Shown: piece after piece, positions 1 to 64,000 of the stretch | Numbering within the stretch: the first letter of the stretch is position 1 | Layout of the letters: each line of letters begins with the position of its first letter | DNA from: Clostridia bacterium | GTDB taxonomy: Bacteria; Bacillota; Clostridia; Christensenellales; CAG-138 | Assembly: GCA_017451295.1 (NCBI GenBank) | Contig: JAFSPW010000057.1 | Coordinates: 8,227 to 72,226, forward strand | DNA length: 64,000 bases | Reading direction: 5' to 3' | Notes under the pieces: generated by a model | What the model was told of the DNA's origin: nothing | Databases searched by the model: none | The model's input: the letters and a program-made list of their open reading frames with translations, nothing else | Program-made: the position numbers and the translations under genes

Positions 1-137
1 CCGAAGTTCTTAAAGTCATAGGTGTGGCCGTCCTGGGGGGCAAAGGCCAGGCAAACCTTGCCGCCGTGGCCGATGACGGCGTGCTCCATGTCCCGTCCCA
101 TGCGGGGGCTGTACTGCTTGTGATAGGTCTCTAACAT
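1..137 (-). CDS. esterase-family (alpha/beta hydrolase-like) protein, N-terminal fragment running off the window
   Basis: Reverse-strand ATG at 137 follows GGAGGA (141-146) and the stop of the upstream ATP-grasp gene. It translates to MLETYHKQYSPRMGRDMEHAVIGHGGKVCLAFAPQDGHTYDFKNF, which resembles 'putative esterase' N-termini. It is too short to appear in the ORF track. Confidence 0.4.
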   Translation of the reverse strand, partial: MLETYHKQYSPRMGRDMEHAVIGHGGKVCLAFAPQDGHTYDFKNF

Positions 138-146
138 AGCTCCTCC

Positions 147-1340
147 TTATGCCCATTGCTGGACAAACTCTATAAATTCCTTAACCTCCGCCTCGCTGTA
201 GGCGTGGGCGGTGTACATTTGGTTCCCCATGGCGGAGGCCAGGATGTCCGGCATCCGTTCGCACATGGCCATGTTCTTTCCGTATCTTTCCATGATTTCC
301 TCATGGCTGTGGCGATAGGTGCGGCTGTCCTTTCTACTGGCATAGACACACCAATGGTCCTGGCCGCTTTCGGGCAGCAGACGCTTGTCCGCCGTCACCA
401 TGTCGGCCCAAATCTGGTACACATCCGTGGCGTGGGCAAAATCCATCATGTCCGGGGTGTACCCGCCCGCCGGCCGCATGTTTACCTCCAGGGCCACAAA
501 GTCGCCCACCCTTCCAAGGTTCTGCCGTTCCCTGGTAAGACGGAAAAACTCGAAGTGGACGAACCGGCTCTTTACACCAAAGGCCTTCACCGTCCGCCGC
601 CCCATGTCCAATAGCACAGGGGGCACCTCCTTCAAGGTGTAGTAGGACAGCTCCAAATCCTCGTTCACCAAATCCGCAATGGAGGGCGGAAAGGCGGAGG
701 AGGCTTCAAACAAAGGCTCGCTGTTGGAATCCACAATGGCATCGTAGGAGTAGATATCCCCGTAGATAAACTCCTCCATCACATAGGGCACCGGGGGCTT
801 GATGCGAAAGAACGTTTGCGAATCCTCGTCGTTCTCCAGCTTCCAGGTGTCAGCAGCTCCCACGCCCACATCGGGCTTGACAATCACCGGATAGCCGCCG
901 ATATCCTCTAAAAAGGCTTTGGCGGCAGCCTCATCGCTAATCAGGTGGGACCGGGCTGTGGGGATATTTGCGCTCGAGTATACGGGCTTCATGGCATACT
1001 TGCGCTTCCAGCTGCCGATATCCTCATATTTTATGCCGGTGGTGATGTTAAAATCGCTGCGAAGCCGGGCATCCTGCTCCAGCCAGTATTCGTTGTTGCT
1101 CTCCAGCCAGTCAATCTTTCCATACCGGAAGGAGAAGTAGGCCACCGCCCGGAACACCTGCTCATAGCTTTCCAGGGTGTCCACCTTGTAGTATTCCGTG
1201 AGAGCCTCCTGTAGCGGCTCCTCCAAACTCTCATACGGCGCATCCCCGATTCCCAGCACATTGACCCCGTTTCTGTGCAAACGGTCGCAAAAATTCCAAT
1301 AGGTACGGGGAAAATAGGGGGAAATAAAGACAAAATTCAT
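147..1340 (-). CDS. ATP-grasp domain-containing protein
   Basis: From ORF 147..1403, with the start trimmed to ATG 1340 (MNFVFISPYFPRTYW...). It has an ATP-grasp-like core (GGYPVIVKPDVGVGAADTWKL ... FVALEVNMRPAGG). Confidence 0.75.
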   Translation of the reverse strand: MNFVFISPYFPRTYWNFCDRLHRNGVNVLGIGDAPYESLEEPLQEALTEYYKVDTLESYEQVFRAVAYFSFRYGKIDWLESNNEYWLEQDARLRSDFNITTGIKYEDIGSWKRKYAMKPVYSSANIPTARSHLISDEAAAKAFLEDIGGYPVIVKPDVGVGAADTWKLENDEDSQTFFRIKPPVPYVMEEFIYGDIYSYDAIVDSNSEPLFEASSAFPPSIADLVNEDLELSYYTLKEVPPVLLDMGRRTVKAFGVKSRFVHFEFFRLTRERQNLGRVGDFVALEVNMRPAGGYTPDMMDFAHATDVYQIWADMVTADKRLLPESGQDHWCVYASRKDSRTYRHSHEEIMERYGKNMAMCERMPDILASAMGNQMYTAHAYSEAEVKEFIEFVQQWA

Positions 1341-1445
1341 AGGTACCTCGCTTATATATCTTTGCGTGATATATAGTATAAAACGAAATGACCTATGAAT
1401 CAAGCCCGGTTTTCTGTTCCCGGGCGTAATAGAGGGCGCTGGAAT

Positions 1446-1775
1446 TCACTTTTTCCCCAGGCAGCTCATCAGCCGCAGCAGCTGCTGCAGGTCCATGCCC
1501 CCGCTTCCTCCCTCCGGCGGCTTTCGATTGGGCGGCGGCGGCGGAGGCGGCGGCGGATTCTGGGGCGGCAGGGGCACCCCCAGCCGCCGGGAAAGCTCCT
1601 CGCCCAAAGGCGGCGGCAGCAGGGGACCCACACAGCGCACATATTGCTCCACTCCCAAGCGGCCTCGTTCCATTCTCACCTGCTCGGCAAGTACCAAAGC
1701 GCAGGTCAGCGGATGGGGCGGCGGGGAAGGCGGCCCGGCCTGACCGGGACGGTTGTTGTTCATATAGCTGTTCAT
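1446..1775 (-). CDS. hypothetical proline-rich protein (coding strand and frame uncertain)
   Basis: 109-aa ORF containing a run of nine Pro. The region is GC-rich low-complexity sequence, (GGC)n at 1531-1557, and is open in several frames on both strands. There is no convincing SD. Confidence 0.3.
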   Translation of the reverse strand: MNSYMNNNRPGQAGPPSPPPHPLTCALVLAEQVRMERGRLGVEQYVRCVGPLLPPPLGEELSRRLGVPLPPQNPPPPPPPPPNRKPPEGGSGGMDLQQLLRLMSCLGKK

Positions 1776-1863
1776 GCTCTATTCTATGCGCCCCTGCCGC
1801 CCCTTGCCACCGGGCATACCCTGGGGGAAGGGCGCATAGGCTCATAGCAAAGGGGGTGAGCCC

Positions 1864-2079
1864 ATGACACAGGACGAGATGGAACAGTTTCTGCACCAGC
1901 GGCAGAATAGCACCGAAGGGGAGCTCATGGAGGAGCTCAAGCGCATGACCCGGGCCCAGGAGCAGACGGGGGAGATGAGCACCACCCGCATGGAGGAGAT
2001 TTATAACACCCTTTGGCCCTTTTTGAACGAGGCCCAGCGGCAGAAGATGCAGGAGGTCATCCGCCGCCTGAAGGAGTAG
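1864..2079 (+). CDS. hypothetical small acidic protein (71 aa)
   Basis: ATG is preceded by AAAGGGGGTGA SD-like sequence. The composition is helical and charged, with no recognisable family. Confidence 0.5.
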   Translation: MTQDEMEQFLHQRQNSTEGELMEELKRMTRAQEQTGEMSTTRMEEIYNTLWPFLNEAQRQKMQEVIRRLKE

Positions 2080-2185
2080 AATTTTGTCCCTACGGTGAAC
2101 CTTTTGCCAGCATTGGGATTCTGCCCTTTACGCAGAAGGAATTTTGTGGTAAACTCCCATATTGAAATAGTATGCGGAGTGTAAT

Positions 2186-4930
2186 ATGAGTTTCATTGAT
2201 AGATTGCTGGGGAACACCAGCGAGCAAAAGCTGAAAAAGATGCGGCCGGTGGTGGCCAAAATAAACGGCCTGGAACCGAAGTACCAGGCCATGACCGACG
2301 AGCAGCTGCGGCAGCAGACGGAGCTGTTCAAGGAGCGCCTAACCCGGGGGGAGACCCTGGACGATTTGCTTCCCGAGGCCTTTGCCGTGGTTCGGGAGGC
2401 CGCCGTGCGTACCGTGGGCATGCGGCACTTTGATGTGCAGCTGCTGGGCGGCATGGTGCTCCATCAGGGCCGCATTGCGGAGATGAAGACCGGCGAGGGC
2501 AAAACCCTGGTGGCCACCCTTCCCGCTTACCTCAACGCCCTTTCGGGCAAGGGTGTCCATATCGTCACCGTCAACGACTATCTGGCCCGCCGCGATGCCC
2601 AGTGGATGGGCAAGATTCATCGCTTCCTGGGCCTTTCCGTGGGCTGCATCGTCCACGACTTGACGGCCGACGAGCGCCGCGCTGCCTATGCCTGCGATAT
2701 CACCTACGGCACCAACAACGAGTTTGGTTTTGACTACCTGCGGGACAACATGGTGGTCTATAAGGAGAACATGGTCCAGCGGGAGCTGAACTATGCCATC
2801 GTGGACGAGGTGGACTCCATCCTTATCGACGAGGCCAGAACCCCCCTCATCATCAGCGGTCAGGGGGAGGAAAGCTCCGAAATGTATCGGGAGGCGGACC
2901 GGTTCGTCCGCCGTCTCACCCGGGGCGAGGACATCAAGGACATCAGCAAGTCCGACCAGATGATGGGCATCCAGCAGGAGGACAGCGGGGACTATATGTG
3001 CGACATTCGCCGCCGCACCGTCCAGCTGACGGCCCAGGGTATCGAAAAGGCCCAGAAGCACTTCCATGTGGAGAACCTGTCGGATGTGGAGAACACGGAG
3101 CTGAACCACTACATCAAGCAGGCCCTTCGTGCCCACGCCCTCTTCACCCGGGATAAGGACTATGTGGTCCAGGACGGGCAGGTCCTCATCGTGGACGAGT
3201 TCACCGGCCGGCTCATGATCGGCCGCCGCTATAACGAAGGCCTTCACCAGGCCCTGGAAGCCAAGGAAGGGGTCAAGGTGGAGCGGGAGAACAAGACCCT
3301 GGCCACCATCACCTTCCAGAACTACTTCCGCATGTTCCATAAGCTGGCGGGCATGACCGGTACCGCCAAGACCGAGGAGGACGAGTTCACCGCCATCTAC
3401 GGCCTCGATGTCGTGGAGGTCCCTACCAACAAGCCCTGCATCCGGGAGGACAAGCCCGATATGGTCTATTCCACCGAAGCCGGGAAGTTCCGGGCCGTGG
3501 TGGAGGAGATTGTGGCCGTCCATAAGACGGGCCGTCCCCTGCTGGTGGGCACCATCAGCGTGGAAAAGAGCGAGTATCTTTCCGACCGGCTCAGCCGGGC
3601 CGGGGTGCCGCACCAGGTCTTAAACGCCAAATTCCATGCCAAGGAGGCCCAAATCGTGGCCCAGGCGGGCAAGCTCAACGCCGTCACCATCGCCACCAAC
3701 ATGGCCGGCCGCGGCACGGATATTCTGCTGGGCGGCAACCCGGACTTTTTGGCCCGGCAAGCCCTCATGCGAGACGGTCTGGAGGAGGACTTAATCGAGG
3801 AAGCCACGGGCCATGCGGAGACCGGCGATGAAACCATTCTCGCCGCCCGCGCTAAGTATAAGGAGTATTATGATGCCTTCAAGGTGGAGACGGACCGGGA
3901 GCACGCCCAAGTGGTGGCCCTGGGTGGTCTGCACATCATCGGCACCGAACGGCACGAAAGCCGCCGCATCGACAACCAGCTAAGAGGCCGGGCCGGCCGT
4001 CAGGGGGACCCGGGCAGCACCCGGTTCTATGTGTCCTTGCAGGACGAGCTGATGCGCCGCTTCGGGGCGGACCGGGTGGAAGGCATCATGGCCAAGCTGA
4101 ACCCCGGGGACGAGATTCCCATCGAAAACGGCCTCATCACCCGGCAGATTGAGGGCGCCCAGAAGCGGGTGGAGATGGCCAACTTCGACACCCGCAAGAA
4201 CGTGCTGCGCTATGACGATGTCATGAACAAGCAGCGGGAGATTATCTATGGCCAGCGCCGCCAGGTCCTCATGGGGGAGGACATGCACCAGAGCTTCCTC
4301 GGCATGATAGAGGACACCATAGAGAGCATCGTCAACGCCTACTGCCCCAAGGAGGGGAAGGCCGAGCAATGGAATCTGTCCCTTGTCGCCAAGGAGATTT
4401 GCGATTTATGCGCCCTGCCCCCGGTGGATATTTTCGCCGGGCAGCCCGTCTCCCGTCAGGAGGATGTGATGGCCATCTGCCGGGCCTATGTGAATCGGGC
4501 CCTTGAGAATAAGGCCCAGGAGCTGCAGCAGGCCGGTATCGACCTCCACGAGGTGGAACGGGTGGTGCTCCTTCGCACCGTGGACACCCACTGGATGGAT
4601 CACATCGACGCCATGGACCAGCTGCGCCAGGGCATCGGCCTTAGGGCATACGCCCAGAAGGACCCGGTGGTGGCCTACACCAACGAAGGCTTTGAAATGT
4701 TCGATGCCATGGTTTCGGCCATTCGGGAGGAGGCCGTCAAGGGCCTTATGCGGGTAGCGGTCCGCAAGGCGCCCGTGGTGCGGCAGCAGGTGGCCAAGCC
4801 CGTGGACACCCCGTCCCCCGAGGGGAACGCGCCCATGAAGAAGCTGGCTGCCGATAAGGTGGGCAGAAACGATCCCTGTCCCTGCGGCAGCGGAAAGAAA
4901 TATAAGAACTGCCACGGCAGAAACTTGTAG
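2186..4930 (+). CDS. secA: preprotein translocase ATPase SecA
   Basis: 914 aa with motor motifs [20 protein letters not shown] and [20 protein letters not shown], and the C-terminal zinc finger [14 protein letters not shown]. Confidence 0.98.
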
Positions 4931-4994
4931 CGCCCGGTAAAGCACAAGCGTATCTCGGCACACAAATCTACCAAAGCAGAAGGAGAAGATAAAC

Positions 4995-6095
4995 ATGGTT
5001 GTATTGGATGAATACAAGTTCAAACTGGGAGAACTGAGCAAAACCCTGGAACAGGCCAACGCCCAGATGCGGCCCGAGGAGTTGACACAGGAGCTTTCCG
5101 AGCTGGAGGAGCGCATGAGCGCCGCCGACTTCTGGAACGATGTGGATGCCGCCAACAAGGTAACCCAGCGGGTCAAGTCCATCAAGGATAAGCTCGAGCG
5201 GCTCACCAAGCTCAACGGCAGCCGGGAGGACATTCTCGCCCTCATCGAAATGGCCGAGGAGGAGGACGACGAGTCCATCACCGAGGAGATTAAGGCAGAG
5301 CTCGAATCCCTGGAAAAGAAGGTCTCCGCCCTTAGACTCGAGATGCTGCTTAAGGGTCCCTACGATGCCTATAACTGCGTGCTCAGCCTCCATGCCGGCG
5401 CCGGCGGCACCGAAGCCCAGGATTGGACCGAGATGCTCTATCGCATGTACAGCCGCTATTGCGAGCGGAGGGGCTGGTCCGTAAAGGAAATCGACCTGCT
5501 CATGGGCGACGATGCGGGCATCAAGTCCGTCACCTTCGAGGTGGACGGGGAGAACGCCTATGGCTATCTCAAGGCCGAAAAGGGGGTCCACCGCCTGGTC
5601 CGCATCTCCCCCTTCGACAGCAACGCCCGGCGGCACACCTCCTTCTCCTCCCTGGATGTGACCCCCATCTTCGATGACGACAGCAACGACATCAAGATTG
5701 ATCCGGAGGATTTGCGTATCGACACCTACCGTTCCGGCGGTGCCGGCGGCCAGAACGTGAACAAGGTCTCCTCCGCCATCCGCATCACTCACCTGCCCAC
5801 GGGCATCGTGGTCCAGTGCCAAAACGAGCGCAGCCAGCTGCAAAACAAGGAGATGGCCATGCGTATCTTGAAGGGCCGCCTGCTGGAGCTCCAGGAGCGG
5901 GAACGGGAGGCCCAGATGGCAGAATTGAAGGGCGTTATGAAGAAGATTGAATGGGGCAGCCAGATTCGCTCCTATGTCTTCCAGCCCTACACCTTGGTCA
6001 AGGACCACCGCACCGGCGTGGAGAACGGCAACATCCAGGCCGTCATGGACGGGGATTTGGATGCCTTCATCTCCGAATATCTGGTTCAGTCCTAA
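4995..6095 (+). CDS. prfB: peptide chain release factor 2
   Basis: 366 aa with the GGQ motif (SGGAGGQNVNKV) and the RF2-specific SPF (RISPFDS). SD GAAGGAGAAG lies upstream. The gene is a single uninterrupted frame. Confidence 0.95.
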   Translation: MVVLDEYKFKLGELSKTLEQANAQMRPEELTQELSELEERMSAADFWNDVDAANKVTQRVKSIKDKLERLTKLNGSREDILALIEMAEEEDDESITEEIKAELESLEKKVSALRLEMLLKGPYDAYNCVLSLHAGAGGTEAQDWTEMLYRMYSRYCERRGWSVKEIDLLMGDDAGIKSVTFEVDGENAYGYLKAEKGVHRLVRISPFDSNARRHTSFSSLDVTPIFDDDSNDIKIDPEDLRIDTYRSGGAGGQNVNKVSSAIRITHLPTGIVVQCQNERSQLQNKEMAMRILKGRLLELQEREREAQMAELKGVMKKIEWGSQIRSYVFQPYTLVKDHRTGVENGNIQAVMDGDLDAFISEYLVQS

Positions 6096-6104
6096 GGGAT
6101 TGCA

Positions 6105-6134
6105 CAAAACAGCGCCCCGCTTTGGCGGGGCGCT
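6105..6134. terminator. GC-rich hairpin between convergent prfB and hpf
   Basis: AGCGCCCCGC-tttg-GCGGGGCGCT, a 10-bp perfect stem at 6111-6134. On the minus strand it is followed by GTTTTGTG. Confidence 0.7.
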
Positions 6135-6165
6135 TGCTGTATGTGTATGAGCAAATGCCTTGTGC

Positions 6166-6693
6166 TTATGCAGGCTCAATCAGGCCGTAGTTGCCGTCCT
6201 TGCGCTGATAGAGCACGTTCACAAGGCCGGTTTCGGCGTTCTCGAACACGAAGAAGGAATGGCCCAGCATCTCCATCTGGAGCATGGCCTCCTCCTCGCT
6301 CATGGGCCGGATATCAAAGCGCTTGGTACGCACAATCTGCGGGGTGAAGGCTTCCGGCTCCTCGGGGGTTGTGGGGGCAAAATCGGCAATGACTTCGCCG
6401 CTGCGGCGCTTCTTGTCCTGCCGGGTGCGATAGCGCTGCACCTGCTTCTCCAGCTTGCTTACTACATTGTCCAAGGAAGCGTACATATCGCCGGAGGTTT
6501 CCTCCGCCCGAATGATGCGGCCTTCATAAGGCACGGTCACTTCCACGATGTGGCGGTTCTTCTCCACCGACAGGCTCACCTGGGCTTCCGCATCCTGGGG
6601 GAAAAACTTGGAGAGCTTGCTCAGCTTTTTCTCCGCCGTCTCCCGCATATAGGTGGAGATGTCCAGATTCTTACCGGAAATGGAAATACGCAT
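6166..6693 (-). CDS. hpf: ribosome hibernation promoting factor, long form
   Basis: Begins MRISISGKNLDISTYMRETAEKKL... and ends with a C-terminal dimerisation-like region, ...RFDIRPMSEEEAMLQMEMLGHSFFVFEN. ATG 6693 has better SD spacing (GGGAG-8 nt) than GTG 6702. Confidence 0.9.
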   Translation of the reverse strand: MRISISGKNLDISTYMRETAEKKLSKLSKFFPQDAEAQVSLSVEKNRHIVEVTVPYEGRIIRAEETSGDMYASLDNVVSKLEKQVQRYRTRQDKKRRSGEVIADFAPTTPEEPEAFTPQIVRTKRFDIRPMSEEEAMLQMEMLGHSFFVFENAETGLVNVLYQRKDGNYGLIEPA

Positions 6694-6829
6694 ACGGTTC
6701 ACTCCCTCTGATGCGATGGTATCGTTCTAACGCATCTATAAGTATAGTACCACAGAATACCGTTCTTGTCCTTCCTTTTTTCAAAATTTTTCCGTGAGTT
6801 TTCTTTTTGCATGTTTTGGCTATCTTTCC

Positions 6830-6858
6830 TTGCATCGACTCAAGAAAACTGCTATATT
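6830..6858 (+). promoter_or_regulatory. sigmaA-type promoter for the nitroreductase gene
   Basis: TTGCAT (6830-6835), 17 nt spacer, TATATT (6853-6858). Confidence 0.5.
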
Positions 6859-6887
6859 TATACCATCTTTTTTATAGGAGGCAGACC

Positions 6888-7412
6888 ATGAATCCCATTC
6901 TTGAAGCCATGAAAACCCGCCGCAGCATCCGCAAGTTCAAGCCCGATATGCCCGAGCGGGAAGCCATCGAGCAGATTATCGAAGCCGGTCGCTATGCTGC
7001 CAGCGGCAAGGGCGCCCAGGCCACCATCACCCTGGCCATCACCAATAAGGAGACTCGCGACAGGCTCATGACCGCCAACGCCCGGGCTCTGGGCCATGAG
7101 GGTATCGACCCCTTCTATGGCGCCCCGGTCATTCTGGTGGTCCTCAGGGACAAGAGCTTCTTCACCAGCATCTATGACGGAAGCCTGGTCATGGGCAACA
7201 TGATGCTGGCCGCTCACGCCCTGGGCCTGGGCAGCATCTGGATTCACCGGGCAAAGGAGGAGTTTGAGCAGCCGGAGTGGCAGGCCCTTCTCAAGGACCT
7301 GGGCATAGAAGGGGAGTGGGAAGGCGTCGGCAACCTGGCCCTGGGCTATATAGAAGGGGAGCCGCCCAAGGCAGCTCCCCGCAAGGACGGCCGCGTGTTC
7401 TTTGTGGACTAA
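6888..7412 (+). CDS. nitroreductase family protein
   Basis: Start trimmed to MNPILEAMKTRRSIRKF after AGGAGG. This is a typical nitroreductase N-terminus and size (174 aa). Confidence 0.85.
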   Translation: MNPILEAMKTRRSIRKFKPDMPEREAIEQIIEAGRYAASGKGAQATITLAITNKETRDRLMTANARALGHEGIDPFYGAPVILVVLRDKSFFTSIYDGSLVMGNMMLAAHALGLGSIWIHRAKEEFEQPEWQALLKDLGIEGEWEGVGNLALGYIEGEPPKAAPRKDGRVFFVD

Positions 7413-7414
7413 CC

Positions 7415-8548
7415 CTATTCCTGCTTATCCGAAGCGGTGGCTTTGAGCCGCCGCTTTTCCAATGCCGGCAGCAGATAGTCCTGGTACAGCAAGTCCAAAA
7501 TGGCCACCGCAGGAATGGCCAGCAGGATGCCCAAGATGCCGAACATCCGTCCCCCAACGATAACGCCGACAAGAATCCACAGACCGGACACCCCCAGGGA
7601 GTCCCCAAAGAGCTTGGGCTTTATCACATATCCGTCCAGCCCTTGCAGAATCAGGGTGAAGATAAGGAAGGCCAAAGCGTGCCAGGGGTTCACCAGCACC
7701 AGCACAAAGGCGCCGATAACCGCCCCAACCACCGGCCCAAAGGTGGGAATCAGGTTGGTGATGGCCGCCACAAAGGACACAAGACCCACATAGGGCAAGC
7801 CCAGGATGCCCATAAACACCGCATTGCTGATGCCCACAATCAGGCTGTCCAACAGGTTAAATACGATGTACCGGTTCAAAATTCCGTGGCACCGGGAGAG
7901 AAAGTCCGATATGTCACCATACTGCTCCTTGCCGACCAACGCCTTCAGCAGCCGCTGCCCGCCTCGCTTGAGCCGGGGCTTGTCCGAAAGCAGATAGATG
8001 GACAGCAAAAACGCAATACAGAACTGAACCGCCCCCTTGCCAAGCCCTACGGAGGTGGTCAAAATGGAGGAAAGGTTGTTGCGGATATAGTCCGACACGG
8101 CGGTCAGGATAGCCTCGGAGGAGGCGATAAACCGGTCAATATTCAGCGCCGTGGCCAAGACCCCCCATTTATCCAGCAGTCCGTGAAGGGAGGCCAAATA
8201 TCCGTCCAGATTGCCGGCAAACAGGGTCACGCTCTCCACCAGCTGCGGAATCAGCATCAGCAGCAAAAATACCAGCAGCAGAATCACCGTGATGAATGCC
8301 AGCAGGTTAGAAAGAAACCGCCGGGTCTTCATATGCCGGATGGGCCGAAACAGCCGCTCATACAGCATGGCCAGAGGGTTCACAATGTAGGCAATCACCG
8401 CCCCTAAGATGACGGGGGAGAAGTAGCCCACAAAGGTGCCCACGCTCTTCCAGAACGCCCCCCAGCGAAGCAGCAGCACCAGCACGATTACGGCAATGGA
8501 GCCGGCCACGGCGTTAGGGTACCAGGGAGCCTTGCGATAGTTTTTCAT
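7415..8548 (-). CDS. AI-2E family (PerM-like) transporter
   Basis: Start trimmed to MKNYRKAPWYP. The protein is multi-TM with a family-like C-terminal region (GLWILVGVIVGGRMFGILGILLAIP). Confidence 0.8.
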   Translation of the reverse strand: MKNYRKAPWYPNAVAGSIAVIVLVLLLRWGAFWKSVGTFVGYFSPVILGAVIAYIVNPLAMLYERLFRPIRHMKTRRFLSNLLAFITVILLLVFLLLMLIPQLVESVTLFAGNLDGYLASLHGLLDKWGVLATALNIDRFIASSEAILTAVSDYIRNNLSSILTTSVGLGKGAVQFCIAFLLSIYLLSDKPRLKRGGQRLLKALVGKEQYGDISDFLSRCHGILNRYIVFNLLDSLIVGISNAVFMGILGLPYVGLVSFVAAITNLIPTFGPVVGAVIGAFVLVLVNPWHALAFLIFTLILQGLDGYVIKPKLFGDSLGVSGLWILVGVIVGGRMFGILGILLAIPAVAILDLLYQDYLLPALEKRRLKATASDKQE

Positions 8549-8671
8549 AGCGTACCGTCCAAGTGTTTTTTTACATAATATCATGCCCCGGAAGGTTGTC
8601 AAGGGATTCGTCGTTCCCTTGAAAAAACGGTGGAACCGTGGTATGCTTCTATACATATAGGAGGTGTTCTC

Positions 8672-9238
8672 ATGGTCGCTTCTGCTGTATTCAACGAAGC
8701 CATCGTCTTTGCCACGGTTCTTTCCCTTATCCGGGTGGTAAAGCGCATGGAGAAGGGCACGGTCCACAAGGCCTTTCGCTTCTTTACCACTTTGTCCAAT
8801 GTGTTCTGTGGCCTGGCGGCCCTGCTTATGCTCCTATGTGAGCTGGGCGGGTCCGTCCCCATGGGGGTACTGCTGCTAAAATACATCGCCACCTGCGCCG
8901 TCACCGTCACCTTTTTCACGGTGCTCCTGTTCCTCTGGCCCAGCACCAGGAGCAGTAAGGGCCTGTGGGACGGGCCGGAGCTGGTGATGCACCTGATTAC
9001 GCCGCTGCTGGCGCTTGTGTCCTTCCTCTGCTTTGAAAAGGGAGAGTTGCCCTTTGGCGTGGTGTTCCTCGGTGCCCTGCCCGTCATCCTCTATGGGGTG
9101 GTGTATCTGAATAGAGTGGTCTTCACCACCGCCTGGGAGGACTTCTACGGCTTCAATAAGAACGGCAAGTGGCACATCAGCATGGCCGCCATGTTTGTGG
9201 CCGCTTTTCTCATCAGCGTGTTGCTCTGGTGGATGTAA
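8672..9238 (+). CDS. hypothetical integral membrane protein
   Basis: ATG 8672 follows AGGAGG. The protein has about six hydrophobic helices and I cannot assign a family confidently. Confidence 0.6.
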   Translation: MVASAVFNEAIVFATVLSLIRVVKRMEKGTVHKAFRFFTTLSNVFCGLAALLMLLCELGGSVPMGVLLLKYIATCAVTVTFFTVLLFLWPSTRSSKGLWDGPELVMHLITPLLALVSFLCFEKGELPFGVVFLGALPVILYGVVYLNRVVFTTAWEDFYGFNKNGKWHISMAAMFVAAFLISVLLWWM

Positions 9239-9244
9239 ACCCAA

Positions 9245-9283
9245 AAAGAGAAACAGAGGGGAGGTTGCTCCCCTCTGTTTTTG
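9245..9283. terminator. bidirectional intrinsic terminator
   Basis: AACAGAGGGGAG-gttg-CTCCCCTCTGTT, a 12-bp stem at 9252-9279. It is flanked by an A-run upstream and a T-run downstream, between convergent genes. Confidence 0.8.
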
Positions 9284-9292
9284 CGTGCAGAA

Positions 9293-9748
9293 TCAATAGT
9301 ACAGGTTCAGCAGCAGCCGGTTAAAGGCGGTCGTCAACTCGTTACCGTTGTGGACCAGGGCGATGATAAGACAGCTGAACACCAGAATCCAGCCTACCAG
9401 CCGCAGAATCAGGGCGGCGACGGAGAACCGTTTCAGGCTGATGTTCTTGGGATGCCCGGCGCCGAAGATGAACAGGAAGATAAGCCCAACCACCGGTATG
9501 CTGTAGAGAATCATCAGCAGCGCATACTGCCAGGTGGTCAGGGTCTGCTTCTTGTCCGGCAGCTCCACAATGGTGGGGCCTTCCTCCGGCTCCTGGGCTG
9601 CTGCCTGCACCGGCGCCTGGGGCGGGGGAGTGGGCTCCGCTTCGGGGGACACAGGGGGGAGGGGTGCCTCCTCTATCTGCCGCCCGCACTCGCCGCAGAA
9701 CTTGGCCTCGTCCTCCAAGGGACTGCCGCAAAAGGGACAATTCTTCAT
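9293..9748 (-). CDS. zinc-ribbon domain membrane protein
   Basis: N-terminal CPFCG...CGECG zinc ribbon, a Pro-rich linker, then TM helices. Confidence 0.7.
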   Translation of the reverse strand: MKNCPFCGSPLEDEAKFCGECGRQIEEAPLPPVSPEAEPTPPPQAPVQAAAQEPEEGPTIVELPDKKQTLTTWQYALLMILYSIPVVGLIFLFIFGAGHPKNISLKRFSVAALILRLVGWILVFSCLIIALVHNGNELTTAFNRLLLNLYY

Positions 9749-9760
9749 ATCCGGCTCCTC

Positions 9761-10171
9761 TTACTTGATGATGGTGGGGAGCTTGGCCACAAAGGGCAGG
9801 TATTCCCCGCTGCCCTTGAGGGCGCGGACGATGCCCATGATGGTGAAGATGAACAGCACCATCGTCCCCACGCAGCCAATAATCCAGCCCAGCACCGGGA
9901 TAATCATCACCAGGCAGCAAAGCAGCTCTCCAATGAACAGCCACAGTGCCTGGTTCACATGATGCATGGCAAAGGCGGAGTTCCGGCAGCCCACCATGGG
10001 CAGAATCCCCACGGTCAGATACCCGAGCATGGCCAGGATTTTGTTCTCCTCCACATCCTGAGCTTCAAACACCGGAGTGGCCTTCACCGGGGGCACCAGC
10101 TCCTTGCCGCAAACGGGGCAAAAGCGCACGCCTTCAGCAATTTCGGCGCCGCAATGAGGACAGTATTTCAT
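9761..10171 (-). CDS. zinc-ribbon domain membrane protein
   Basis: N-terminal CPHCG...CPVCG zinc ribbon followed by TM helices. It is a paralogous neighbour of 9293..9748. Confidence 0.7.
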   Translation of the reverse strand: MKYCPHCGAEIAEGVRFCPVCGKELVPPVKATPVFEAQDVEENKILAMLGYLTVGILPMVGCRNSAFAMHHVNQALWLFIGELLCCLVMIIPVLGWIIGCVGTMVLFIFTIMGIVRALKGSGEYLPFVAKLPTIIK

Positions 10172-10247
10172 AGCAGTTTACCTCCTGTTTGGTTTCTACG
10201 GCCAGTATACAACACTTTTCGCCATAAAACCAGACATTATTGTGAAC

Positions 10248-12644
10248 TTATTGCCGCAAAGGTGCGCCGTTTTCGTTCAGGGTCCGGATGATGGTCTCAA
10301 AGGCGGTGCGAATCTCCTCCTCCGTCAGCGTGTGGTCCTCCGAGCGCAGGTTGAAGGTGATGGCCAGGCTCTTCTTGAAGGGCCCCACCGCCGGTCCCCG
10401 ATACACATCAAAGAGCCGTGCCTTCTCCACAATCACGTCCACCGGCGCCTGCTCGATCAGCTCTATCCAATGAATGCTCTCGCTGTTCTCCGGCACCACG
10501 ATGGCCAAGTCCCGATTCACCACCGGGAACTTGGGCAAGGGCTGGAAAGTGGGCGTCTCGTTCCAAAGGGCCAGCAGCGCTTCAAAGGACAGCTCCGCCA
10601 TGTACACCGCCACGGGAAGGTCCCAGGCCTCCTGCACCGCCGGGTGCACCTGGCCGAGTTCTCCCAGTTTCTGCCCGTTCACCAGGATGTCTGCCCGCCG
10701 TCCCGGCTGGAAGCAGGGGCTGTCGCTCTTTACATACCGGGCGCCGGCAACACCGAACCGGCTGAGCAGGGTTTGGATGGCGCCCTTTAGGGTATAGAAG
10801 CTCTCCTTCTCCCCAAAGAACACGAGGCCAATCTTCTCTTCCTCCCTGGGCAGGGCATCTCCCCCTAAATCGAAGTGGACATTGCCCACCTCCATGAACC
10901 GGCCATAGCCGGTCTTGCGGCGAATGTTCCTGACGGCAGAGTCCAGCATCCCCATGTACAGGGTGGTCCGCATCAGGCTCTGGTCCTCCCCAAAGGGGTT
11001 CAGGAGCTTCACGGCCCGGTTCCTCTCGTCCTTAGCATCAAAGCCCAGGGCGTTCAGGGCGTTGGGACCGGTGAAGTTATAGTTGTACATCTCCAGGCAC
11101 CCGCAGGCCACCAGGGTATCCTTCACCAGGTCCTCGGCCCTAAACTTCGGCGCCAGGCTTCCCCGGAAGGTCTCGCCCTCCATCAGCACGGCGGGAATGT
11201 TCTCAAAGCCGTAGATACGGCCCACTTCCTCCGCAATGTCCGCGTCCGCCTCGATGCCGGATTCAATGTCCGTCCTAAAGTGGGGGATGGTCACATGGAG
11301 GTTCTCCCCCTCATCTTGCGCCGGCACTTCGATGGTGGAGAGGAGCTTGGCCATCTCCTTTGCAGAGAGCCGGGTGTTCAGTATCCGGTTCACATGGTTC
11401 ACGTCCACGTCGATTTCCCGGTCCTTTAGATCGGCATGGCATACATCGATGGCGCCGCCAATAATCGAACCTGCCCCAAGCTCCTGCACGAGCTCGATGC
11501 ACCGCTCCAGCGCCAGCTCTGCGTTCACAGGTTCCACGCCCTTGATAAACCGGGCGGCGGCGTCGGTCACATGCCGGAGCTTGCGGGCCGTGCGGCGAAT
11601 GTTGCTGGCCTTAAACACGGCAGACTCAAAGAACACGGTCTGGGTATTCTCCGTAATCTCGCTGTTGAGTCCGCCCATCACGCCGGCCACGCCCACGCCG
11701 CCCTGGGGGTCGCTGATGAGCAGCATGTTCTCATCCATCACCCGTTCCTTCTTGTCGAGCGTGGTGACCACTTCGCCCTCTTTGGCGTTGCGGACGATGA
11801 TGTGCCCCTCCCGGATGCAGGCTGCATCAAAGGCGTGGGTGGGATGGCCGTACTCCATGAGCACATAGTTGGTGATGTCCACGATGTTGCTGATGGGCCG
11901 CATACCCATCTGCTTCAGCCGCCGCTGCATCCAGGCGGGGGAGGGGCCAATCTTCAGGTTCGTAGCCGCCCGTCCGCAGTACCGGGGGCACAGGTCCCCG
12001 TTCTCCACCGTTACCTGCATGATGTCCTTCACGTCCCCTTCGCCGGGTACCCGGGCGATGACCGGCGCCTTCATCTTTTGGCCCAAAGCGGCAGCAGCCT
12101 CCCGGGCAAGGCCGATGATGCTGTTGCAGTCCGGTCGGTTGGGCAGCACCGAGAAATCGAAGATGACATCCTCCCGGTCGATGGCCTTCTCAATGGGAAT
12201 GCCCACCGGCGTGTCCGCCCGCAGAATCAGAATCCCGTCCGCTTCTGCCCCGGGATACTCCTGCTCGGAAAGATTAAACTCCTCGCCCGAGCAGAACATG
12301 CCCTGGCTCTCCACCCCCCGGATGTTGGCCACGGTGAATTCCTGGCTGCCGATTTTTGCCCCCGCATAGGCAACGGGCACCACGGCACCTACAAACACGT
12401 TCTTGGCGTTGGTGAGAATCTGGGCAATCTTGCCCCCGATGTCCACCTGGCACACCGTCAGCTTATCGGCGTTGGGGTGCTTCTGCATGGACAGAATCTT
12501 GCCCGTGATGACCCCGGACACAGCCTTGAGCTCCTTTTCGCAGCTTTCCAGCTCAAAGCCCCGCCACATCATCCGCTGGATGAATTCCTCATCCGTCACG
12601 TTAAAATCAACATATTCCTGCAGCCATGTCTTTGGCAATCTCAT
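10248..12644 (-). CDS. pheT: phenylalanine--tRNA ligase beta subunit
   Basis: 798 aa with an N-terminal tRNA-binding domain (VITGKILSMQKHPNADKLTVCQVDIG). It lies immediately downstream of pheS. Confidence 0.97.
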   Translation of the reverse strand: MRLPKTWLQEYVDFNVTDEEFIQRMMWRGFELESCEKELKAVSGVITGKILSMQKHPNADKLTVCQVDIGGKIAQILTNAKNVFVGAVVPVAYAGAKIGSQEFTVANIRGVESQGMFCSGEEFNLSEQEYPGAEADGILILRADTPVGIPIEKAIDREDVIFDFSVLPNRPDCNSIIGLAREAAAALGQKMKAPVIARVPGEGDVKDIMQVTVENGDLCPRYCGRAATNLKIGPSPAWMQRRLKQMGMRPISNIVDITNYVLMEYGHPTHAFDAACIREGHIIVRNAKEGEVVTTLDKKERVMDENMLLISDPQGGVGVAGVMGGLNSEITENTQTVFFESAVFKASNIRRTARKLRHVTDAAARFIKGVEPVNAELALERCIELVQELGAGSIIGGAIDVCHADLKDREIDVDVNHVNRILNTRLSAKEMAKLLSTIEVPAQDEGENLHVTIPHFRTDIESGIEADADIAEEVGRIYGFENIPAVLMEGETFRGSLAPKFRAEDLVKDTLVACGCLEMYNYNFTGPNALNALGFDAKDERNRAVKLLNPFGEDQSLMRTTLYMGMLDSAVRNIRRKTGYGRFMEVGNVHFDLGGDALPREEEKIGLVFFGEKESFYTLKGAIQTLLSRFGVAGARYVKSDSPCFQPGRRADILVNGQKLGELGQVHPAVQEAWDLPVAVYMAELSFEALLALWNETPTFQPLPKFPVVNRDLAIVVPENSESIHWIELIEQAPVDVIVEKARLFDVYRGPAVGPFKKSLAITFNLRSEDHTLTEEEIRTAFETIIRTLNENGAPLRQ

Positions 12645-12660
12645 GTTTGTTTCCTCCTAA

Positions 12661-13683
12661 TCAGAACTGGGTCAGGAACCGGGCATCGTTCTCATACTCG
12701 TGGCGAATGTCCGATATGCCGTACTTCAGGCTGGTCACTCTGTCCACGCCGATGCCGAAGGCGAAGGCGGACCACTCCTTGGGGTCAAGTCCGCAGTTCT
12801 CCAGCTCGTGGGGGTTGGTCATGCCGCAGCCCAGAATCTCAATCCAGCCCGTGCCCTTGCACACCCGGCAGCCCTTGCCCTTGCAGATGGTGCAGCTCAT
12901 GTCCAGCTCCGCCGAAGGCTCCGTGAAGGGGAAGTAGCTGGGGCGCAGCCGGGTCTTCACGTTCTCCCCGAACAGAGCCCTGATGAAGGCATCCAAGGTC
13001 CCCTTCAGATTGGCCAGGTTCAAATTCCTGTCCACCACGAACCCTTCAATCTGCATGAACACCGGGCTGTGGGAGGCATCCACCTCGTCCACCCGGAACA
13101 CCCGCCCGGGCATCAAAAAACGGAAGGGCGGCTTAAAGGTCTGCAGCGCCCGAATCTCGCAGGGGGAGGTGTGGGTCCTCAGCAGCACCTTGTCGTTGAT
13201 ATAGAAGGTGTCCTGCATGTCCCGAGCCGGGTGGTCAAGCGGCAGGTTCAACAGCGTAAAGTTGTTGTCGTCCAGCTCGATTTCCGGCCCATCGAACACC
13301 TGGAACCCCATGCCCACAAGGGCATCCCGAATGGTGCGATAGGTCTTTGTCATGGGGTGCAGATGCCCCAGCATCTGGGGGGTGACCCCTTCTTCCGTTA
13401 CGTCGAGAGCCTCCCGCTCAAAGCGCAGCTCCTGGGCCTTCTGCCGAAACTGAGCCCGGCGGCTCTCCATGGCCGCCTCCAGCTCCTGCTTGAGCTTGTT
13501 CACCCCGGCACCGAGCTCTGATCGCTCCTCCTTGCTCAGCTTCCCCATGGAGCGGAGAATGGCGGTGAGCTCCCCGGCCTTGCCAAAGAGCTGCTGCTGC
13601 AGAGCGTTCAAATCCCCCTCTTCCGTCAGAGCATTCAGGCGTTGTTGTGCTTCCTCTCGGATGCGCTGCAAATCGTTTTCCAT
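12661..13683 (-). CDS. pheS: phenylalanine--tRNA ligase alpha subunit
   Basis: 340 aa with class II aaRS motifs (FRVDEVDASHSPVFMQIEG; AFAFGIGVDR). Confidence 0.97.
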   Translation of the reverse strand: MENDLQRIREEAQQRLNALTEEGDLNALQQQLFGKAGELTAILRSMGKLSKEERSELGAGVNKLKQELEAAMESRRAQFRQKAQELRFEREALDVTEEGVTPQMLGHLHPMTKTYRTIRDALVGMGFQVFDGPEIELDDNNFTLLNLPLDHPARDMQDTFYINDKVLLRTHTSPCEIRALQTFKPPFRFLMPGRVFRVDEVDASHSPVFMQIEGFVVDRNLNLANLKGTLDAFIRALFGENVKTRLRPSYFPFTEPSAELDMSCTICKGKGCRVCKGTGWIEILGCGMTNPHELENCGLDPKEWSAFAFGIGVDRVTSLKYGISDIRHEYENDARFLTQF

Positions 13684-13695
13684 TTGTGCTTCTCC

Positions 13696-13950
13696 TATTC
13701 TTCCTGTAGTTCAAAAAAAGATCGCCTCGTCAGGGACGAAGCGATCGTGGTACCACCCTTGTTCACCGCCTGTTCGGCGGCCTTTACAAGCTATATCGGG
13801 CTGACCCGTCGCAGACTACCGGGCCCATGGCCTTTCCCCTGCACCGCTCCCGGGCGAACCGCATCCCTTATTCGGCGCCCCGCTTCCACCTTCTCGGGGC
13901 TCTCTTTGGCCGCCTGGGGGACCTTTTCCCGTTCCCAGCGTTGGTATATC
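13696..13950 (-). promoter_or_regulatory. T-box leader (Phe, UUC specifier candidate) controlling pheST
   Basis: On the minus strand there is an AGAGAG stem-I element and GGUUCGCC in the specifier region. The T-box sequence AACAAGGGTGGTACCACG is followed by the terminator GATCGCTTCGTC-CCT-GACGAGGCGATC plus T7 (13713-13746). Confidence 0.8.
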
Positions 13951-13954
13951 GTGG

Positions 13955-14815
13955 TCATTCTACCACCCGGGCTTGTTTCCCGTCAAGCACTATTTGCACC
14001 CCGGACAGCAGGTCCGTCCGCAGTATCCGGCAGCCCGCCGCTTCCAGCCGGTCAAGGGCCTCCTGTGTGGGATGCTTATATTCGTTATCCCTTCCCACGC
14101 TGATGACGGCCACCTCCGGTTCCACCACTTTAAGGAAAACCTCCGAGGTGGAGGAGGCGGAGCCGTGATGCCCCACCTTCAGCACCTGTGCCTGCAGCAG
14201 CTCCCTTGGATAGGTGAACAGCAGGCTTTCCTCCGTCTCAAAGGTGCCGTCCGCCATAAACAGCGCCTGGTTCTCCCCGTAGCTTAGGGACAGCACCATG
14301 GAGCCGTCGTTCACCTCCGGGTAATAGACGTCCGGCAGGGGACTTAGCACCCGCAAGGTTGCCTCCCCAAAGGTGAAGGCCTCGCCGCCCCAAACCTGGC
14401 GGCAGTAGGCACCCCGGCGCCTCGCTATGACCATTCCGCTGCCATAGTCCGCGGGAAGCCCTTCAAAGTATACGCCTTTGATATGGAACTTTCGCACCAG
14501 GGTCCCCAGGTTCCCGCAGTGGTCCTCGTGGGGGTGGGTCAAAAACAGATAGTCCACCCGGTCGATGCCCAGGGCTTTGAGCTGCTGCACCACCTGCCGG
14601 CGGCTGCTCTCTGGCCCCGTATCAATTATCAGCCGTTCCCCGTTTGGAAAGGTGATAAGGGTGCTGTCTCCCTGTCCCACATCGAGAAACACGAGGTTTA
14701 CCTTGTCCGCTTCCAGAGGGCCGGGGCTTGGGGCAGCCGCTGCCTTTTGGCGGCAGCTTAGCAGCACCAGCAGCGCCAGCAGCGCCGCAGCAAGGGCCAT
14801 CAGCCGCCGCTTCAT
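13955..14815 (-). CDS. secreted MBL-fold metallo-hydrolase (ComEC C-terminal-domain-like)
   Basis: Has a signal peptide (MKRRLMALAAALLALLVLLSC) and the HxHxDH motif (HPHEDHCGN). Confidence 0.8.
   Translation of the reverse strand: MKRRLMALAAALLALLVLLSCRQKAAAAPSPGPLEADKVNLVFLDVGQGDSTLITFPNGERLIIDTGPESSRRQVVQQLKALGIDRVDYLFLTHPHEDHCGNLGTLVRKFHIKGVYFEGLPADYGSGMVIARRRGAYCRQVWGGEAFTFGEATLRVLSPLPDVYYPEVNDGSMVLSLSYGENQALFMADGTFETEESLLFTYPRELLQAQVLKVGHHGSASSTSEVFLKVVEPEVAVISVGRDNEYKHPTQEALDRLEAAGCRILRTDLLSGVQIVLDGKQARVVE
13957..13986 (-). promoter_or_regulatory. candidate promoter of the pheS T-box leader
   Basis: On the minus strand: TTGACG, 18 nt spacer, TGG-TAGAAT (extended -10). It overlaps the 3' end of the upstream MBL gene. 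Confidence 0.5.
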
Positions 14816-15507
14816 GCCTGCCCCTCCACCACATCAAACACCTGCACCACGCCCTCCTTCACCACAAACCGTATGTCATATTTCCCATAGGCAAACCCAT
14901 AGGGGTCCTCCCGGCCAATGAGATACCCGGGCCGAGGGTCAAGGGACAGGGCGGACAGCAAAGCCGCCTGCTTCTGTTGGGGAATGCGCTCGAGCAGCTC
15001 CGGGGGAAATGTAACCGGCAGCCGGTTATCCTTCAAAGCCTCGGCAAAGCCGTTTCGCGCCTCGGGGTGGCTGTCCGTAAAGGACAGATAGGGTTTGATG
15101 TCATAGATGGGGGAGCCGTCCATCAAATCCGCCCCGGCGACGCGCAGCACCGTGCCCTTGCCGGGCAGCTTCTCTATGCCCAGCAGCTCCACGGAGGATA
15201 GCCCCAAAGGATTGGGCCGGAAGGGGGAACGGGTGGCAAACACGCCCATGCGCTTGTTTCCGCCGAGCTTAGGGGGCTTTACCATGGGGGACCAAGCCTG
15301 CTGCTTCACCTCAGAAAAGCCCCAAATCAGCCACAGGTGGCTGTACCCCTCCAGGCCCCTTAGGGCGTTCTCGTCCCGATAGGCTTTTTCAAACACCACC
15401 AACGCCTCCAGGGACGGCACCAGATTGCTCTGCCGGGGGATGCCGAACTTCTCCTTAAAATCGCTCTCGATGCGGGCGATAACCTGCAATGTAAACTCCT
15501 CTTTCAT
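14812..15507 (-). CDS. trmO: tRNA (N6-threonylcarbamoyladenosine(37)-N6)-methyltransferase TrmO (TsaA/YaeB family)
   Basis: 231 aa with a TsaA-like N-terminus (IARIESDFKEKFGIPRQS...). It overlaps the downstream gene by 4 nt. Confidence 0.8.
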   Translation of the reverse strand: MKEEFTLQVIARIESDFKEKFGIPRQSNLVPSLEALVVFEKAYRDENALRGLEGYSHLWLIWGFSEVKQQAWSPMVKPPKLGGNKRMGVFATRSPFRPNPLGLSSVELLGIEKLPGKGTVLRVAGADLMDGSPIYDIKPYLSFTDSHPEARNGFAEALKDNRLPVTFPPELLERIPQQKQAALLSALSLDPRPGYLIGREDPYGFAYGKYDIRFVVKEGVVQVFDVVEGQA

Positions 15508-15513
15508 AGCTAC

Positions 15514-15542
15514 AGTATAGGGCCAATCCCCGGCGCTGTCAA
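15514..15542 (-). promoter_or_regulatory. consensus sigmaA promoter placing the TSS on the trmO ATG (leaderless)
   Basis: On the minus strand: TTGACA (15537-15542), 17 nt spacer, TATACT (15514-15519), then 6 nt (GTAGCT), then ATG at 15507. There is no SD. Confidence 0.55.
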
Positions 15543-15568
15543 AAGAAAAAGGGACCGATTTCGGCCCC
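15541..15568 (-). terminator. intrinsic terminator of the ABC importer operon
   Basis: On the minus strand: GGGGCCGA-AA-TCGGTCCC followed by TTTTTCTTTT. Confidence 0.8.
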
Positions 15569-15580
15569 GATTCTCATTGT

Positions 15581-16378
15581 TTATCGGCTTAAGAGCACCT
15601 GGTCGCTTTCCACCTGCTCTCCGGCGGCGGCGGCGAACCGATCCAGCAGCTCCTGCTTGGTGATGCTCTGCTTCTCCTGCCCGCTGATGTCCAGCACGAT
15701 CTTCCCGGCGTTCATCATAATCAGCCTGTTGCCGTGGTTGATGGCATCCCGCATGTTGTGGGTGATCATCAGGGTGGTCAGATGCTCCTGCTGCACCAGC
15801 TGGTCCGAAAGGGTCAGCACCTTCTTGGCGGTGGCCGGGTCCAATGCGGCGGTGTGCTCGTCAAGGAGCAGCAGCCTCGGCCGCTGCAAGGTGGCCATAA
15901 TCAAGGTGATGGCCTGCCGTTGTCCGCCGGAGAATAGCCCCACCTTCTCCTGCAGCCGGTCCTCCAGCCCCAGGCCGAAGGACTTTAGCCTCTGGCGAAA
16001 CAGGTCCCTGTCCTCGTTGGTCACACCCCACTTGAGCCCCCGCTTCTTCCCCCGGCGCAGGGCCAGGGCCAGATTCTCCTCCAGCTGCATGTTGGGGGCG
16101 GTGCTCATCATGGGGTCCTGGAACACCCGGCCGATGTACTTGGCCCGCTTGTATTCCGGCAGGGCCGTGATGTCGATGCCGTCGAGAATAATTTTCCCGC
16201 TGTCCAGGGGCCAGGTGCCGGCGATGGCATTGAGGAGCGTGGATTTCCCTGCCCCATTGCTGCCGATAACGGTGACAAAGTCCCCATCATTTAGGTGCAG
16301 GCTAAGTCCCGACAAAGCGGTCTTCTCGTTCACGGTGCCCTTAGCGAAGGTCTTGCTGATGTTCTGAATGTCAAGCAC
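15581..16378 (-). CDS. ABC transporter ATP-binding protein
   Basis: Walker A GSNGAGKST, signature FSGGQRQAITL, Walker B LLLLDEHTAALD. Confidence 0.9.
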   Translation of the reverse strand: MLDIQNISKTFAKGTVNEKTALSGLSLHLNDGDFVTVIGSNGAGKSTLLNAIAGTWPLDSGKIILDGIDITALPEYKRAKYIGRVFQDPMMSTAPNMQLEENLALALRRGKKRGLKWGVTNEDRDLFRQRLKSFGLGLEDRLQEKVGLFSGGQRQAITLIMATLQRPRLLLLDEHTAALDPATAKKVLTLSDQLVQQEHLTTLMITHNMRDAINHGNRLIMMNAGKIVLDISGQEKQSITKQELLDRFAAAAGEQVESDQVLLSR

Positions 16379-17309
16379 GAGGGGACACCTCCTTCTTCCA
16401 CTTGGGCAGCTTTCCCTTCAGATACGGCATACCCAGGAACAGCGCCACGATGATGGCCGTGAGCATCTTCAAATCGTTGGAGTTGAGCCGAAGCCACAGC
16501 ACCACCACCACTACGAGGTAGTACACCACGCCCCCCAGCACCGTGAAGCTCAAGGTGCCGTAGAAGTTCAGCTTCTTGCCCATGATGCCCCGGGCCAGCC
16601 CCTCGCCGATGATGATGGCGGCCAGGCCGATGACGATGGCGCCCCGGCCCATGTTGATGTCCGCAAAGCCCTGATACTGGGCCATGAGCCCACCCGAAAG
16701 GGCCACGATGCCGTTGCTGATGGCCAGCCCCAGCACCTTGATGGCCTCGATGTGAATGCCCTGCGCCCGGCTCATGGTGGGGTTGTTGCCCGTAGCGCGA
16801 ATGGCAGAGCCCTGCTCCGTGCCAAAGTACCAATAGAAGAAACTGATGAGCACAATGGCGAAGATAGCGCCCCGCAGTATGGCCGTGGGCACAAAGCGGC
16901 TGGACAGCAGCAAAGAGAACTTATCCACGCTGACGGCCTTGTTGGCCGCCATGCCCATGATACGCAGGTTGATGGAGTAGAGGGAGAACTGCGTCAGAAT
17001 CCCCGAAAGGATGATGGGAATGCCCAGGGCCGTGTGCAGCAGCCCCGTCACGAGGCCGGAAAGCACCCCCGCCAAAGTGGCGACAATCAAAGCTAGATAG
17101 CTCGGCCAGCCATGCAGAATCAGCATCACGGCCACAGCCCCGCCTACGGTGAAGGAGCCGTCCACGGTCAAATCGGCGGCGTCTAAGAGTCGGAAGGTGA
17201 TATACACCCCCAGGGCCATGATGCCCCAAATCATGCCCTGGGCAACGCCGCCGGGCATGCTTTTGAAAAGCTTAATCAGGCTCAAAGGGGCCAGTAACAT
17301 AACAGGCAC
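16371..17309 (-). CDS. ABC transporter permease
   Basis: 312-aa polytopic protein that overlaps the ATPase gene by 8 nt. Confidence 0.85.
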   Translation of the reverse strand: MPVMLLAPLSLIKLFKSMPGGVAQGMIWGIMALGVYITFRLLDAADLTVDGSFTVGGAVAVMLILHGWPSYLALIVATLAGVLSGLVTGLLHTALGIPIILSGILTQFSLYSINLRIMGMAANKAVSVDKFSLLLSSRFVPTAILRGAIFAIVLISFFYWYFGTEQGSAIRATGNNPTMSRAQGIHIEAIKVLGLAISNGIVALSGGLMAQYQGFADINMGRGAIVIGLAAIIIGEGLARGIMGKKLNFYGTLSFTVLGGVVYYLVVVVVLWLRLNSNDLKMLTAIIVALFLGMPYLKGKLPKWKKEVSPRA

Positions 17310-17359
17310 GGTTCAATACTCTCCTTGATTATTTGCAGGATATGCCCCTGCAGGGGACG

Positions 17360-17392
17360 AGAAAAGGCCCGGACGCTGCTTTGGTCCGGGCC
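17360..17392 (-). terminator. intra-operon hairpin/partial terminator between the binding-protein and permease genes
   Basis: On the minus strand: GGCCCGGAC-caaagcagc-GTCCGGGCC followed by TTTTCTCG. Confidence 0.55.
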
Positions 17393-17400
17393 GAATGTTG

Positions 17401-18411
17401 TCAGTCGGCGATAGCCACATACCCATCGGGCACAGTCAGCCCCAGGGTATTGCAGATGGAGGCGTTGTACATCTTCTGGATGCCGGCGGCTTCCTGCACC
17501 GGCATGGTGGACACGTCCGCACCGGCAAGGATGTCCAGCGCCATCTTGCCCGTGGCCTTGCCCAGCTCATAGTAGCTCAGGGTCAGGGTGACGGTGCCGC
17601 AGCCCTTGCACAGGCTCTCTTCACCGGCCACAATGGGGGTCTTGGCGTTGATAGCCACGTTGTTGATGGCCTCGGCGCAGGAGGCGGCGGTGTTGTCCGT
17701 GGGGATGAAGATAACATCCACGGCGTCGCAGGCGCTCTTTGTCACGGCGGCCACGTCGTTGGAATCGGCGAAGGTGAAGCTCTGCACCTCAAGTCCAAGG
17801 GCGGTGAAGGCGGCGGTCAGCTCCTCAGCCTGGAAGACGGAGTTGGCTTCGCCGGAGCAGTACAGCAGACCCACGGTCTTGGCTTCGGGGAACATTTCGG
17901 GCACCAGGGCAGCCTGCAGCTCTGCGCTCACATAGTCGGAGGTGCCGGATACATTGATGCCGGTGCTGTTGTCGGCGGCCAGGGTCAGGGTCAAAGCCTC
18001 GCCGTAGTTGGTGACGGAGGTGCCCAGCACCGGAATGGTGTTGGTGGCGGAGGCGGCGGCGGACAGGGCGGGGGTGGCGTTGGCCAGAATCAAATCGACT
18101 TCCTCAGACACGAACTGACCGCAGATAACGGCGCAGCTGGCGGGGTCGCCGGAGGCGTTCTGGTTCAAAAAGGTGACCTTGTCCCCAAGCTCAGCCGAAA
18201 TAGCATCCATAAAACCCTGGGTGGCCATGTCAAGGGCAGGGTGCTGCACCAGCTGGCAGATGCCGATGGTATAGGTCTTGTCCGCTGCCGCAGGGGCATC
18301 GCTGACGGTCTCTGCCGCAGAGGCAGGGGTGGAAGTCTCGGTAGTCTTAGCGCACGCAAGGGCGCTAAAGCACAGCAGCAAAGCGAGGGTCAGTGCCAGG
18401 ATTTTTTTCAT
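17401..18411 (-). CDS. ABC transporter substrate-binding lipoprotein (ABC_sub_bind/PF04392-like; TrpX-type family)
   Basis: Start trimmed to MKKILALTLALLLCFSALACA (lipobox) after AAAGGAG. Family-typical YTIGICQLVQHPALD ... ANATPALSAA. Confidence 0.85.
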   Translation of the reverse strand: MKKILALTLALLLCFSALACAKTTETSTPASAAETVSDAPAAADKTYTIGICQLVQHPALDMATQGFMDAISAELGDKVTFLNQNASGDPASCAVICGQFVSEEVDLILANATPALSAAASATNTIPVLGTSVTNYGEALTLTLAADNSTGINVSGTSDYVSAELQAALVPEMFPEAKTVGLLYCSGEANSVFQAEELTAAFTALGLEVQSFTFADSNDVAAVTKSACDAVDVIFIPTDNTAASCAEAINNVAINAKTPIVAGEESLCKGCGTVTLTLSYYELGKATGKMALDILAGADVSTMPVQEAAGIQKMYNASICNTLGLTVPDGYVAIAD

Positions 18412-18455
18412 TGTCTTTCTCCTTTTTATCTCTCTTTTTGTGTTCCGTTTACTCC

Positions 18456-18495
18456 GCAAAAAAGGAGCCGCAGCAGCTTGTGTCTGTGCGGCTCC
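18456..18495 (-). terminator. intrinsic terminator/attenuator between the leader ORF and the ABC binding-protein gene
   Basis: On the minus strand: GGAGCCGCA-14 nt loop-TGCGGCTCC (18464-18495) followed by TTTTTT (18458-18463). Confidence 0.8.
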
Positions 18496-18514
18496 GATAA
18501 GATCGTGTCAGGCG

Positions 18515-18604
18515 TTACGGTCTTCCGTATGGGCGGCACAAACGGCTTTTACCATAGTAAAAGTAATAATAGCCGTATGCATACCCGGTGAGAAGACGCT
18601 TCAT
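18515..18604 (-). CDS. 29-codon Tyr-rich leader peptide ORF (MKRLLTGYAYGYYYFYYGKSRLCRPYGRP)
   Basis: ATG 18604 lies 11 nt after AAAGGA, and the stop TAA is at 18515-18517. Of 29 codons, 8 are Tyr and 1 is Phe. The ORF sits between its own promoter and a terminator and is below the ORF-track size cutoff. Confidence 0.5.
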   Translation of the reverse strand: MKRLLTGYAYGYYYFYYGKSRLCRPYGRP

Positions 18605-18634
18605 GTCGTTCACTTTCCTTTGCGTGTTGGTGGT

Positions 18635-18663
18635 ACTGTACCACACCTTTTGGCCTGTGTCAA
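18635..18663 (-). promoter_or_regulatory. sigmaA-type promoter of the leader ORF/ABC importer operon
   Basis: On the minus strand: TTGACA (18658-18663), 17 nt spacer, TGG-TACAGT (18635-18640, extended -10). Confidence 0.6.
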
Positions 18664-18696
18664 TAGAATTATATATGATTCATACCAGAACTTTTA

Positions 18697-19167
18697 TCAG
18701 CTTCCCTGAATAATCGACAGGAGCTTGCGTTTGCAGGCCCCCAAATAGCCTCTCAGCCGCAGCAAAAAGAAGCGAACAGGGTACCAGCGGCACCAGGTGT
18801 TCACATACAGCCGGTAGGGAAGGGAAGCAAAGTTCAGGGGCTTTGTGTCCCGAATGACCCCGGTGAGTATGCCCAGAATCTGCCCCTCGGCGACCGTCTC
18901 GCCGCTGATGCAGTTGTCGCCCACAATCCAGTAGGTCCCGTCCTCGTTCACCTTCAAAATCCTGTGCAGCACGTAGGCCCCCTCGGGACCCGGCCGCCGA
19001 AACAGCACCGCCTCCAGGTTTTTACACCGCTGGGGGCCCTTCTTTTCAATGATCATCAGGTCCCGCCCCTGTCGCAGCAGCGGCATCATGCTGACCCCCC
19101 GGTTGGTGTACACGAGGCGTCCGTCCCGTTCCAGCAATTCTTCAAATGTGGCAGTGGTCTCGTTCAT
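18697..19167 (-). CDS. S24/S26-family (signal-peptidase-like) serine peptidase
   Basis: GVSMMPLL (Ser nucleophile context) and HRILKV (general-base Lys context). 156 aa. Confidence 0.65.
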   Translation of the reverse strand: MNETTATFEELLERDGRLVYTNRGVSMMPLLRQGRDLMIIEKKGPQRCKNLEAVLFRRPGPEGAYVLHRILKVNEDGTYWIVGDNCISGETVAEGQILGILTGVIRDTKPLNFASLPYRLYVNTWCRWYPVRFFLLRLRGYLGACKRKLLSIIQGS

Positions 19168-19170
19168 AGC

Positions 19171-19908
19171 CTATCTTTTGAGCATGGCGGCGGAGCTGAC
19201 CTTAGCCGCCTCCAAATCCATATTGCACCACAGCCGATAGAGTTTGACCCCCTGGCCGATACGCCCCACCAGCGGGAGGGTTTTTAGCATGCCGTCCCCG
19301 CCCTCGGGCCGATAGGCCTGGCGAATAAGGTCCGCAAAGGCCTCGCTGAAGCTGATTTCCTCGATGCGGTTGCTCTCTCCCCGATGGATGATGCAGATAG
19401 CCTGCAGGGGCAGAATCTCGTTGGTGCCGTAGTTCTCCTTGCCCTGCCAGGGGTCAGCGCAGCAAAGCACCTGCCCGTCCGGTTCCAGGGCCAAAAAAGG
19501 CTTGTCCCCGTTTAGCACATGGGCCTCGGGCAGCAGCTCAAGCCAGAGCCGTGTGTGGGTGGTCTTTCCCGTGCCGGAGGGAGCCGTGAACATATAGGCC
19601 CGGCCGCCCACAGCCAAGCAGGACCCGTGGAACAACAGCTTGTCCTTCATCAGCAGCGCATCGGCCACCTTGCGTAAGATGGCCTGGGTCTCCATGTAGC
19701 GGTCGGAATACCGCCGGGGAGGCACCCCGTCCAGCTCGTCCTGGAGCCTGGCCTGCTCCCGTTCATAGGAAAGGTCCTCCGGGGAGATGGCAACGAAAAG
19801 TTCCGCCGGGCCGGAGGATAGATAGTCCCTAAAGAAGGACCGGGTATCCGGGCACAGGGCGCTGATGCCTATCTTCACGCCGCAAAGCTCTATGCTAAAG
19901 TCGTGCAT
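19171..19908 (-). CDS. HPr-kinase-related (HprK C-terminal-like) P-loop protein
   Basis: Start trimmed to MHDFSIELCG after AAAGGA. It has the P-loop APSGTGKTTH in the context LFHGSCLAVGGRAYMFTAPSGTGKTT, which is typical of the HprK-like kinases found in RiPP clusters. Confidence 0.6.
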   Translation of the reverse strand: MHDFSIELCGVKIGISALCPDTRSFFRDYLSSGPAELFVAISPEDLSYEREQARLQDELDGVPPRRYSDRYMETQAILRKVADALLMKDKLLFHGSCLAVGGRAYMFTAPSGTGKTTHTRLWLELLPEAHVLNGDKPFLALEPDGQVLCCADPWQGKENYGTNEILPLQAICIIHRGESNRIEEISFSEAFADLIRQAYRPEGGDGMLKTLPLVGRIGQGVKLYRLWCNMDLEAAKVSSAAMLKR

Positions 19909-19941
19909 TGGCTGTCCTTTCTGTCTGTGTACCTTGCAGCT

Positions 19942-19970
19942 ATTATAGTGGAAAGCCGGTTGGTTGGCAA
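19942..19970 (-). promoter_or_regulatory. near-consensus promoter for the HprK-like/S24 peptidase genes
   Basis: On the minus strand: TTGCCA (19965-19970), 17 nt spacer, TATAAT (19942-19947). Confidence 0.65.
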
Positions 19971-19996
19971 GCGGGGAAATCCCTCCCGCATGCACA

Positions 19997-20025
19997 TTGA
20001 CAGCCGGGGATATTTTTTCTATACT
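19997..20025 (+). promoter_or_regulatory. near-consensus promoter for the PqqD-ABC exporter genes
   Basis: TTGACA (19997-20002), 17 nt spacer, TATACT (20020-20025). It sits back-to-back with the minus-strand promoter. The palindrome GCGGGGAAATCCCTCCCGC lies between the two -35 boxes. Confidence 0.65.
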
Positions 20026-20073
20026 GTGTATATACAATCATGGGGCAATGGGCCCCGGAAACAGGAGCAAGAT

Positions 20074-20343
20074 ATGCAACTTCATCCAGACTTTGTTTTG
20101 CAGCAGATGCCGGGGGATATGGCCGTGCTGGTGCCCACCGGCGAGGCGGGGGAACGGTATAGGGGCATCGTCCGCCTCAACGAAACCGCCGCTTTCATCG
20201 TGGAACGGCTGCAGCAGGACACCACCCGGGAGCAGATTGTTGCCGCCCTGGGGGAGGAATACGAAGGGGACGAAAAGGACTTTTTTGCCTCCGTGGACCA
20301 CACCGTCAGCGAGCTCAAGAAGGTAGGCGCCATCCTTGACTAA
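20074..20343 (+). CDS. PqqD-family protein (RiPP recognition element-like)
   Basis: 89 aa, with ATG after AGGAGCAAGAT. PqqD-like pattern MAVLVPTGE...IVRLNETAAFIVERLQQDTTREQIVAAL. Confidence 0.7.
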   Translation: MQLHPDFVLQQMPGDMAVLVPTGEAGERYRGIVRLNETAAFIVERLQQDTTREQIVAALGEEYEGDEKDFFASVDHTVSELKKVGAILD

Positions 20344-20401
20344 GGAAGCCAAAAGAGAAGCACCGAAGCAGGACCGGCGCCTGATTTCCAAGGAACGGGG
20401 C

Positions 20402-22120
20402 ATGTCCCTGTCCACGCTTCGCTGGCTGTATCAGGTTCCCGGCAAGAAGCGGGGGTACGTGCTGTCCCTGTCGGCCCTGTATGCCCTGACGGGCTCCATG
20501 GGCGTGGTCTATGCCCTGCTGATGCGCGCCATTGTGGATAGCGCCGTGGCGGGGAACATGACCGCCTTTTGGGAAAATGTGCTGTACATCGTGGCTTTGG
20601 TAGCGGTGCGCCTGGGGCTCAACGCCCTCATCCGGTGGCTGGACGAGCAGGCCAGAACGGACCTCGAGAATTGCTTCAAGCAGCGGCTGACAAAAAGCAT
20701 CCTCAAAAAGGACTATGCCTCCGTCAGCGCCATCCACTCCGGGGAATGGATGAACCGCCTCACGAGCGACACCGGCGTGGTGGCCGGGGGTTTTGTGGAC
20801 ATTCTGCCGGGCTTGGTGGGCACCCTGGTCCGCCTTGTCAGCGCCCTCGTCATGATTATCGCCCTGGATGCCTGGTTTGCCTATATCCTTCTGCCCGGAG
20901 GTCTGCTGCTGGTAGGGCTGACCTATGCCTTTCGCAAGGTGCTCAAACGCCTCCACAAGTCCATCCAGGAGGCGGACGGCCGCCTGCGTATCTTCTTGCA
21001 GGAGCGCATCGGCGGGCTGCTGATGATTAAATCCTTCGCCGCCGAGGAGGCTACCGAGGCTGCCGCAGCGGACTATATGCGCCGGCATAAGGCCGCCCGT
21101 ATGCGCCGCCTTCGCTTCTCCAACTTCTGCAACGTGGGCTTTGGCGCCGCCATGCAGGGCATGTATCTGCTGGGCGCCGTCTACTGCGCTTACGGTATTC
21201 TAAACGGCACCGTGTCCTACGGCACCATGACCGCCGTGATGCAGCTTATCGGCCAGGTCCAGGCGCCCTTTGCCAACATCAGCGGCTACCTGCCCCGGTT
21301 CTATGCCATGTCCGCCAGTGCCGAACGGCTCATGGAGGTGGAAAACTTTGCGGACGACGGCACCGAAAACCCCCTGTCCATGGAGGCTGTCAACGGCTTC
21401 TATGAGCAAGAGCTTGCGGCGGTGGGCCTGCAGAATGCGTCCTTTACCTATTATGCCCAGGCCGAAAGCATGGACCAGCTAAATAAGGACAACATGCCCG
21501 TGGTACTTAGGGACTTTTCCGTGGAGATTTCCAAAGGGGAGTATGTGGCCTTTACGGGTCACAGCGGCTGCGGCAAGTCCACGGCCCTGAAGCTCTTCAT
21601 GTGCATGTACCGTCTGGACGGCGGCAGCCGCTATATCCGCACCACCGACGGCATGGAGTGGGACCTGTCCCCCGATTGGCGGCGGCTCTTTGCCTATGTG
21701 CCGCAGGGGAACCAGCTGGTCAGCGACACCATCCGCCGCACGGTGGCCTTCTCGGATGTGGAACGGGCGGGGGAGGAGGAAGCCCTTTGGCAAGCGCTGC
21801 AAATCGCCTGCGCCGATGAGTTCGTCAGGGAGTTGGAAAACGGCCTTGACACCAAGCTGGGGGAGAGGGGCACCGGCCTTTCCGAAGGCCAGATGCAGCG
21901 CATCGCCATCGCTCGGGCCATCTTCTCCGGCAGCCCCGTGCTGCTGCTGGACGAAGCCACCAGCGCCCTGGACGAGCAGACGGAGGAACGGCTCCTTCAG
22001 AACCTGCGGAGCCTGACGGACAAGACCGTCCTCATCGTCACCCACCGCCCCGCCGCCCTGAAGATCTGCGACCGGGTCCTTCACTTCACGGAGGATGGGG
22101 TAGAGACGGCGAAAAGCTGA
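20402..22120 (+). CDS. ABC exporter, fused permease/ATPase
   Basis: N-terminal six-TM domain plus an NBD with Walker A GHSGCGKST, signature LSEGQMQRIAIARA and Walker B VLLLDEATSALD. There is no C39 peptidase domain. Start at ATG 20402 after AAGGAA; the alternative TTG at 20336 overlaps pqqD. Confidence 0.88.
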   Translation: MSLSTLRWLYQVPGKKRGYVLSLSALYALTGSMGVVYALLMRAIVDSAVAGNMTAFWENVLYIVALVAVRLGLNALIRWLDEQARTDLENCFKQRLTKSILKKDYASVSAIHSGEWMNRLTSDTGVVAGGFVDILPGLVGTLVRLVSALVMIIALDAWFAYILLPGGLLLVGLTYAFRKVLKRLHKSIQEADGRLRIFLQERIGGLLMIKSFAAEEATEAAAADYMRRHKAARMRRLRFSNFCNVGFGAAMQGMYLLGAVYCAYGILNGTVSYGTMTAVMQLIGQVQAPFANISGYLPRFYAMSASAERLMEVENFADDGTENPLSMEAVNGFYEQELAAVGLQNASFTYYAQAESMDQLNKDNMPVVLRDFSVEISKGEYVAFTGHSGCGKSTALKLFMCMYRLDGGSRYIRTTDGMEWDLSPDWRRLFAYVPQGNQLVSDTIRRTVAFSDVERAGEEEALWQALQIACADEFVRELENGLDTKLGERGTGLSEGQMQRIAIARAIFSGSPVLLLDEATSALDEQTEERLLQNLRSLTDKTVLIVTHRPAALKICDRVLHFTEDGVETAKS

Positions 22121-22145
22121 CCTTTGCAATTTAAAAGGTTCGTCA

Positions 22146-22190
22146 ACGAATTTGGATAGCCAAATTCGTGATGTAAGGGTATGCCCTTAC
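22146..22190. terminator. two adjacent perfect hairpins between the convergent ABC exporter and the island operon
   Basis: ACGAATTTGG-atag-CCAAATTCGT (22146-22169) and GTAAGGG-tatg-CCCTTAC (22173-22190). Confidence 0.55.
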
Positions 22191-22202
22191 ACCCCGGCGA
22201 CA

Positions 22203-23795
22203 TTACAGGCTGAAATCCGCCGTGTTGTCGCGCTGATAGGAACACCAGTTGCCGTTTTCGATCAGTTCTTCGCGGGCAATCAATCGAAGCAGCGCATCGC
22301 ATTCGCCGAAACGGTCGATGCGATCGAGGACGGCGGCATAAAAGCGCTCCATTTTGACATGATCGGATGTTGTGCGCGAAAGCGACAGGCGTCCGTAATA
22401 GTTTGAGATAAACAGCGTTGCCGCCGAAATGCTGCCGAGCAGCAGCTTGGACAGCGTACGATAGAATTCGGCGTTTGCGATTTTCTGCGAAAACGGCAGC
22501 AAGCCGCCCCAAATGAGCTCGAAGAGCAACACCGCAAGATACAGCAGAATACTAACCCAAAGAGCAACGCGGACGATGCGTTCGCTCCCCTTGTGCGTGC
22601 GCTTTGACCAACCGACGGACCGTTCGTGATACCTGCGCTGTGCGTCGACCCATGCGTCACGGATGCGATTTGACCGATCCGGCGGAATGCCGACAGACAG
22701 AACTTTCAGCGCGGAGGCGACCCATCCGGTTTCCGTCTTGCCGGTCCACGGCAAAACATCGGCGGCGGAAATGCCGCTTCCGGCATAGCGTAAAAACGCC
22801 TGCACGCGCAGTCCCTCCGCCAGCATCCGATATTCGAGATAGCGCCGGTGCGAAGCAAAGCGGTTCCCGTACCGCTGCACAAGCCATGCAAGCAGCAGCA
22901 TTCCGCCGCAAACGAGAATCATTCCGTGCAATTCGGCTTCGTCATATAGAAGAAACGCAATCGTGATGACCGTGCTGATGATCGCAAGCGCGGCAAGAAT
23001 GCGGCGGTACTGTTTGGCAAAACGAACGCTCAAAGAATCCGCCTTTGCATACAGAGTTTCCATACGGTCGAGCTGCCTGTCCGGTTCCCGATCTGACGGC
23101 AAAAGCGCAGATTCGGATGCGGGCGCTTTCTTCGCCAGCCGGTTGAACTCGTCGGTCCGGGACAGCGTTTCGTCAAAAGCGGCACGGTCCCCGAGAAAAC
23201 GCACCGCTCCGGCGGCACTCGTTTCGTCACCTTTCCGCGGCGAAAGGATATGCAGCACGGGACAGCAGCCCCCGAGCGGAATCGAATCTTCCGGTGAATA
23301 ATCGCCGTCCAGAGCGCAATGCACGATCGCCGCCGTGCCGCAGTCTGAAGCGGGCGATTCCGCTCCGTCCCAAAGCGCGAGCAGCACATGGGCGTGCGAA
23401 GCAACATATACGCCCGCCTGCCGATACGCAAAGTCCCGATCCTTCGACGCGGGTGCGCGCTCCGTGTTGGGCGCAACAAAACAATCTTCCGCCGCGTCGC
23501 AAAGGGCCCGGAATGCGGGAAGCGCTTCCCCGGAAAAGTCCTTTTCATATTCCGTCCGATCCATCGGAAAAACGGCGATCAGCGACACACAAAGCGCCTG
23601 TGCGACCTCGGCGCAGAGGCGATCCGCACCGTCCGCAAGGCTGTTTTGCATCACGATTTTGGAATGCGGGCACCTGCTTTGCAGTGCCATGAGTTCCTGT
23701 TTGACTGCGTTGTATAAAACGTCGCGGTCCTCCGGACGGATGTCTCGATGTCCCGTTACGCCGACGACGATCGGGATCGTATCCTGCTCTGCCAT
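22203..23795 (-). CDS. SLOG-like (YpsA/LOG/DprA-type Rossmannoid) domain fused to four TM helices (2 x SLATT-like 2TM modules)
   Basis: 530 aa. The N-terminus has IVVGVTGHRD...SLADGADRLCAEVAQAL...AHVLLALWDG..SDCGTAAIV, matching the SLOG pattern G-TGhR / G-A-G-D / ..D.....G. TM helices: ILAALAIISTVITIAFLLY, GMILVCGGMLLLAWLV, IVRVALWVSILLYLAVLLFELIW, LLLGSISAATLFISNYY. SD AAGGAG. Domain calls are by eye. Confidence 0.6.
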   Translation of the reverse strand: MAEQDTIPIVVGVTGHRDIRPEDRDVLYNAVKQELMALQSRCPHSKIVMQNSLADGADRLCAEVAQALCVSLIAVFPMDRTEYEKDFSGEALPAFRALCDAAEDCFVAPNTERAPASKDRDFAYRQAGVYVASHAHVLLALWDGAESPASDCGTAAIVHCALDGDYSPEDSIPLGGCCPVLHILSPRKGDETSAAGAVRFLGDRAAFDETLSRTDEFNRLAKKAPASESALLPSDREPDRQLDRMETLYAKADSLSVRFAKQYRRILAALAIISTVITIAFLLYDEAELHGMILVCGGMLLLAWLVQRYGNRFASHRRYLEYRMLAEGLRVQAFLRYAGSGISAADVLPWTGKTETGWVASALKVLSVGIPPDRSNRIRDAWVDAQRRYHERSVGWSKRTHKGSERIVRVALWVSILLYLAVLLFELIWGGLLPFSQKIANAEFYRTLSKLLLGSISAATLFISNYYGRLSLSRTTSDHVKMERFYAAVLDRIDRFGECDALLRLIAREELIENGNWCSYQRDNTADFSL

Positions 23796-23808
23796 ACGCT
23801 CTCCTTTT

Positions 23809-25839
23809 TCAATCGAGTTTGTAAATCCGCAGACCGTCGAACTTACGGATCAGCTTCAGCATAGAATTGAATGGTTTCCAATCCTTGCCCTGATCCTTCT
23901 CGGACAGGTTGAGATAGTGCCGCGCAATCTCCAGTTCCCCAAAATCGCCGTTCATACACAGCTTGTGCTGCCGCATCTGCTCCCGCAGCGCATAGCGGTT
24001 CGGCTCGTCGTCTGTCGTTACGGTCTCATACAGGCTTCCTGCCGTCCAGCCCATCGCGCGGTGTGCGCGCACCCAGCGGGCATGCTCCATCGGCGCGAAC
24101 ACGGCGGTCTGCTCGGGGGTGAATGCACGCAGCATTTCAAAGTCCACGGGGCGATCCGTATAGAAGCAGCCGATCGCGTTCAGATATTTCGAGAAGCTTT
24201 TGACCTGATTGATGTTGCTGAGCTGATATTCGAGCGACATCGTGTCAAAGTCGCGTTCGAGCTGTTCCACGGAAATCTCCTGTTCCCGCCCCTCATACCG
24301 GTAGCGTCCGTTGATTGCCACGGCAAAGTCGTACATGTGTAAAAAGCTGCTGCCGGACAGATAGGTATGCTTGCTTTTGCGATCTGCGGTGCGCAAAAAA
24401 GTCGTGATAAACAGCGGATAGCCGCTTAGATCGACGATCTTTTCAATGTCCGTTCGGAAACGCTGCTCCTTTTCCGCCATATCGCTGTACGCTTTGAGAC
24501 GCGGCGGCGCATCCTGCCGGTCGCCCTGCTCCCATGCGCGGTAGCGCGCTTCATATTCTCCGATCTTTTCGGACTCCTCCGCGTCGAAGCAATAGAGCGC
24601 ATGGATCATGCCTCTGCCGAAATCGAACTCAGCGTCCATCGGATGCAGTTCAGTGCGTGAATTCCGACCGTAAGCGGTGCGATCCCAGCATTGCAGTTCG
24701 TCGCACAGCATCAAAAGGTATGCAAGCGGATGCAGCTCGGCTTTCAGCGGCGGCTTGCACTTGTCCCTGTCCTTATAAAACGCGATCGCGAATTTAAAGA
24801 GACTGTTGTGCAGCATGATCGCGGTCAATGCATCGATGTGCGCTGCGGTCAACGCCTCTTCGCCGAGCACTTCGCAAAGCTCCTGATACAGCCGTGTTGC
24901 GGAAAAGTATGCATGATCCATAAAGTACCCGAACCGGTTCGGCTCGGTCGGCTTGCGGCGGATCGTATCGAGCAGGTCATCCTCAAAAATGTCATATGCC
25001 GTACCGAGGCGCTTTGCAATGCCGTAGGCAAGCAAATCTTCGACGGACTCGAATGGACGGGAAAACAGCTTTGCAAAGTGCGCCTTTTGCGCGTCGCTCA
25101 TGCCGGACAGATAATCGAGATCGCGATACGCCAAAAACAAGCTGCCCTTGCCGCGCTTTTTGCGATCGACCTCAAAATAAGCCAACACCTGTTCAAACGG
25201 GATCTCAAACGGATAGCCGATATCATGAAACAGCGCGGTCAAGCCCCAATATTCGAGAAAGAATGCCGCAGCACGATGCTCGTCCCGTTCCGGCGTGAAC
25301 CCGTAGAACGCCTGAAATGTCTTTCGGAAATCCTCGTTTGTTTCAAAGATTGCAAGACCGAGCGCAAACACATAGACCGAGTGCGAATAATGATCGCGAT
25401 GCTTCATCAGCAGCGAGCTTGCGTTCGATTCAAACTCCGACAAGAGCTCGATCATCTTGCTCGACCGCCCGTAAGCGCCGAGGAACATCTTCAAAAAACA
25501 GTAATAAACGGTATAAGCATCCTCGGCAACGCCGGAGTCGATGAAGTTCTCCAGCTCACGCTCAAGGCAGAGTCGGTCGATGTCCATCTGCATATTGTAC
25601 GGGATCTGATTCGGATAAAAGCTTGTGCCGAGATACTGCCCGGTTTCGTCCTCCCGCTTCGCCGTCTCGGATGAAAAGCGCAGTCCCTCGCACCGCTCGT
25701 GCAAAAACCGCAGCGCGGCGGACTTCAGATCGCTGCCCGTTCTGCCCGCGCCGAACATCGCCGGTTCAAACGGACCGACATCCACGTTATAGCGTTCTTT
25801 GTTGATCCTTCGCATCTGTTCCAAAGCCGTGTATGCCAT
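23809..25839 (-). CDS. HD-superfamily phosphohydrolase with RyR-like C-terminal domain
   Basis: 676 aa with an H...HD...D set: HRDHYSHSVYVFALG, LTALFHDIGYPFE, LLMLCDELQCWDRTAY. The C-terminus FAPMEHARWVRAHRAMGWTAGSLYE resembles the RyR repeat (E-x-W...GW-x-G). SD GGAGG. Confidence 0.65.
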   Translation of the reverse strand: MAYTALEQMRRINKERYNVDVGPFEPAMFGAGRTGSDLKSAALRFLHERCEGLRFSSETAKREDETGQYLGTSFYPNQIPYNMQMDIDRLCLERELENFIDSGVAEDAYTVYYCFLKMFLGAYGRSSKMIELLSEFESNASSLLMKHRDHYSHSVYVFALGLAIFETNEDFRKTFQAFYGFTPERDEHRAAAFFLEYWGLTALFHDIGYPFEIPFEQVLAYFEVDRKKRGKGSLFLAYRDLDYLSGMSDAQKAHFAKLFSRPFESVEDLLAYGIAKRLGTAYDIFEDDLLDTIRRKPTEPNRFGYFMDHAYFSATRLYQELCEVLGEEALTAAHIDALTAIMLHNSLFKFAIAFYKDRDKCKPPLKAELHPLAYLLMLCDELQCWDRTAYGRNSRTELHPMDAEFDFGRGMIHALYCFDAEESEKIGEYEARYRAWEQGDRQDAPPRLKAYSDMAEKEQRFRTDIEKIVDLSGYPLFITTFLRTADRKSKHTYLSGSSFLHMYDFAVAINGRYRYEGREQEISVEQLERDFDTMSLEYQLSNINQVKSFSKYLNAIGCFYTDRPVDFEMLRAFTPEQTAVFAPMEHARWVRAHRAMGWTAGSLYETVTTDDEPNRYALREQMRQHKLCMNGDFGELEIARHYLNLSEKDQGKDWKPFNSMLKLIRKFDGLRIYKLD

Positions 25840-25851
25840 GGTGAGTCCTCC

Positions 25852-28800
25852 TTATTCGATTTCCAGTTCAAAGCCGTATTCGCCGCCCAAGGATCGGATC
25901 GCCTGCTGCATATTGTTCGATACGCACGCCGCGCGAAGATGCCGCAGCGTCAGAAGCGGCGAGATGTCGGTAAGCTCCGACGTCCACGACACCTTGATGT
26001 ACTCGAGTTCGGGGTGCTGCTCGATGAAGGTCTTAAATGTTTCGTTGGTGAAGCGGCAGTTGCCCGCATGGAGTTCGTGGATTTTCGCTTGCTTTACGGC
26101 GTCCATCCAAAGCGCGCAGTCCGTGTTGAACACATTGAGACTCTGATACTCCGGCACGGCGGACAGCACCGCATACTGCTCGTCCGGGATCTTCCCCTGC
26201 AAATTATCTATGCTGAGAACAAAATATGGCACATTGCCGTCCTCGTCCGGCGTCATACAGAACGTATAGTCGATTTTGGCGATTGCGCTGATGTCCGAAA
26301 GATTGTTGCGGCTGATATTGAGATCGGTCAGATGCAAAAGCTTCTCAACGCCCTCGATCGAAGTGACCGTTTCCGTGTCCGCCACGTTGATGATCTCGAG
26401 CGACTTTAGATCAAACAGCGGCGACAGATCGGAAAGATTTGCCCAGTTGGCTTGGAACCGGCGCAGCTTTGCGGCCGTCTCGATCCCGCCGAGTGATTCG
26501 ACCGGCTGACCGTACAGATATAGCGATTCGAGGTTTGGAAGACGGGTCAAAAATCCAAAGTCGGTGATCTGCCCCTCCCCGATCGGGAAGCGCTCGCCGG
26601 TTGCGTTGTCGTGAATATACAAGTCCGGTTTGTCGCCGCCGTCCCAGTCCTCTTCGAGCCACAGGTCGCCCCACGGATCTTTCATCACATAGTTTCCGAA
26701 GAATCCGATCTCGCGCACGCGTGAGAGCACGTCATCCGGCAGGGCAACAAATTCGTCAACCGTCATCAGCGGGAAGTCGAAGGAGAGATTGCACTCTGCG
26801 GGGATCGCGCCGAGCGGCGCAAGATCGTCCAGCTTGAGTCCGTTCAGATCTGCCCATTGCAGCTTCTGCAGGTTTTGGATGCCTTGTATGCTTGTCACGC
26901 CGGTATATTGCAGCTTCAGTTCTTCTAGGTCCTGCAGCGTAAACACCGGGGATGCATCCATCAGGGTCGGTGTGAATGTAAGTTCGAGTTTCTTCAACTT
27001 CTGCAGATTCTGAATCCCCTCGATCGACGTCAGCGACTGATCGATCAGGTTCAGATGTTCGAGCCCGGTCAGCTTGGACAGCTTGGAAAAATCGGTCATT
27101 GTACCGGGGTGCTCGATTGCGATATCATGGCTGGGGTCACCGTCGTTCGACCGCAGCACAAAGGTCGGTTTGTCGCCGTCCCATTGCTGATCGAGCCAAT
27201 ACTCCTCCCAGGAGAAGATCACATCGCCGACTGCATGCAGATCCCTGACGCGGCTCAACACCGCGCTTGGCAGCGTGTCGAGCTCGTCAAAGGACAACAG
27301 CTCCACGTGCGGCTCGGCCGACTCCCACCATCCGTCCGGATACTCCACCTCGAAGTTGTCCAAAAGCTTGCTTTCCACAAGCAGCTCAGCCTGCGTCTGC
27401 AGATGAGCCGGCACCTTGAGATAGCGCCCTTTGTGCGCATAAAGCGGGGAAAGATCGGTCACGCCGTCCAGGTCGAACAGTTCGATGTAATAATTCTCCT
27501 TTTGAAAGGACGCGAGCGCCGACAGGTCCGTCAGATCAAAGATGCTTTCGAGCCGCAGCCGATCCGCGTGCAGCGCCGAAAAATCGGGCAGGGTAAACAG
27601 CTGTACCAGCTCCAGATTGTCAAAGGTTTTTTGCTCGATCGCCGACCAGTCGACCAGGCGCGAGCAGTTCTGCACGCGAAGCGTCGAAAGCTCGGGCAGA
27701 TGCTCGAGGCCGTTTAGGGAAGTGAGCAGCGGACAGTCATCCAGTGTCAACTCCTGGATATCCAGCGCGCGCAGCGTTTCGAGCGAGCGCACGCAGTGCA
27801 GCGTCAGACTGCGGCCGACCTCGGGCAGCTGCATCAAATCCACTTCGCCGTCATTGAGATTGGTCAAACCGTCGCGGTTCCAATATTCAAACTCTGCGAC
27901 CGGCGTGTTGTGAATGTAAGGCAGCGCGCTGCCGTTGCGATCCGTGATGTTCAGATAGCTGTATCGCGGCAGGGCGGCAAGTCCAGACCAGTCATCCACC
28001 TCGGAAATGCCGAAGGAAAAGGTGTTTTTGTTGACAATCTCCGACAGGAAATCGACGTCGTGCAGACCCGACCCGTAGATGGCAAGATCGTGGAGGCGCG
28101 GCAGCTTTACGATGGGAGAGATGTCCGCAAGATTAAAGACGCTGTTTAGGTGAACCTGCAAAATTCCCGTGCAGCTTTCGAGCGCGGAGATGTCGGAAAG
28201 ATGATCAAGCCCCTCGATATGCACGCGCCGCAGACTTGTATGATTCTCCAGACCTTTGAGGGAACGTACGCCGCGCGTATACCAAAGCTCGATTTCCTCA
28301 AGATTCTTTGCGTTACTGAGCCATGAAAGATCGTTCAGCGCTTCGTTGTGCAGATCGACATAATGCAGGCTCGTGTTGTCCGAAAGCGCGGACATGTCAG
28401 ATAGGTCTTCGCTTTGATAACCCACAAACAGGCGTTCAAGATGCAGCTTGTTTTCCAGTCCGTGCAACGATGTGAGTTGCGGCAGAGAGAACTCGACTGT
28501 TTCGAGTGCGGAAGATTCTGAGAGGAAACTGAGATCACGGTTTGCGCTGCCCTCGATCGTGAAATACTTCAGTTTCGAGCATTGCTTTAGACCGTCGAGA
28601 TTGAGGGCGGTATCGCTCCAATCGCCCCATAGATGGAGGGACGTGAGTGCGGGCGGCGCAAACGATGATAAGTCCTGCGGCATCGGCGATAGAAATTCCA
28701 AATGCACGTCGTTCAGGCGTCCGCAGCCGTTGAGCGGTGAAAAATCGGCGATGGTGTTGCCGCGGTATTGAAAGCAGCTCATCTGCGATCCAGTAACGCC

Positions 28801-29679
28801 CGAAAGATCGGTGATGCTGCAATCAAACAGTTCCAAAACGCCGAGATTCAAAAGTCCCGACAGATCGGGAAGCTCGCCAATGACTCGCACAAGCGTGATG
28901 AATTTTACGTTCTTCATGTACCGCAAAAAGTCGAGATCGTTCCACGCAGAAAGTTCGATCTCGTGTCCGTCCTCATTGCTGTACCAGCGCGCGATCCCGT
29001 CTTCTTTGGTGCGGTTTGCAAAGTACTCCGCGCCGATGCGCGCCCAGCCATTTTGCTCCGCAATCCCCTCATCACCGGTGAAGTAGTGCAGCGTATCGCC
29101 GACGATGATCAGCTCATAGACCTTATTTAGATCCTCGGCGGTAAGCCCCGCTTCGGAGGGAATGACCGGTTCCGCCGTCGGCGCGGGTGTGCTCTTTTGC
29201 AGCATCGTTTCCTTTGCGGGAAGCAGTTTTGTTGCAAGGAAGATACCTCCGGCGATCACGAGCGCGGCGGCAGCGGCCGCAAGGATGATCGGCAAAGGCT
29301 TTTTTGTTGCTTCAAACGGCTTTGCGGTTGCGATACGCTGTGCAAGCTCTTCTACGGAGTACCGTTCGGCGAAGATCGTGTTGCGGGAATACAGCGCGTT
29401 TTTCAGCAGCTCCGGCGGCGTTGAGCCGTCGAGGTTTATCGGCACCGTCTCCACGCCCTTGGCGTCATTGGCGAAGAACGTTTCCATAAGTGTGATGGCC
29501 TCGTTCAGCCGTTCGGACGTGAACAGCAGCATGACGCCGCTTTTGGTCGGCATTTCGCTTTCGTCTGCGATCTCAAATCCCTTTGCCCGCAGCGCATCGA
29601 GGATCGGTGCGACGCGTTCTTTGTCGGCTTCGGCAAACAGCGGGGACAACTTCTTTTTTCGGTATGCGACTTTTGTCAT
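25852..29679 (-). CDS. giant type-II membrane protein: diverged TIR-like N-domain, 1 TM, ~1100-aa internalin-type LRR ectodomain
   Basis: 1275 aa with no signal peptide. The TM helix LPIILAAAAAALVIAGGIFLATKLL lies around aa 127-150. Dozens of LxxLxxLxLxxxxIxDLSxL repeats follow (e.g. LEEIELWYTRGVRSLKGLENHTSLRRVHIEGLDHLSDISALESC). The N-domain aligns loosely with the TIRs of the two upstream paralogues. SD AAGGAGAC. Confidence 0.65.
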   Translation of the reverse strand: MTKVAYRKKKLSPLFAEADKERVAPILDALRAKGFEIADESEMPTKSGVMLLFTSERLNEAITLMETFFANDAKGVETVPINLDGSTPPELLKNALYSRNTIFAERYSVEELAQRIATAKPFEATKKPLPIILAAAAAALVIAGGIFLATKLLPAKETMLQKSTPAPTAEPVIPSEAGLTAEDLNKVYELIIVGDTLHYFTGDEGIAEQNGWARIGAEYFANRTKEDGIARWYSNEDGHEIELSAWNDLDFLRYMKNVKFITLVRVIGELPDLSGLLNLGVLELFDCSITDLSGVTGSQMSCFQYRGNTIADFSPLNGCGRLNDVHLEFLSPMPQDLSSFAPPALTSLHLWGDWSDTALNLDGLKQCSKLKYFTIEGSANRDLSFLSESSALETVEFSLPQLTSLHGLENKLHLERLFVGYQSEDLSDMSALSDNTSLHYVDLHNEALNDLSWLSNAKNLEEIELWYTRGVRSLKGLENHTSLRRVHIEGLDHLSDISALESCTGILQVHLNSVFNLADISPIVKLPRLHDLAIYGSGLHDVDFLSEIVNKNTFSFGISEVDDWSGLAALPRYSYLNITDRNGSALPYIHNTPVAEFEYWNRDGLTNLNDGEVDLMQLPEVGRSLTLHCVRSLETLRALDIQELTLDDCPLLTSLNGLEHLPELSTLRVQNCSRLVDWSAIEQKTFDNLELVQLFTLPDFSALHADRLRLESIFDLTDLSALASFQKENYYIELFDLDGVTDLSPLYAHKGRYLKVPAHLQTQAELLVESKLLDNFEVEYPDGWWESAEPHVELLSFDELDTLPSAVLSRVRDLHAVGDVIFSWEEYWLDQQWDGDKPTFVLRSNDGDPSHDIAIEHPGTMTDFSKLSKLTGLEHLNLIDQSLTSIEGIQNLQKLKKLELTFTPTLMDASPVFTLQDLEELKLQYTGVTSIQGIQNLQKLQWADLNGLKLDDLAPLGAIPAECNLSFDFPLMTVDEFVALPDDVLSRVREIGFFGNYVMKDPWGDLWLEEDWDGGDKPDLYIHDNATGERFPIGEGQITDFGFLTRLPNLESLYLYGQPVESLGGIETAAKLRRFQANWANLSDLSPLFDLKSLEIINVADTETVTSIEGVEKLLHLTDLNISRNNLSDISAIAKIDYTFCMTPDEDGNVPYFVLSIDNLQGKIPDEQYAVLSAVPEYQSLNVFNTDCALWMDAVKQAKIHELHAGNCRFTNETFKTFIEQHPELEYIKVSWTSELTDISPLLTLRHLRAACVSNNMQQAIRSLGGEYGFELEIE

Positions 29680-29714
29680 GACGGTCTCCTTGTCCTGTGC
29701 TAAGGGGAAATGGG

Positions 29715-30890
29715 TTACGGGACTAAAATGACATCGAACGCCGCATCGTCCGGGAAGATCAGCGGCAGCATATCGATACTCACAGTCACGGTCTCAAGCG
29801 ATGGCTGTGCGTTCAGCACGGAAAGGTCGCGCACATTGCTGTGCTCCAGGTGAAGTGTTTTAAGGCTCGGCAGCGTAGGCAGCGTCGAAAGGTTCACGCT
29901 TAAACAACCCGCAAGGCTCAATTCGTTCAAAAGCACGAGCCGATCCAGTGCAGCAAGCGATTGTACCGGCTGCATCAAAAGGGAAAGAGTTTTGAGATAC
30001 GGCATTCGTCCGATCACGGAAAGATCCTCGACAGAACCCATCAGCGGCTTTGCGCCGTTTACGGTGTATGCGCCGGCTGTGTATTCGATTGCCGACAGAT
30101 CGTTCAGCACCATCGTGCCGCAAAAATGCAGTTCCGTCACGCCGCCGAGGTCGGACAGCTTTATATCGCCATCAGAAATACCCAGCGCATTGCGAACCGC
30201 TGCTTCCTGCTTTGCATCGGGGAATGTGACCGTATCCATGCCGGGAACATACGGTGTCGCCGTCGGCTCCGGCGTTTCGGTCGGCACAGGCGTGGCGGTC
30301 GGCGTCAGTCGTGCCGTAGGTACGGGTGTCGGGTTTGGCAGCAGATAGGCGTCCAATCGACCGGTCATAAGCGCATACAGACCTGCCGCTGCAGCGGCAA
30401 ACAGCAGAATCGCGAGCACAAGCATCAACCAATCAAAACGCAGTTTTTCAAACGGCTTGCGATAATATGCGCGCGTGATCTGTTTGCAGGAAAGAATGGT
30501 TTCGGCACGCGCAGATGCATCGGAACCGGACGAAAGCCTTGTGCATTGTGAAAGCAGATCGTTCCATTCTGCGTTCGGCGCCGTATCCGAAAGCGGCAGC
30601 AGCAGAACCGGCTTCTTCAGAACAAGCGCTGCTTCGATCTCGCTTCGGCAGTTGGGTGAAGCAAAAGCTGTTTTTGAAACAAAGAACAACACCATAGAGC
30701 AGCTTTGCATATGCTCTTCGATGTTCTTCGGCCAATCGCTGCCCGCCGGAATGCCCTCGTCGTACCACAGTCGCAGTTTGCGGTTGTGCAGCAGTGTAAT
30801 GACTTTGAGAACCGCCTCGGAATCGCGGTGCGAATAACTGATGAAAAGGTAGGGACGGCGACCCTCATATGGCTTAAAGTAGACGCTCAT
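29715..30890 (-). CDS. TIR domain - TM - Pro/Thr linker - LRR protein
   Basis: 391 aa. TIR signature PYLFISYSHRDSEAVLKVITLLHNRKLRLWYDEGIPAGSDW ... VLFFVSKTAFASPNCRSEIEAAL (C-x-x-E catalytic-Glu context). TM helix WLMLVLAILLFAAAAAGLYALM. Linker PNPTPVPTARLTPTATPVPTETPEPTATP. C-terminal LRRs. The start overlaps the stop of the upstream gene (ATGA). Confidence 0.75.
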   Translation of the reverse strand: MSVYFKPYEGRRPYLFISYSHRDSEAVLKVITLLHNRKLRLWYDEGIPAGSDWPKNIEEHMQSCSMVLFFVSKTAFASPNCRSEIEAALVLKKPVLLLPLSDTAPNAEWNDLLSQCTRLSSGSDASARAETILSCKQITRAYYRKPFEKLRFDWLMLVLAILLFAAAAAGLYALMTGRLDAYLLPNPTPVPTARLTPTATPVPTETPEPTATPYVPGMDTVTFPDAKQEAAVRNALGISDGDIKLSDLGGVTELHFCGTMVLNDLSAIEYTAGAYTVNGAKPLMGSVEDLSVIGRMPYLKTLSLLMQPVQSLAALDRLVLLNELSLAGCLSVNLSTLPTLPSLKTLHLEHSNVRDLSVLNAQPSLETVTVSIDMLPLIFPDDAAFDVILVP

Positions 30891-31696
30891 GATCCGCCTC
30901 CCGTCAGCACGATATCATACCGTTTAAGAAGCGGAGCGGCATCGACCGCGTTCGCCTGATTCAGTTCAATTCGGGAAAGATTGGAAAGCAGGGCAAACTC
31001 ATCCGTGCGTTCGGGTAAAGCGTCAAAACGAAGGGTCGTAACCGTTACAATCGATTCTTCGGTGATCGGTTCGCCGCTGAGCGCGTCGCGTACCGCTGCA
31101 GTCAGAACGGGATCGGAAAAGAAGACGGTATCAGCAGTTTTTTCAATCGATGGCGCACGAAGATGTCGCACAAGAACCGCTGCGCCGATCAGCAGAAACG
31201 CCGCGGCGACAATTGCGGCTGCAATCGCAAGAACAGCCTTTTTGCGAACGGGCAGCGGCGGACCGATCAACTCCTGCGAAAATCCGTCTGCATGGAGCAA
31301 TGCTGCTTCCGCCGCATCGACGCTGCGCGGCTTGATGTGCACTGCGCGCGAATCCAACCCCATGGACAGCGTGCTTTTTGCAGTATCTACGTCTACGCTG
31401 ATGATCGGGATGCTTTTCTCCTGACAAACGAGAACTGCGCTCTTTACCGCCTGATCCGTACGCGCACGCTTGGTTTGATACAGAACCACAAGCCGTGCCT
31501 TGCGCATACGCGCATCGCGCCGTTCGCGCTCTGCTACGGTGCCGCTGTGCCCCGTGGGGTACCAGATGCGGCAGCCGCGTTCGTACAGCCGTCGAAACAG
31601 CGGCCGCAACCGATCCCTATCCGCATCTGAAAAGCAAAAATACAGATACGGCTGATCGCCGCCGTACGGCGGAAAAAGCTCCGAAAACCTCGCCAT
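30887..31696 (-). CDS. TIR-like domain - TM - short LRR-like tail protein
   Basis: Start trimmed to ATG 31696 (MARFSELFPPYGGDQPYLYFCFSDADRDRLRPLFRRLYERGCRIWY) after GGGGAGG; the longer ORF would run through the promoter. TM helix AVLAIAAAIVAAAFLLIGAAVLV. The catalytic-Glu position appears to be substituted (..RTDQAVKSAVL). Confidence 0.6.
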   Translation of the reverse strand: MARFSELFPPYGGDQPYLYFCFSDADRDRLRPLFRRLYERGCRIWYPTGHSGTVAERERRDARMRKARLVVLYQTKRARTDQAVKSAVLVCQEKSIPIISVDVDTAKSTLSMGLDSRAVHIKPRSVDAAEAALLHADGFSQELIGPPLPVRKKAVLAIAAAIVAAAFLLIGAAVLVRHLRAPSIEKTADTVFFSDPVLTAAVRDALSGEPITEESIVTVTTLRFDALPERTDEFALLSNLSRIELNQANAVDAAPLLKRYDIVLTGGGS

Positions 31697-31730
31697 TCGT
31701 AACCTCCCCGCGCGCTCCGCTTTTGCTTCT

Positions 31731-31774
31731 ATACTACCAAGATATATCGTATATGCAAATGCTGTTTCTGTCAA
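31731..31774 (-). promoter_or_regulatory. candidate promoter(s) of the TIR-LRR/HD/SLOG operon
   Basis: Two overlapping options on the minus strand. First: TTGACA (31769-31774), 17 nt, TACGAT (31746-31751). Second: TTGCAT (31753-31758), 16 nt, TGG-TAGTAT (31731-31736). Confidence 0.45.
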
Positions 31775-31896
31775 TCCCAAACGTAAAAAGCGCCGGAAGG
31801 GTTACCGTTTCAAGTCAGACGCCATGCGTATCCATTTGCTTTTGTACCGATGGTTGTGCGCTCCTTCATTCCCTAAGGGCAATTCTTAATCGGTGC

Positions 31897-31921
31897 AAAG
31901 AAAAAGGCGCATTGCTGCGCC
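31897..31921 (-). terminator. second intrinsic terminator downstream of rplT
   Basis: On the minus strand: GGCGCA-gcaa-TGCGCC followed by TTTTTCTTT. Confidence 0.6.
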
Positions 31922-31949
31922 TTCGAGCCTCTTGTCTGATATTCAAAAC

Positions 31950-31980
31950 ATGCGGAGAAAACACTCTGCTTTCTCCGCAT
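31950..31980 (-). terminator. intrinsic terminator of the infC-rpmI-rplT operon
   Basis: Perfect 11-bp stem ATGCGGAGAAA-9 nt-TTTCTCCGCAT. On the minus strand it is followed by GTTTTGAAT. Confidence 0.7.
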
Positions 31981-32072
31981 ATCCTTAGCTCTTACTGCAA
32001 AACCCGATATGGATTATTTGCTTTCGTATCGGCCTCCCCCTTTAAGGGAAGCTCCTTTGCAGCTGTACTTGC

Positions 32073-32432
32073 TTACGCCTTCTTGGCGGCCAGGGCGGTG
32101 TCCACCAGGGCCTTGAAAGCGGCCATATCGGTGACGGCGAGGTCAGATAGGACCTTCCTATTCACTTCCACACCAGCCAGCTTCAGGCCGTTGATGAGGT
32201 TGGAGTAGTTGGTGCCGCACAGCCGGGCACCGGCGTTGATACGGGCAATCCACAGGCGGCGATACTCACGCTTCTTGTTCTTGCGGCCCACGAAAGCATA
32301 GGCCATGGACTTCATCACCTGCTGGGAGGCAGCCCTATACTGCTTGGACTTGGCACCGAAGTACCCTTTAGCCAGGCGCAGCACCTTGCGGCGCTTCTTA
32401 ACGGAATTTACGCTTCTCTTAATTCTTGCCAT
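32073..32432 (-). CDS. rplT: 50S ribosomal protein L20
   Basis: MARIKRSVNSVKKRRKVLRLAKGYFGAKSK..., the canonical L20 sequence. Confidence 0.97.
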   Translation of the reverse strand: MARIKRSVNSVKKRRKVLRLAKGYFGAKSKQYRAASQQVMKSMAYAFVGRKNKKREYRRLWIARINAGARLCGTNYSNLINGLKLAGVEVNRKVLSDLAVTDMAAFKALVDTALAAKKA

Positions 32433-32445
32433 GGTTCATCTCTCC

Positions 32446-32643
32446 TTACTTATAGGGAATCAGCTCGCGAATCTTCTTCTGCTCTTCCTCGGCGATATAG
32501 CCGGTCTGGCGCAGGCCGCGAAGCCTCTTGGTGGTCTTTTTGGTGAGAATGTGGCTCTTGTAAGCCTTGCCGCGCTTGATTTTGCCGGACTTGGTCACAT
32601 CAAAACGCTTTGCCGCACCCCGATGGGTCTTGATCTTTGGCAT
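32446..32643 (-). CDS. rpmI: 50S ribosomal protein L35
   Basis: [24 protein letters not shown]..., the canonical L35 sequence. Confidence 0.97.
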
Positions 32644-32665
32644 GTTCTTTCCTCCTGTTGAGATT

Positions 32666-33175
32666 TTAATTCTTCGGTGCCAGAACCATATACATGTTTC
32701 TGCCTTCCTGCTTGGGGGGTCTTTCCTGACTGGCTACATCGGAAACCATGTTATAGAAGGTGGTCATAACATCTGCGCCGATATCGCCCCGGGTGATTTG
32801 GCGGCCCCTGAAACGGATGCTCACCTTCACCTTGTTGCCGTCCTGCAAAAACCGGGTGCAGGCCTTGGCCTTCACTTCCATGTCGTGCTGGTCGATGGTG
32901 GCGGAGAGGCGAATCTCCTTGATTTCGATGACCTTCTGGTTCTTGCGCTGCTCCTTCTCCCGCTTCATCATGTCGTAGCGATGCTTGCTGTAGTCCATGA
33001 GCTTGCAGGTGGGGGGCGTGGTGCTGGAGAGCTTGACCAAATCCAGCTCCCGCTCGTCGGCCAGACGCTGGGCGGCCCGGACATCCATGATTCCCAGCTG
33101 TACGCCGTTTTCGTCAATCAGGCGAACTTCCGGATCCCGGATTTGCTCATTGATAGGCAGTTCTTGTGTAGCGAT
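32666..33175 (-). CDS. infC: translation initiation factor IF-3 (non-AUG start, ATC candidate)
   Basis: The IF-3 sequence begins at [32 protein letters not shown] lies 9 nt upstream of ATC at 33175. The 21 codons upstream in the ORF track are non-homologous and lack an SD. Confidence 0.85.
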
Positions 33176-33289
33176 GACTGGACACCTCCTATAAAAAATG
33201 GCGGACGCATCTGCGCCCACCACAAGAATGATTCCCATCAGACCGTGCCTGATTCACTACATCGGCAGGTGAGAGGCGGGCGCCTCTGC
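33176..33289 (-). promoter_or_regulatory. infC leader, candidate L20-responsive leader/attenuator
   Basis: 114-nt untranslated region upstream of infC. A GC hairpin (GGGCGCAGATGCGTCCGCC) is followed by ATTTTTTAT just before the SD. The position matches the Firmicute L20 leader, but the structure has not been verified. Confidence 0.4.
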
Positions 33290-33760
33290 TTAAGCATGAA
33301 CATTATAGCGGCGGTTTTGCCCGCTGTCAAGGGCTTTTGCCGCTTTTTCCCCATATTTTTGCCCCAAACGGTCCGCCCAGTTCTCCGGGTATCGGTCATA
33401 GTACCCAATGCCTCGCCGCCGGCGATAGCGCACCAGGGCGGGCAGGTTGGCCCAGAGGAAGGAGGGGAGCCCCACAAGAGGAAGGTACAAAGGCCCGAGC
33501 AGCAACGACTGCCTGCTGTGCCCGTATTCATGCATCAGCAGCCGGGTTTCTTTCTCCTTATCTAGCCCCTCGGGCACGAAGAGGAACATCCCCAGGGAGA
33601 CGCCGCCCCATTTGCCGTCATGGAAGACGGCCAGGGCGCCGCCCATCCATCGCCGCCGACACCGGCGGTACAGAACCAGCAGCCCCAGCCCCAGAAGGCT
33701 CTGCACCAGGCCCCAGCTCCATTGGAGGAGGATATATGCCGCTTTCTGACTTTTTTTCAT
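33290..33760 (-). CDS. hypothetical membrane protein with HExxH motif
   Basis: 156 aa with hydrophobic N-terminal helices and HEYGH (a possible zinc-metallopeptidase motif). Confidence 0.55.
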   Translation of the reverse strand: MKKSQKAAYILLQWSWGLVQSLLGLGLLVLYRRCRRRWMGGALAVFHDGKWGGVSLGMFLFVPEGLDKEKETRLLMHEYGHSRQSLLLGPLYLPLVGLPSFLWANLPALVRYRRRRGIGYYDRYPENWADRLGQKYGEKAAKALDSGQNRRYNVHA

Positions 33761-33828
33761 GAAAAGACTATAGCACGGCCCCTTAGCCCCGTCAAGGCAG
33801 CATAGGGACGGCCCAAACGGCGTAGACT

Positions 33829-34308
33829 ATGCCCATGGAAAAGAAAAACAACTTTTGGCCCTATGCCATCTGCATCCTGTTGTCCCTGCTGGTAGGGGGT
33901 GTGGCCACCCTGGTGTCCATGGACGGTATGCGCGCCTTCCAAAACCTGCAGCAAGCGCCCCTGACCCCGCCGCCGGTGGTGTTCTCCATCGTCTGGTCCA
34001 TCCTGTATATCCTTCTGGGGGTCTCGGCGGCCATGGTGTACATCGCCCCGCCCCGGGGGATAAAGGAGCAGCATCTGCTCTTTGGGGCGGCGCTGGTGCT
34101 GAACTTCCTTTGGACGGTGCTCTTCTTTGCCCTGGGGCTGCGACTCGCTGCGTTTGTGGTGCTGCTAGTCATGCTGGCGGTGGCTGTGGGCACCGTGGTG
34201 CGCTATGGCCCCCTCTCCAGAACCGCCGCCCTGCTGCAGATACCCTATGCCCTGTGGCTCCTGTTCGCCGGGTATCTGAATCTAATGGTCTTCCTCCTGA
34301 ACGGCTAA
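33829..34308 (+). CDS. tspO: TspO/MBR family tryptophan-rich sensory protein
   Basis: 159 aa, five TM helices. Family-typical LTPPPVVFSIVWSILYILLGVSA ... IPYALWLLFAGYLN. Confidence 0.85.
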   Translation: MPMEKKNNFWPYAICILLSLLVGGVATLVSMDGMRAFQNLQQAPLTPPPVVFSIVWSILYILLGVSAAMVYIAPPRGIKEQHLLFGAALVLNFLWTVLFFALGLRLAAFVVLLVMLAVAVGTVVRYGPLSRTAALLQIPYALWLLFAGYLNLMVFLLNG

Positions 34309-34310
34309 AA

Positions 34311-34342
34311 CAAAAGGGGCTTTTTGGCCCCTTTGTTTCCTT
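34311..34342 (+). terminator. tspO intrinsic terminator
   Basis: AAAGGGGC-tttttg-GCCCCTTT followed by GTTTCCTT. Confidence 0.7.
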
Positions 34343-34616
34343 CTGTCTGTGATGTGTGACGGGCGTGACGGGCATTTCCTAAAACTATTTTAGATTAAAA
34401 ATTAAAAAACGCCCTATACTAGTTTTATGTATTGGCCGTCACGGCCGTCACACCTGGGGCAGGCAAGCCGTTTTTCGGCTGTCTGTGATGTGTGACAGTC
34501 GTGACAGTCGTTTCTAAAAACTATTTTAGATTAAAAATTAAAAAACGCCCTATACTAGTTTTATGTATTGACTGTCACGACTGTCACACCTGGGTAGGCA
34601 AGCCGTTTTTCGGCTG
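34343..34616. repeat. 2 x 136-bp tandem repeat, each unit with 20-bp inverted arms built from doubled 9-mers around an identical AT-rich core
   Basis: Unit 1 arms: 34354-34373 (GTGTGACGGGCGTGACGGGC) and 34434-34453 (GGCCGTCACGGCCGTCACAC). Unit 2 arms: 34490-34509 (GTGTGACAGTCGTGACAGTC) and 34570-34589 (GACTGTCACGACTGTCACAC). The cores (..CTATTTTAGATTAAAAATTAAAAAACGCCCTATACTAGTTTTATGTATTG) are identical. Confidence 0.9.
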
Positions 34617-34618
34617 CC

Positions 34619-36100
34619 TTATTTGTGATACAGCTTCTTGGTCTGGTACACGGGCTCGCAGGTCACATGGATGCCCAGCTTGCGAAGGAGCTTCAAATCC
34701 ACCTCCGCCAGAATGACGGTGGAGTGCATCTCGCAGCCCTTGAGGGCGTTGAGCTGCTCCATCGCCAGCTCCGCCGTGGGGTTGGTGGCGGCGCTGATGG
34801 ACAGGGCCAGCAGGATTTCATCCGTGTGCAGCCTTGGGTTCCGGTTCCCCAGATGGTCCACCTTCAGATGCTGGATAGGCTCGATAATCACCGGCGAGAT
34901 AATCCGCATCTCATGGGGAATCCCCGCCAGCTCCTTGAGGGCGTTGAGCAGCATGGCGGAGGCGGCGCCAAGCAAAGGCGAGGACCCGCCGGTCACAATC
35001 CGGCCGTCGTTTAGCTCGATGGCGGCGGCAGGACCTTCGCCCTCCTCGGCCCGCCTGAGGGCCGGCACCACCACGGAGCGATTCTCGGGGGTCAGCCCCG
35101 CCTGTTTCATTAAAATGCGGAGCTTGTCCGCTTCCTCTGCGGACATGAGCCCCTGCTTCTTGCTCATCTGGGCGGCAAAGTAGCGGCGGATAATCTCCTG
35201 CTGGGCTTCATAGCGGACGGCATCGTCATCAAAGATGCAGAAGCCCACCATGTTCACGCCCATATCCGTGGGGGACTTATAGGGGGACTGCCCGTAAATC
35301 TGCTCGAACATGGCGTTGAGTACGGGAAAGATTTCGATATCCCGGTTGTAGTTCACGGCGATTTGCCCATAGGCATCCAGGTGGAAGGGGTCCACCATGT
35401 TCACATCGTTCAAATCCGTGGTGGCGGCCTCATAGGCAAGGTTCACCGGGTGATTGAGGGGCAGATTCCAGATGGGGAAGGTTTCAAACTTAGCATACCC
35501 GGCCTTTACGCCCCGCAGGTTCTCGTGATAGAGCTGGGAGATGCAGGTGGCCATCTTGCCGCTGCCGGGACCCGGGGCGGTCACCACCACCAGGGGGCGG
35601 GAGGTCTCCACATAGTCGTTCTTGCCGCAGCCCTGATCGCTCATAATCAGCTGTGCATCCGCCGGGTATCCGGGAATGGAATAGTGGTGGTAGCACTTTA
35701 CCCCCAGGGCTTCCAGGCGGTTGGAGAAGTTCACCGCCGCCGGCTGCCGGGCATACCGGGTGATGACCACGCTGCCCACATAGAGCCCAAAGTCCCGAAA
35801 CACATCGATAAGCCGCAGCACATCCTGGTCATAGGTGATGCCCAAATCCCCCCGGACCTTGTTCTTTTCAATGTCCGAAGCGTTGATGACGATGATAATC
35901 TCCACCTGGTCCTTAAGGGAACGGAGCATCTGCATCTTGCTGTCCGGCTGGAACCCCGGCAGCACCCGGGATGCGTGATAATCGTCAAAGAGCTTGCCGC
36001 CGAATTCCAGGTACAGCTTGCCTCCGAAGGAAGCGATGCGCTGGCGAATGTGTTCCGACTGCATGCGAACGTACTGTTCATGGTCAAAACCGATTTTCAT
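34619..36100 (-). CDS. DUF1846 (UPF0371) family protein
   Basis: MKIGFDHEQYVRMQSEHIRQRI... is a typical UPF0371 N-terminus. ATG 36100 lies 8 nt after GGAGG. Confidence 0.85.
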   Translation of the reverse strand: MKIGFDHEQYVRMQSEHIRQRIASFGGKLYLEFGGKLFDDYHASRVLPGFQPDSKMQMLRSLKDQVEIIIVINASDIEKNKVRGDLGITYDQDVLRLIDVFRDFGLYVGSVVITRYARQPAAVNFSNRLEALGVKCYHHYSIPGYPADAQLIMSDQGCGKNDYVETSRPLVVVTAPGPGSGKMATCISQLYHENLRGVKAGYAKFETFPIWNLPLNHPVNLAYEAATTDLNDVNMVDPFHLDAYGQIAVNYNRDIEIFPVLNAMFEQIYGQSPYKSPTDMGVNMVGFCIFDDDAVRYEAQQEIIRRYFAAQMSKKQGLMSAEEADKLRILMKQAGLTPENRSVVVPALRRAEEGEGPAAAIELNDGRIVTGGSSPLLGAASAMLLNALKELAGIPHEMRIISPVIIEPIQHLKVDHLGNRNPRLHTDEILLALSISAATNPTAELAMEQLNALKGCEMHSTVILAEVDLKLLRKLGIHVTCEPVYQTKKLYHK

Positions 36101-36217
36101 ATACAATTCCTCCCCAAATTAGCCCCCATTATACCACAGCCGACAATAATTTCAACGCTTGTCTTTGTCCGTTTTATATTGTATACTGTAGTGACTATCC
36201 CCACTTGGAGGTGTGCC

Positions 36218-37912
36218 ATGCGGTTTTCGGACATGCCCTATATTCGCCCGGACAAGGATCTGTTGGAAGAACAGATTGCCGAACAGCTCGAGCTGCTGCA
36301 ATCGACAGATTTCTCCACGGCGGATGGGGCTTTTGTGGCCCTCGAAAAGATTTTCTCCGGCGTGCAGACGGCGGTGAGCCTTTGCTACATCCGCCACTCC
36401 ATCAACACGGAGGATGCCTTCTATGCCGCCGAGCAGGAGTATCTGGACGAGACCATGCCCGAGCTTGAGCAGCTGCAGCAGACCGTGTATGGGGCCTTGG
36501 CTGCCTGCCCCTGCCAAAAGGAGTTTGAAAGCAAATACGGCTCGCTGATGTTCACCAACATCAGCATCCGCCTGCGCTCCTTCTCAGCGGAGCTCATTCC
36601 CTCTATGCAGGAGGAGAACAAGCTGACCACCGCCTATGAAAAGCTCATCGCCTCCGCCCAGATTCCCTTTGAAGGGGAGGTATTGACCCTGGTGCAGCTC
36701 GGGCCCTATCAGCAGAGTACCGACCCTATGATGCGTAAAAAGGCCTGGCTGGCTGCGGCGGGCTTTTATACCGAGCACCGGCAGGAGCTCGACGACATCT
36801 ATGACGGTTTGGTGAAGCTGAGAACCAAGATGGGCCGCCAGATGGGCTATGAGAACTATATCCCCCTGGGGTACGACCGCATGGAGCGCAACTGCTACAC
36901 CAAGGAGGATGTGCAGGCCTTCCGCCAGGCCATCGTGGACTATGTGGTCCCCGTGGCGGACCGGCTCTATCGCCAGCAGGCAGAGCGCCTGCATCGTCCC
37001 TATCCCTTAAGCTATGCGGACACGACCCCCCGCTTCCTCTCCGGCAACCCCAAGCCCCAGGGCACGGCGGAGGATATTCTGGCCGCCGGCAAGAAGTTCT
37101 ACCATGAGCTCTCCCCCGAAACCTCCGCCTTTATCGACGGTATGTTCGAGAACCAGCTCATGGATGTGCTCAGCCGCAAGGGCAAGGCCGGCGGCGGCTA
37201 CTGCACCGATATTCCGGACTATCACTGTCCCTTCATCTTCGCCAACTTCAACGGCACCCAGGGGGATGTGGAGGTGTTGACCCACGAGGGCGGCCACGCC
37301 TTTGCCGGCTATACCGCCCGGGACATCTTCCCCCCGGAGAACCAAAGCCCCACCATGGAAAGCTGCGAGATTCACTCCATGAGCATGGAGTTCTTCGCCT
37401 GGCCCTGGGCGGAGGCGTTCTTCGGCCCCGAGGCGGACAAGTACCGCTATTCCCACCTGATGGGCGCCATCACCTTTTTGCCCTACGGCGCCATGGTGGA
37501 CCACTTCCAGCACATCGTCTATGAGCAGCCGGACCTGACCCCTGAAAAGCGCCATGAGAAGTGGGCGGAGCTGACCGCTATCTATATGCCCTGGATTAAG
37601 CTCGATATGCCCTTCTGGGGCGAAGGGAGAGCCTGGCAGCGGCAGAGCCATATCTATGGCATGCCCTTCTATTATATAGACTACTGCCTGGCCCAGTCCG
37701 TGGCCCTGCAGTTCTGGGCCCTGATGCAGGAGGACAGAGCCGCCGCCTGGCAGCGGTACTATGGCCTTGTTCGGCTGGCGGGCACCAAGACCTATCGGGA
37801 GCTGGTCCTCTCGGCCGGGCTTACGGACCCCTTTAGGCCCGAGGGTCTCAAAGCCGCCTGCGCCGCCGCCACAAAGTGGCTGGACCGGCAGGATGTCACC
37901 AGGTTTCAGTAA
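36218..37912 (+). CDS. M3-family oligoendopeptidase (PepF-like)
   Basis: Start trimmed to ATG 36218 after GGAGGTG; the upstream part of the 849-aa ORF is antisense to DUF1846. Zinc motif HEGGHAF. Confidence 0.9.
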   Translation: MRFSDMPYIRPDKDLLEEQIAEQLELLQSTDFSTADGAFVALEKIFSGVQTAVSLCYIRHSINTEDAFYAAEQEYLDETMPELEQLQQTVYGALAACPCQKEFESKYGSLMFTNISIRLRSFSAELIPSMQEENKLTTAYEKLIASAQIPFEGEVLTLVQLGPYQQSTDPMMRKKAWLAAAGFYTEHRQELDDIYDGLVKLRTKMGRQMGYENYIPLGYDRMERNCYTKEDVQAFRQAIVDYVVPVADRLYRQQAERLHRPYPLSYADTTPRFLSGNPKPQGTAEDILAAGKKFYHELSPETSAFIDGMFENQLMDVLSRKGKAGGGYCTDIPDYHCPFIFANFNGTQGDVEVLTHEGGHAFAGYTARDIFPPENQSPTMESCEIHSMSMEFFAWPWAEAFFGPEADKYRYSHLMGAITFLPYGAMVDHFQHIVYEQPDLTPEKRHEKWAELTAIYMPWIKLDMPFWGEGRAWQRQSHIYGMPFYYIDYCLAQSVALQFWALMQEDRAAAWQRYYGLVRLAGTKTYRELVLSAGLTDPFRPEGLKAACAAATKWLDRQDVTRFQ

Positions 37913-38015
37913 GAATCAGGAACGCAGAGAGAGCACCGGGGTCTTCCGGTGCTCTTTTTATGAATATGTGCAGCCGCTTGGTCATAGGTTGTACCAAACA
38001 TCTGGGAGGTGCAAC

Positions 38016-38831
38016 ATGCCGATTATCGTGGTTACCAAAAAATCCCTTCTCACGGGGGCAGTGCTGCTGCTGCTAATGGCGGGAGCCATCTTTCTGCTGG
38101 TGCGGCATAATACAAAGGCCGAAGCTGAGACTGCCGCCGCCATGGTCCAGGTGGACAACTATGAGCTCAATGTCCTGCCTATGCTGGGGCGGGAGCTGCC
38201 GGTGTACGCCGTAGGGCGGGAGGATAAGCACATCGCCCTCACCATCGACGCCGCCTGGGATGCGGATAAGACCCCCTTCATCCTGGACACCCTGGACAAA
38301 TACGGCATCAAGGCCACCTTCTTCCTCTGCGGCGTGTGGGTGAAGCAGTATCCCGACTTTGTGAAGGAGATTGCCGCCCGGGGCCATGAAATCGGCAACC
38401 ACAGCCTGACCCATCCGCACATGAATCGCCTCGATACCATCGCCATCCAGAATGAACTTCGGGAGCTCGATGATATGGTGGAAGAGCTGACGGGTCAGCG
38501 CAGCACGCTCTTTCGCCCGCCCTTTGGGGAGTATAACGACACGGTGATTCGCGCCGCCCGTGAGGCCGGCTATCAGGTGATTCAGTGGTCCCGGGACACG
38601 GTGGACTGGAAGGAAAGCCGCAGCGCCCAGACCATTTTGGACGGGGTCCTGCAAAAGCTGCAAAGCGGGGACATCATCCTTTGCCACAACAACGGCTATA
38701 AGATTGAAACCTATTTGCCGGTGCTCATCGAAACCTGCCAGCAGCAGGGCTATACCTTCGTCACCGTCAGCGACCTGCTCCTCTTGGGAGAGACCTCCAT
38801 CGACAACAACGGCATCCAGCAAGCCAAATAA
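38016..38831 (+). CDS. polysaccharide deacetylase (NodB-homology) family protein, membrane-anchored
   Basis: ATG 38016 after GGGAGGTG, with an N-terminal TM helix. NodB motifs ALTIDAAWD and GNHSLTHPHM. Confidence 0.85.
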   Translation: MPIIVVTKKSLLTGAVLLLLMAGAIFLLVRHNTKAEAETAAAMVQVDNYELNVLPMLGRELPVYAVGREDKHIALTIDAAWDADKTPFILDTLDKYGIKATFFLCGVWVKQYPDFVKEIAARGHEIGNHSLTHPHMNRLDTIAIQNELRELDDMVEELTGQRSTLFRPPFGEYNDTVIRAAREAGYQVIQWSRDTVDWKESRSAQTILDGVLQKLQSGDIILCHNNGYKIETYLPVLIETCQQQGYTFVTVSDLLLLGETSIDNNGIQQAK

Positions 38832-38869
38832 ACCGTATACTTCCCTTTCTTTTGGGGCACACTGTTCCC

Positions 38870-40057
38870 ATGAAGAAAAGGGTAAGAAGAAGCATGGCAG
38901 CGGGGCTGACGGCCCTGCTGTTTTTCTGGTATGCATCACCGGGCACGGCGGCTCTGCGGGCGCTGCCGGAGGCGGTGAGCCCCGATACCTATGTGCAGGC
39001 CATGGGCGTTTCCCGGCGGGAGCAGGCGGCATTGGTGGGGGAGCAGCGGGCGGAGCAGTTGACCCCGCCCCGGCAGGTATACGCCCTCTGGGGCATATTG
39101 CCCCTCAGGGCGGTGCGGACCGTCACCGCCTCGCCTCAAGTCCGTGTCGGCGGCAGAGCCGTGGGCATGGTCCTATACACCAAGGGGGTTCAGGTGGTGG
39201 GCCTTGCCACCGTGGACACGGACACCGGTGCCCAAAGCCCCGCTTCCGCCGCCGGTCTTCGCCAGGGGGATGTTATCCTGGCGGTGGATGGACAAGCCGT
39301 GACCGGGGTAAAGCAGCTAAGTACCCTGCTGCACGCTGGGCAGGGGGCAACCCTGCGTGTGGAACGGGGCGGGCAGGAGCTGTCCCTATCCTTGCGCCCG
39401 GTTCGGGAGGCAAAGAGCGGGCAAATGAAGCTCGGAGCCTGGGTCCGGGAAAGCACCTCCGGCATCGGCACCCTGTCCTTCTCTGAGGGCAAGCGGTTTT
39501 GCGCCCTCGGGCATGGGATAACGGACCTTGATACGGGGGTGAACCTCTGCGCCGGCCGGGGCTTTATCACCCCCGTGGAGCTTGGCCCGGTGGTGGCGGC
39601 AAAGAACGGTCGGGTGGGGGAGCTGACCGGAGCTTTTTCCTCCGCTGAGTCTGAGGCCATGGGCTCCATCGACAGCAACGGTGACTTCGGCGTGGCGGGA
39701 GAGCTGCGGCCCGGTCAAGACATCTTCGGCCCCGCTCTGCCCCTGGGGGAACCCGAGCAAGTGCATACAGGTGCCGCCACCCTCTACAGCGATGCAGCCG
39801 GTACCTGGCGGGCCTATGACTGCCGCATAATCCGCACCAAGGTCCAAAGCTCCCCCGAGGTGCAGGGCATGATGATAGAGGTGACGGATACGGACCTAAT
39901 TTCCCTCACCGGCGGCATTGTGCCGGGCATGAGCGGCAGCCCCATCGTTCAGGACGGGTATCTGGTGGGGGTGGTGACCCATGTGTTTGTCAACGAGCCC
40001 AAAAGGGGCTACTGCATATACGCCCGCTGGATGTATGAAAAACTGATTCAAAAATAG
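38870..40057 (+). CDS. spoIVB: SpoIVB peptidase (S55)
   Basis: PDZ segment (SPASAAGLRQGDVILAVDGQAV) plus an S55 core (GIGTLSF...ALGHGITD...GMSGSPIVQDG). The start is uncertain: ATG 38870 or TTG 38852. Confidence 0.85.
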   Translation: MKKRVRRSMAAGLTALLFFWYASPGTAALRALPEAVSPDTYVQAMGVSRREQAALVGEQRAEQLTPPRQVYALWGILPLRAVRTVTASPQVRVGGRAVGMVLYTKGVQVVGLATVDTDTGAQSPASAAGLRQGDVILAVDGQAVTGVKQLSTLLHAGQGATLRVERGGQELSLSLRPVREAKSGQMKLGAWVRESTSGIGTLSFSEGKRFCALGHGITDLDTGVNLCAGRGFITPVELGPVVAAKNGRVGELTGAFSSAESEAMGSIDSNGDFGVAGELRPGQDIFGPALPLGEPEQVHTGAATLYSDAAGTWRAYDCRIIRTKVQSSPEVQGMMIEVTDTDLISLTGGIVPGMSGSPIVQDGYLVGVVTHVFVNEPKRGYCIYARWMYEKLIQK

Positions 40058-40108
40058 CGGAAATTCCGGAAAAATTCCGGAAGTATTATAAATACCGGAA
40101 AATTCCGG
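40058..40108. repeat. three CCGGAA-N(1-3)-TTCCGG palindromes between spoIVB and spo0A
   Basis: CGGAAATTCCG (40058-40068), CCGGAAAAATTCCGG (40066-80), CCGGAAAATTCCGG (40095-40108). A further half-site TTTTCCGGC lies at 40132-40140. Confidence 0.8.
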
Positions 40109-40160
40109 CATATTTACAATTTGTTCATGGCTTTTCCGGCTTTTTCACCATAAATGCATA

Positions 40161-40189
40161 TTGTAATTTTGTGAAAATATCGTTAGTAT
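40161..40189 (+). promoter_or_regulatory. candidate sigmaA-type spo0A promoter
   Basis: TTGTAA (40161-66), 17 nt spacer, TAGTAT (40184-89). Confidence 0.45.
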
Positions 40190-40261
40190 GACAGCAGGCA
40201 CAACAAAGCGTGCCCCACATATATTCACATAAATAACAATTCAGAAAGAGAGAAAAAGCAC

Positions 40262-41044
40262 ATGAAGACTCTTCGCATCGTCAGCGCCGACGAGGAAACA
40301 ACGGAGGCCCTTTTTGCCGCCCTGCTACGCAAGAAACAGTTTCGTGTTTTGCCGCCTTTGCACGATGGCCGGGAATTGCTGGAGACCTACATGGAGGAAC
40401 CGGCGGATATTCTGGTTATCGATTTGGAGCTGCCGGGCATCGACGGGCTGGAGATTGTGGAAGCCGTGGAGGCCTTGCCGCTTCTGAAGCGACCGCTCAT
40501 TCTGGTCATGACCCAAAAGGCCAAGGGCCTAATTCTGGAAAGTCTGGGGGAGCACATCGTCTATTGCTTTTTCAAACCCCTTGATCCGGAGCAGACGGCC
40601 ACCCGCATCCTGTTCCTTTGCAAGGGGGAGGAGCGGCTCGTGAATCCGGACTATGGGTATCTCGATTTTGTGGTGACCCAAACCCTGTTTAAGCTCGGCG
40701 TGCCGCCCCATCTGCAGGGGTATCACCTGTTGCGCGAAGCCATTAAGCTCGTAAACTGCGCCGAGCAGCCCGCTCGCCTTTCGGTCATGAAGGACATCTA
40801 TCCGGCTGCTGCCCGGCTGTGCGGTACCTCCGTCTCCATGGCGGAGCATGCCATGCGCCACGCCATTGAATGCGCCTGGATGCGGGCGGATATCAACACC
40901 ATCCAAACCTACTTCGGCTATACGGTGGAAGCCCATCGGGACACCCCTTCCAACTCCGCCTTCATCCACATGGTGGCCGATCGGGTGCGGATGCGCCTTA
41001 GCGCCCAGGCCCCGGAGGAGGAGACCGAGGAGGCAAAGAAGTGA
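40262..41044 (+). CDS. spo0A: sporulation master regulator Spo0A (receiver + Spo0A_C domain)
   Basis: The C-terminal domain matches the Spo0A DNA-binding domain (GVPPHLQGYHLLREAI...SMAEHAMRHAIECAWMRADINTIQTYFGYT...PSNSAFIHMVADRV). The receiver keeps D (VIDLELPG), T (VMT) and K (FFKPLD). It sits in the canonical position after spoIVB. Confidence 0.8.
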   Translation: MKTLRIVSADEETTEALFAALLRKKQFRVLPPLHDGRELLETYMEEPADILVIDLELPGIDGLEIVEAVEALPLLKRPLILVMTQKAKGLILESLGEHIVYCFFKPLDPEQTATRILFLCKGEERLVNPDYGYLDFVVTQTLFKLGVPPHLQGYHLLREAIKLVNCAEQPARLSVMKDIYPAAARLCGTSVSMAEHAMRHAIECAWMRADINTIQTYFGYTVEAHRDTPSNSAFIHMVADRVRMRLSAQAPEEETEEAKK

Positions 41045-41865
41045 ACACAGATCCCATAACCGCCTGCTTGCTGCTGCAGTCACAAAACCGCAGTACCGCC
41101 GCCGCTTTTTGCGAGGGACTCGGCATCGCAGCCTCTGGCCGGATTTTGCCTGGCACCGTCTTTGCTTTAGCGGAGGAAGCCTGTTTGTCGCGCCTCGACA
41201 GGAGCGCCGTTAGCGACCTTAGGCTGAACCGAACGCCGCTCTTTCTTTTGATGGAACCGGGCCGCCCGCTGCCCGTGGAGATAGATCACCTTGTCACCTA
41301 TGTGTTCTACAAGCCCCTCTCTTTGGAACTGGTGCTGCGGCGCATCGTTCTGCTGCTTGGCGGGCAGCAGACCAACGGAGGCCGCAGCGAGTGGTTTTGC
41401 TTCCAGGCCCAATGCTCCCTGGATGCCCTGGGGGTCCAGCGGCATCTGCTGGCCTTTGCCTACTTCTCCGATGCCATCGGGATTCTGGCCCAAAAGGTCC
41501 ATCCCTCCCGGACCAAGCTCATGAATCAGCTGTACCCGGCCCTGGCCCAGCGCCACGGTTCCTCCCCGGTGATGGTGGACAGAGCCATGCGCCATGGGGT
41601 GGAAAGCTGCTGGCATCGGGCGGACAAGTCGGTTCAGCGCCAATACTTTGGCTACAGCCTCCAGGACAAGAAGGGCATGCCCACCAACGGCGAGTTTCTC
41701 TTTGCCCTGTTCGAGCATGTGAAGATGCTCCTGCCCTATGATACGGGCAAGGCGGCCTTTATGCGGGAGATTATGGAGATAAACCTGCCCGTGACCGGTT
41801 TGCAGACCGATTTGAATATTGCCCGGGAACGGTTGCCTTTCCGGGAGGAAACTGGTATACTGTAG
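41041..41865 (+). CDS. Spo0A-like paralogue with degenerate (pseudo-)receiver domain
   Basis: The GTG start overlaps the spo0A stop (GTGA). The C-terminus is Spo0A_C-like (LYPALAQRHGSSPVMVDRAMRHGVESCWHRADKSVQRQYFGY...PTNGEFLFALFEHV). The N-domain lacks the phospho-acceptor Asp context (LFLLMEPG). Confidence 0.65.
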   Translation: MNTDPITACLLLQSQNRSTAAAFCEGLGIAASGRILPGTVFALAEEACLSRLDRSAVSDLRLNRTPLFLLMEPGRPLPVEIDHLVTYVFYKPLSLELVLRRIVLLLGGQQTNGGRSEWFCFQAQCSLDALGVQRHLLAFAYFSDAIGILAQKVHPSRTKLMNQLYPALAQRHGSSPVMVDRAMRHGVESCWHRADKSVQRQYFGYSLQDKKGMPTNGEFLFALFEHVKMLLPYDTGKAAFMREIMEINLPVTGLQTDLNIARERLPFREETGIL

Positions 41866-41892
41866 GCAAATACAAGCAGAAGGAGCCAGTCA

Positions 41893-43062
41893 ATGAGCAA
41901 GCGAGCCATTCTTATCGTTCTGGACAGCGTTGGCATCGGAGAGCTGCCCGATGCGGCGGAGTTTACCGATGCGGGTGCCAACACCCTGGGCCATATTCAT
42001 GAGCGTCATCCCCTTACGATTCCCAACATGAGCCGGCTGGGCATTGGTCACATTCAGGGCAGCACCCTGCCCAAGTGCCCCGGTACCCCCGAAGGCGCTT
42101 TTGGCAAGTGCATGGAGGTGACCCACGCCAAGGACACCACCTGCGGCCATTGGGAGATGGCCGGGCTCATTCAAAAGACCGCCTTTAAGACCTTCCCCAA
42201 CGGCTTCCCCAAGGCCCTCATGGAGGAGTTTGAAGCCAAAATCGGCCGGGGCACCCTGGGCAACGAGGTGGCCAGCGGCACCGAGATTATCGAGCGCCTG
42301 GGGGACGAGCACGTCAGAACCGGCAAGCCCATCGTATATACCTCTGCAGACAGCGTCTTTCAGGTGGCGGCTTCAGAGGAGGTCATCCCCCTGCAGGAAC
42401 TGTATCGCATCTGCGAGATAGCGCGTGAGATGCTGCAGGGCGAATACCTGGTGGGCCGGGTCATCGCCCGTCCCTTTGTAAAGAAGGACGGTCACTATGT
42501 CCGCACGGAGAACCGCAAGGACTACGCCATTCCCCCCTTCGAGGACACCATTTTGGACGGTCTGCACAATCAGGGCCTGCCCGTGGTGGCCGTGGGCAAG
42601 ATTGAGGACATCTTCTGCCACCGGGGCATCGACATCGTGGACCACACCAAGAACAACGAAACCGGCGTTGCCGCCACGGAACGGTTCATAAAGGAGGGCA
42701 CCGGCAGCTTCATCTTCACCAACCTGGTGGACTTTGACACGCTCTATGGCCACCGCCGGGATGTGGAGGGCTACGCCAAGGCCCTCGAACGCTTCGACGA
42801 ACAGCTGCCGGATATTCTGTCCCTCATGGGACCGGAGGATATCCTCTTTATCACCGCCGACCATGGCTGCGACCCCACCCATCACGGCACGGATCACACC
42901 CGGGAGCATATCCCCCTGCTGGTCACCGGCGCGCCCGTGAAAGCGGGGGTGGACCTGGGGGTCCGCAAGAGCTTTGCGGACATCGCCGCCACCATCTATG
43001 ACTATCTCACCGGCACCCCCTGGCACGCCGGGACCTCCTTCCTGAAGGATATCCTGAAGTAA
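41893..43062 (+). CDS. deoB: phosphopentomutase
   Basis: MSKRAILIVLDSVGIGELPDA...TADHGCDPT... is typical DeoB. 389 aa. Confidence 0.93.
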   Translation: MSKRAILIVLDSVGIGELPDAAEFTDAGANTLGHIHERHPLTIPNMSRLGIGHIQGSTLPKCPGTPEGAFGKCMEVTHAKDTTCGHWEMAGLIQKTAFKTFPNGFPKALMEEFEAKIGRGTLGNEVASGTEIIERLGDEHVRTGKPIVYTSADSVFQVAASEEVIPLQELYRICEIAREMLQGEYLVGRVIARPFVKKDGHYVRTENRKDYAIPPFEDTILDGLHNQGLPVVAVGKIEDIFCHRGIDIVDHTKNNETGVAATERFIKEGTGSFIFTNLVDFDTLYGHRRDVEGYAKALERFDEQLPDILSLMGPEDILFITADHGCDPTHHGTDHTREHIPLLVTGAPVKAGVDLGVRKSFADIAATIYDYLTGTPWHAGTSFLKDILK

Positions 43063-43087
43063 AGCGGAGCACCCCGCCGCAGCGGTC

Positions 43088-43121
43088 CAGTCCATCGAAA
43101 ACGACGGCTTTCGATGGACTG
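43088..43121 (+). terminator. perfect 13-bp hairpin after deoB (no U-tract)
   Basis: CAGTCCATCGAAA-8 nt-TTTCGATGGACTG. The downstream sequence is AAGCGAAG, so its function as an intrinsic terminator is uncertain. Confidence 0.35.
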
Positions 43122-43169
43122 AAGCGAAGCGTTGGCGCATAGGCTTATCCTGAAAAGGAGGAACTGCCT

Positions 43170-44309
43170 GTGCGTCGTTTTTTATCCGGTTTTCTGGTGA
43201 TTTTGCTGCTGATTCCCTGCCTCGCCTTTGGGGAGGGGGTGGACCCGGTGGACATGAACGTGCCCGCCTACTGCCTCCTGCTCCCGGGGCATCCGGAGCC
43301 CCTGTTGGAGCGGCAGGGGGAGAAGGAGCTGCCGGCGGCGGGCCTAAGAAAGCTCCCGGCCCTTGTCACCCTTTGCCGGGCCTTTGATAACGGAGTCATT
43401 GCCGAAAGTGCCTCCATGCAGGTGTCCTCTCGGGCTGCAAAGATAACCGGGCCCACGGCCTTTTTGGAATCGGGGGAGCAGATTGCCGCCGGGGAACTGT
43501 TGAAGGCGGCGGTGATGATTTCCGCCGGGGATGCCATCGTGGCCCTGGGGGAGAACGCCTTCGGCTCGGAAAGCGTGTTCCTCAACAACATCCAGGTCAC
43601 CCTCCGGGAGCTGGGCATCGACAAGGAGCTCAATGACTGCCTGGGCACCGGCACCGGCTTTTCCCCTCGGGAACTGTGCGCCCTGGCCGTGGCCGCCATG
43701 GACAGCCCCCATTTTTGCGCCTGGTGCGGCCAGTACATGGACCGCATCATCCATACCGGCGGCCGGGAGACGGAACTCGTGAACGCCAACCGCCTGATTC
43801 GCAGCTATAACGGCTGTTTCGGGCTGCTCACCGGTTCCCAAAAGGAGGAGGGCTATTGCGGCATCTTTGCCGTGCGTCGGGGGGAGGCCTGCTATGTGGC
43901 TTCCATCATGGGCGCAAAGACCAGCGAAGACAGGTTCTCTGCCGCCGCCACCCTGTTTGACTATGCCTTTGCCGCCTATGCCCCGGTGCGGCTTAGCAAG
44001 GAGGGGGAGATACTGGCGGCGGACTGGCCCGTTATCTATGGGGACAGGGAGACGGTGGACCTGGTGGCCCATGAGGATGTGTCGCTGCTTCTGAATAAGG
44101 ACCAGGGGAAGGTGGAGCGCCGGCTGGAACTGCCGGAGGTTTTGACTGCCCCCCTCTTTGCGGAGGAGAAGGTGGGTTCGGCGGTGTTTGTGCTTGGAGG
44201 GGAGGAGGTTCGCTCCATCCCCCTGTATCCGGCCGTGGACGTGGTGTCCAACACCTTTAGGGACATCTTCTGCCGCATCGCCTGGCGGTATCTGAGAAAA
44301 AACCAATAG
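43170..44309 (+). CDS. D-alanyl-D-alanine carboxypeptidase (S11/PBP5) homologue with degenerate active-site motifs
   Basis: GTG start 8 nt after GGAGG, with a signal peptide. The fold-level alignment to DacB/DacF is clear, but SxxK reads AGLRK, SxN reads SAG and KTG reads LTG. Confidence 0.7.
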   Translation: MRRFLSGFLVILLLIPCLAFGEGVDPVDMNVPAYCLLLPGHPEPLLERQGEKELPAAGLRKLPALVTLCRAFDNGVIAESASMQVSSRAAKITGPTAFLESGEQIAAGELLKAAVMISAGDAIVALGENAFGSESVFLNNIQVTLRELGIDKELNDCLGTGTGFSPRELCALAVAAMDSPHFCAWCGQYMDRIIHTGGRETELVNANRLIRSYNGCFGLLTGSQKEEGYCGIFAVRRGEACYVASIMGAKTSEDRFSAAATLFDYAFAAYAPVRLSKEGEILAADWPVIYGDRETVDLVAHEDVSLLLNKDQGKVERRLELPEVLTAPLFAEEKVGSAVFVLGGEEVRSIPLYPAVDVVSNTFRDIFCRIAWRYLRKNQ

Positions 44310-44354
44310 GCCCGGGGCTTGCCAAAGGGGGCGGGCCTGGGGTATACTATGCCC

Positions 44355-44999
44355 ATGAGCAGAATCCAGTATTATCTACAAAATCCCCTGCAGCTGCTGT
44401 ATATGCTGCCCGCCCTCTTGCTGGGCTTGACCCTGCACGAGTGGGGCCATGCCTATGCGGCCCTTCGCTGCGGCGACCACACGGCCCGGAACCTGGGGCG
44501 GCTGAGCCTGAACCCCCTGGACCACTTTGATGTGCTGGGCACCCTGTGCCTGCTGTTCCTGGGCTTCGGCTGGGCGAAGCCCGTGCCCATCAACCCTCGC
44601 AATTTCAAGAGCTTTCGCCGGGATTATGTCATCGTCTCCCTGGCGGGGGTCGCCATGAACCTATTGCAGGTGGTGGTATTCTCCGCCCTGTTTGTGGCGC
44701 TGGTTCGCCTGAACCCGGCCCTTATCTACAACGATGGCTTCTATTATATCCTCCTCAACCTCATCGGCATCAACACCACGCTGATCATCTTCAACCTCAT
44801 CCCCCTGCCGCCGCTGGACGGCAGTCGGGTGGCAGAGGTGCTGCTGGCCCGGAAGGTGCCTTATAAGGTTTTCGCCTTTCTCAACCGGTACGGGCAGTAC
44901 ATTCTGCTGGCCCTATTGTGGATTGGGATTCTGGATTATCCCATCTCCTGGGCGCAAAACCTGGTGTTCTCCGCCATCAGTAAGCTGCTGGTGCTCTAA
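44355..44999 (+). CDS. site-2 protease (M50) family membrane metalloprotease
   Basis: HEWGHA zinc motif and NLIPLPPLDGSRV motif. The start is ATG 44355 or 44349. Confidence 0.8.
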   Translation: MSRIQYYLQNPLQLLYMLPALLLGLTLHEWGHAYAALRCGDHTARNLGRLSLNPLDHFDVLGTLCLLFLGFGWAKPVPINPRNFKSFRRDYVIVSLAGVAMNLLQVVVFSALFVALVRLNPALIYNDGFYYILLNLIGINTTLIIFNLIPLPPLDGSRVAEVLLARKVPYKVFAFLNRYGQYILLALLWIGILDYPISWAQNLVFSAISKLLVL

Positions 45000-45002
45000 C
45001 GC

Positions 45003-45791
45003 ATGGACGTCTATCGGGTACATATTCATGACTTTGAGGGACCTCTTGATCTGCTGCTCCACCTGATTGAGAAGGCGGAAGTCAGCATAGAGGACATCTT
45101 CGTGTCCGAGATTACGGCTTCGTATCTGGAGTACATGCAGGAGCTGACCGAGGAGGAGATGGACGCCGCCAGCGACTTTCTCACCGTGGCGGCCCAGCTC
45201 GTGTACCTTAAGTCCCGGCACCTGCTGCCCCGGCCCGTTCCCCTGGAGGAAGGGGAGCAGGAGGACCCGGAGGAGGCCTTCATCCGCCGCCTGAAGGAGT
45301 ATAAGATGTACAAGGCCGCCGGGGAGGAGCTGAGCGACCTCTACCAGCAGGCCCGGCTTCGGTTCTCCCGGCTGCCGGAGGAACTGCCGCCGCCCAAGGA
45401 GGAGGCGGAGTTAAAGGACACCACGGTGGAGGGGCTGTTGCGGGCCTTCCTGCTGGCGCTCGAGGGGGCCAGGGATGAGCAGGAGAACCAGATTCGGGAG
45501 CATCGGGTCCGTCAGGACAGCTTCACGGTTCGCGAACGCTCCGGCTTCATTCGAAAAAGGCTGCAAGAAAGGGAGCATGTCACCTTTGCAGAGCTCCTTA
45601 GCCCCCGACCCAGCCGCATGGAGGTGGTGGTCACCTTCATGGCGGTGCTGGAGATGATGAACCGGGGGGAGGTTCACATCACCCAGGGGGACACCTTCGC
45701 CCCCATCCGCATCCACATGCGCCATCTTTTGGAGGACGGGGAGGACACCATATATATGGACGAGGAGGAGACCCTTTCCTCCGGGGAGTAA
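45003..45791 (+). CDS. scpA: segregation and condensation protein A
   Basis: FEGPLDLLLHLIEKAEVSIEDIFVSEIT is a typical ScpA N-terminus. Confidence 0.9.
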   Translation: MDVYRVHIHDFEGPLDLLLHLIEKAEVSIEDIFVSEITASYLEYMQELTEEEMDAASDFLTVAAQLVYLKSRHLLPRPVPLEEGEQEDPEEAFIRRLKEYKMYKAAGEELSDLYQQARLRFSRLPEELPPPKEEAELKDTTVEGLLRAFLLALEGARDEQENQIREHRVRQDSFTVRERSGFIRKRLQEREHVTFAELLSPRPSRMEVVVTFMAVLEMMNRGEVHITQGDTFAPIRIHMRHLLEDGEDTIYMDEEETLSSGE

Positions 45792-45794
45792 CAT

Positions 45795-46316
45795 ATGGAC
45801 AGAATCACATCCAAGCTGGAAAGCATACTGTTTGTGGCCGGAGAGCCGGTGCCGCTAGCAGAGCTTGCCCGGGGCCTCATGGTGACCGATGGGGAACTCA
45901 AGCAGGCCCTGGCTGAGCTGTCCCTTGCCTATGAATCGGAGGGCAGGGGCCTTCGCCTCTTTTGCACCGGGGACACGGCTCAGCTTACCACCGCCCCCGA
46001 AAATGCCGAGGCGGTGGAGGCGGTGCTCACCCCCCTGCAGCATAAGAGCCTGAGTAACTCCATGCTCGAAACCCTGGCCATCATCGCCTATCGGCAGCCC
46101 GTCACCCGGGGGGAGATTGAGGAGATTCGGGGCGTTCGCTGCGAATACGCCGTGGAACGGCTGCTGAAGCTCAATCTCATAGAGGTTGCCGGACGAAAGG
46201 ATGTGCCCGGTCGGCCCATGCTGCTCAAGACCACGGACACCTTCTTGCATAAGTTTGACCTAAACAGCCTGGAGGGCCTTCCCGCCCTGCCCCGGGAGGT
46301 TATTAAGACCGTGTAA
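45795..46316 (+). CDS. scpB: segregation and condensation protein B
   Basis: LESILFVAGEPV...LETLAIIAYRQPVTRGEIEEIRGV is typical ScpB. Confidence 0.9.
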   Translation: MDRITSKLESILFVAGEPVPLAELARGLMVTDGELKQALAELSLAYESEGRGLRLFCTGDTAQLTTAPENAEAVEAVLTPLQHKSLSNSMLETLAIIAYRQPVTRGEIEEIRGVRCEYAVERLLKLNLIEVAGRKDVPGRPMLLKTTDTFLHKFDLNSLEGLPALPREVIKTV

Positions 46317-46324
46317 ATCCCCTA

Positions 46325-46353
46325 TTGACAAGGGAAGGAACATAGGGTATACT
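46325..46353 (+). promoter_or_regulatory. consensus sigmaA promoter upstream of ylxM-ffh
   Basis: TTGACA (46325-30), 17 nt spacer, TATACT (46348-53). Confidence 0.65.
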
Positions 46354-46358
46354 GTTCA

Positions 46359-46391
46359 AGCTGTAAAGTAAAAATGCTTTACAGCTTTTTT
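46359..46391 (+). terminator. hairpin + U6 immediately downstream of the ylxM promoter (terminator/5' stabiliser)
   Basis: AGCTGTAAAG-taaaaatg-CTTTACAGCT (46359-46386) followed by TTTTT. It starts at about the predicted +1 position. Confidence 0.6.
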
Positions 46392-46402
46392 AGAGGTTAT
46401 GC

Positions 46403-46747
46403 ATGGATAAGTTGATTGAACTCGGGGAGCTGCTGGATTGGTACGGCATGCTCCTGACCCAAAAGCAGCGGGCGGTCGTGGAGCAGTATGCCAACGAGAA
46501 TTGCTCCCTTTCCGAAATCGCCGAGCGGGAGGGCATCTCCCGCCAGGGGGTCCGGGATGCCTTGAAGCGGGGGGAGGAACAGCTCAGGGCCTATGAGCAG
46601 GAGCTGAAGCTGGTGGAAAAGTTCAACCGGCAGGAGCGGCTCATGGCCGCCATGCGAACCCTCATCAAGGAAAGCCATGTGACCGACAGGGAAAAGGAAC
46701 TGCTGAACATGGGTCTAGACACCATAGAGAACGTTTGGGAGGAGTAA
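46403..46747 (+). CDS. ylxM: YlxM/p13-family putative DNA-binding protein (UPF0122)
   Basis: LLDWYGMLLTQKQRAVVEQYANENCSLSEIAEREGISRQGVRDALKR. It is in the conserved position upstream of ffh. Confidence 0.85.
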   Translation: MDKLIELGELLDWYGMLLTQKQRAVVEQYANENCSLSEIAEREGISRQGVRDALKRGEEQLRAYEQELKLVEKFNRQERLMAAMRTLIKESHVTDREKELLNMGLDTIENVWEE

Positions 46748-46753
46748 AGCATC

Positions 46754-48085
46754 ATGGCCTTTGAAGGAATCTCGGGCGGCCTCCAAAACATATTCAAGAA
46801 GCTGACGGGCCGGGGGCGTCTGTCTGAGAAGGACGTGAAGGACGCCATGCGGGAAATCCGCCTGGTGCTGCTGCAAGCGGATGTAAACTACCTGGTGGTG
46901 AAGGACTTTGTCAAGAAGGTCACCGACCGGGCCGTGGGCAGCGATGTGCTGGAAAGCCTGACCCCCGGACAGCAGATTATCAAAATCGTCAACGAGGAAA
47001 TGACGGCTTTGATGGGCGCCACCAACGCCCGGCTGGACTTTGGCTCCACCAAACCCGCCATCATCCTTATGGCGGGTCTGCAGGGCGCCGGCAAAACCAC
47101 CATGTGTGGAAAACTGGCCCTGCTGCTCAAAAAACAGTACAGCAAGAACCCCCTGCTCTGCGCCTGCGATATCTACCGTCCCGCCGCTATCGAGCAGCTA
47201 CAGGTGGTGGGGGAGAAGGTGGGGGTTCCCGTCTTCGAGAAGGGACAGACCGACCCGGTGCAGGTGGCCGCAGAGGCGGTGGAATACGCCCGGCGCAACT
47301 TTTATGATGTGCTCATCGTGGATACCGCCGGTCGTCTGCATGTGGACGAGGGCATGATGGAGGAGCTAAAGAAGCTCCGGGACAGCCTGAACCCTGCCGA
47401 AGTGCTGCTGGTTATCGACGCCATGACCGGTCAGGATGCGGTCAACGCCGCCAAAGCCTTCCATGAGGCGGTGCCGCTGACGGGTGTCATCCTTACCAAG
47501 CTGGACGGCGATACCCGGGGCGGTGCGGCGCTATCCGTCAAGGCGGTGACCGGAAAACCCATCAAGTTTGCCGGAACCGGCGAGAAGCTGACGGATATCG
47601 AGCCCTTCCATCCCGACAGAATGGCTTCCCGTATCCTGGGCATGGGAGACGTGCTCACCCTCATCGAAAAGGCTCAGCAGGCTTTCGACGAGAAGAAGGC
47701 CGTGGAGATGGAGAAGAAGATGCGTACCGCATCCTTCGACCTCAACGACTTTTTAGAGCAGATGGAGCAGATGCAGAACATGGGCTCCATGGAGGACATG
47801 CTCAAGATGATTCCCGGGGCCAGCAAGCTGGGGGACATTCAGATTGACGAAAAGGCCATGGCCCGCACCAAGGCCATCATCCAGTCCATGACCCGGGCCG
47901 AAAGGTCCAACCCGGATTTGCTCAACGCCAGCCGCCGCCGCCGCATCGCCAGGGGCAGCGGCACCAGCGTTCAGGAGGTCAATCGGCTCATGAACCAGTT
48001 CAACCAGAGCCGGCAGCTGATGAAGCAGATGACCAACAAAAAGTTTTTGAAGCGTGGCCGGGGGCGGCTCCCCTTTGGTCTGTAA
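46754..48085 (+). CDS. ffh: signal recognition particle protein Ffh
   Basis: GTPase motifs GLQGAGKTT, DTAGR and TKLDGD, plus a Met-rich M domain. Confidence 0.97.
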   Translation: MAFEGISGGLQNIFKKLTGRGRLSEKDVKDAMREIRLVLLQADVNYLVVKDFVKKVTDRAVGSDVLESLTPGQQIIKIVNEEMTALMGATNARLDFGSTKPAIILMAGLQGAGKTTMCGKLALLLKKQYSKNPLLCACDIYRPAAIEQLQVVGEKVGVPVFEKGQTDPVQVAAEAVEYARRNFYDVLIVDTAGRLHVDEGMMEELKKLRDSLNPAEVLLVIDAMTGQDAVNAAKAFHEAVPLTGVILTKLDGDTRGGAALSVKAVTGKPIKFAGTGEKLTDIEPFHPDRMASRILGMGDVLTLIEKAQQAFDEKKAVEMEKKMRTASFDLNDFLEQMEQMQNMGSMEDMLKMIPGASKLGDIQIDEKAMARTKAIIQSMTRAERSNPDLLNASRRRRIARGSGTSVQEVNRLMNQFNQSRQLMKQMTNKKFLKRGRGRLPFGL

Positions 48086-48100
48086 GGAGGAAAGAGGAGC

Positions 48101-48736
48101 ATGAAGAAAACCATTCTGATTTGCCTTTGCCTGGTACTGCTGCTTTGTGCCTTTGCCTGCAAGAGCGCAGACACAAGCGCCGCCGCCCAAACCGCCGAAG
48201 CGCCCGTCTTTACCACGCTTAGCGATGTCTATGCCATCGAGGAGGACGGTGCCTACAGTATGGACGATAGCTGGTATCTGTATGTGTTCGACTGCAACGG
48301 CACCACCTATCGGGTGGCGGCTCGGATAACGCCCGAGATATATGCCAAGGCCGAGGAAATCGACTTTTTTGATGAGGAACGGGAGCAGAAGCTGCATGCC
48401 CTTCTGGCCGATTTGCCGATTGTGGAGGTGACGAATCTGTCTGCGAATATTCCCAGCGAGGCGGAGTTAGAGAGCTACAAGGGCAAGACCGGAGCAGAGC
48501 TTGTGGATTTAGGCTTTAGCTATATGGGCTATAACTTTTCCGATGAGCAGACCGTCTATTATATGGAGCGCGGCGACTATTCCTATGAAGTGGCCTTCAA
48601 CGAGGTGCTTTCCTTCGAGGACGACGAGATTCCCGATGATTTTGACGCCGATGCCGCCCTTATGCCCCTCACCGTAAAATCCGTCACCTACACGGGTGTC
48701 GGCGGCAGGTGCCTCGATTACATCCCCCAGGTATAA
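48101..48736 (+). CDS. hypothetical lipoprotein
   Basis: Lipobox LLLCAFAC. An acidic 211-aa protein with no recognisable family. Confidence 0.6.
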
Positions 48737-48807
48737 CGCAGGTTTCGGAGGGGCAACCCTCCTGCCGATATACAAACCTAAAAAGCAAAAAGAGGAGAAA
48801 ACAAACA

Positions 48808-49050
48808 ATGCTGAAGATCAGACTGCGCCGCATGGGCGCCAAGAAAGCCCCCTTCTACCGTATCATCGTGGCCGATTCCCGGGCTCCCCGGAATGGCGCC
48901 TTCGTGGAGGAAATCGGTTACTACAATCCCGGCACCGAGCCTGCCGAGCTGAAGGTGGACAATGAGAAAGCCGCTGCCTGGATGAAGAACGGCGCCCAGC
49001 CCACGGATACCGTCCGGGCCCTGCTCAAGAAGTCCGGCGCCATCGAATAA
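48808..49050 (+). CDS. rpsP: 30S ribosomal protein S16
   Basis: Start trimmed to [25 protein letters not shown] after AGAGGAG. Confidence 0.95.
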
Positions 49051-49053
49051 GCC

Positions 49054-49281
49054 ATGGACGAGCTGGTACTGTTTATTGCAAAGAGCCTCGTGAACCACCC
49101 GGAGAATGTGAAGGTGGAAACGCGGGAGGAGGATGACGCCGTCGTCATCCAGCTTTCCGTGGACCCCTCCGATGCGGGCAAGGTCATCGGCAAGCAAGGC
49201 CGTATCGCCAAGGCCATCCGCACCATCGTGAAGGCCTCCTCCGTCAACGAGCAGAAGAAGTACGTGGTGGACATTCTGTGA
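49054..49281 (+). CDS. KH domain-containing protein (YlqC-like)
   Basis: LVNHPENVKVE...GKVIGKQGRIAKAIRTIV (contains GxxG). It is in the conserved rpsP-KH-rimM position. Confidence 0.85.
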   Translation: MDELVLFIAKSLVNHPENVKVETREEDDAVVIQLSVDPSDAGKVIGKQGRIAKAIRTIVKASSVNEQKKYVVDIL

Positions 49282-49793
49282 TTGCGTATCTGCGCGTAGG
49301 CTACATCGCCCGGCCCCATGGGCTCCAAGGGGCGGTGAAGCTCGATCCGCTGACGGACGATGTGGGGCGTTTTAAGGGCCTGACCGAAGGATATTTAGAG
49401 CTGCACGGGCAATATACCCCCGTGCAGCTTTGTGTGCTTTCCAGGCGACCCGATGCGGTGGTGGTGAAGCTCACGGGTATTGACACCGTGGACCAGGCCC
49501 AAACCCTGCGCGGCGGCTATATCTGCGTGGACAGAGCCCATGCGGCGCCGCTGCCGGAGTATACCTATTTTATTGCGGACTTAATCGGTCTGAACGTTCT
49601 GGATACAAACGGGAAATCCTACGGCAAGATTACGGATGTGCTCTCTACCGGCGCCAACGATGTGTATGTTGTGGACGGCGGAAAGCTGATGGTGCCGGCC
49701 TTAAAAAAGGTCATCCACAGCGTGGACCTGCCCGGGGGGACCATCACCTTCCATGCCCAGGTGTTGGAGGAGGTGGGCTTCTTTGCGGATTGA
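49278..49793 (+). CDS. rimM: ribosome maturation factor RimM
   Basis: GTG start. VGYIARPHGLQGAVKL... is a typical RimM N-terminus. Confidence 0.9.
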   Translation: MIAYLRVGYIARPHGLQGAVKLDPLTDDVGRFKGLTEGYLELHGQYTPVQLCVLSRRPDAVVVKLTGIDTVDQAQTLRGGYICVDRAHAAPLPEYTYFIADLIGLNVLDTNGKSYGKITDVLSTGANDVYVVDGGKLMVPALKKVIHSVDLPGGTITFHAQVLEEVGFFAD

Positions 49794-50484
49794 TTTTCTT
49801 ACCCTCTTCCCAGAGATGTTCTCCGGCCCCTTTTCCGCCTCCATGCTCCATCGGGCACAGGAAGCCGGGGTGCTGGAGATTCATATTCACGACATTCGCT
49901 CCTGGTCCGACAACAAGCATAATAAGGCGGACGACTATCCCTTTGGCGGCGGCGCCGGCCTTGTGATGATGGCCCAGCCCATTGTCGACGCCATAGCCGC
50001 CGTGGACCCAAAGCATGAAGCCCACCGCCTGCTCATGACCCCCAGAGGCAAGCTCCTTAGCACACAGAGGGCCAGGGAGCTGGCTGCTTTTGATCGCTTG
50101 CTCCTGCTCTGCGGCCATTATGAGGGGGTGGACGAGCGGGTCATGGCGTACATGGACGGGGAGGTCTCCATCGGCGACTATATCCTGACCGGCGGCGAGC
50201 TTCCGGCCATGGTGGTTGCCGACTGTGTCAGCCGCTTCGTGCCCGGTGTCCTGGGCCGGGAGGAGAGCGCCCAGGACGAAAGCTTCTCCAAATCCCTCTT
50301 AGAATACCCCCAGTACACGCGCCCGGCAGACTTTCGGGGCCAGCCGGTGCCAAAGGTGCTCTTAAGCGGCCACGCTGCCAACATCGCCGCCTGGCGGCAG
50401 GAACAGGCTCTCATCAAAACCCGACAGAACCGACCGGAGCTGTTGGGCACCTTTGGAAAATACTACGAAAACAAGGGAAAATAG
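49783..50484 (+). CDS. trmD: tRNA (guanine37-N1)-methyltransferase TrmD
   Basis: TTG 49783 lies 6 nt after GGAGGAGGTG and gives (M)RIDFLTLFPEMF, the canonical TrmD N-terminus. It overlaps the end of rimM. Confidence 0.92.
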   Translation: MRIDFLTLFPEMFSGPFSASMLHRAQEAGVLEIHIHDIRSWSDNKHNKADDYPFGGGAGLVMMAQPIVDAIAAVDPKHEAHRLLMTPRGKLLSTQRARELAAFDRLLLLCGHYEGVDERVMAYMDGEVSIGDYILTGGELPAMVVADCVSRFVPGVLGREESAQDESFSKSLLEYPQYTRPADFRGQPVPKVLLSGHAANIAAWRQEQALIKTRQNRPELLGTFGKYYENKGK

Positions 50485-50487
50485 GGC

Positions 50488-50516
50488 TTGCATTCCCTAC
50501 TTTGCCATGGTATAAT
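50488..50516 (+). promoter_or_regulatory. near-consensus promoter of rplS
   Basis: TTGCAT (50488-93), 17 nt spacer, TGG-TATAAT (50511-16, extended -10). Confidence 0.7.
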
Positions 50517-50522
50517 ACGCCC

Positions 50523-50611
50523 GTTGCGGCCATGGGTGGTCCTCTGTCCCCTGCTTTGGGGAAACGAACGCCTGTATCGCTCATTGGAATGAACGAAAGG
50601 AGAAAATCAAA
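50523..50611 (+). promoter_or_regulatory. rplS 5' leader, candidate L19 autoregulatory leader
   Basis: A GC-rich UTR of about 90 nt lies between the promoter and the rplS SD (AAAGGAG). The position matches the Firmicute L19 leader, but the structure has not been verified. Confidence 0.4.
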
Positions 50612-50965
50612 ATGTCCGACATCATCAAAGAATTGGAAAAAGAACAGTTGCGTACCGATCTGCCCGAGCTGGAGATTGGCGACCAGGTCCGGGTCTTCGT
50701 TAAGGTTGTGGAAGGCACTCACGAGCGCCTGCAGAACTTCGAGGGCATCGTCATCAAGATGGAGGGCGGCGGCATCCGCAAGTCCTTCACCGTCCGCCGT
50801 ATTTCCTATGGCGTGGGCGTGGAGCGCACCTTCCCCTATCACAGCCCCCGCATCGGCCGCATTGAGGTGGTGCGCCACGGTGTGGTCCGCCGGGCCAAGC
50901 TCTACTACCTGCGGGAGCGTTCCGGCAAGGCTGCCAAGATTCGCGAGCGGATCGTCACCAAATAA
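50612..50965 (+). CDS. rplS: 50S ribosomal protein L19
   Basis: [27 protein letters not shown]...RRAKLYYLR, the canonical L19 sequence. Confidence 0.97.
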
Positions 50966-50974
50966 AACAACCCT

Positions 50975-51003
50975 TGCCCCGCTTTCAAACGGGGCATTTT
51001 TGT
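50975..51003 (+). terminator. rplS intrinsic terminator
   Basis: TGCCCCG-ctttcaaa-CGGGGCA followed by TTTTTGT. Confidence 0.8.
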
Positions 51004-51015
51004 ATCTAATAGCGT

Positions 51016-51870
51016 ATGATTATTCAATGGTACCCGGGGCACATGGCCAAAGCCAAGCGCATGCTCCAGGAGAACATAAAGTTGGTGGATGCCGTGGCGG
51101 AAATCGTGGATGCCAGGGCGCCGGAGGCTTCCCGCAACCCGGACTTTGACGCGCTCTTTTCCCAAAAGGAACGCATCATCCTGCTCAACAAGGCGGACCT
51201 GGCGGACGAGAACGCCACCCGCCGCTTTTTGGACTACTACCGCCGCCGGGGCTTGTTGGCCGCTCCCATGGTCTCCACCGGCGCCGCCGGGAAGAAGCAG
51301 GCCGTGGCCCTGATGGAACGGGCGGTCAGCGACAAGGTGAAGCGGCTGCAGGAAAAGGGCATCAAAAAGACGGTCCGGGTCATGGTGGTGGGCATTCCCA
51401 ATGTGGGCAAGTCCACCTTCATCAACCGCATCGCCGGGGAGAATCGTACTAAGACCGGGGACACCCCCGGTGTCACCCGCAGCAAGCAATGGGTGAAGGT
51501 GGGTCCGTATCTAGAGCTTATGGACAGCCCCGGCTTGCTCTGGCCCAAGCTGGAGGATCAGCAAAAGGCCCAATCTCTGGCCTTCCTTGGCACGGTGAAC
51601 GACGACATCCTCGACGGGGAGGAGTTGGCATCAGCCCTTCTGCAGCGGCTCATGACCCTGTGCCCCGAAGCCCTGATGCAGCGGTATAAAAAGCTGACTT
51701 TGGAAACGGCGATAGAGGACCTGCTCCCGGCCGTGGCCCAGAGCCGGGGCTTTCTGCTTTCCGGCGGGGAACTGGATACAGAGCGGGCGGCCCGCATCGT
51801 CTTGGACGAGTTTCGGGGCGGCAAGATTGCCCGGGTGACATTGGACCAGGTGCCGGAGGAGCAGGCATGA
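51016..51870 (+). CDS. rbgA: ribosome biogenesis GTPase A (YlqF/RbgA)
   Basis: IQWYPGHMAKA, with circularly permuted GTPase motifs NKADL ... GIPNVGKST. Confidence 0.9.
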   Translation: MIIQWYPGHMAKAKRMLQENIKLVDAVAEIVDARAPEASRNPDFDALFSQKERIILLNKADLADENATRRFLDYYRRRGLLAAPMVSTGAAGKKQAVALMERAVSDKVKRLQEKGIKKTVRVMVVGIPNVGKSTFINRIAGENRTKTGDTPGVTRSKQWVKVGPYLELMDSPGLLWPKLEDQQKAQSLAFLGTVNDDILDGEELASALLQRLMTLCPEALMQRYKKLTLETAIEDLLPAVAQSRGFLLSGGELDTERAARIVLDEFRGGKIARVTLDQVPEEQA

Positions 51871-52502
51871 CCCGAATGGAACAGGAGCTCCAGCGGCTTA
51901 GACAGCTGACCCAAATCGACAGAACCTACTGGGACACCCCCGGCTCCATCCTGGCGGGCATGGACGAGGTCGGCCGCGGCCCCCTGGCGGGTCCTGTGGT
52001 AATAGGCTGCGTGGTCATGCCGCAAGAACCGCTGCTGCTCTATATCAACGACTCAAAGAAGGTGACCAAGAAGCGCCGCGCCCTGCTGTATGAGCAGATT
52101 CAGCAGACGGCCCTGGCCTTTTCCACCGCCTGGATTTCTCCTGAGGTTATCGACCAAATCAACATTCTGGAAGCTACCAAGCTGGGCTTTGCTCAAGCCT
52201 TTGGGGAGATTGCCCTCCCGGTGACGGACGTGCTCATCGATGCTCTTTCCGGCCTGGATATTCCCGCCCGCCAGCATCCCCTTATCCACGGGGATGCCCT
52301 AAGCTACTCCATCGGCGCCGCCTCCATTCTGGCCAAGGAGGCAAGGGACAGATATATGATGGAGCAGGATGCCCTGTACCCCCAATACGGCTTTGCCAAA
52401 AACAAGGGCTATGGCACGGCACAGCATATGGAAGCCCTGAAAAAATACGGTCCCTGTCCCATCCATCGCCGCAGCTTTATCGGTCATTTCTGCCATGAAT
52501 GA
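51867..52502 (+). CDS. rnhB: ribonuclease HII
   Basis: AGMDEVGRGPLAGPVV...NDSKK...HGDA...ASILAK is typical RNase HII. Confidence 0.9.
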   Translation: MTRMEQELQRLRQLTQIDRTYWDTPGSILAGMDEVGRGPLAGPVVIGCVVMPQEPLLLYINDSKKVTKKRRALLYEQIQQTALAFSTAWISPEVIDQINILEATKLGFAQAFGEIALPVTDVLIDALSGLDIPARQHPLIHGDALSYSIGAASILAKEARDRYMMEQDALYPQYGFAKNKGYGTAQHMEALKKYGPCPIHRRSFIGHFCHE

Positions 52503-52839
52503 GGGACGATGGGGGGAACGGCTGGCCGGCTGGTATCTGATGCTGCACGGCTATCGCATACTGGAGCGAAATTACCGGGTGGGTCGCTACGAGCTCGATA
52601 TCATTGCGCGGGCGATGGACGGCACCCTCTGCTTTGTGGAGGTGAAGACCAGAGGCCCTCACAGCTTCGGCTTGCCCCGCGAGGCGGTGGGGCAGAGAAA
52701 ACAGCAGTATCTGTACCGGGCCGCCCAGGGGTATTTGATGCACACGAAGGCCCCGGATGCCCCCGTCAGAATGGATGTGGTGGAGGTCTATCTGCGCCCA
52801 TTTCATATCATACACATACAAAACGCCTTAGAAATGTGA
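52495..52839 (+). CDS. YraN family protein (UPF0102)
   Basis: GERLAGWYLMLHGYRILERNYRVGRYELDIIA...FVEVKTR is typical YraN. Confidence 0.8.
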   Translation: MNEGRWGERLAGWYLMLHGYRILERNYRVGRYELDIIARAMDGTLCFVEVKTRGPHSFGLPREAVGQRKQQYLYRAAQGYLMHTKAPDAPVRMDVVEVYLRPFHIIHIQNALEM

Positions 52840-52888
52840 ACAATCCCGTCTAAAATCCTTCCCATTGTGAACCCTTTTCAACAATGGA

Positions 52889-52918
52889 TTGCAATGTGCC
52901 CTCCCTTTGTGGTATCAT
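52889..52918 (+). promoter_or_regulatory. candidate promoter of the glycosyltransferase pair
   Basis: TTGCAA (52889-94), 18 nt spacer, TGG-TATCAT (52913-18). Confidence 0.5.
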
Positions 52919-52962
52919 GCATTTGAGAAAGTATATCCCGCATCGGGATTGGAGGATACATT

Positions 52963-55074
52963 TTGCGTAAAAAGAGCATCAGCGCATTGGTTGGAATACT
53001 TGTGGTGGGACTGTTGGTCATGCTGGGGGTCTATTGGTATCGCCAAAGCCGCACCGCCTCCGCTATAGAGACCACCCTTAGTCTGCAAGCGAAGCCTGGC
53101 GCCTTGCCGGAGGACTGGTATATCACCTCCTATGAAGAGGCCTATACTGCCTATTCCGGGGAGGATGGGATTGTTACCCTCGTGAGTCAGATTCCCGACG
53201 ATTTGCGTCTGTGCAAAAAGGTGACCTTGAAGGGGGGCACCCGCTATGTGCTCTCCGGTCGCATCGCCACAGAGGAGGTGACCGGGGGCCGGGGCGCTTC
53301 CCTTTCCATAGACAACTACAGCCTGGACAAGAGCTGTGTCTATTCCCAAAGCCTCTATGGCACCAACGACTTCACCTTAGAACAGCTGTTGTTTGAAACC
53401 CGTCCGGAGCAGACACAAATCATCATCGCCCTGCGCCTGGGGGGCTACAGCGAGGCGAGCAGCGGCACCGTTCGTTTCCAAAGCATCACCCTGACGGAGG
53501 CCACCGGGGACGAGGGCTATTTTCAGGTCCTAACCCCCTGGGGCGGCACCGAGGAGGAGGACGAGGACAACGCCTTCAGGGGCGAGGAGCAGTATAAATC
53601 CTTCTTCGCCATCATCGTCTGGGCGGCAGTGCTTTCTGGCGTACTGCTGCTGTTTGGCATCTATCGCAATCGCCGCATGCTCACAGAAAAGACCCTGAAG
53701 GAGAAGACCTGCCGTTGGGGCTTTGCCTTTGTGGCGGTGGTGGGCATTCTGCTTCGCCTGGCCCTGTGCACCCTCTTTAGGGGCCACGATACGGATATGA
53801 ACTGCTTTATCGCCTGGGGACAGGATATTGCCCGCAACGGCACCGCCAACTTCTACTGGGCGCCGGGGCGGGAGTGGTACGACTATCCCCCGGGATACAT
53901 GCTGTTTCTGGGGGGCTACTCCTGGGTGCTGAACCTGTTTTATGTGGACACGGCCTCCGTTGCCGGCATCTTCCTCTATATGCTTCCGGCGGCGGCGGCG
54001 GACGTAGGGCTGGCCCTGCTGCTGATGCGCTATGCCCGCAGACGGAACCTAAACAACGCCGGCGCACTGGTCCTGGGAGGTCTGGTGTTCCTAAATCCGG
54101 CTCTGTCCTTCCTCTCCGGCGCCTGGGGCCAGATTGACTCCATCCTGACCCTTCTGGTAGTCCTGTCCTTCCTATCGCTCCTGAAAGGGAAGCGGATCCT
54201 CTCCGGGGCGGTCTTTGGCCTGGCGGTCATGATTAAATGGCAGGCTCTGATGTTTGGCCCGGTGTTCGCCTTTGTACACCTGTTCACCGTCTCCTGGAAG
54301 GAGGAAAAGCGCTGGAAGGACCTGGGGCAAACGCTCCTTGCCGCCCTTTCTGCCGTGGCGGTCATGGTCGTCATCGGTCTGCCCTTCATGGGCAATCAAG
54401 GCCCCTTCTGGTTCGTCCAAAAGTTCCTCTCCGCCTCCTCCGGCTATGACTATGCCACCGTGGAAGCCTATAACTACTTCGCCCTCTGCGGCGCCAACTG
54501 GCGGCGCGCCGGGGAGTACATGATTAACAACGTGCTCACCTACCGGCAATTCGGCACCATCGCCATCGCTCTGGCCATCCTCTGCGGGGCTGTGATTTTA
54601 CTGCAGCGGGGGCGGATACAGAAAAGACAGGGTCTGACCCTTCGGGAGGACAAGGGCGCCGTGTTCCTGTCCGCCGCCGTCACCATGGCCCTCATCTTCA
54701 CCTTCGGTCACTATATGCACGAACGGTATATCGTGCCGGTGCTCGTGCTGCTGCTGTACGCCTATGCCTGCTATAAGGACAAGCGGCTGCTTCTTGCGGC
54801 GCTGCTGTTTACCATCTCCACCTTCCTCAACGAGATGATGGCCATGTATGTGGTGAGCAGCGGGGCTATCGATGTGATTCGGGGCGGTCGGGAGCACAAT
54901 ACCATCCTGCGGCTGTGCGCCGCCATGGAGGTGGGGGAGTGCCTCTACCTTGGGTATGTGGTCATAGACCTGCTGCATAATTTGAAGGGGCGTCTGGGAC
55001 CTGTCTTCATCAAAGAACCAAGCAAGCAAAAGACCGGGCTGTATGCCTTCGTGGAGGAGGGCCTGCAAAAATGA
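52963..55074 (+). CDS. GT-C-fold membrane glycosyltransferase-like protein with N-terminal extracytoplasmic beta-sandwich (CBM-like) domain
   Basis: TTG start 7 nt after GGAGG. It has a TM anchor, a ~190-aa soluble domain and then about 12 TM helices, with the motif GHDTDMNCFIAWGQ near the first loop. The family call is tentative. Confidence 0.55.
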   Translation: MRKKSISALVGILVVGLLVMLGVYWYRQSRTASAIETTLSLQAKPGALPEDWYITSYEEAYTAYSGEDGIVTLVSQIPDDLRLCKKVTLKGGTRYVLSGRIATEEVTGGRGASLSIDNYSLDKSCVYSQSLYGTNDFTLEQLLFETRPEQTQIIIALRLGGYSEASSGTVRFQSITLTEATGDEGYFQVLTPWGGTEEEDEDNAFRGEEQYKSFFAIIVWAAVLSGVLLLFGIYRNRRMLTEKTLKEKTCRWGFAFVAVVGILLRLALCTLFRGHDTDMNCFIAWGQDIARNGTANFYWAPGREWYDYPPGYMLFLGGYSWVLNLFYVDTASVAGIFLYMLPAAAADVGLALLLMRYARRRNLNNAGALVLGGLVFLNPALSFLSGAWGQIDSILTLLVVLSFLSLLKGKRILSGAVFGLAVMIKWQALMFGPVFAFVHLFTVSWKEEKRWKDLGQTLLAALSAVAVMVVIGLPFMGNQGPFWFVQKFLSASSGYDYATVEAYNYFALCGANWRRAGEYMINNVLTYRQFGTIAIALAILCGAVILLQRGRIQKRQGLTLREDKGAVFLSAAVTMALIFTFGHYMHERYIVPVLVLLLYAYACYKDKRLLLAALLFTISTFLNEMMAMYVVSSGAIDVIRGGREHNTILRLCAAMEVGECLYLGYVVIDLLHNLKGRLGPVFIKEPSKQKTGLYAFVEEGLQK

Positions 55075-56843
55075 AGCAACAAACCTACCGGGTGTCGGAC
55101 CTGTTTGAAAAATATCAAAGCCATCGGCTGGTGAAGCTGGACAGGATACTGCTATTGTGCCTCACCCTCGTTTACGGCATCATCGCCCTTTTGAACCTGG
55201 GCACGCTCAGCTTTCCCACCACTGTCTATCGTGGCGAGGTGGGGGAGAGCTTCACCCTGGACTTTGGCCAGGAGGTGAACCTAACCTCCCTGTGGGTCAA
55301 CGGCAACATCGCCCAGGGCACCCTTCGCTTTGTGACGGAGGGGGAGGACAGCCGCACCTTCACCCAGGACCAGGGGGATATGTTCAAGTGGCACCAGGTG
55401 GACCTGGGCCTCTCTGCCCGCTATCTGCAGGTGACGGTGGAGAATCGGGAGGTGGCGATCAACGAGCTGGCCTTCTTTGAGAACGGGACGCTGCTGCCGG
55501 TCACGGCCCTTGAAGGGACGGCTGCTTATCTGGTGGACGAGCAGGACACCGTCCCCGCTGCGCCCAGCTATTTTAACGGCATGATTTTCGATGAGATATA
55601 TCATGCCCGCACGGCCTATGAGAACATCCACAACATGTCCATCTACGAGTGGACCCACCCGCCCCGTGGGAAGCTGATTATCGCCCTGGGCATCCTGATT
55701 TTCGGCATGAAGCCCTTCGGCTGGCGCATTATGGGAACCCTGTTCGGGGTGGCCATGGTGCCGCTGATGTATGTGTTTGCCAAGCGCATCTTCAAGCGCA
55801 CGGACTATGCCTTTTTGACGGCGGGGCTGTGGGCCTTTGACTGCATGCACTTTACCCAAACCCGCATCGCCACCATCGACGTGTACGGGGTGTTTTTCAT
55901 CCTGCTCATGTTCTTCTTCATGTATGAATATGTGCGGCAGGACTTTTTCTCCACTCCCATGAAGGAAAAACTGCGGCCCCTGGCCTTCTGCGGCGTAGCC
56001 TTCGGCTTGGGCTGCAGCAGCAAGTGGATCGGCTGCTATGCCGGGGCGGGCCTCGCTGTGGTGCTGTTCTATCATTTAATCTGTGCCGGCTTCACCGCCT
56101 ACAAGGGTCACGATAAGGGAGCCATGGCGCGGCGGAGCCTCTATCGGCAGCAGCTATCCATCACCTTGCTCTGGTGCGTCCTCTGGTTTGTGCTGGTGCC
56201 GGGGCTCATCTACTTTGTTTCCTATTTCCCTTACTATCGCTATCAGGCTTCCATCCAGGAGGACTATGGCCTGCTGGACATGTGGGATACCCTTATCAAG
56301 AATCAGAAGGATATGTACAACTACCACAGCCAGCTCACCGCCACCCACATGTGCCAGAGCACCTGGTACCAGTGGCCCTTCACCTTCAAGAGCGTTTGGT
56401 TCTATGTGTCTGGGGGCAACGGCACCATCTCCAACATCTCCAGCACCGGCAACCCGGCCATCTGGTGGATTAGCTCCGTGGGCGCCGTGTGCCTGTTCCT
56501 CGAATGGGTGCTGGGGAAGGTGAAGCGCGATGCGGTGCTGCCCATCCTCTTTGTGGGGGTGCTGGCCAACTACCTGCCCTGGGTGCTGGTGAGCCGGTGC
56601 GTGTTCCTGTACCACTTTTTCGCCACCGTGCCCTTCATCCTTTTGTCCACCGTCTATCTGCTGTTCCTCATGGAAAGGGAGAACCGGCGCCTTGGCTGGC
56701 TCAAATGGGCCTGGCTTTCTCTGGCGGTGGTGTATTTTGTGCTACTGTATCCGGCTATCTCGGGGCTGCCCACCGGCATGGGCTATGCAGGGTTCCTGGA
56801 GAACGTACTGCCGGCATCCTATCTGTATTACGGCTGGGTATAG
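55071..56843 (+). CDS. PMT/GT39-family (phospholipid carrier-dependent) protein mannosyltransferase-like enzyme with discoidin-like N-domain
   Basis: FDEIYHARTAYENIHNMSIYEWTHPPRGKLIIALG is the PMT signature. An N-terminal jelly-roll-like segment (..WHQVDLGLSARYLQVTVENREVAINELAFFENG) precedes it. Confidence 0.75.
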   Translation: MKQQTYRVSDLFEKYQSHRLVKLDRILLLCLTLVYGIIALLNLGTLSFPTTVYRGEVGESFTLDFGQEVNLTSLWVNGNIAQGTLRFVTEGEDSRTFTQDQGDMFKWHQVDLGLSARYLQVTVENREVAINELAFFENGTLLPVTALEGTAAYLVDEQDTVPAAPSYFNGMIFDEIYHARTAYENIHNMSIYEWTHPPRGKLIIALGILIFGMKPFGWRIMGTLFGVAMVPLMYVFAKRIFKRTDYAFLTAGLWAFDCMHFTQTRIATIDVYGVFFILLMFFFMYEYVRQDFFSTPMKEKLRPLAFCGVAFGLGCSSKWIGCYAGAGLAVVLFYHLICAGFTAYKGHDKGAMARRSLYRQQLSITLLWCVLWFVLVPGLIYFVSYFPYYRYQASIQEDYGLLDMWDTLIKNQKDMYNYHSQLTATHMCQSTWYQWPFTFKSVWFYVSGGNGTISNISSTGNPAIWWISSVGAVCLFLEWVLGKVKRDAVLPILFVGVLANYLPWVLVSRCVFLYHFFATVPFILLSTVYLLFLMERENRRLGWLKWAWLSLAVVYFVLLYPAISGLPTGMGYAGFLENVLPASYLYYGWV

Positions 56844-56858
56844 GAAGGAGAAACAGAC

Positions 56859-58376
56859 ATGCTGTCCCAGGCAAACAGCTTTGGCCTTTCGGGCCTGACG
56901 GGCTTCCCGGTGAAGGTGGAAGCGGACATCTCCGGCGGTCTTCCTGCCTATGAAACGGTGGGCTTGCCGGACGCTGCCGTAAAGGAGTCCAAGGAGCGGG
57001 TCCGGGCGGCGCTGAAAAACTCCGGCTTCCTGCTGCCTCCCTCCCGAATCACCGTCAGCTTAGCCCCTGCCAACGTGCGTAAGGAGGGCAGCGTCTATGA
57101 TTTGCCCATCGCCCTGGCGCTGTTGTGTGCCCAGGGGAAGATAAAGCAAGCCCCCCTCACCCGGGCTATCTATCTGGGGGAGCTGGCCCTGAACGGGGAT
57201 GTGCGCGGGGTCAACGGCGTGCTGCCCATGGTCATCAGCGCCCGACAGGCCGGGGAAGAGGTGTTCTTCGTCCCCCGGGAAAACGCCGAGGAGGCCGCTT
57301 GCGTGGAAGGTGCCCGGGTGTTCCCGGTGGACAACCTGCGGGGCCTGATTGCCTTTTTGCAGGGGGAGGGAGGCATGGAGCCTCTGCCCCAAACCGTTGT
57401 CGTGCCTGAAATTGGGGAAAACGCCCTGGATTTTTCCTACATCAAAGGACAGGCATCGGCCAAGCGGGCGGCGGAGATTGCCGCTGCCGGCGGGCACAAC
57501 CTGCTGCTGGCGGGGACCCCCGGTTCCGGGAAGACCATGCTCGCTCGGGCCATGCCCTCCATTCTGCCGCCTATGGACATGGCGGAGTGTATGGAGGTGA
57601 CTAAGATTCATTCCGTGGTGGGGCATCGGGGCCTCGTGACGGCCCGTCCCTATCGCTCCCCTCATCACGGGGCTTCGGCGGTGGCCATCACCGGCGGCGG
57701 TTCCAACGCCCTGCCGGGAGAAATCAGCCTTGCTCACCTGGGGGTGCTGTTTTTAGACGAGTTCCCCGAGTTTCACAGGGATGTGCTGGAAAGCCTGCGC
57801 CAGCCTCTGGAGGACGGGGTCATCACCGTGTCCCGGTCCAAGCAGTCCTGCACCTACCCGGCATCCTTCATGCTGGTGGCGGCCATGAACCCCTGCCCCT
57901 GCGGCAACAGAGGTTCTCGGACCAAGGCCTGTACCTGCTCTCCCGCCGCCATCCACCGCTATGTTCGCAAGATTTCCGGCCCCTTGCTGGATAGAATCGA
58001 CCTGTTTATCGAGATGAACGACGTGCCCTTCGAGGAGCTTACGGGCAAGGGCGAGGGGGAGTCCTCCCAAGTCATCCGCCAGCGGGTCACCGCCGCCCGG
58101 CAGCGGCAGCATGAGCGGTTCGGTTCGGACAGCACCCGGCTCAATGCCCAGCTCACCATTGGGGAGATGGACGAATTTTGCCAACTGAGCAAGCCCTGTC
58201 GGGACATTATGGAGCGGGCCTTCCAGCGCATGGAGCTTTCCGCCCGGGCCTATCAGCGGGTGCGTAAGGTGGCAAGAACCATTGCGGACCTGGCGGGCAG
58301 CGAGAGCATTCAAGAACAGCACCTGATGGAAGCCATTCGCTATCGCAGCTTACCCATTCTGCAGGAGGAACCATGA
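56859..58376 (+). CDS. comM: YifB/ComM-family Mg-chelatase-like AAA+ protein
   Basis: Lon-like N-domain plus AAA+ Walker A LLAGTPGSGKTM. 505 aa. Confidence 0.9.
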   Translation: MLSQANSFGLSGLTGFPVKVEADISGGLPAYETVGLPDAAVKESKERVRAALKNSGFLLPPSRITVSLAPANVRKEGSVYDLPIALALLCAQGKIKQAPLTRAIYLGELALNGDVRGVNGVLPMVISARQAGEEVFFVPRENAEEAACVEGARVFPVDNLRGLIAFLQGEGGMEPLPQTVVVPEIGENALDFSYIKGQASAKRAAEIAAAGGHNLLLAGTPGSGKTMLARAMPSILPPMDMAECMEVTKIHSVVGHRGLVTARPYRSPHHGASAVAITGGGSNALPGEISLAHLGVLFLDEFPEFHRDVLESLRQPLEDGVITVSRSKQSCTYPASFMLVAAMNPCPCGNRGSRTKACTCSPAAIHRYVRKISGPLLDRIDLFIEMNDVPFEELTGKGEGESSQVIRQRVTAARQRQHERFGSDSTRLNAQLTIGEMDEFCQLSKPCRDIMERAFQRMELSARAYQRVRKVARTIADLAGSESIQEQHLMEAIRYRSLPILQEEP

Positions 58377-59500
58377 TAGACGAAAGAGACAGGCTGGAGC
58401 TGTGGCTCCACTATGCCACCGGTACCAACTATAAGCAGTTCGCCGCCGTTCGGGAGGAGTATTACTATCTGGACGAGGCATGGGAGGACGTGCGCGCGGG
58501 GCAGATGGGGCGTTTTACCATGCTGGATGAGGAGGGCAAACAGCGGCTTATGGAAGCTGCCCGCGACGGCTTTATGGACCGCTACATCCGCTGGCTGGAC
58601 AAGAACCAAATCAATGTACTCACCAGCACCAGCTATTGCTATCCGTCCCTGCTCAAGGAGATTCATGACCCACCGGCGGTCCTGTTCTATAAGGGCACCC
58701 TTAACGAGGATATGCAGCTGCCCATCGCCGTGGTGGGCACCCGCCGGTGCACGGACTACGGCAAGGAGGTGGCCAAAACCTTTGGCCGGGAGCTGGTGCG
58801 CGCCGGCGCTACCGTGGTTTCGGGCCTTGCCACCGGCATTGACGGCTATGCGGCGGTGGGGGCTCTGTCCGTGGAGGATGCTCAGGACCCCACCGTGGCC
58901 GTGCTGGGCTGCGGCATCGACGTGGTCTATCCCCAGGGCAACGAAAAGCTCTATGCCGCCATTGCGGAACGAGGCTGTGTGATGACGGAGTTTTTGCCCA
59001 AGACCCGGCCCCTGCCCCAAAACTTCCCCCTCCGCAACCGCATCATCAGCGGCCTTTCCCTGGGCGTGCTGGTGGTGGAAGCGGGGGAGCGCAGCGGCGC
59101 CTCCATCACCGCCCACCTGGCCCTGGAGCAGGGCAGGGAGGTGTTTGCCATTCCCGGCCGGGTGACGGATCGAATGAGTATCGGCACCAACACCCTGATT
59201 CGCCGGGGGGAAGCTAAGCTCGTTACACAAGTATCGGATATTTTGGAGGAGTTCGGCGCCGCTTACACGAGCTCGGAGCCCAGGGAAGTGAACCTTTCCA
59301 GTCTTTCCCCTCTGGAACAGCAGATTGTCAAAGCGCTCCTGAGCGGCGAAAAGAATGACGACGAGCTGATGGAACGGTGCGACACCGATATCGGCCAGCT
59401 GATTTATACCTTGACAGAGCTGTCCATTTCGGGAATAATAAAGCAACTGCCGGGGAGCGTGTATGCGCTGGATACCCTGCAAACCAGAATAGTGGAGTAA
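58373..59500 (+). CDS. dprA: DNA-processing protein DprA
   Basis: PPAVLFYKGTL...IAVVGTRRCTDYG...SGLATGIDGYA...GRVTD is typical DprA/Smf. Confidence 0.9.
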   Translation: MIDERDRLELWLHYATGTNYKQFAAVREEYYYLDEAWEDVRAGQMGRFTMLDEEGKQRLMEAARDGFMDRYIRWLDKNQINVLTSTSYCYPSLLKEIHDPPAVLFYKGTLNEDMQLPIAVVGTRRCTDYGKEVAKTFGRELVRAGATVVSGLATGIDGYAAVGALSVEDAQDPTVAVLGCGIDVVYPQGNEKLYAAIAERGCVMTEFLPKTRPLPQNFPLRNRIISGLSLGVLVVEAGERSGASITAHLALEQGREVFAIPGRVTDRMSIGTNTLIRRGEAKLVTQVSDILEEFGAAYTSSEPREVNLSSLSPLEQQIVKALLSGEKNDDELMERCDTDIGQLIYTLTELSISGIIKQLPGSVYALDTLQTRIVE

Positions 59501-59514
59501 TAGAGGATAATAGC

Positions 59515-61593
59515 ATGGCTGAATCTTTAGTCATTGTGGAGTCTCCCGCCAAGGCGAAGACCATCGAAAAGTTTTTAGGCAGCAAATACAAGGTGGTGGC
59601 CAGTCAGGGCCACATCCGGGATTTGCCCAAGTCCCAGCTGGGGGTGGATGTGGAGCATGGCTTTGCTCCCAAGTACATTGCCCTGCGGGGACGGAAGGAT
59701 GTTTTGGAAACCATCCGCAAGGAAGCCAAGAAGGCGGATAAAATCTACCTGGCCACCGACCCTGACCGGGAGGGGGAGGCTATCTCCTGGCACCTGGCAG
59801 AGGTTTTGAAGCTGGACGAAAGCAGCAAGTGCCGCATCGAGTTCAACGAAATCACCGCCACCGCCGTCAAGGGCTCCTTCAAGAAGGCCCGGCCCATCAA
59901 CATGGACCTGGTGGATGCCCAGCAGGCAAGGCGGGTGCTGGACAGACTGGTGGGCTATAAGATTAGCCCCATCCTTTGGACCAAGGTTAGAAAAGGCTTG
60001 TCCGCCGGACGGGTTCAGTCCGTGGCCACCCGCATCATCTGCGACAGGGAGCAGGAGATAAACGACTTCGTTCCCAAGGAATACTGGACCATCACCGCTA
60101 CCCTGCAGGCCAAGAAAGCCTTTGAGGCCAAGTTCATCTCCCTGGATAAGATGAAGGAGCTGACCTGCAAAGCGGATGCGGACAGGGTCCTCTCCTGCAT
60201 CGCCGGCCGTCCCTTTGTGGCAACCGAAGTGAAGACGGGGGAGAAGAAGCGCCACGCCGCCCCGCCGTTCACCACCTCCAGCCTGCAGCAGGAGGCTTCC
60301 CGGAAGCTGAACTTCACCGCCAAAAAGACCATGCAGATTGCCCAGCAGCTCTATGAGGGCGTGGACATCGGCAGGAAGGGCCCTGTGGGCTTGATTTCCT
60401 ATATCCGTACCGACTCCGTCCGCATCAGCCGGGAGGCCCAGGCGGCAGCCCTTGCCTATATCGCCCAAGAGTATGGGCAGGACTATGTCCCCGAACACCC
60501 CAACTTCTACCGGGGTCGGAGCAACGCCCAGGACGCCCACGAGGCCATTCGCCCCACGGACGTGCATAATGACCCCAAGGCTCTCAAAGGCAGTCTCTCC
60601 AACGACCAGTTTAAGCTGTATAAGCTGATTTACGACCGCTTCCTGGCCAGCCAGATGAGCGAATGCCTGCTGGAGACCACCGCCGTCTCCTTCGATGTGA
60701 ACGGCGCCCTGTTCCGCTCCACCGGCGTTCGGACCCTGTTCCCGGGCTTCACCGCCGTGTATACCGAGGGTCGGGACGAGCAGGGCGAGAAGGAGGTGCA
60801 GCTGCCCCTTATTCGGGAGGGGGACAGCTTCGTGCCCTCCGCCATCCATCCGGAGCAGAAGTTCACCCAACCCCCCGCTCGGTATACGGAGGCTACCCTG
60901 GTGAAGACCCTGGAGGAGAAGGGCATCGGCCGTCCCTCCACCTATGCTCCCACCATCTCCACCATTGTGGACAGGGGCTATGTGTTAAGGGAAAAGAAGA
61001 CCCTTATGCCGACGGAGCTGGGCTTTGTGGTTACTAGCCTTATGAAGGATAACTTCAGCAACATCGTGGACGTGGCTTTCACCGCCGATATGGAGGAGAA
61101 GCTCGACAAGGTGGAGGAGGGCCAGGTGCCCTGGCAGCAGGTCATTTCCGAGTTCTACGGACCCTTTGAGAAGGAATTGGATGCCGCCGGCGCCAATATC
61201 GACAAGGTGAAACTGCCTGACCCGGTGTCCGATGTGCCCTGCGACAAGTGCGGGGCCATGATGGTCATTAAGACCGGCCGCTTTGGAAAGTTTTTGGCCT
61301 GTCCCAATTTCCCCACCTGCCGGAACACCAAGCCCCTGGTGGAGAAGCTGGATGTAAAATGCCCCAAGTGCGGCGGCGACATCGTGAAGCTCAAAACCAA
61401 GAAGGGCAAGAATTTCTATGGCTGCAGCCGCTATCCGGAGTGCGACTTTGTCAGCTGGGATAAGCCGGTGCCCGGCACCTGCCCCAACTGCGGCAAGATG
61501 CTCGTGCAGCGCATGGGCCAAAATGGCCCCTTCGTGGCCTGCAGCGATAAGACCTGCGGCTACATTCGCCGGGCCAAAAAGGGAAAGGAATAA
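59515..61593 (+). CDS. topA: DNA topoisomerase I
   Basis: Start trimmed to MAESLVIVESPAKAKTIEKFLG (TOPRIM domain). The C-terminus has zinc ribbons CDKCGAMM, CPKCGGDI and CPNCGKML. Confidence 0.97.
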   Translation: MAESLVIVESPAKAKTIEKFLGSKYKVVASQGHIRDLPKSQLGVDVEHGFAPKYIALRGRKDVLETIRKEAKKADKIYLATDPDREGEAISWHLAEVLKLDESSKCRIEFNEITATAVKGSFKKARPINMDLVDAQQARRVLDRLVGYKISPILWTKVRKGLSAGRVQSVATRIICDREQEINDFVPKEYWTITATLQAKKAFEAKFISLDKMKELTCKADADRVLSCIAGRPFVATEVKTGEKKRHAAPPFTTSSLQQEASRKLNFTAKKTMQIAQQLYEGVDIGRKGPVGLISYIRTDSVRISREAQAAALAYIAQEYGQDYVPEHPNFYRGRSNAQDAHEAIRPTDVHNDPKALKGSLSNDQFKLYKLIYDRFLASQMSECLLETTAVSFDVNGALFRSTGVRTLFPGFTAVYTEGRDEQGEKEVQLPLIREGDSFVPSAIHPEQKFTQPPARYTEATLVKTLEEKGIGRPSTYAPTISTIVDRGYVLREKKTLMPTELGFVVTSLMKDNFSNIVDVAFTADMEEKLDKVEEGQVPWQQVISEFYGPFEKELDAAGANIDKVKLPDPVSDVPCDKCGAMMVIKTGRFGKFLACPNFPTCRNTKPLVEKLDVKCPKCGGDIVKLKTKKGKNFYGCSRYPECDFVSWDKPVPGTCPNCGKMLVQRMGQNGPFVACSDKTCGYIRRAKKGKE

Positions 61594-61596
61594 GCC

Positions 61597-62898
61597 ATGG
61601 CCAATATTACGGTGGTGGGCGCAGGTTTGGCCGGAGCGGAGGCGGCCTGGCAGCTGTGTGAACGGGGCCATCAGGTGACCTTGCGGGAGATGAAGCCCCA
61701 AAAGCATTCGCCTGCCCATCAGAGGGACAGCTTTGCAGAGCTGGTGTGCTCCAACTCCCTGCGTTCGGATCGGCTGGAAAACGCCGTGGGTCTGCTCAAG
61801 GAGGAGCTGCGGGCGCTGGACTCCCTCATCCTTGCCTGCGCCGATGCAACCCGGGTTCCTGCCGGCGGCGCCCTGGCGGTGGACAGGGAGGGGTTCACCC
61901 AACTGGTGACGAAAAAGCTCCTGTCCCATAAGAACCTGACCTATATCCCCGGTGAGGTGGAGGATATTCCCGATGCGCCCTGCATCATTGCCACGGGACC
62001 TTTGACCTCCGGCACCCTGTACGAGCGTATCGGGGAACGGGTAGGCGCACCGCTGCACTTCTATGATGCGGCGGCACCCATTGTGGCCAAGGATTCCCTG
62101 GACTTTTCCAAGGTGTTTGCCGCCTCCCGCTATGGCCGGGGGGAGGACTATCTAAACTGCCCCATGACGAAGGAGGAGTATTTCACCTTCTACCACGCCC
62201 TCATCACAGCCGAAACGGCTCAGCTGCACAGCTTTGAAACGCCCCGGGTCTTTGAAGGCTGTATGCCGGTGGAGGTCATGGCCAAGCGCGGGGAGATGAC
62301 CCTGGCCTATGGCCCTCTCAAGCCCGTGGGCTTGGAGGTGGAGGGGAAGATGCCCTTTGCCGTGGTGCAGCTTCGACAGGACGATGCCAAGGGGCAGCTA
62401 TACAACATCGTGGGTTTCCAAACCAACCTGAAGTTTGGGGAGCAAAAGCGGGTGTTCTCCCTGATTCCGGGGCTGCAAAACGCAGAGTTTGTCCGCTACG
62501 GGGTCATGCACCGCAACAGCTTTTTACCCTCTCCCGGGGTGCTGAACTGGGACTACAGCCTAAGAAGTAATCCCCTTATCTGCTTTGCCGGGCAGATGAC
62601 CGGTGTGGAAGGCTATGTGGAGAGCGCTTCCAGCGGGCTCATGGCGGCACTGAGCCTCCACGAAAAACTGCTGGGCCGGGAGCCGGTGGACTTTACGGAC
62701 CAAACCGCCATCGGCGCCTTGGGACACTATGTGTCCGAGTATGCGGGCAAGGACTTCCAACCCATGAATGTAACCTTCGGCATCATGGCACCGGCGGGAC
62801 AGCGCTTTAGGGGCAAACAGCAAAAGAACCTGTTCCTGTCCCAACGGGCCCTGGAGCAGGTGAAGACCTGCAAGTCCCGCCTGTCTGCGGGCATATAG
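61597..62898 (+). CDS. trmFO: methylenetetrahydrofolate--tRNA-(uracil54-C5)-methyltransferase TrmFO
   Basis: VVGAGLAGAEAAWQL (FAD fold) and the conserved ELVCSNSLR. It is in the topA-trmFO synteny. Confidence 0.95.
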   Translation: MANITVVGAGLAGAEAAWQLCERGHQVTLREMKPQKHSPAHQRDSFAELVCSNSLRSDRLENAVGLLKEELRALDSLILACADATRVPAGGALAVDREGFTQLVTKKLLSHKNLTYIPGEVEDIPDAPCIIATGPLTSGTLYERIGERVGAPLHFYDAAAPIVAKDSLDFSKVFAASRYGRGEDYLNCPMTKEEYFTFYHALITAETAQLHSFETPRVFEGCMPVEVMAKRGEMTLAYGPLKPVGLEVEGKMPFAVVQLRQDDAKGQLYNIVGFQTNLKFGEQKRVFSLIPGLQNAEFVRYGVMHRNSFLPSPGVLNWDYSLRSNPLICFAGQMTGVEGYVESASSGLMAALSLHEKLLGREPVDFTDQTAIGALGHYVSEYAGKDFQPMNVTFGIMAPAGQRFRGKQQKNLFLSQRALEQVKTCKSRLSAGI

Positions 62899-62946
62899 GC
62901 TCGGTCGTTGCATAGGGTATACCAAACCGAAAGGGGGGGTGTTCCC

Positions 62947-63612
62947 GTGAAGCGAGTATTACTATTGGTTTTGCTGACCGTCGGCCTTTTGCTGCCGGCT
63001 ATGGGAGGCAATACGCCGCCCCATAGGGCGGTAACCCTGGAGGTGCCCACACCCTTTAATAGCGCCACTTTGTCGCCCAGGAAAGAGCCGGTGCCCACGC
63101 CGCTGCAGGGGTTTATTAAGCAGACCAAAGCCCGGCAGGAGGCCGCCGCAGCCCTTTATCAAAGGGAGGTAAAGCAGCTGACGGCAGAGGCGGAAGCCTT
63201 GCCCCTGCTGTCGGACTATGCCGCTATCCATGAGGTGGAGCCGGAGGCGGTGCTCTTGGCGGCTCGGGTGGCTATGCTGGAGGGCGGTTTTCAGGAGGAC
63301 AGCGCCCGGGCGGTGCTCTCCGTCATCTACAACCGGTGCATGGCCCCTCGCTTTGGGGGCGGGGTCACCGACATCGCCAGGGAGGTGTTTCGCAAGGGGC
63401 AGTTCTCCGTTATCGGCCACAAGCATTTTGACACCCTGGAGGTGCCGGACAAGATGCTGGATTGGGCCTGGGATGTGTTCTTGAACGGCAACACCAGCCT
63501 GCCGGACAACGTGCTGTTCTTCTGTGCACAGCGCATGGGAAAGGGCTGGGGCAACCGAAAGTATTATAAAAACATTGGGGGCAACCTGTTTTTTTACGGC
63601 AGCACCCAATGA
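62947..63612 (+). CDS. cell wall hydrolase (SleB/CwlJ Hydrolase_2-like), secreted
   Basis: GTG 62947 after a G-rich SD, with a signal peptide. C-terminal VIYNRCMAPRFGG...GQFSVIG...FFCAQ pattern. Confidence 0.7.
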   Translation: MKRVLLLVLLTVGLLLPAMGGNTPPHRAVTLEVPTPFNSATLSPRKEPVPTPLQGFIKQTKARQEAAAALYQREVKQLTAEAEALPLLSDYAAIHEVEPEAVLLAARVAMLEGGFQEDSARAVLSVIYNRCMAPRFGGGVTDIAREVFRKGQFSVIGHKHFDTLEVPDKMLDWAWDVFLNGNTSLPDNVLFFCAQRMGKGWGNRKYYKNIGGNLFFYGSTQ

Positions 63613-63630
63613 AAGTGGAAAGAGTGAAAC

Positions 63631-64000
63631 ATGAGGAAAAGAAAATCAGAATTGAAAGTGAAGCTGATTCCCCTGGGCGGCCTGGGGGAGATTGGCAAAA
63701 ACATGACCCTGTTGGAGTGCGGGGAGGATATTATCGTCATTGACTGCGGTCTGGCGTTCCCCGATGATGAGATGCCCGGCATCGACGTGGTGATACCGGA
63801 CATGACCTATCTCAAGGAGAACAGGGACAAGCTCAAGGGGTTCTTGATTACCCACGGCCATGAGGACCATATCGGCGCCCTGCCCTATGCTTTAAGGGAC
63901 TTCGATGTCCCGGTGTACGGCACGGACTTGACCGTGGCCCTTATCGAGCACAAGCTTCAGGAGATGCATGTGAGCAACCGGACCCTGACCGTGGTGAAGC
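63631..64000 (+). CDS. rnj: ribonuclease J, N-terminal fragment running off the window
   Basis: VKLIPLGGLGEIGKNMTLLECGEDIIVIDCG...ITHGHEDHIGALPY (MBL motif). The frame stays open to the end of the window. Confidence 0.85.
   Translation, partial: MRKRKSELKVKLIPLGGLGEIGKNMTLLECGEDIIVIDCGLAFPDDEMPGIDVVIPDMTYLKENRDKLKGFLITHGHEDHIGALPYALRDFDVPVYGTDLTVALIEHKLQEMHVSNRTLTVVK

Follow-up and report, generated by a model that had tools for sequence, protein, structure and literature searches.

The leader and the importer operon

The window, i.e. the complete stretch of 64,000 nt that was analysed, carries on its minus strand three genes for an ABC importer. The first gene (17401–18411, with its ATG at 18411) encodes the substrate-binding lipoprotein (PF04392), which is predicted to be tyrosine-specific. 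It is followed by the genes for the permease (PF02653; 16371–17309) and the ATPase (PF00005; 15581–16378), and an operon terminator is located 3' of the ATPase gene (15568–15551). The order binding protein, permease, ATPase was kept in the relatives wherever contigs extend far enough; the contigs of loci L016 and L035 and several short contigs end before the ATPase gene.

Upstream of the binding-protein gene, all elements of the original prediction were recovered on the minus strand at the same positions. The sigma-70-type promoter of the leader and importer transcript (18635–18663) consists, as had been predicted, of a -35 box TTGACA (18663–18658), a spacer of 17 nt and an extended -10 box TGg-TACAGT (18643–18635). 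A consensus scan gave 10 matches out of 12, plus the TG extension. The promoter is followed by a Shine-Dalgarno (SD)-like sequence, AAAGGAAAG (18613–18621), whose AGGA core lies 11 nt ahead of the start codon of a short ORF (sORF). This sORF has 29 codons and a TAA stop codon (18515–18604; ATG at 18604, TAA at 18517–18515). Its product, MKRLLTGYAYGYYYFYYGKSRLCRPYGRP, is the Tyr-rich peptide that had been proposed together with this SD; it contains 8 Tyr and 1 Phe among 29 residues, compared with 3.2% Tyr and 4.4% Phe in ten of the window's proteins. Codons 8–17 (Y A Y G Y Y Y F Y Y; 18554–18583) form the putative regulatory aromatic run. The sORF and an intrinsic terminator are both contained in the first ~170 nt of the predicted transcript.

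The importer had been described as TrpX-type. It does belong to the PF04392 importers, but its binding protein is not a TrpX equivalog, scoring 213.5 bits with the NCBIfam model NF041285, below the cutoff of 390. The nearest solved relative is CD0873 of C. difficile (PDB 6HNI, E = 9e-44), which binds tyrosine and whose specificity has been attributed to Glu-263 and Tyr-279 (PMC6816091). At the corresponding positions the binding protein of the window also has Glu and Tyr, whereas the Trp-binding SP1069 has Ala and Gln; apart from these specifying residues, the aligned sequences of the window's protein and CD0873 have clearly diverged. Glu and Tyr were present at both positions in every ortholog of 50–68% identity. 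Being invariant over this clade, they did not track the presence of the leader or its Tyr:Phe ratio. On the basis of these residues, tyrosine uptake is predicted for the importer. Two independent lines, the regulatory signal and the pocket residues, indicate tyrosine as the substrate for this clade, whose proteins, from ruminant gut bacteria, are otherwise annotated as "uncharacterised ABC substrate-binding proteins".

Distribution and conservation of the leader

In six other diverged lineages, the orthologous binding-protein gene was found to be preceded by the same layout of promoter, SD, sORF with an aromatic run and terminator; the binding proteins of these lineages are 57–68% identical to that of the window. 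Seven distinct leaders were thus compared (window, L034, L035, L042, L043, L044 and L045–L047). Five of the six non-window leaders were found via protein homology alone, and the one of L042 by a pattern that demanded Tyr codons and region 2 (see below). The seven sequences fall in two sub-clades and are mutually non-independent. All six non-window leaders have the promoter layout TTGAC(A/T)-17-TGnTAnAGT, and in all seven a GGAG, GGGAG or AAGGAG motif is present 8–11 nt 5' of an ATG or TTG start codon.

The leader ORF, 27–34 codons in length, is open in all seven sequences. Its frame is free of stop codons throughout, while each of the two other frames contains at least one stop in every sequence, and the indels within the ORF are 0, 3 or 6 nt. 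The leaders contain 3–8 Tyr and 1–6 Phe codons (3–6 Tyr in the non-window leaders). Five Tyr positions (A-Y-G-Y-Y-Y-x-Y) are common to the window, L034, L035 and L042; in L043–L045 some of them are shifted or replaced by Phe. The idea of a Tyr-codon leader stood in so far as the run is Tyr-dominant in six of the seven leaders, but the run is a mixture of Tyr and Phe rather than purely Tyr. The exception, L045, has 3 Tyr and 6 Phe, yet its binding pocket is still of the Tyr type. At the fifth conserved Tyr there is a synonymous change from UAC to UAU, and the change of the pairing-partner base replaces Gly by Asp in the 3' arm. The Tyr codon is retained while other peptide residues vary so that the RNA pairing persists.

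The genes upstream of the leader differ between the lineages. In the window the neighbour is a cluster with S24- and ScmC-like genes, in L034 and L042 the neighbours are unrelated divergent genes, and in L043–L047 a divergent LytR_cpsA_psr gene is present. It is the importer, not the set of RiPP-like genes, that the sORF accompanies.

More distant relatives lacked the leader. No aromatic-run sORF was found at 24 loci of reference genomes with binding proteins of 32–62% identity, and the leader was also absent at 15 genome loci and in one further lineage with binding proteins of 50–63% identity. The leader occurs only in the closer relatives and one sister clade, and for this reason the 24 loci taken alone would have led to the wrong conclusion that it is not conserved. 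The upstream regions of the leaderless orthologs were heterogeneous, and no common alternative element was found in them. The leader is confined to a small clade of uncultured Clostridia from the ruminant gut.

Metatranscriptome contigs of L042 contain the leader, the terminator and the binding-protein gene on single molecules. These assembled contigs carry neither strand nor depth information and show co-transcription of the leader and the binding-protein gene only. The RNA contigs for the window itself were fragmentary, undirected and mostly from related species.

Alternative structures of the leader RNA

The whole leader folds more stably than shuffled sequence (z = -4.4). At its 3' end lies the strong terminator of the original prediction, a hairpin of -20.5 kcal/mol followed by T6 (18463–18458), in which GGAGCCGCA(CAG) (18495–18484) pairs with (CUG)C-UGCGGCUCC (18476–18464). 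Its 5' arm with the first loop bases is designated region 3 (GGAGCCGCACAGAC, 18482–18495), and its 3' arm CUGCUGCGGCUCC with the U6 is region 4 (18458–18476). The four terminator hairpins that were computed ranged from -20.5 to -23.3 kcal/mol, and comparable hairpins are present in L043–L045. A U-rich tract follows the terminator in all seven leaders, interrupted in L035 and L042. Across the leaders 93% of the terminator helix is paired and 3 pairs are compensatory, a score that was reached in 2 of 500 shuffles.

The sORF RNA forms a second, long hairpin (1:2, the anti-antiterminator). Its 5' arm is region 1 (GGGUAUGCAUACGGCU, 18571–18586), and the strand opposite is region 2 (GCCGUUUGUGCCGCCC, 18531–18546), which has two alternative partners, region 1 or the 5' arm of the terminator. 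The lower stem of the 1:2 hairpin covaries, with GGG/CCC in the window versus CUUUG/CAAAG or UUUGCA/UGCAAA in the others. The apical hairpin within this structure (18546–18563) is CUUUUAC-UAUG-GUAAAAG in the window; in L035 it is CUCCUAU-UCCG-AUAGGAG, with three compensatory pairs relative to the window, and in L042 CUAUUACU...AGUAAUAG. RNAalifold recovered both the 1:2 hairpin and the terminator, with compensatory change at 9 pairs.

Pairing of region 2 with region 3 forms the antiterminator, so that terminator and antiterminator are mutually exclusive. It had been noticed by eye that GUGCCGCCC (18539–18531) could pair with the 5' arm of the terminator; folding proved this correct and extended the antiterminator 4 nt further 5', with GUUUGUGC (18543–18536) pairing with GCACAGAC (18489–18482). 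The duplex of the window has an energy of -17.5 kcal/mol (p = 0.003 against 1000 shuffles), and those of all seven leaders range from -13.8 to -18.4 kcal/mol, each better than shuffles (p = 0.001–0.025). The antiterminator (GUYUGUGC.GC with GC.GCACAGAY) is conserved, being paired in 70 of 70 cells over the seven leaders, compared with 19–63% in slid controls. Among these leaders the helix showed no two-sided compensatory change; the changes were one-sided and preserved the pairing.

The effect of a ribosome on these structures was modelled by ribosome-walk folding, with a mask of 30 nt for the ribosome and transcripts ending just 5' of the 3' arm of the terminator. Five of the seven truncated leaders fold, when no ribosome is placed on them, as the 1:2 hairpin with region 3 unpaired; the truncated transcripts of L043 and L044 favour the antiterminator even then. 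A ribosome at or before the aromatic codons gave the antiterminator in all seven leaders, and in all seven the stretch of ribosome positions that permits it closed at the last aromatic codons. The antiterminator returned when the ribosome had reached the final five or six codons of L042 and L044 or the stop codon of the window's sORF. In equilibrium folding the terminator stays in the minimum-energy fold whatever the ribosome mask, and an attenuator model therefore depends on the order of co-transcriptional folding. Classical attenuators likewise rely on this order.

No model of a riboswitch or T-box matched the leader. A search of positions 18200–18900 against Rfam at E <= 10 gave no T-box and no amino-acid leader family; its 7 sub-threshold hits were all chance-like. 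At the gathering score, the whole window and 12 orthologous loci gave no T-box either, and only chance-level matches and tRNAs were found.

Interpretation and relation to known systems

We consider it probable that the leader is a classical ribosome-mediated (leader-peptide) transcription attenuator which controls the three-gene, predicted tyrosine ABC importer. The original prediction had proposed such an attenuator, and this reading is supported by the conservation of the layout with the importer, by the mutually exclusive antiterminator and by the absence of a riboswitch or T-box match. The attenuator most likely senses Tyr, with some Phe. Transcription of leader and importer would start at the promoter at 18663–18635, and the sORF RNA would form the long 1:2 hairpin, with the Tyr codons and one Phe codon in its 5' arm and apical part. 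With an ample supply of charged tRNA-Tyr, the ribosome is expected to finish the sORF and cover region 2, or the 1:2 hairpin may re-form behind it. Region 3 would then be free to pair with region 4, and transcription would end at the U-tract ahead of the binding-protein gene. When charged tRNA-Tyr is scarce (and, depending on the lineage, tRNA-Phe too), we infer that the ribosome stalls within the aromatic run and holds region 1 single-stranded. Region 2 (GUUUGUGC.GCC) could then pair with the 5' arm of the terminator (GG.GC.GCACAGAC). This 2:3 pairing would block the terminator, so that transcription would read through into the importer genes in a Tyr-dependent manner.

In B. subtilis, and perhaps in other organisms too, transcription has been reported to run uncoupled from translation (Johnson et al. 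2020, as cited in PMC7858274). Such uncoupling would work against the mechanism, except where RNA polymerase pauses during transcription of the leader. A functional attenuator of the proposed kind requires that ribosomes keep pace with RNA polymerase in the leader or that the polymerase pauses there, and it would be a natural element with which transcription-translation coupling in Firmicutes could be tested directly.

Two other readings give the peptide itself a function. The sORF could encode a functional aromatic and Cys-rich micropeptide, for instance an accessory subunit or a signal linked to the importer, with the hairpin and terminator merely setting transcript levels. All seven leaders retain the ORF, SD and start codon, and the motif A-Y-G-Y-Y-Y...S-x-L-C-C is recognisable in the protein, as would be expected for such a peptide. 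We nevertheless regard it as improbable. Each conserved segment of the peptide is at the same time an RNA pairing segment (AYG and FA in region 1, LC(C/R) in region 2), residues of the 3' arm change so that base pairs persist (Gly to Asp, Lys to Arg), and the N- and C-termini are free to vary in sequence and length (27–34 aa). The peptide matches no protein family, and a terminator with a conserved competing helix between gene and operon partner is unexpected for a plain micropeptide gene. The peptide might also be the missing precursor of the adjacent RiPP-like cluster (ScmC-like, S24-like, PqqD and ABC exporter genes), in which no other precursor candidate was seen; the HprK-like protein of this cluster is one of 617 proteins in a family with the label PF27840 'ScmC'. 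The sORF is on the same strand as the S24-like gene, 33 nt downstream of it, and has its own promoter and terminator, as is often the case for bacteriocin precursors. However, at six other loci the leader is present with no ScmC-like, S24-like or PqqD gene nearby, and it directly precedes the importer gene in every case. None of nine loci with ScmC-like relatives (L025–L033) has a Tyr-rich sORF, which argues that it is not the precursor of that cluster; the precursors visible at ScmC-like loci are 47–52 aa long, rich in Cys, Ser and Thr, and located beside a radical SAM enzyme. Contradicted by these co-occurrence data, the precursor reading was rejected and is hardly credible.

The remaining readings keep the switch and change the signal. 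A trans-acting factor (a Tyr-responsive RNA-binding protein with TRAP-like logic, a tRNA or a small molecule) might read the UAY-repeat hairpin, the ORF being incidental; such a factor would tip the balance between the 1:2 and 2:3 pairings. Factor-dependent attenuators are common in Firmicutes, the leader is strongly structured (z = -4.4), and the window, L034 and L035 share a stretch of 19 nt (GCAUACGGCUAUUAUUACU) with no difference even at synonymous sites, although their binding proteins are only 66–73% identical. This identity is, however, accounted for by the chain of constraints linking region 1 with 2, 2 with 3 and 3 with 4. A non-coding element would have no need of the conserved open frame, SD and start codon or of indels that keep the frame, and no Rfam family matches. 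In L042–L045 both the repeat sequence and its structural role (bulge versus stem) differ while the codons are still aromatic, and binding of region 1 at plentiful Tyr would turn the importer on at the wrong time. We therefore give an incidental ORF a low probability. There is a similarly small chance that a trans-acting sensor of tyrosine status reads the hairpin in addition to, or instead of, the ribosome; candidates are a TRAP-like RNA-binding protein and uncharged tRNA-Tyr, which would pair with the UAY repeats as 'specifier' codons. With such a sensor, Clostridia would have an aromatic-amino-acid riboregulator of a new kind, and attenuation would be explained in a phylum where transcription reportedly outruns translation. 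Finally, a translation-dependent attenuator could respond to general slowing of ribosomes by antibiotics or global starvation (ermC/vmlR-type) rather than to Tyr specifically. In the fold model region 2 becomes free when the ribosome stalls at any of roughly the first 16 codons, and not at the Tyr codons only, and leader peptides with drug-stalled ribosomes are the better-known type in Firmicutes, as far as PMC2965389 and PMC9226507 indicate. The operon product is, however, an amino-acid importer and not a resistance factor, and its binding pocket agrees with the over-represented codon. The 7–9 aromatic codons, aromatic throughout seven lineages, are the signature of amino-acid-specific leaders, which makes a response to general slowing rather unlikely.

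A ribosome-mediated attenuator, which we prefer, belongs to a known class; it is the Tyr-sensing type that looks new. Leader-peptide attenuators are textbook knowledge for Trp, Phe, His, Thr, Leu and Ile/Val. At the RNA level, the control known for tyrosine is exerted by T-boxes (PMC1262725), and no description of a leader with a Tyr run was found in the searchable literature. The target is unusual as well, being an uptake system and not a biosynthetic operon. The shift of the Tyr:Phe ratio from 8:1 down to 3:6, together with the leaderless sister orthologs, provides a small natural series on the origin and tuning of an attenuator.

The closest parallels in organisation are pheL-pheA and pheST of E. 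coli (trpL and hisL type). Shared features are a small ORF in which codons for the sensed aromatic amino acid are clustered, alternative 1:2, 2:3 and 3:4 helices of which the last is an intrinsic terminator, and the position of the regulatory codons in region 1, where a stalling ribosome sets region 2 free. The E. coli leaders differ in that the codon run here is Tyr-dominant instead of Phe, Trp or His, in that an ABC importer would be regulated and not biosynthetic or synthetase genes, and in their host, an uncultured Clostridia lineage here and a proteobacterium there. No similarity to the proteobacterial leaders was found in sequence or with Rfam models, and the origin is therefore probably independent. 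Among Gram-positive bacteria, the aroR leader upstream of aroF in C. glutamicum contains only a Phe-Tyr-Phe triplet; Phe, rather than Tyr, is reported to be its signal (Neshat et al. 2014, as cited in PMC11802643). On that account the two have in common a leader peptide with Tyr and Phe codons, a gene for an aromatic amino acid and ribosome stalling (proposed here), whereas the leaders described here have 3–8 Tyr and 1–6 Phe and precede an importer with a Tyr-type pocket.

A related importer is regulated differently in streptococci. The trpXYZ operons of S. suis and S. pneumoniae are under T-box control, by an RNA of ~460 nt that binds tRNA directly (PMC9382623). Both systems involve an importer of the PF04392 type, and in both (as proposed here) uncharged tRNA would lead to replacement of the terminator by an antiterminator and to induction of uptake; the leader in the window differs in being a predicted translated leader of ~170 nt with no Rfam T-box match. 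Amino-acid-sensing leader peptides are rare in Clostridia and so far only predicted, which makes the host unusual too. Attenuators with His leaders have been predicted, like the one proposed here by computation only, for hisS/hisZ of bacilli (PMC2965389) and for the B. cereus group, Peptostreptococcaceae including C. difficile, and Erysipelotrichales (PMC9413887). These sense His through 3–5 His codons and control different genes. Like the attenuator proposed here, however, they are leader-peptide attenuators that replace T-box or protein regulators in narrow lineages, and they show that the mechanism occurs in the phylum.

Leader anatomy and conservation

The leader was read directly on the minus strand of the window. 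A promoter (TTGACA at 18663-18658, a 17-nt spacer and TGg-TACAGT at 18643-18635; score 10/12 with the TG extension in a promoter scan) is followed by an SD-like AAAGGAAAG (18621-18613), a sORF of 29 codons encoding MKRLLTGYAYGYYYFYYGKSRLCRPYGRP (ATG 18604 to TAA 18515) and a terminator, GGAGCCGCACAG...CUGcUGCGGCUCC plus U6 (18495-18458), with a hairpin of -20.5 kcal/mol. The gene for a PF04392 substrate-binding protein (SBP) comes next with its own SD (ATG at 18411), then those for the permease and the ATPase, on the same strand. All elements from the promoter to the SBP start lie where the original prediction had placed them. Tyr makes up 28 % of the leader peptide versus 3.2 % across ten window proteins, and the leader fold beats shuffled sequence (z = -4.4). 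Directly 3' of the importer operon lies a TrmO (tRNA methyltransferase O) gene (14812-15507, minus strand), which has its own promoter-like site (15542-15514) and no evident tie to the leader.

In 24 loci from reference genomes, with binding proteins 32-62 % identical to that of the window, the SBP-permease-ATPase operon was kept wherever the contig reaches far enough; none contained an aromatic-run sORF, a T-box or ScmC/S24/PqqD genes. The nearest importer relatives, P0123 (68 %, locus L034) and P0122 (66 %, locus L035), have the same promoter-SD-sORF-terminator-gene layout, and the leader is also present in a sister clade around L042. L042 itself was found by a pattern scan; L043, L044 and L045-47 were found by protein homology only. 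The sORF is thus conserved at orthologous importers (L034, L035, L042, L043, L044 and L045-47), the leader peptide being MKRLLTGYAYGYYYFYYGKSRLCRPYGRP in the window, MKQLFAGAYGYYYFYCGKSCLCRPKKQ in L034, MKQTIFAGAYGYYYSYSDRSCLCCPKRS in L035 (TTG start), MTKFRFAFAYGYYYYYRGSNSGLCCKETLGQDMR in L042, MTKNRFAYAYSYYYYFFGKSNSGLCCKES in L043, MTNFRFAGAYRYYFYFYGSKSGLCCKESFGQDLR in L044 and MMKFVFAVAFGFYYYFFGMSNRSLCCK in L045. In L043 (2790-3000) the gap between the terminator and the SBP start is about 220 nt, versus 35-60 nt in the other leaders. The leader occurs only within a small clade of uncultured Clostridia from the ruminant gut.

In each of the seven leaders a GGAG-type SD stands 8-11 nt 5' of the ATG or TTG start and the sORF frame is free of stop codons, while both other frames contain at least one stop; indels inside the ORF are 0, 3 or 6 nt. 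The peptide termini vary freely in sequence and length. Conserved are the aromatic run and the segments that coincide with helices, namely FA and AYG in region 1 and LC(C/R) in region 2. The apical hairpin CUUUUAC/GUAAAAG (window, L034) is CUCCUAU/AUAGGAG in L035, a difference of three compensatory pairs. Its 5' arm keeps a Tyr codon (UAC to UAU), and the partner in the 3' arm changes from Gly to Asp. This is the pattern expected if selection acts on the codons for Tyr and on RNA structure, not on the peptide product.

The organism of the window was present in goat and bovine gut metagenomes, and RNA contigs over the window were fragmentary. At L042, two metatranscriptome runs gave contigs (2909-3339 and 2980-3585) in which leader, terminator and SBP gene lie on single molecules, and one run had no coverage in the 180 nt 5' of the promoter. 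These data agree with a leader transcribed as part of the importer mRNA, with read-through in the rumen; they bear on the extent of the transcript, not on regulation.

Competing helices and ribosome position

RNAalifold on the seven leaders predicted a single long hairpin spanning the sORF (regions 1:2, the anti-antiterminator) and the terminator (3:4), with nine pairs showing compensatory change. As explicit structures, the terminator was 93 % paired with 3 compensatory pairs (equal or higher score in 2 of 500 shuffles) and the 1:2 hairpin 88 % paired, also with 3. For the antiterminator (2:3), region 2 GUYUGUGC.GC and region 3 GC.GCACAGAY were paired in 70 of 70 cells, against 19-63 % in slid registers. 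It carries five one-sided changes, all with pairing kept, and no two-sided changes among the seven leaders. A change in region 4 of L043 (GUUCGUGC) compensates for the one in region 3 (GCACAGAC to GCACGAAC), which region 2 tolerates because its U residues pair with A or G. The 2:3 duplexes range from -13.8 to -18.4 kcal/mol, each beating 1000 shuffles (p = 0.001-0.025).

Equilibrium folding retains the terminator whichever ribosome mask is applied. This is expected if the decision is kinetic; therefore transcripts ending just 5' of the terminator 3' arm were folded, both bare and with a mask of 30 nt for the ribosome. Bare transcripts formed the 1:2 hairpin and had region 3 free in five of the seven leaders, the exceptions being L043 and L044, which prefer the antiterminator even in this state. 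For every A-site position as far as the last codon of the aromatic run, 2:3 pairing occurred in all seven. The antiterminator and the terminator are mutually exclusive. One or two codons beyond the run, region 2 was covered by the ribosome and the antiterminator lost; it came back when the ribosome sat on the final five or six codons in L042 and L044, or on the stop codon of the window's sORF. By these masked folds the aromatic codons lie at the 3' end of the interval that permits antitermination, as do the regulatory codons of trpL.

Importer substrate and the precursor alternative

Among solved structures, the binding protein is closest to 6HNI (CD0873), 3LKV and 3LFT, which bind Tyr, Phe and Trp, respectively (PMC6816091). 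In CD0873 the hydroxyl of Tyr is bonded by Glu-263, where the Phe and Trp binders have Ala, and Trp is kept out by Tyr-279, where the Trp binder has Gln (PMC6816091). At the equivalent positions the window protein carries Glu (VAG-E-ES) and Tyr (LS-Y-YELG), as do all orthologs of 50-68 % identity. Judged by these residues, the predicted substrate, Tyr, is the amino acid whose codon is over-represented in the leader. The importer had been called TrpX-type; its PF04392 SBP, permease and ATPase stand, but the TrpX equivalog score (213 bits) falls below the cutoff of 390.

On its 5' side the leader is preceded by genes for an S24-like peptidase (18697-19167) and an HprK-like P-loop protein (19171-19908), both on the minus strand; genes for a PqqD-family protein (about 20077-20343) and an ABC exporter (20336-22120) point away from this pair on the plus strand. 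The HprK-like protein is one of 617 in a large, apparently uncharacterised family with the precomputed label PF27840 'ScmC'. Such neighbours make it conceivable that the sORF is a RiPP precursor, the alternative originally raised, and the deciding test is which partner it travels with. The ScmC-like and S24-like pair recurs in nine ScmC-like loci, often together with PqqD, a radical SAM enzyme and precursors that are Cys/Ser/Thr-rich and 47-52 aa long (e.g. MKKVFSEPEVTVIRVEDNNVICTS...); none of the nine contains a Tyr-rich sORF. The RiPP-like set of the window (18697-22120) includes no radical SAM enzyme, and no precursor ORF is evident in its intergenic region 19908-20077. The gene 5' of the leader is unrelated and divergent in L034 and L042, and a divergent LytR_cpsA_psr gene in L043-47. 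Since the leader precedes orthologous importers with differing upstream neighbours, the sORF belongs to the importer; its absence from the nine ScmC-like loci and its presence at importers with other neighbours contradict the precursor reading. Further along, a 530-aa protein (22203-23795, minus strand) gives weak matches to DUF4231/SLATT and YAcAr (SLOG-like) and looks like a component of conflict or defence systems.

The conserved sORF, the competing helices and the Tyr-type pocket residues support the attenuator as originally read: the leader is probably a ribosome-mediated attenuator of a predicted tyrosine ABC importer, with Tyr and to some extent Phe as the amino acids sensed. Some doubt remains because there are only seven related sequences, the kinetic model makes assumptions, and transcription and translation are reported to be uncoupled in Firmicutes (PMC7858274).

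Other importer loci and known systems

Importers at L039-L041 (binding protein 63 % identical) carry a different sORF without aromatic run (34 aa, MHQNLSGHVSLYTFTQVRYAGRYDRTSHKARRVD; 4767-4871 in L039) and a strong terminator (-24 kcal/mol; 4905-4945), the same in all three; this could be another attenuator, unrelated to the first, within this operon family. Those at L001-L015 have the Tyr-type pocket (Glu and Tyr) and heterogeneous upstream regions, with no T-box, common sORF or common terminator. Control of the importer operon appears to turn over fast among related gut Clostridia.

No Rfam leader or T-box model matched the leader, so the element is probably not homologous to proteobacterial leaders. 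In streptococci the same transporter family is T-box-controlled (PMC9382623), and T-boxes are the known RNA-level control of tyrosine genes (PMC1262725). Leader peptides were considered nearly absent from Firmicutes as of 2010 (PMC2965389); His-leaders were later predicted in a few lineages, including Peptostreptococcaceae (PMC9413887). We found no description of a Tyr leader peptide in open-access papers and bioRxiv preprints. The nearest aromatic precedent is aroR of C. glutamicum, whose Phe-Tyr-Phe leader is reported to respond to Phe, not Tyr (PMC11802643). The mechanism is most likely that of the classical leader-peptide attenuator, and a Tyr/Phe-sensing importer leader would add to this well-known class.

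Follow-up and report, generated by a model that had tools for sequence, protein, structure and literature searches.

What kind of system is encoded by an operon that combines three TIR-TM-LRR proteins with a SLOG-bearing membrane protein and an HD/RyR enzyme? This question was addressed by computational analysis of a window of 64,000 nucleotides (assembly GCA_017451295.1, contig JAFSPW010000057.1, forward strand 8,227–72,226), and all coordinates given here are positions in this window. The combination of these three kinds of protein suggests TIR nucleotide signalling with surface sensing. With moderate confidence, the five genes are read here as a membrane-embedded, Thoeris-like TIR nucleotide-signalling module.

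According to the ORF listing, the five genes follow one another on the minus strand from 31696 to 22203 in the order A (30887–31696, 269 aa counted from its ATG), B (29715–30890, 391 aa), C (25852–29679, 1275 aa), D (23809–25839, 676 aa) and E (22203–23795, 530 aa). The junctions calculated from these coordinates, −4 (an ATGA overlap), 35, 12 and 13 nt, agree with the preliminary description, which had also assigned a ribosome-binding site to each gene. Such sites (GGGGAGG, GGGAGG, AAGGAGA, AAGGAGGA and AAAGGAGAG) were found 5–9 nt ahead of all five starts. The open frame of gene A extends back to a TTG at 31780. The promoter proposed earlier was recovered as a candidate sigma-70-type element on the minus strand (TTGACA-17-TACGAT, 31774–31746, 10 of 12 hexamer matches), the better of just two promoter-like matches in a scan of 10.3 kb. 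Upstream of it, two hairpins at 31903–31982 (minus strand), read from the sequence as the rplT terminators, stop transcription of that gene and insulate the cassette; one of them (31924–31903) was picked up by the terminator scan. The hairpins expected at the 3' end are also present. Two adjacent 10-bp stems lie just past the stop of gene E (22147–22190, minus strand; dG −27.5 kcal/mol, z = −4.07 against shuffles) and are the likely operon terminator. With no T-run immediately behind them, they escaped the terminator scan.

The N-terminal domains of A, B and C had been described as TIR or TIR-like, each followed by one TM helix, and both statements held. In all three proteins, a single hydrophobic helix comes after the TIR part and is followed by LRRs. 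The canonical TIR of gene B (aa 16–101) exceeded the gathering score of Pfam TIR_2 (E 5.6e-18) and matched Pfam ThsB_TIR (7e-5) and the PADLOC ThsB models (about 1e-5). Its profile aligns with the TIR domains of Cat1 and TLRs with a Glu at the conserved position, and this residue, Glu84, is kept in 19 of 19 sequences. The TM helix of B (155–173) leads through a Pro/Thr-rich linker to the LRR ectodomain. Gene A is made of a TIR-like domain (aa ~3–145) and a TM helix (158–176), behind which a short ectodomain carries an LRR N-cap motif and roughly two repeats. By itself it matched TIR_2 with an E of 0.008; comparison of its family with the B TIR family using hhalign gave 98.6% probability (E 5.8e-16), and the tail motif DTVxFxD...AAVRxAL is common to A and B. 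At the position aligned to Glu84 of B, the family alignment of A displays A, R, D, N or S, never E. In gene C, a diverged TIR-like domain (aa ~9–118) and a TM helix (131–149) precede an internalin-type LRR ectodomain of ~1100 aa. The N-domain was aligned to the B TIR with 90% probability (E 1.7e-6, hhalign), and an HMM built from it matched 16 A/B proteins. The LRR domain claimed for gene C was clearly detected (Pfam LRR_4, E 4.8e-24), together with internalin-like NCBIfam matches at the domain level only. Judged from these alignments, the TIR of B is genuine and its catalytic Glu does not vary, while the TIR-like domains of A and C are diverged and have no conserved Glu there, so that B alone keeps the catalytic residue.

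The LRRs had been placed outside the cell, a location which is predicted for B from the positive-inside rule (five K/R before the TM helix against one after it) and from the Pro/Thr linker. Topology analysis located Pro/Thr linkers behind the TM and found no signal peptide. The TM flanks of A and C carry three K/R on each side, and with this neutral charge bias they are oriented here by analogy with B. On this basis, the TIR domains of A, B and C would be cytoplasmic and their LRRs would point outward.

The SLOG domain and four TM helices attributed to gene E were both recovered. The AlphaFold2 model (pLDDT 88.5, pTM 0.86) displays a cytoplasmic YpsA-like SLOG domain (aa ~6–225), for which the top Foldseek match was YpsA (2nx2, E 1.8e-4, probability 1.0), with DprA, ShosA and the Moco carrier protein ranking next. 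It is followed by a 4TM helical module, the first hairpin of which (aa 249–334) corresponds to the DUF4231/SLATT match. Three TM helices are clear (266–284, 288–306 and 410–428) and one is weaker (~448–468). DUF4231 matched 30 of the 39 family members and YAcAr 23; the protein of the window scored 21.9 bits with DUF4231, just under the gathering score of 24.7.

Of the two domains claimed for gene D (AlphaFold2 model with pLDDT 83.8 and pTM 0.89), the RyR part was firmly identified and the HD part is graded lower. The C-terminal tandem RyR (R12, aa ~498–676), with a degenerate first half, matched RyR repeat structures in profile searches of the PDB (E 1.6e-27 and 3.8e-17) as well as 3nrt from B. 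thetaiotaomicron, and Pfam RyR was detected in the short D subtype (E 2.4e-13). The N-terminal region (aa ~147–386) is a probable HD-type metal-dependent phosphohydrolase core. This assignment is based on motifs, with invariant residues H150/H153, H205-D206, D308-H309, H344 and D380; the Pfam match was sub-threshold (E 0.034; 12 of 36 family members match), no profile match to HD structures was obtained in the PDB, and the best Foldseek match was Ppx (E 0.2).

Co-occurrence of the genes across genomes, which had been proposed as a check, was evident. About 250 matches to E were obtained among species-representative genomes, and all 80 retrieved E loci belong to gut or rumen Clostridia. In the 40 loci with full context, taken from a collection with one genome per species, a TIR gene lies within 10 kb of E in 35 and at least three TIR genes in 25, while D is present in 30; no TIR was detectable within 10 kb in the other five, and D is missing from ten. 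E and the TIR ORFs share a strand in 124 of 133 cases. The linkage also shows in a natural fusion (P0331) that joins a D-type protein to an E-type SLOG domain; on the other side, unrelated contexts also hold diverged members of the D family without the other genes. The same five genes were found beside E homologues of 52–67% identity in unrelated genomic contexts, and their order and tight spacing, including the 4-nt overlap, are kept across Clostridia families. Since it recurs in dozens of species-level genomes, this arrangement is far beyond chance, and by this comparison the five genes are co-inherited across many species.

The closest relative, locus L007, shares DNA homology with the window only over a conserved cassette (22184–32038, minus strand), in four blastn blocks between 32038 and 22184 with 82–94% identity and nothing outside. 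The same pattern was obtained with L043, L030 and L004, and no terminal repeats were found at the cassette. The block 31969–32038, just upstream of the two rplT terminator hairpins, is kept in L007, L030 and L043, though rplT is absent there. In the comparison with L007, A and B are 91–98% identical (dS 0.04–0.2), residues 160–750 of C are 58–64% identical (dS 0.75–0.99), and D has a dN/dS of 0.073. Gene C, present in one to three tandem copies per locus, is the fastest-evolving and recombining part of the cassette, with a mosaic ectodomain. A conserved D set against a fast, mosaic C ectodomain is the pattern expected of a sensor and enzyme pair.

In the reading preferred here, a surface ligand or an envelope perturbation would cause the TIR domains of A, B and C to cluster, the non-catalytic TIRs of A and C acting as scaffolds or co-receptors. 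Clustering would activate the NADase/cyclase of B, and a messenger derived from ADP-ribose, of the kind of the cADPR isomers, would be made from NAD+. It would bind to the SLOG domain of E, and the 4TM module would open or oligomerise; either change would alter membrane permeability and might result in growth arrest or abortive infection. The RyR domain of D would bind the same messenger and, together with the HD site, degrade it, thereby setting a threshold and allowing reset. Alternatively, D may be a second effector.

Several described systems come close to this scheme. Type VII Thoeris consists of the TIR protein ThsB and the SLATT-domain effector ThsH, which probably breaches or gates the membrane once it binds a TIR-made ADPR derivative, the signal being canonical cADPR (bioRxiv 10.64898/2025.12.03.692087). 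The present operon resembles it in that the gene of a TIR enzyme adjoins that of a membrane effector bearing a 2TM module of the SLATT/DUF4231 type. It differs by the N-terminal YpsA-like SLOG domain and the four TM helices of E, by three membrane-anchored TIR proteins with LRR ectodomains, by the HD-RyR protein, and by having five genes instead of two. Type III Thoeris, with multiple TIR proteins and a SLOG-domain effector, shares with the operon the presence of several TIR genes next to a SLOG-containing effector. Here, however, the TIRs are built as TM-LRR proteins and the effector sits in the membrane. The weak match of gene B to the NCBIfam model ThcB4 reached 19 bits where the cut-off is 220, and E did not match the type III models, which indicates that different families are involved. 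The phage protein RyDEP (PF02026, RyR R12) uses H75, W78, H100 and D117 for binding and hydrolysis of 2'/3'cADPR; other phage proteins with this domain either cleave such cADPR isomers or sequester them, most of those tested binding without cleavage (PMC13232231). Equivalents of the four residues, assigned by their spacing in RyR1, are present in D as H586, W589, H625 and D653. Unlike RyDEP, D is cell-encoded within a TIR operon and not phage-borne, and in its 676 aa a large region, probably an HD domain, precedes a tandem RyR of predicted activity.

SLATT domains owe their name to the association with SLOG. Burroughs, Zhang, Schaffer, Iyer and Aravind reportedly predicted SLOG-SLATT and TIR nucleotide-centred conflict systems in 2015, a prediction repeated in later papers of the Burroughs/Aravind group, and the operon follows the same succession of nucleotide generator (TIR), sensor (SLOG) and 2TM SLATT pore. 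No mention of RyR or LRR in the context of TIR/SLOG/SLATT conflict systems was found in the Thoeris and later Burroughs/Aravind-group texts searched. Animal Toll-like receptors also combine an LRR ectodomain, a single TM helix, a cytoplasmic TIR (predicted here) and heterotypic TIR partners, and their TIR domains are matched by the B profile. In contrast to them, the proteins of the operon start with the TIR, have a predicted type II orientation and bear LRRs of the bacterial internalin type, and the catalytic Glu known from NADase TIRs is retained in B. Convergent domain shuffling, not orthology, is the most likely source of the resemblance.

The same chemistry could serve another biology, namely physiological outside-in signalling instead of abortive-infection defence, and this is a serious minority option. 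The cue would be a plant, host or neighbour-cell ligand or the state of the envelope, a TIR-made second messenger would gate ion flux via E, and D would end the signal in the manner of a cyclic-nucleotide phosphodiesterase. A signal degrader within the operon fits reversible signalling, and the very strong purifying selection on D and the confinement of the retrieved loci to one habitat-defined group of Clostridia point in the same direction. The enrichment near defence islands that had been suggested as a test was not seen. The flanks vary everywhere, with housekeeping genes in every annotated context, and of the 136 proteins in the flanks no more than a handful matched PADLOC, mostly generic kinase/ATPase models with one to three members per listed family; these two observations leave no defence-island signal. 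Among 2.9 million viral contigs, E and D hardly occur. Variant loci, in which A-B-C is replaced by TIR-WD40 or TIR-PQQ proteins (most of which have a TM behind the TIR), by TIR-TPR or by polytopic TM-TIR proteins, also contain genes for Ser/Thr kinases, for a PTP-type phosphatase and for TPR proteins typical of signal transduction. Some of them, however, encode proteins of the DUF4062-NACHT and clostripain-like types, as are typical of conflict systems. Defence is further favoured by the placement of the cassette, which differs even in L007 and never adjoins rplT elsewhere, and by the mosaic sensor ectodomain with its varying copy number, all typical of accessory or conflict genes; moreover, the characterised bacterial systems that join TIR with SLOG or SLATT are all anti-phage.

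A comparably tentative proposal makes D a second or even the principal effector instead of a quencher: its RyR would sense the TIR product, its HD site would degrade nucleic acids or nucleotides, and E would be auxiliary. D is the most conserved component (homologues 63–97% identical), and D-E pairs remain where A-B-C give way to other TIR proteins. As most tested phage RyR proteins do not cleave, the domain can serve purely for binding. At the position of RyDEP H100, members of the short D subtype have Ser or Thr, while in the long subtype H625 hardly varies. ThsH plus ThsI set a precedent for a Thoeris operon with two effectors. On the other hand, both D subtypes keep E-H-x2-W and D without exception, including H586 and D653, the equivalents of the RyDEP catalytic dyad, and this favours catalysis. 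The ten loci which keep TIRs and E without D are what is expected of an accessory regulator and not of a main effector, and the HD fold was confirmed neither by profile nor by Foldseek.

It is improbable that the system works without a second messenger, the clustered TIRs either depleting NAD+ directly, as occurs in some bacterial TIR systems, or being pure adaptors as in animal TLRs, with E and D using another ligand. The PDB entry closest to the B TIR, Cat1, was deposited as a filament assembly, and A and C resemble non-catalytic adaptor TIRs. Nevertheless, two types of domain that bind ADPR-derived signals, YpsA-type SLOG and RyR R12, are strictly linked to TIR genes, a linkage that is difficult to account for if the TIRs make no diffusible product. 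We give very little credence to an inverted topology with NLR-type cytoplasmic LRR sensors, or to five mere neighbours lacking a shared function. The neutral flanks of A and C and the cytosolic TIR-TPR partners without TM helix speak for such readings; against them stand the charge bias and linker of B, the unlikely export of a folded TIR of 130–150 aa without signal peptide, and the conserved gene order and spacing.

The overall interpretation is partly supported: none of the computational outcomes named beforehand as refuting it turned up, the domain make-up and the co-occurrence stand, and the immune role lacks contextual support. The statement that no described system has this composition also holds in part, as PADLOC has no models for A, C, D and E and neither its system models nor those of NCBIfam gave a match, yet closer precedents exist. 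With type III and type VII Thoeris and RyDEP at hand, the composition is new but the kind of system is known. By analogy, anti-phage or anti-competitor defence would be the default role of the operon, and physiological surface sensing is nearly as likely.

The organisation of the cassette was examined on the minus strand, where the ORFs of genes A (30887-31696), B (29715-30890), C (25852-29679), D (23809-25839) and E (22203-23795) were recovered in line with the preliminary description, with the proposed junctions of -4, 35, 12 and 13 nt and a GGAGG-type ribosome-binding site preceding every start. The candidate promoter was located at 31774-31746 on the same strand (TTGACA-17-TACGAT), downstream of two rplT terminator hairpins. 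The expected pair of closing hairpins was found just past the stop codon of E, as two adjacent 10-bp stems (dG -27.5 kcal/mol, z -4.07). No RNA family of Rfam matched within 21900-33400 of the window. The surroundings are of housekeeping type (pheS/pheT, trmO, ABC transporters, rplT, infC, an M3 peptidase and SpoIVB). A role of rplT as conserved neighbour of the cassette was rejected, since neither rplT nor infC was present near the cassette in any other locus.

Two further features border the operon. A 70-nt block containing a weak hairpin (31969-32038) lies just 5' of it, ahead of the terminators and the promoter. This block is 81-94% conserved in the closest relative (L007) and in another retrieved locus (L030), despite differing upstream genes; homology to a third one (L043), of which the upstream gene differs too, starts in the same region (31959). 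It may represent the 5' edge of a transferred module or a regulatory element. The adjoining segment 19171-22120 harbours a 288-aa minus-strand protein with the P-loop PSGTGKTT and no Pfam match at E 1e-5, a small ORF on the plus strand (19903-20343) and an ABC exporter of 594 aa (20336-22120). Judged by eye, the first resembles HPr-kinase-related proteins and the second a PqqD-type peptide-binding protein; the three look like a small cluster for RiPP maturation and export.

Homologues of E (more than 850) and D (more than 2100) were detected in the protein collection, almost all of them unnamed. The same five-gene order was found around three E homologues (52-67% identity) in three unrelated contexts. 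When one genome was scanned for each species, about 250 E relatives were identified and 80 loci were retrieved from metagenome-derived assemblies of uncultured bacteria; all 80 belong to uncultured Clostridia, sampled from ruminants or other gut sources. Gene maps of the loci were drawn with a GC3>GC1 filter against long antisense ORFs in GC-rich DNA. As this filter drops genes in lower-GC loci, associations were counted from six-frame HMM searches in the 40 loci that extend 9 kb or more upstream and 4 kb or more downstream. A TIR ORF was present within 10 kb in 35 of these 40 loci, and at least three TIR ORFs in 25; D was detected in 30, TIR or D in 37, and neither in three. TIR ORFs were located on the strand of E in 124 of 133 cases. 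The linkage proposed from a single operon is thus seen well beyond it.

Besides A-B-C-D-E, the arrangements A-B-C-C'-D-E (with up to three C paralogues), D-(x)-A-B-C-E and E-A-B-C were observed, as well as D-E pairs adjoining TIR-WD40 proteins. Other loci encode TIR-PQQ-propeller, TIR-TPR or polytopic TM-TIR proteins. A single TM helix directly follows the TIR domain in most TIR-WD40 and TIR-PQQ proteins, and therefore the TIR-TM-ectodomain layout is a recurring design. In one locus (L087:8001-10475), a standalone protein of 824 aa (P0331) carries a D-type core and RyR domain and is fused at its C-terminus with a SLOG domain akin to the one in E. As no TIR gene was found within 8 kb of it, the signal for D/SLOG pairs may also come from further away or from another source.

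Several additional proteins were observed in the variant loci. A conserved protein of 181-201 aa, with neither Pfam match nor TM helix, is encoded between D and A in two D-x-A-B-C-E loci (L038:4312-4917 and L048:4285-4890), and also in L034:295-867 and L057:3671-4216; it may be a sixth component. A protein of 686-699 aa (L054:4304-6364, L068:7746-9845) that accompanies TIR-PQQ proteins has one TM helix (aa 163-181) and no Pfam match; it may be a paralogue in which a TIR-like domain is too diverged to be detected. The closest relative has 1.4 kb inserted between C and D (L007:6517-7945), with a 499-aa ORF without Pfam match or TM helix. Across five loci (L053, L067, L084, L057 and L032), the partners linked to E and/or D comprise very large Ser/Thr kinases (one with 2111 aa and three kinase domains), a dual-specificity PTP-like phosphatase, DUF4062-NACHT and a clostripain-like C11 protease. 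These recall the conflict systems with many components described by Kaur et al. (2020).

The assignment of B as a TIR protein was confirmed by Pfam TIR_2 (5.6e-18, 66 bits for a cut-off of 28). B also matched ThsB_TIR (7e-5, 23.6 bits, cut-off 21.2) and, at about 1e-5, the ThsB models of PADLOC, which are generic. Its profile aligned with the TIR domains of the NADase Cat1 and of Toll-like receptors, and Glu84 of B, present in 19 of 19 orthologues, was aligned with the conserved glutamate at their catalytic position. Protein A alone stayed under the threshold for TIR_2 (E 0.008, 17 bits, cut-off 28), and C alone gave no match to the TIR_2 or ThsB_TIR profiles. Profile comparison with hhalign supported the TIR-like nature attributed to both earlier, with a probability of 98.6% for the A family (E 5.8e-16) and of 90% for the N-terminal domain of C (E 1.7e-6) against the TIR of B; a local HMM of the latter domain matched 16 A/B proteins. 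Because the column of Glu84 never contains Glu in A and is variable in C, the set probably consists, judged from sequence, of one enzyme (B) and two non-catalytic TIR proteins (A and C).

A single strongly hydrophobic helix follows the TIR domain in A (residues 158-176), B (155-173) and C (131-149). In B, five Lys/Arg residues precede the helix and one follows it, after which comes a Pro/Thr-rich linker. Given this charge bias, the linker and the lack of a signal peptide in A, B and C, an orientation with the N-terminus inside and the C-terminus outside is inferred; it is firm for B, and A and C are placed in the same way by analogy. The predicted ectodomains differ in size: C carries approximately 1100 aa of internalin-type LRRs (LRR_4 4.8e-24), as had been proposed, B has a short LRR domain, and A displays an N-cap motif common to A and B followed by only about two repeats.

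Protein E was modelled with AlphaFold2 from 39 homologues (pLDDT 88.5, pTM 0.86). A search with Foldseek gave YpsA of B. subtilis (2nx2) as best match of the N-terminal alpha/beta domain (E 1.8e-4, probability 1.0, TM-score 0.64 normalised on the target), followed by DprA, ShosA, the Moco carrier protein and TM1055 (all with probability 0.99-1.0), which, like YpsA, we take to be members of the SLOG superfamily. YAcAr, the YpsA-related SLOG family of Pfam, was detected in 23 of 39 members of the E family (best 3.5e-5). The C-terminal half is all-helical in the model and comprises two TM hairpins. Both the SLOG domain and the four TM helices claimed for E are hence upheld, and from the charge bias the SLOG domain is predicted to be cytoplasmic, as is every soluble helix. 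The family assignment of the membrane part is less clear-cut: DUF4231 (PF14015), which is the NCBI family name of E homologues and overlaps the NCBIfam SLATT models on E, matched 30 of 39 family members at E <=0.01 (best 9.2e-8), the protein of the window scored just under the cut-off (21.9 bits for 24.7), and SLATT_3 and SLATT_1 gave only 0.03-0.6. Nothing meaningful was obtained with full-length E in the sequence-profile search against PDB. An internal duplication of the two TM hairpins was looked for and not detected (hhalign probability 1%). TM1 and TM2 are joined by a short outer loop with a near-invariant acidic motif, F-L-L-Y-D-E-A-E (YDEAE; window 22944-22955, residues 281-290); should E be a channel, this would be a candidate site for cation binding or selectivity.

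The two domains attributed to D, an HD phosphohydrolase and a RyR-like C-terminus, fared differently. The latter is confirmed: the C-terminal 180 aa form a RyR (R12) domain. In the PDB, the profile of the long D subtype, to which the 676-aa protein of the window belongs, matched the repeats of RyR1, RyR2 and RyR3 with E-values down to 3.8e-17 (RyR1), and a profile including both subtypes matched the RyR1 repeat at 1.6e-27; the RyR-like protein 3nrt of B. thetaiotaomicron was matched by the family profile at 1.6e-13. RyR structures were reached only by the C-terminal profile and the more diverse alignment, and full-length D retrieved nothing meaningful from PDB. Pfam RyR was weak in the long subtype (19 of 36 members) and unmatched by the protein of the window alone; the short subtype (approximately 575 aa, 26% identical) matched it at 2.4e-13.

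[quoted passage not shown] The equivalents of these residues in D are H586, W589, H625 and D653, as mapped through the spacing in RyR1 (H+3 W, H+25 H, H+42 D) rather than by direct alignment with RyDEP. The motif E-H-x2-W (H586, W589) and D653 are invariant across both subtypes; H625 is conserved at 90% or more in the long subtype, and Ser or Thr takes its place in the short subtype. From these residues, D appears able to bind and probably to cleave the TIR signal.

The N-terminal two-thirds of D (model pLDDT 83.8, pTM 0.89) contain H150/H153, H205-D206, D308-H309, H344 and D380, invariant in 35 members down to 30% identity. The Pfam HD match covers the segment around H153 and HD205-206 and is sub-threshold for the protein of the window (14.9 bits for a cut-off of 22, E 0.034); 12 of 36 members matched at E <=1 (best 0.003), and in ten diverged members RyR was matched and HD was not. 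HD structures of the PDB were not matched by the profile, and no significant hit was obtained by Foldseek with the whole model, either in PDB (Ppx HD domain at E 0.2, PDEs at E >1) or in BFVD (best E 0.05). Since the Pfam score is sub-threshold and the structure searches were not significant, D is considered a probable HD phosphohydrolase.

DNA homology to the closest relative extends over 32038-22184 only, and the flanks are unrelated. Within the cassette, dS reaches 0.04-0.2 in A and B, 0.42 in D (dN/dS 0.073) and 0.75-0.99 in residues 160-750 of the C ectodomain, where amino-acid identity is 58-64%. This mosaic pattern indicates that the sensor surface has been exchanged by recombination. 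A defined mobile element is unsupported, as integrase, transposase or recombinase genes were not seen; repeats at the cassette boundaries were limited to internal ones derived from the LRRs. Prophage or phage origin was rejected, as searches of the E and D families in 2.9 million viral contigs gave just two and one matches.

Among known systems, Thoeris is the closest in logic: there, a TIR protein makes an ADPR-derived signal that is read by a SLOG or SLATT effector, and the parts of the cassette fit this scheme, with the TIR gene B sharing one operon with the SLOG-bearing E. On the cassette, PADLOC matched B alone, by its generic ThsB models. NCBIfam does include a model for type III Thoeris (ThcB4); B reached 19.1 bits against its equivalog cut-off of 220, and A, C, D and E were unmatched. 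The likeness to Toll-like receptors is in architecture only. These are type I proteins with N-terminal LRRs, a TM helix and a C-terminal adaptor-type TIR, whereas A-C display the reverse order, have no signal peptide, and retain the catalytic Glu in B. With class 1 internalins, C has only the type of LRR in common (internalin_A 112 bits, exception-level cut-off 1600).

The cassette had been proposed as a candidate for an undescribed, Thoeris-like sensory or immune system. Its novelty holds for the assembly, as no PADLOC or NCBIfam model captures the whole system, and not for every part, as TIR with SLATT, multiple TIRs with SLOG and the action of RyR on cADPR isomers are already known. Neither TIR-TM-LRR proteins nor a cellular RyR partner in TIR operons were described in the literature searched. 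The immune context was not substantiated: enrichment in defence islands was not found, the flanks are housekeeping, only a handful of 136 proteins in the flanks matched PADLOC at 1e-10 (with one to three members per listed family), and the genes directly adjoining the cassette, seen over about 55 contexts, are not of defence type.

On balance, we consider a messenger pathway likely. The TIR would make an ADPR-derived signal, E as SLOG or SLATT effector would read it, and the operon-encoded D would bind and probably cleave it. Compared to Thoeris, the inferred additions are the surface-exposed repeat sensors on the TIR proteins and the RyR-HD protein encoded in the operon. Candidate roles are phage defence or physiological surface sensing for the pathway, and signal quencher or executor for D. 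A true outside-in TIR receptor is a far bolder and rather improbable model, in which one catalytic TIR-TM-LRR chain and two non-catalytic ones would form a hetero-oligomer, recognise a ligand outside the cell (for instance a phage tail, a competitor, or a host or plant molecule) and produce a cADPR-type messenger acting on a SLOG-gated channel and a cell-encoded RyR-R12 enzyme. SLOG is reportedly regarded by the Aravind group as the sensor fold in TRPM channels. If this receptor model were true, one bacterial operon would unite prokaryotic counterparts of the TIR/cADPR, RyR and TRPM signalling parts of animals, and would contain the first host-encoded off-switch for TIR signals.

To our knowledge, those bacterial systems of TIR signalling that have been characterised (Thoeris types) rely on soluble TIR sensors that respond to infection from within the cell, and a surface sensor was not described in the literature searched. 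In the present cassette, TIR domains belong to single-pass membrane proteins, the large and fast-evolving repeats of which are predicted to be extracellular; if this topology holds, bacteria would sense from the surface in a way similar to Toll-like receptors. The presence in a TIR operon of a cell-encoded RyR (R12) domain with the cleavage residues of RyDEP points to a cellular source of this phage counter-defence domain, and D suggests that the system terminates its own TIR signals, in a manner similar to the ring nucleases of type III CRISPR. Whether animal RyR channels bind cADPR-like molecules was explicitly left as a question by the authors of the RyDEP study (PMC13232231), and TIR, SLOG and RyR in a single operon offer a tractable bacterial test of the binding of such ligands by RyR-type domains. 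The hosts are abundant uncultured rumen bacteria, and the system may thus matter for phage-host interactions or for those between microbes and plant fibre in the rumen.

Follow-up and report, generated by a model that had tools for sequence, protein, structure and literature searches.

A SLOG–SLATT membrane protein encoded with membrane-anchored TIR proteins and an RyR-domain protein in an operon of rumen Clostridia

Results

The window analysed here is a stretch of 64,000 nucleotides from a Clostridia bacterium (Christensenellales, CAG-138; contig JAFSPW010000057.1 of assembly GCA_017451295.1, positions 8,227 to 72,226), and the coordinates below count from its first letter. Its reverse (-) strand, on which all the genes and domains described here lie, encodes an operon of five genes, A-B-C-D-E, with intergenic gaps of -4, 35, 12 and 13 nt, where the stop codon of gene A overlaps the start of gene B by 4 nt and gene E is the last of the series. 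By consensus scan only, a promoter-like site (TTGACA-17-TACGAT; 31746..31774, reverse strand) is placed upstream of gene A, and a terminator-like hairpin (31903-31924) after rplT, with the promoter-like site downstream of the hairpin. The operon is flanked upstream by rplT (L20) and infC (IF3), and downstream by PqqD and an ABC exporter. Because these flanking genes are housekeeping ones, it is not an obvious defence island, and PADLOC v2.0.0 gave no match to defence-system models for genes C, D and E.

The five-gene operon is conserved in rumen Clostridia. The same arrangement occurs in loci L001, L002 and L005, each with a different flanking context, and since the flanking genes differ between genomes the operon moves. 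Contigs from ruminant metatranscriptomes, belonging to relatives at 92-99% identity, cover patches of all five genes. The median identity to the proteins of the window falls from D (64%) through E (51%), B (46%) and A (40%) to C (33%), a pattern in which the signalling parts are conserved and the sensors change fast.

The proteins of genes A, B and C share one plan, with a TIR or TIR-like domain at the cytoplasmic N-terminus, then a single transmembrane (TM) helix and an ectodomain. Gene B (29715..30890; 391 aa) shows by Pfam a TIR domain at aa 16-101 (TIR_2, E 5.6e-18; ThsB_TIR, E 7e-5), followed by a TM helix at about aa 153-177, a Pro/Thr linker and LRR. Its Glu84 (codon at 30639..30641) belongs to an S-x-N-C-x-S-E motif, the S, N, C and E of which are invariant in all 25 of 25 orthologues, and it is the predicted catalytic glutamate; gene B is the predicted signal-producing enzyme of the operon. 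The catalytic Glu is kept in gene B only, as genes A and C have no conserved one. Gene A (30887..31696; about 269 aa), whose reading frame extends to 31780 and which probably begins with the ATG at 31696, has a TIR-like domain (hhalign against the TIR of gene B, probability 99.1%; Pfam TIR_2, E 0.01), a TM segment at aa 178-209 and a short ectodomain. Gene C (25852..29679; 1275 aa) combines a degenerate TIR-like domain (aa 1-125; hhalign against the TIR of gene B, probability 94.4%) with a TM helix at aa 127-155 and a large LRR ectodomain (LRR_4, E 5e-24). The initial annotation of this DNA was silent on the TIR proteins as transmembrane receptors, and also on the RyR domain of gene D that is described next.

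Gene D (23809..25839) lies 13 nt upstream of gene E and encodes a cytosolic protein of 676 aa with HD-like and RyR domains, in which TM segments were looked for and none found; its 2,155 homologues are all without protein names. The C-terminal aa 573-676 (23812..24123) form an RyR (R12) repeat domain of the PF02026 type. As a single sequence gene D returned nothing useful from the PDB, and the RyR repeats were found by profile only (6uhi, E 6e-12; RyR2, E 1.6e-8; bacterial 3nrt, E 8e-7), while in a 575-aa subfamily of gene D the Pfam RyR model reaches E 2e-14. Residues E585-H586, W589, H625 and D653 are invariant in this domain, and H586, W589, H625 and D653 correspond by spacing, allowing an insert of about 25 aa, to H75, W78, H100 and D117 of the phage protein RyDEP, so that a profile match to RyR/R12 and conserved ligand-contact residues come together in the C-terminus of gene D. 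In phage RyDEP, the H-x2-W, His and Asp residues bind or cleave 2'cADPR / 3'cADPR (PMC13232231).

A second region of gene D (aa 147-390; 24670..25401) resembles HD-type phosphohydrolases in its invariant columns H150, H153, H205-D206, H344 and D380. The Pfam HD model gives only E 0.013-0.034, and a Foldseek search with the model of the protein gave nothing significant, with PDE2, PPX and TcrPDEC1 as low-probability top matches (best E 0.41). Since the fold search gave no significant match, the assignment is drawn from the motif alone, and the sequence points weakly to an HD phosphohydrolase.

The reading frame of gene E (22203..23795), which starts with ATG and encodes a SLOG–SLATT–2TM protein of 530 aa according to its homologues and an AlphaFold2 model, is confirmed as a real gene, above chance. 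All five motifs that had been quoted for it in the initial annotation are present in the protein (VVGVTGHRD at aa 10-18, LADGADRLCAEVA at aa 53-65, LLALWDGAESPASDCGTAAIV at aa 138-158, HRRYLEYRMLAEGLRVQAFL at aa 316-335 and WVDAQRRYHERSVGW at aa 382-396), and the invariant columns G12, G15, H16, G56, D58, W142-D143-G144 and G153-T154 overlap the quoted motifs. The scored candidates include 854 homologues at E<=1e-3, the best 120 of which are 51-95% identical to gene E and almost all full length. The relatives make up 8,778 clusters at 50% identity and occur in 529 species genomes, mostly of ruminant-gut Clostridia, with identities of 44-92% among the 80 best loci. One homologue at NCBI, 68% identical, carries the name "DUF4231 domain-containing protein", and a search of the PDB with the gene E sequence found nothing useful. 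As no relative was found in the 50,697 phage genome records searched, an origin of gene E from a phage or prophage is unsupported. The AlphaFold2 model (pLDDT 88, pTM 0.86) shows an N-terminal domain of alpha/beta type and, after it, long helices at aa 240-286, 292-313, 379-428 and 442-470.

Pfam, Foldseek, tblastn and motif evidence all bear on the N-terminal domain of gene E (aa 5-225; 23121..23783), which had been described from the letters as following the SLOG pattern, and the description is borne out. The Pfam model YAcAr matches 20 of 34 homologues (best E 3.5e-5), the protein of the window itself lying below the threshold (E 7.6e-3, 16.5 bits against a cut-off of 28.2), and a PF10686 match is precomputed on one relative. 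By tblastn, aa 9-161 align to an annotated DUF1273 (YpsA-family) protein (E 3e-5). In the AlphaFold2 model, where this domain has pLDDT values mostly >90, the Foldseek comparison that had been proposed as a check did return structures of the SLOG superfamily, namely DprA, ShosA, the MoCo carrier protein and LOG proteins (5mll, 4ljr, 8zva, 2iz7, 5zbl, 1weh and 1rcu), with probabilities of 0.96-1.0, modest E-values of 9e-3 to 0.25 and target TM-scores of 0.33-0.58 at best; the domain has the Rossmann-like alpha/beta fold common to DprA, LOG and the MoCo carrier protein. The conserved motifs are GxTGHR, GxD and WDG..GT, with G12, G15, H16, R17, G56 and D58 kept in >=85% (at least) of 151 family members. 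The GxD/E signature, which marks the YpsA clade of the SLOG superfamily (PMC6459960), is conserved as G56-x-D58. Sequence and model thus support the assignment to a SLOG domain of the YpsA/YAcAr type, a predicted sensor of a nucleotide signal.

The C-terminal half of gene E had been likened to two SLATT-type modules of two TM helices each, a proposal that stands for the first pair. At aa 249-334 (22794..23051), the Pfam model DUF4231 (PF14015) spans TM1, TM2 and the next conserved helix, of the form YxxYRxLAExxRxQ, which is how a SLATT module is recognised here. The match to the protein of the window falls just below the cut-off (E 2.5e-4, 21.9 bits against 24.7), the NCBIfam model SLATT_3 gives E 0.029, and among the homologues DUF4231 matches 23 of 34 (best E 9.2e-8), PF14015 being also precomputed on many relatives. 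The second module, formed by aa 379-530 with two TM helices and C-terminal helices (22206..22661), was delimited from AlphaFold2 helices, hydropathy and charge, and here no SLATT similarity is detectable. It conserves W382, Q386, Y389, E426, G454, Y466, E509, E513 and W517, and no family model matches aa 373-530, either from Pfam and NCBIfam with the protein of the window or from Pfam with the homologues. An internal duplication of the two-TM module was considered and is not demonstrable, as hhalign between the two modules gave a probability of 1.3% with 34 sequences and of 17.6% (E 1.4e-3) with 151. Hydropathy is strong for TM1 (1.97) and TM3 (2.28) and only moderate for TM2 (0.98) and TM4 (0.92), and counts of Lys and Arg place all the loops with Arg/Tyr-rich helices on the cytoplasmic side. 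This charge pattern fits a protein of four TM helices with both its N- and C-terminus inside.

Some SLOG families, such as the LOG hydrolases, are enzymes, and for this reason the SLOG domain of gene E need not be a sensor. It could instead be a LOG- or DprA-like nucleotide-processing enzyme that makes or destroys the TIR product at the membrane, with the four TM helices serving mainly to anchor it next to the TIR receptors as a scaffold. LOG proteins are indeed among its structural neighbours, and the invariant polar residues H16, R17, D58, D86, H136, D143, T154 and R187 could form an active site. Where the Aravind group cites Burroughs et al. 2015, both roles are given as predicted (PMC6459960). 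We consider this enzymatic role improbable. The LOG motif PGGxGTxxE is incomplete, its Glu being replaced by Ala in the protein of the window, and the SLOG domain of ThsA is a proven receptor. Moreover, the conservation of the DUF4231/SLATT module and of the juxtamembrane residues Y319, R323, E327, R330 and Q332 argues for a membrane part with a function beyond anchoring.

The genomic neighbours of gene E were surveyed in 41 related loci with full flanks, where TIR genes were sought within 10 kb. Partners were counted from tblastn and HMM hits and not from greedy ORF calls, because greedy calling took antisense ORFs in several high-GC loci. Searches by tblastn with the proteins of the window alone undercounted the TIR partners (29 of 47 loci), and an iterated HMM became too family-specific, so Pfam and phmmer were used. 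They revealed a second partner family, of TIR–TM–β-propeller architecture with an SxWCxxE motif, in loci that had first seemed free of TIR genes. A membrane-anchored TIR protein is present in 35 of the 41 loci and gene D (HD–RyR) in 32; both occur together in 28, neither in 2, and 6 loci lack a TIR gene in the 10 kb searched. In the Clostridial loci every TIR partner is a single-pass membrane protein whose ectodomain is large and evolves fast, and up to 3-4 paralogous TIR receptor genes occur per locus. Proteobacterial relatives of gene E (Caballeronia, Rhodoferax) adjoin a cytosolic TIR gene and an nSTAND–WD40 gene. The neighbourhood to TIR genes, which the initial annotation had proposed to look for among homologues, is thus found in both groups.

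A few loci fit a gene E that is uncoupled from the TIR proteins, either a chance neighbour or a gene under shared regulation that answers a different cue or has some other membrane function: the 6 of 41 without TIR, the 2 without TIR or D, and one metagenome-assembled genome that holds a second, solitary copy of gene E (L051, besides L050). Such an independence is very unlikely, given that most relatives show the linkage, that it spans phyla and involves TIR partners of three unrelated kinds among Clostridia and Proteobacteria, that the genes of the operon lie 13 nt apart or overlap, and that E and D both carry domains known to bind TIR products.

Discussion

We regard as rather probable that gene E acts as membrane effector in a TIR signalling operon of five genes and is gated by an NAD-derived signal of TIR origin. 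When the LRR ectodomains bind a ligand, the TIR domains of the three proteins A, B and C would come together in a cluster, and this assembly would complete the NADase site of B, which would then produce an ADP-ribose-derived messenger of the cADPR-isomer class. This messenger would bind the SLOG domain of gene E, whose Arg/Tyr-rich juxtamembrane helices would pass the change to the TM helices; E would open or oligomerise and render the membrane permeable to ions, with depolarisation, growth arrest or death as the result, the same outcome that is proposed for the SLATT effectors of CBASS and type VII Thoeris. Both the permeabilisation of the membrane and its gating by a ligand are steps that we infer. 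There are precedents for such receptors, as the SLOG domain of ThsA binds 3'cADPR and the SLATT effector ThsH responds to cADPR (bioRxiv 10.64898/2025.12.03.692087).

The RyR domain of D would bind the same messenger as E, and two roles can be envisaged for it. The RyR domain as a glycosidase, together with the HD domain as a phosphoesterase, could destroy the signal and act as an off-switch, or the messenger could switch on the HD domain, which would make D a second effector. Phage RyDEP/R12 proteins resemble D in their RyR domain of the PF02026 type with a His/Trp/His/Asp ligand set, and differ from it in that D is encoded by the host within a TIR operon and fused to an N-terminal region of about 570 aa with an HD-like motif (PMC13232231).

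Several features of the operon are those of Thoeris-type systems, that is, an adjacent TIR protein with its catalytic Glu, and SLOG (E) and RyR/R12 (D) domains for which binding of the signal is predicted; recognition by defence-system models or a location in a defence island is not among them. The closest counterparts by described architecture are the putative Thoeris effectors named "SLOG and 4TM", which also join a SLOG domain to four TM helices next to a TIR gene and are likewise predicted to respond to a TIR signal. They are already listed in Table S2 of a 2025 preprint, with Streptomyces sp. GKU 895 and Ca. Nitrospira nitrosa COMA1 as hosts, and two such systems failed to protect E. coli against phages (Yirmiya et al. 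2025, bioRxiv 10.64898/2025.12.03.692087). The suggestion that a SLOG–4TM partner of TIR proteins would be a distinct effector solution is therefore superseded by that table, and gene E as a unique new TIR partner is rejected. Those systems are two-gene operons whose TIR protein we expect to be cytosolic, whereas three transmembrane TIR proteins and an HD–RyR gene are found here.

In type VII Thoeris, which is defined by SLATT-only effectors and uses canonical cADPR as its signal, a TIR enzyme (ThsB) is paired with a SLATT membrane effector (ThsH), as would be the case here, and ThsH presumably forms oligomers that breach the membrane once the ADPR-derived signal binds (bioRxiv 10.64898/2025.12.03.692087). 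ThsH is annotated as SLATT only, with predicted ligand pockets between SLATT protomers, whereas E adds an N-terminal SLOG domain and a second two-TM module. The type I effector ThsA (SIR2–SLOG) is like E in the use of SLOG as a receptor for a TIR-made messenger, and differs in its output, which is SIR2 in ThsA and SLATT/4TM in gene E. Type III Thoeris, set beside E by description, is comparable in having three TIR proteins and a non-STALD SLOG protein, ThsD, of the DprA type.

In 2015, Burroughs, Zhang, Schaffer, Iyer and Aravind, in Nucleic Acids Res, reportedly defined SLATT as a "SMODS and SLOG-Associating 2TM effector" with a predicted nucleotide-gated pore, and they are said to have predicted TIR–SLOG associations too, which later papers of the Aravind group repeat. 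Compared with that SLATT/SLOG network and with later descriptions, we found no published case of a membrane-anchored TIR–LRR protein with an HD–RyR partner. The effector type of gene E is not itself new, and what looks new is its context, in which the TIR proteins carry LRR or β-propeller sensors outside the cell and the host encodes an RyR-domain partner.

The spread of gene E over 529 species genomes, at 44-92% identity among the 80 best loci, could fit physiology as well as immunity. With the same parts and the same messenger, E could be a reversible ligand-gated ion channel like TRPM2, with a physiological and not a suicidal outcome, in which the ectodomains would sense host glycans, neighbouring cells or the state of the envelope, an ion flux would follow and D would end the signal. 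To our knowledge, the TIR sensors of known bacterial TIR systems (Thoeris types I-XI) are cytosolic, and those of this operon face outward. Moreover, the operon is chromosomal with housekeeping flanks, its D and E genes are strongly conserved, PADLOC gave no hits, and a dedicated RyR module that degrades or sponges the messenger suggests a signal that can be reset. TRPM channels also top the full-length Foldseek list, weakly (E 6e-3, probability 0.6). We nevertheless think a physiological channel unlikely, since the SLATT modules known so far belong to conflict systems and cell-killing effectors, 3-4 TIR paralogues per locus with fast change of the ectodomains are typical of immune recognition, and the flanks vary between genomes, as expected of a mobile operon.

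The reading of gene E as an effector gated by a TIR-made signal also invites two analogies with animal proteins. TRPM2, an ADPR-gated cation channel, places a cytoplasmic sensor of SLOG fold (MHR1/2) on a membrane permeation module, as E may do, and the analogy is one of layout, with no homology shown between the membrane parts (Foldseek E 6e-3; TM-score 0.19 by query and 0.12 by target). Toll-like receptors, by analogy, link an LRR ectodomain through one TM helix to a cytoplasmic TIR domain within the same protein, whereas here the polarity is opposite, with the TIR domain N-terminal, and B is a predicted enzyme instead of an adaptor scaffold. We put forward, tentatively and as somewhat unlikely, an "outside-in" TIR pathway in rumen Clostridia, where the operon would be the prokaryotic counterpart of the TIR/CD38–cADPR–RyR/TRPM2 axis. 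Surface proteins shaped like Toll-like receptors, with LRR or β-propeller ectodomains, may detect an extracellular ligand, for instance a phage as it adsorbs, a competitor or a molecule of the host, and translate it into a cADPR-type messenger, which may be read by the RyR (R12) domain of D and by the SLOG-gated channel E. The domain relatives of the D and E modules may be the animal targets of cADPR/ADPR signalling, and operons of this kind are possibly the source of parts for the animal cADPR/RyR/TRPM2 axis.

Conclusions

If the pathway works as proposed, the operon would give bacteria a TIR system that signals what happens at the cell surface, and if the "outside-in" reading is true, it would be the first TIR system of immune type triggered from outside the cell. 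The "SLOG and 4TM" class, predicted so far, would gain an abundant natural test case. A host RyR domain would sit in a TIR operon, soon after the finding that RyR domains of phages bind and cleave cADPR isomers, and the operon makes it testable whether cellular RyR domains sense or terminate such signals, and which molecule a YpsA-type SLOG domain reads. The operon also bears on the evolutionary origin of the cADPR/ADPR-gated channels of animals.

Domain architecture of gene E

The last gene of the operon, E (22203-23795, minus strand, ATG start), encodes a protein of 530 aa composed of a SLOG domain, a SLATT module and an unclassified two-TM module. The initial annotation had read it as a SLOG-like sensor fused to membrane modules, an observation confirmed here: the motifs quoted were all found, on invariant or nearly invariant columns of a 34-homologue alignment (G12, G15, H16, G56, D58, W142, G144, G153 and T154 among these residues), and conservation of these columns extends to an alignment of 151 sequences, relatives less than 50% identical among them. 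The Pfam SLOG family YAcAr is matched by 20 of the 34 homologues (best E 3.5e-5), and below threshold by E of the window (aa 13-75, E 7.6e-3). The AlphaFold2 model obtained with the alignment (pLDDT 88, pTM 0.86) places an alpha/beta domain at aa 9-221, for which Foldseek retrieved from the PDB the SLOG-fold structures of DprA (5mll, 4ljr), ShosA (8zva), MoCo carrier protein (2iz7) and LOG-type proteins (5zbl, 1weh, 1rcu), with probabilities of 0.96-1.0 yet E-values of just 9e-3 to 0.25. Moreover, G56-x-D58 corresponds to the GxD/E motif characteristic of the YpsA clade (PMC6459960), and an annotated DUF1273 (YpsA-family) protein aligned to the N-domain in a tblastn search of plasmids. Fold and motif matches support the SLOG assignment.

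After the N-domain, the model contains long helices at aa 240-286, 292-313, 315-337, 379-428, 442-470, 472-496 and 500-523, and the hydropathy and Lys/Arg pattern is consistent with a protein that crosses the membrane four times and keeps both its termini and every Arg/Tyr-rich helix in the cytoplasm. Both TM pairs had been proposed as SLATT-like. This holds for the first, where Pfam DUF4231 is matched by 23 of the 34 homologues (best E 9e-8) and, below threshold, by E itself (aa 249-334, E 2.5e-4); PF14015 is precomputed on many relatives, one of them called a DUF4231 domain-containing protein by NCBI. The conserved second pair (aa 379-530) has no family match, and hhalign comparison of the two modules gave probabilities of 1.3% and 17.6%. 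Full-length Foldseek matches of low confidence included TRPM8, TRPM4 and TRPM2.

Among the scored candidates, 854 homologues of E were found at E<=1e-3, the best 120 of which are 51-95% identical and nearly all full length. An exhaustive profile search recovered 8,778 clusters of relatives (1,587 at E<=1e-30), and 529 species-representative genomes carry them. The best 80 loci listed all belong to rumen or gut Clostridia (Oscillospiraceae, Lachnospiraceae and Christensenellales), and the DNA runs containing the window stretch are ruminant gut metagenomes. Patches of all five operon genes, at low depth, occur in ruminant gut metatranscriptome contigs of 92-99% identity, which are weak as evidence of expression because an RNA origin is only assumed for some of the runs and DNA may have been carried over.

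The TIR and RyR partners

Gene B (391 aa) starts with a strong TIR_2 domain (E 5.6e-18; ThsB_TIR also matched), and continues with a single TM helix, a Pro/Thr linker and LRRs. The N-termini of genes A and C are TIR-like in profile-profile comparison with the TIR of B (probability 99.1% and 94.4%, respectively), each followed by a single TM helix, and in C internalin-like LRRs take up about 1,100 aa. An S-x-N-C-x-S-E motif is kept in 25 of 25 B orthologues, with the predicted catalytic Glu at position 84 of B in the window, and neither A nor C has a conserved Glu at this site, so that among the three proteins only B retains it. Two or three tandem C-type genes (TIR-like–TM–LRR), each with its own N-terminal TIR-like domain, lie upstream of the E homologue in seven loci of other genomes (L015, L017, L024, L041, L053, L063 and L072), a local expansion of receptor genes in several species.

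Gene D encodes a protein of 676 aa without TM helices that ends in a domain matching the RyR repeat structures 6uhi (E 6e-12) and bacterial 3nrt (E 8e-7); Pfam RyR is matched in a 575-aa subfamily of D at E 2e-14. Its N-terminal part carries an invariant H..H, HD, H, D pattern, with weak Pfam HD matches (E about 0.01-0.03) and no significant structural matches. Phage RyR-domain proteins bind or hydrolyse 2'cADPR and 3'cADPR through H75, W78, H100 and D117 (PMC13232231). In D, H586, W589, H625 and D653 are invariant and follow the same spacing once an insert of about 25 aa is allowed for, and the predicted ligand-contact residues are retained.

Genomic context and conservation

The five genes are co-directional, with intergenic spacings of -4, 35, 12 and 13 nt, and the operon begins directly past infC (32666-33238) and rplT (32073-32432). 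Consensus matches alone mark a terminator-like hairpin 3' of rplT (31903-31924) and a promoter-like site upstream of the first operon gene (31746-31774). The operon therefore sits beside core translation genes, and not in a recognisable defence island. Immediately beyond the end of E, the opposite strand carries a PqqD-family gene (20074-20343, Pfam E 1.2e-13) and a gene for a fused ABC exporter (20336-22120). Beside them are two minus-strand genes, both unassigned, one of which (19171-20037) has a GTGKTT P-loop-like motif while the other occupies 18697-19167; the arrangement of 18697-22120 is reminiscent of a small peptide (RiPP-like) maturation and export cluster.

The initial annotation had proposed a survey of TIR genes near E homologues, and the linkage is borne out. 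The count covered 41 species-level loci in which the E homologue has no less than 9.9 kb of upstream and 5 kb of downstream sequence: a membrane-anchored TIR gene is present in 35, gene D in 32, both in 28 and neither in 2. The whole A-E set occurs in the loci L001, L002 and L005 with unrelated flanking genes. In main-type loci, TIR–TM–ectodomain genes number three in 22 cases and four in 5. The genes run in the order A-B-C-D-E or D-A-B-C-E, with D and E often adjoining or overlapping. Median identities to the window proteins in 18 complete loci fall from D (64%) and E (51%) to B (46%), A (40%) and C (33%), indicating that the signalling core is conserved and the ectodomain proteins are divergent.

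Loci that seemed TIR-free at first look carry a second family, TIR–TM–β-propeller proteins that are 900-1,100 aa long and carry a canonical SxWCxxE motif. Such receptors (PQQ_2/WD40-like, 990-1,136 aa) accompany E in L060 (1335-6364), L073 (7746-16534) and L080 (2707-7829), the last also with a BspA-type LRR_5 protein that is secreted (Pfam E 2e-235). In two species, at L065 (8350-10004) and L064 (8461-10004), a radical-SAM/SPASM gene (Pfam E 4e-26) and an ORF of 169-206 aa lie immediately upstream of E, with a TIR–β-propeller gene divergent from them. The closest genome relative, L007 (92% identity to E), has about 1.4 kb of extra DNA between C and D (6509-7957, an ORF of about 499 aa), absent from the window, which may be an insertion. 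One MAG, RUG14730, holds two E paralogues (L050 and L051), one in a full D-A-B-C-E operon and the other on its own, with neither D nor a TIR gene inside 10 kb.

Beyond the Clostridia, E relatives carried by a Caballeronia plasmid (family HMM E 1e-43) and by Rhodoferax adjoin genes for a cytosolic TIR protein and an nSTAND1–WD40 protein, and the B. subtilis plasmid pBS72 groups TIR, caspase and small SLOG genes (L088, 3629-5483). The pBS72 set looks like type IV Thoeris extended by a YpsA-like SLOG gene; its stand-alone SLOG protein is 28% identical to aa 11-163 of E (E 4e-6). The association of TIR genes with this SLOG clade thus recurs with three different kinds of sensor. That E is unrelated to the TIR genes and its neighbourhood coincidental is contradicted by this cross-phylum linkage, and we regard it as very improbable.

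Proposed mechanism and relation to known systems

SLATT was reportedly defined by Burroughs et al. in 2015 as a two-TM effector associated with SLOG and SMODS. Later papers by the same group repeat this definition. Thoeris TIR domains produce cADPR isomers, His-ADPR or cADPR, ThsA binds 3'cADPR through its SLOG domain, and SLATT effectors (ThsH) are cADPR-responsive and modelled as membrane-spanning oligomers (bioRxiv 10.64898/2025.12.03.692087).

What the sequences show are the domain architectures, the close packing of the operon, the recurrent TIR linkage of E, a catalytic Glu kept in B only and the ligand-contact residues kept in the RyR domain of D. The scheme that we favour, and hold to be probable with some reserve, is that ligand binding to the ectodomains would cluster the TIR domains of A, B and C, whereupon B would generate an ADPR-derived messenger. 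Bound by the SLOG domain of E, this messenger would cause the juxtamembrane helices to pass a change to the TM helices, and the membrane would become permeable to ions; D would remove the messenger, or be a second effector turned on by it. The reading of E as a predicted ligand-gated effector has the support that sequence, structure prediction and comparative genomics can give, and an enzymatic SLOG domain with the TM part as its anchor seems to us improbable. The same pathway could, rather than kill the cell, drive a reversible, physiological ion channel. Sensors that face outward, flanks of housekeeping genes, a distribution both wide and conserved, and the absence of PADLOC matches favour this; the record of SLATT in conflict systems and the expansion of receptor paralogues speak against it, and we consider it rather unlikely.

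The concept of a SLOG/SLATT effector for TIR proteins is not new, and its presentation as a distinct effector solution was overstated. Type VII Thoeris pairs TIR with SLATT, as does the E operon, and type III combines several TIR proteins with a DprA-type SLOG effector. 'SLOG and 4TM' effectors, similar to E in their stated architecture, adjoin TIR genes in Streptomyces and Nitrospira and gave no defence when cloned in E. coli (Table S2, bioRxiv 10.64898/2025.12.03.692087). In the literature searched, what appears undescribed are the single-pass membrane TIR partners with LRR or β-propeller ectodomains, the combination of one catalytic TIR protein with two degenerate ones, and the coupling of a host HD–RyR gene to the effector. 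The context, with surface TIR receptors and a RyR-domain partner, is more interesting than the type of E itself. Tentatively, it may represent an outside-in TIR pathway, in which surface receptors would signal through a cADPR-type messenger to a RyR protein and a SLOG-gated channel.
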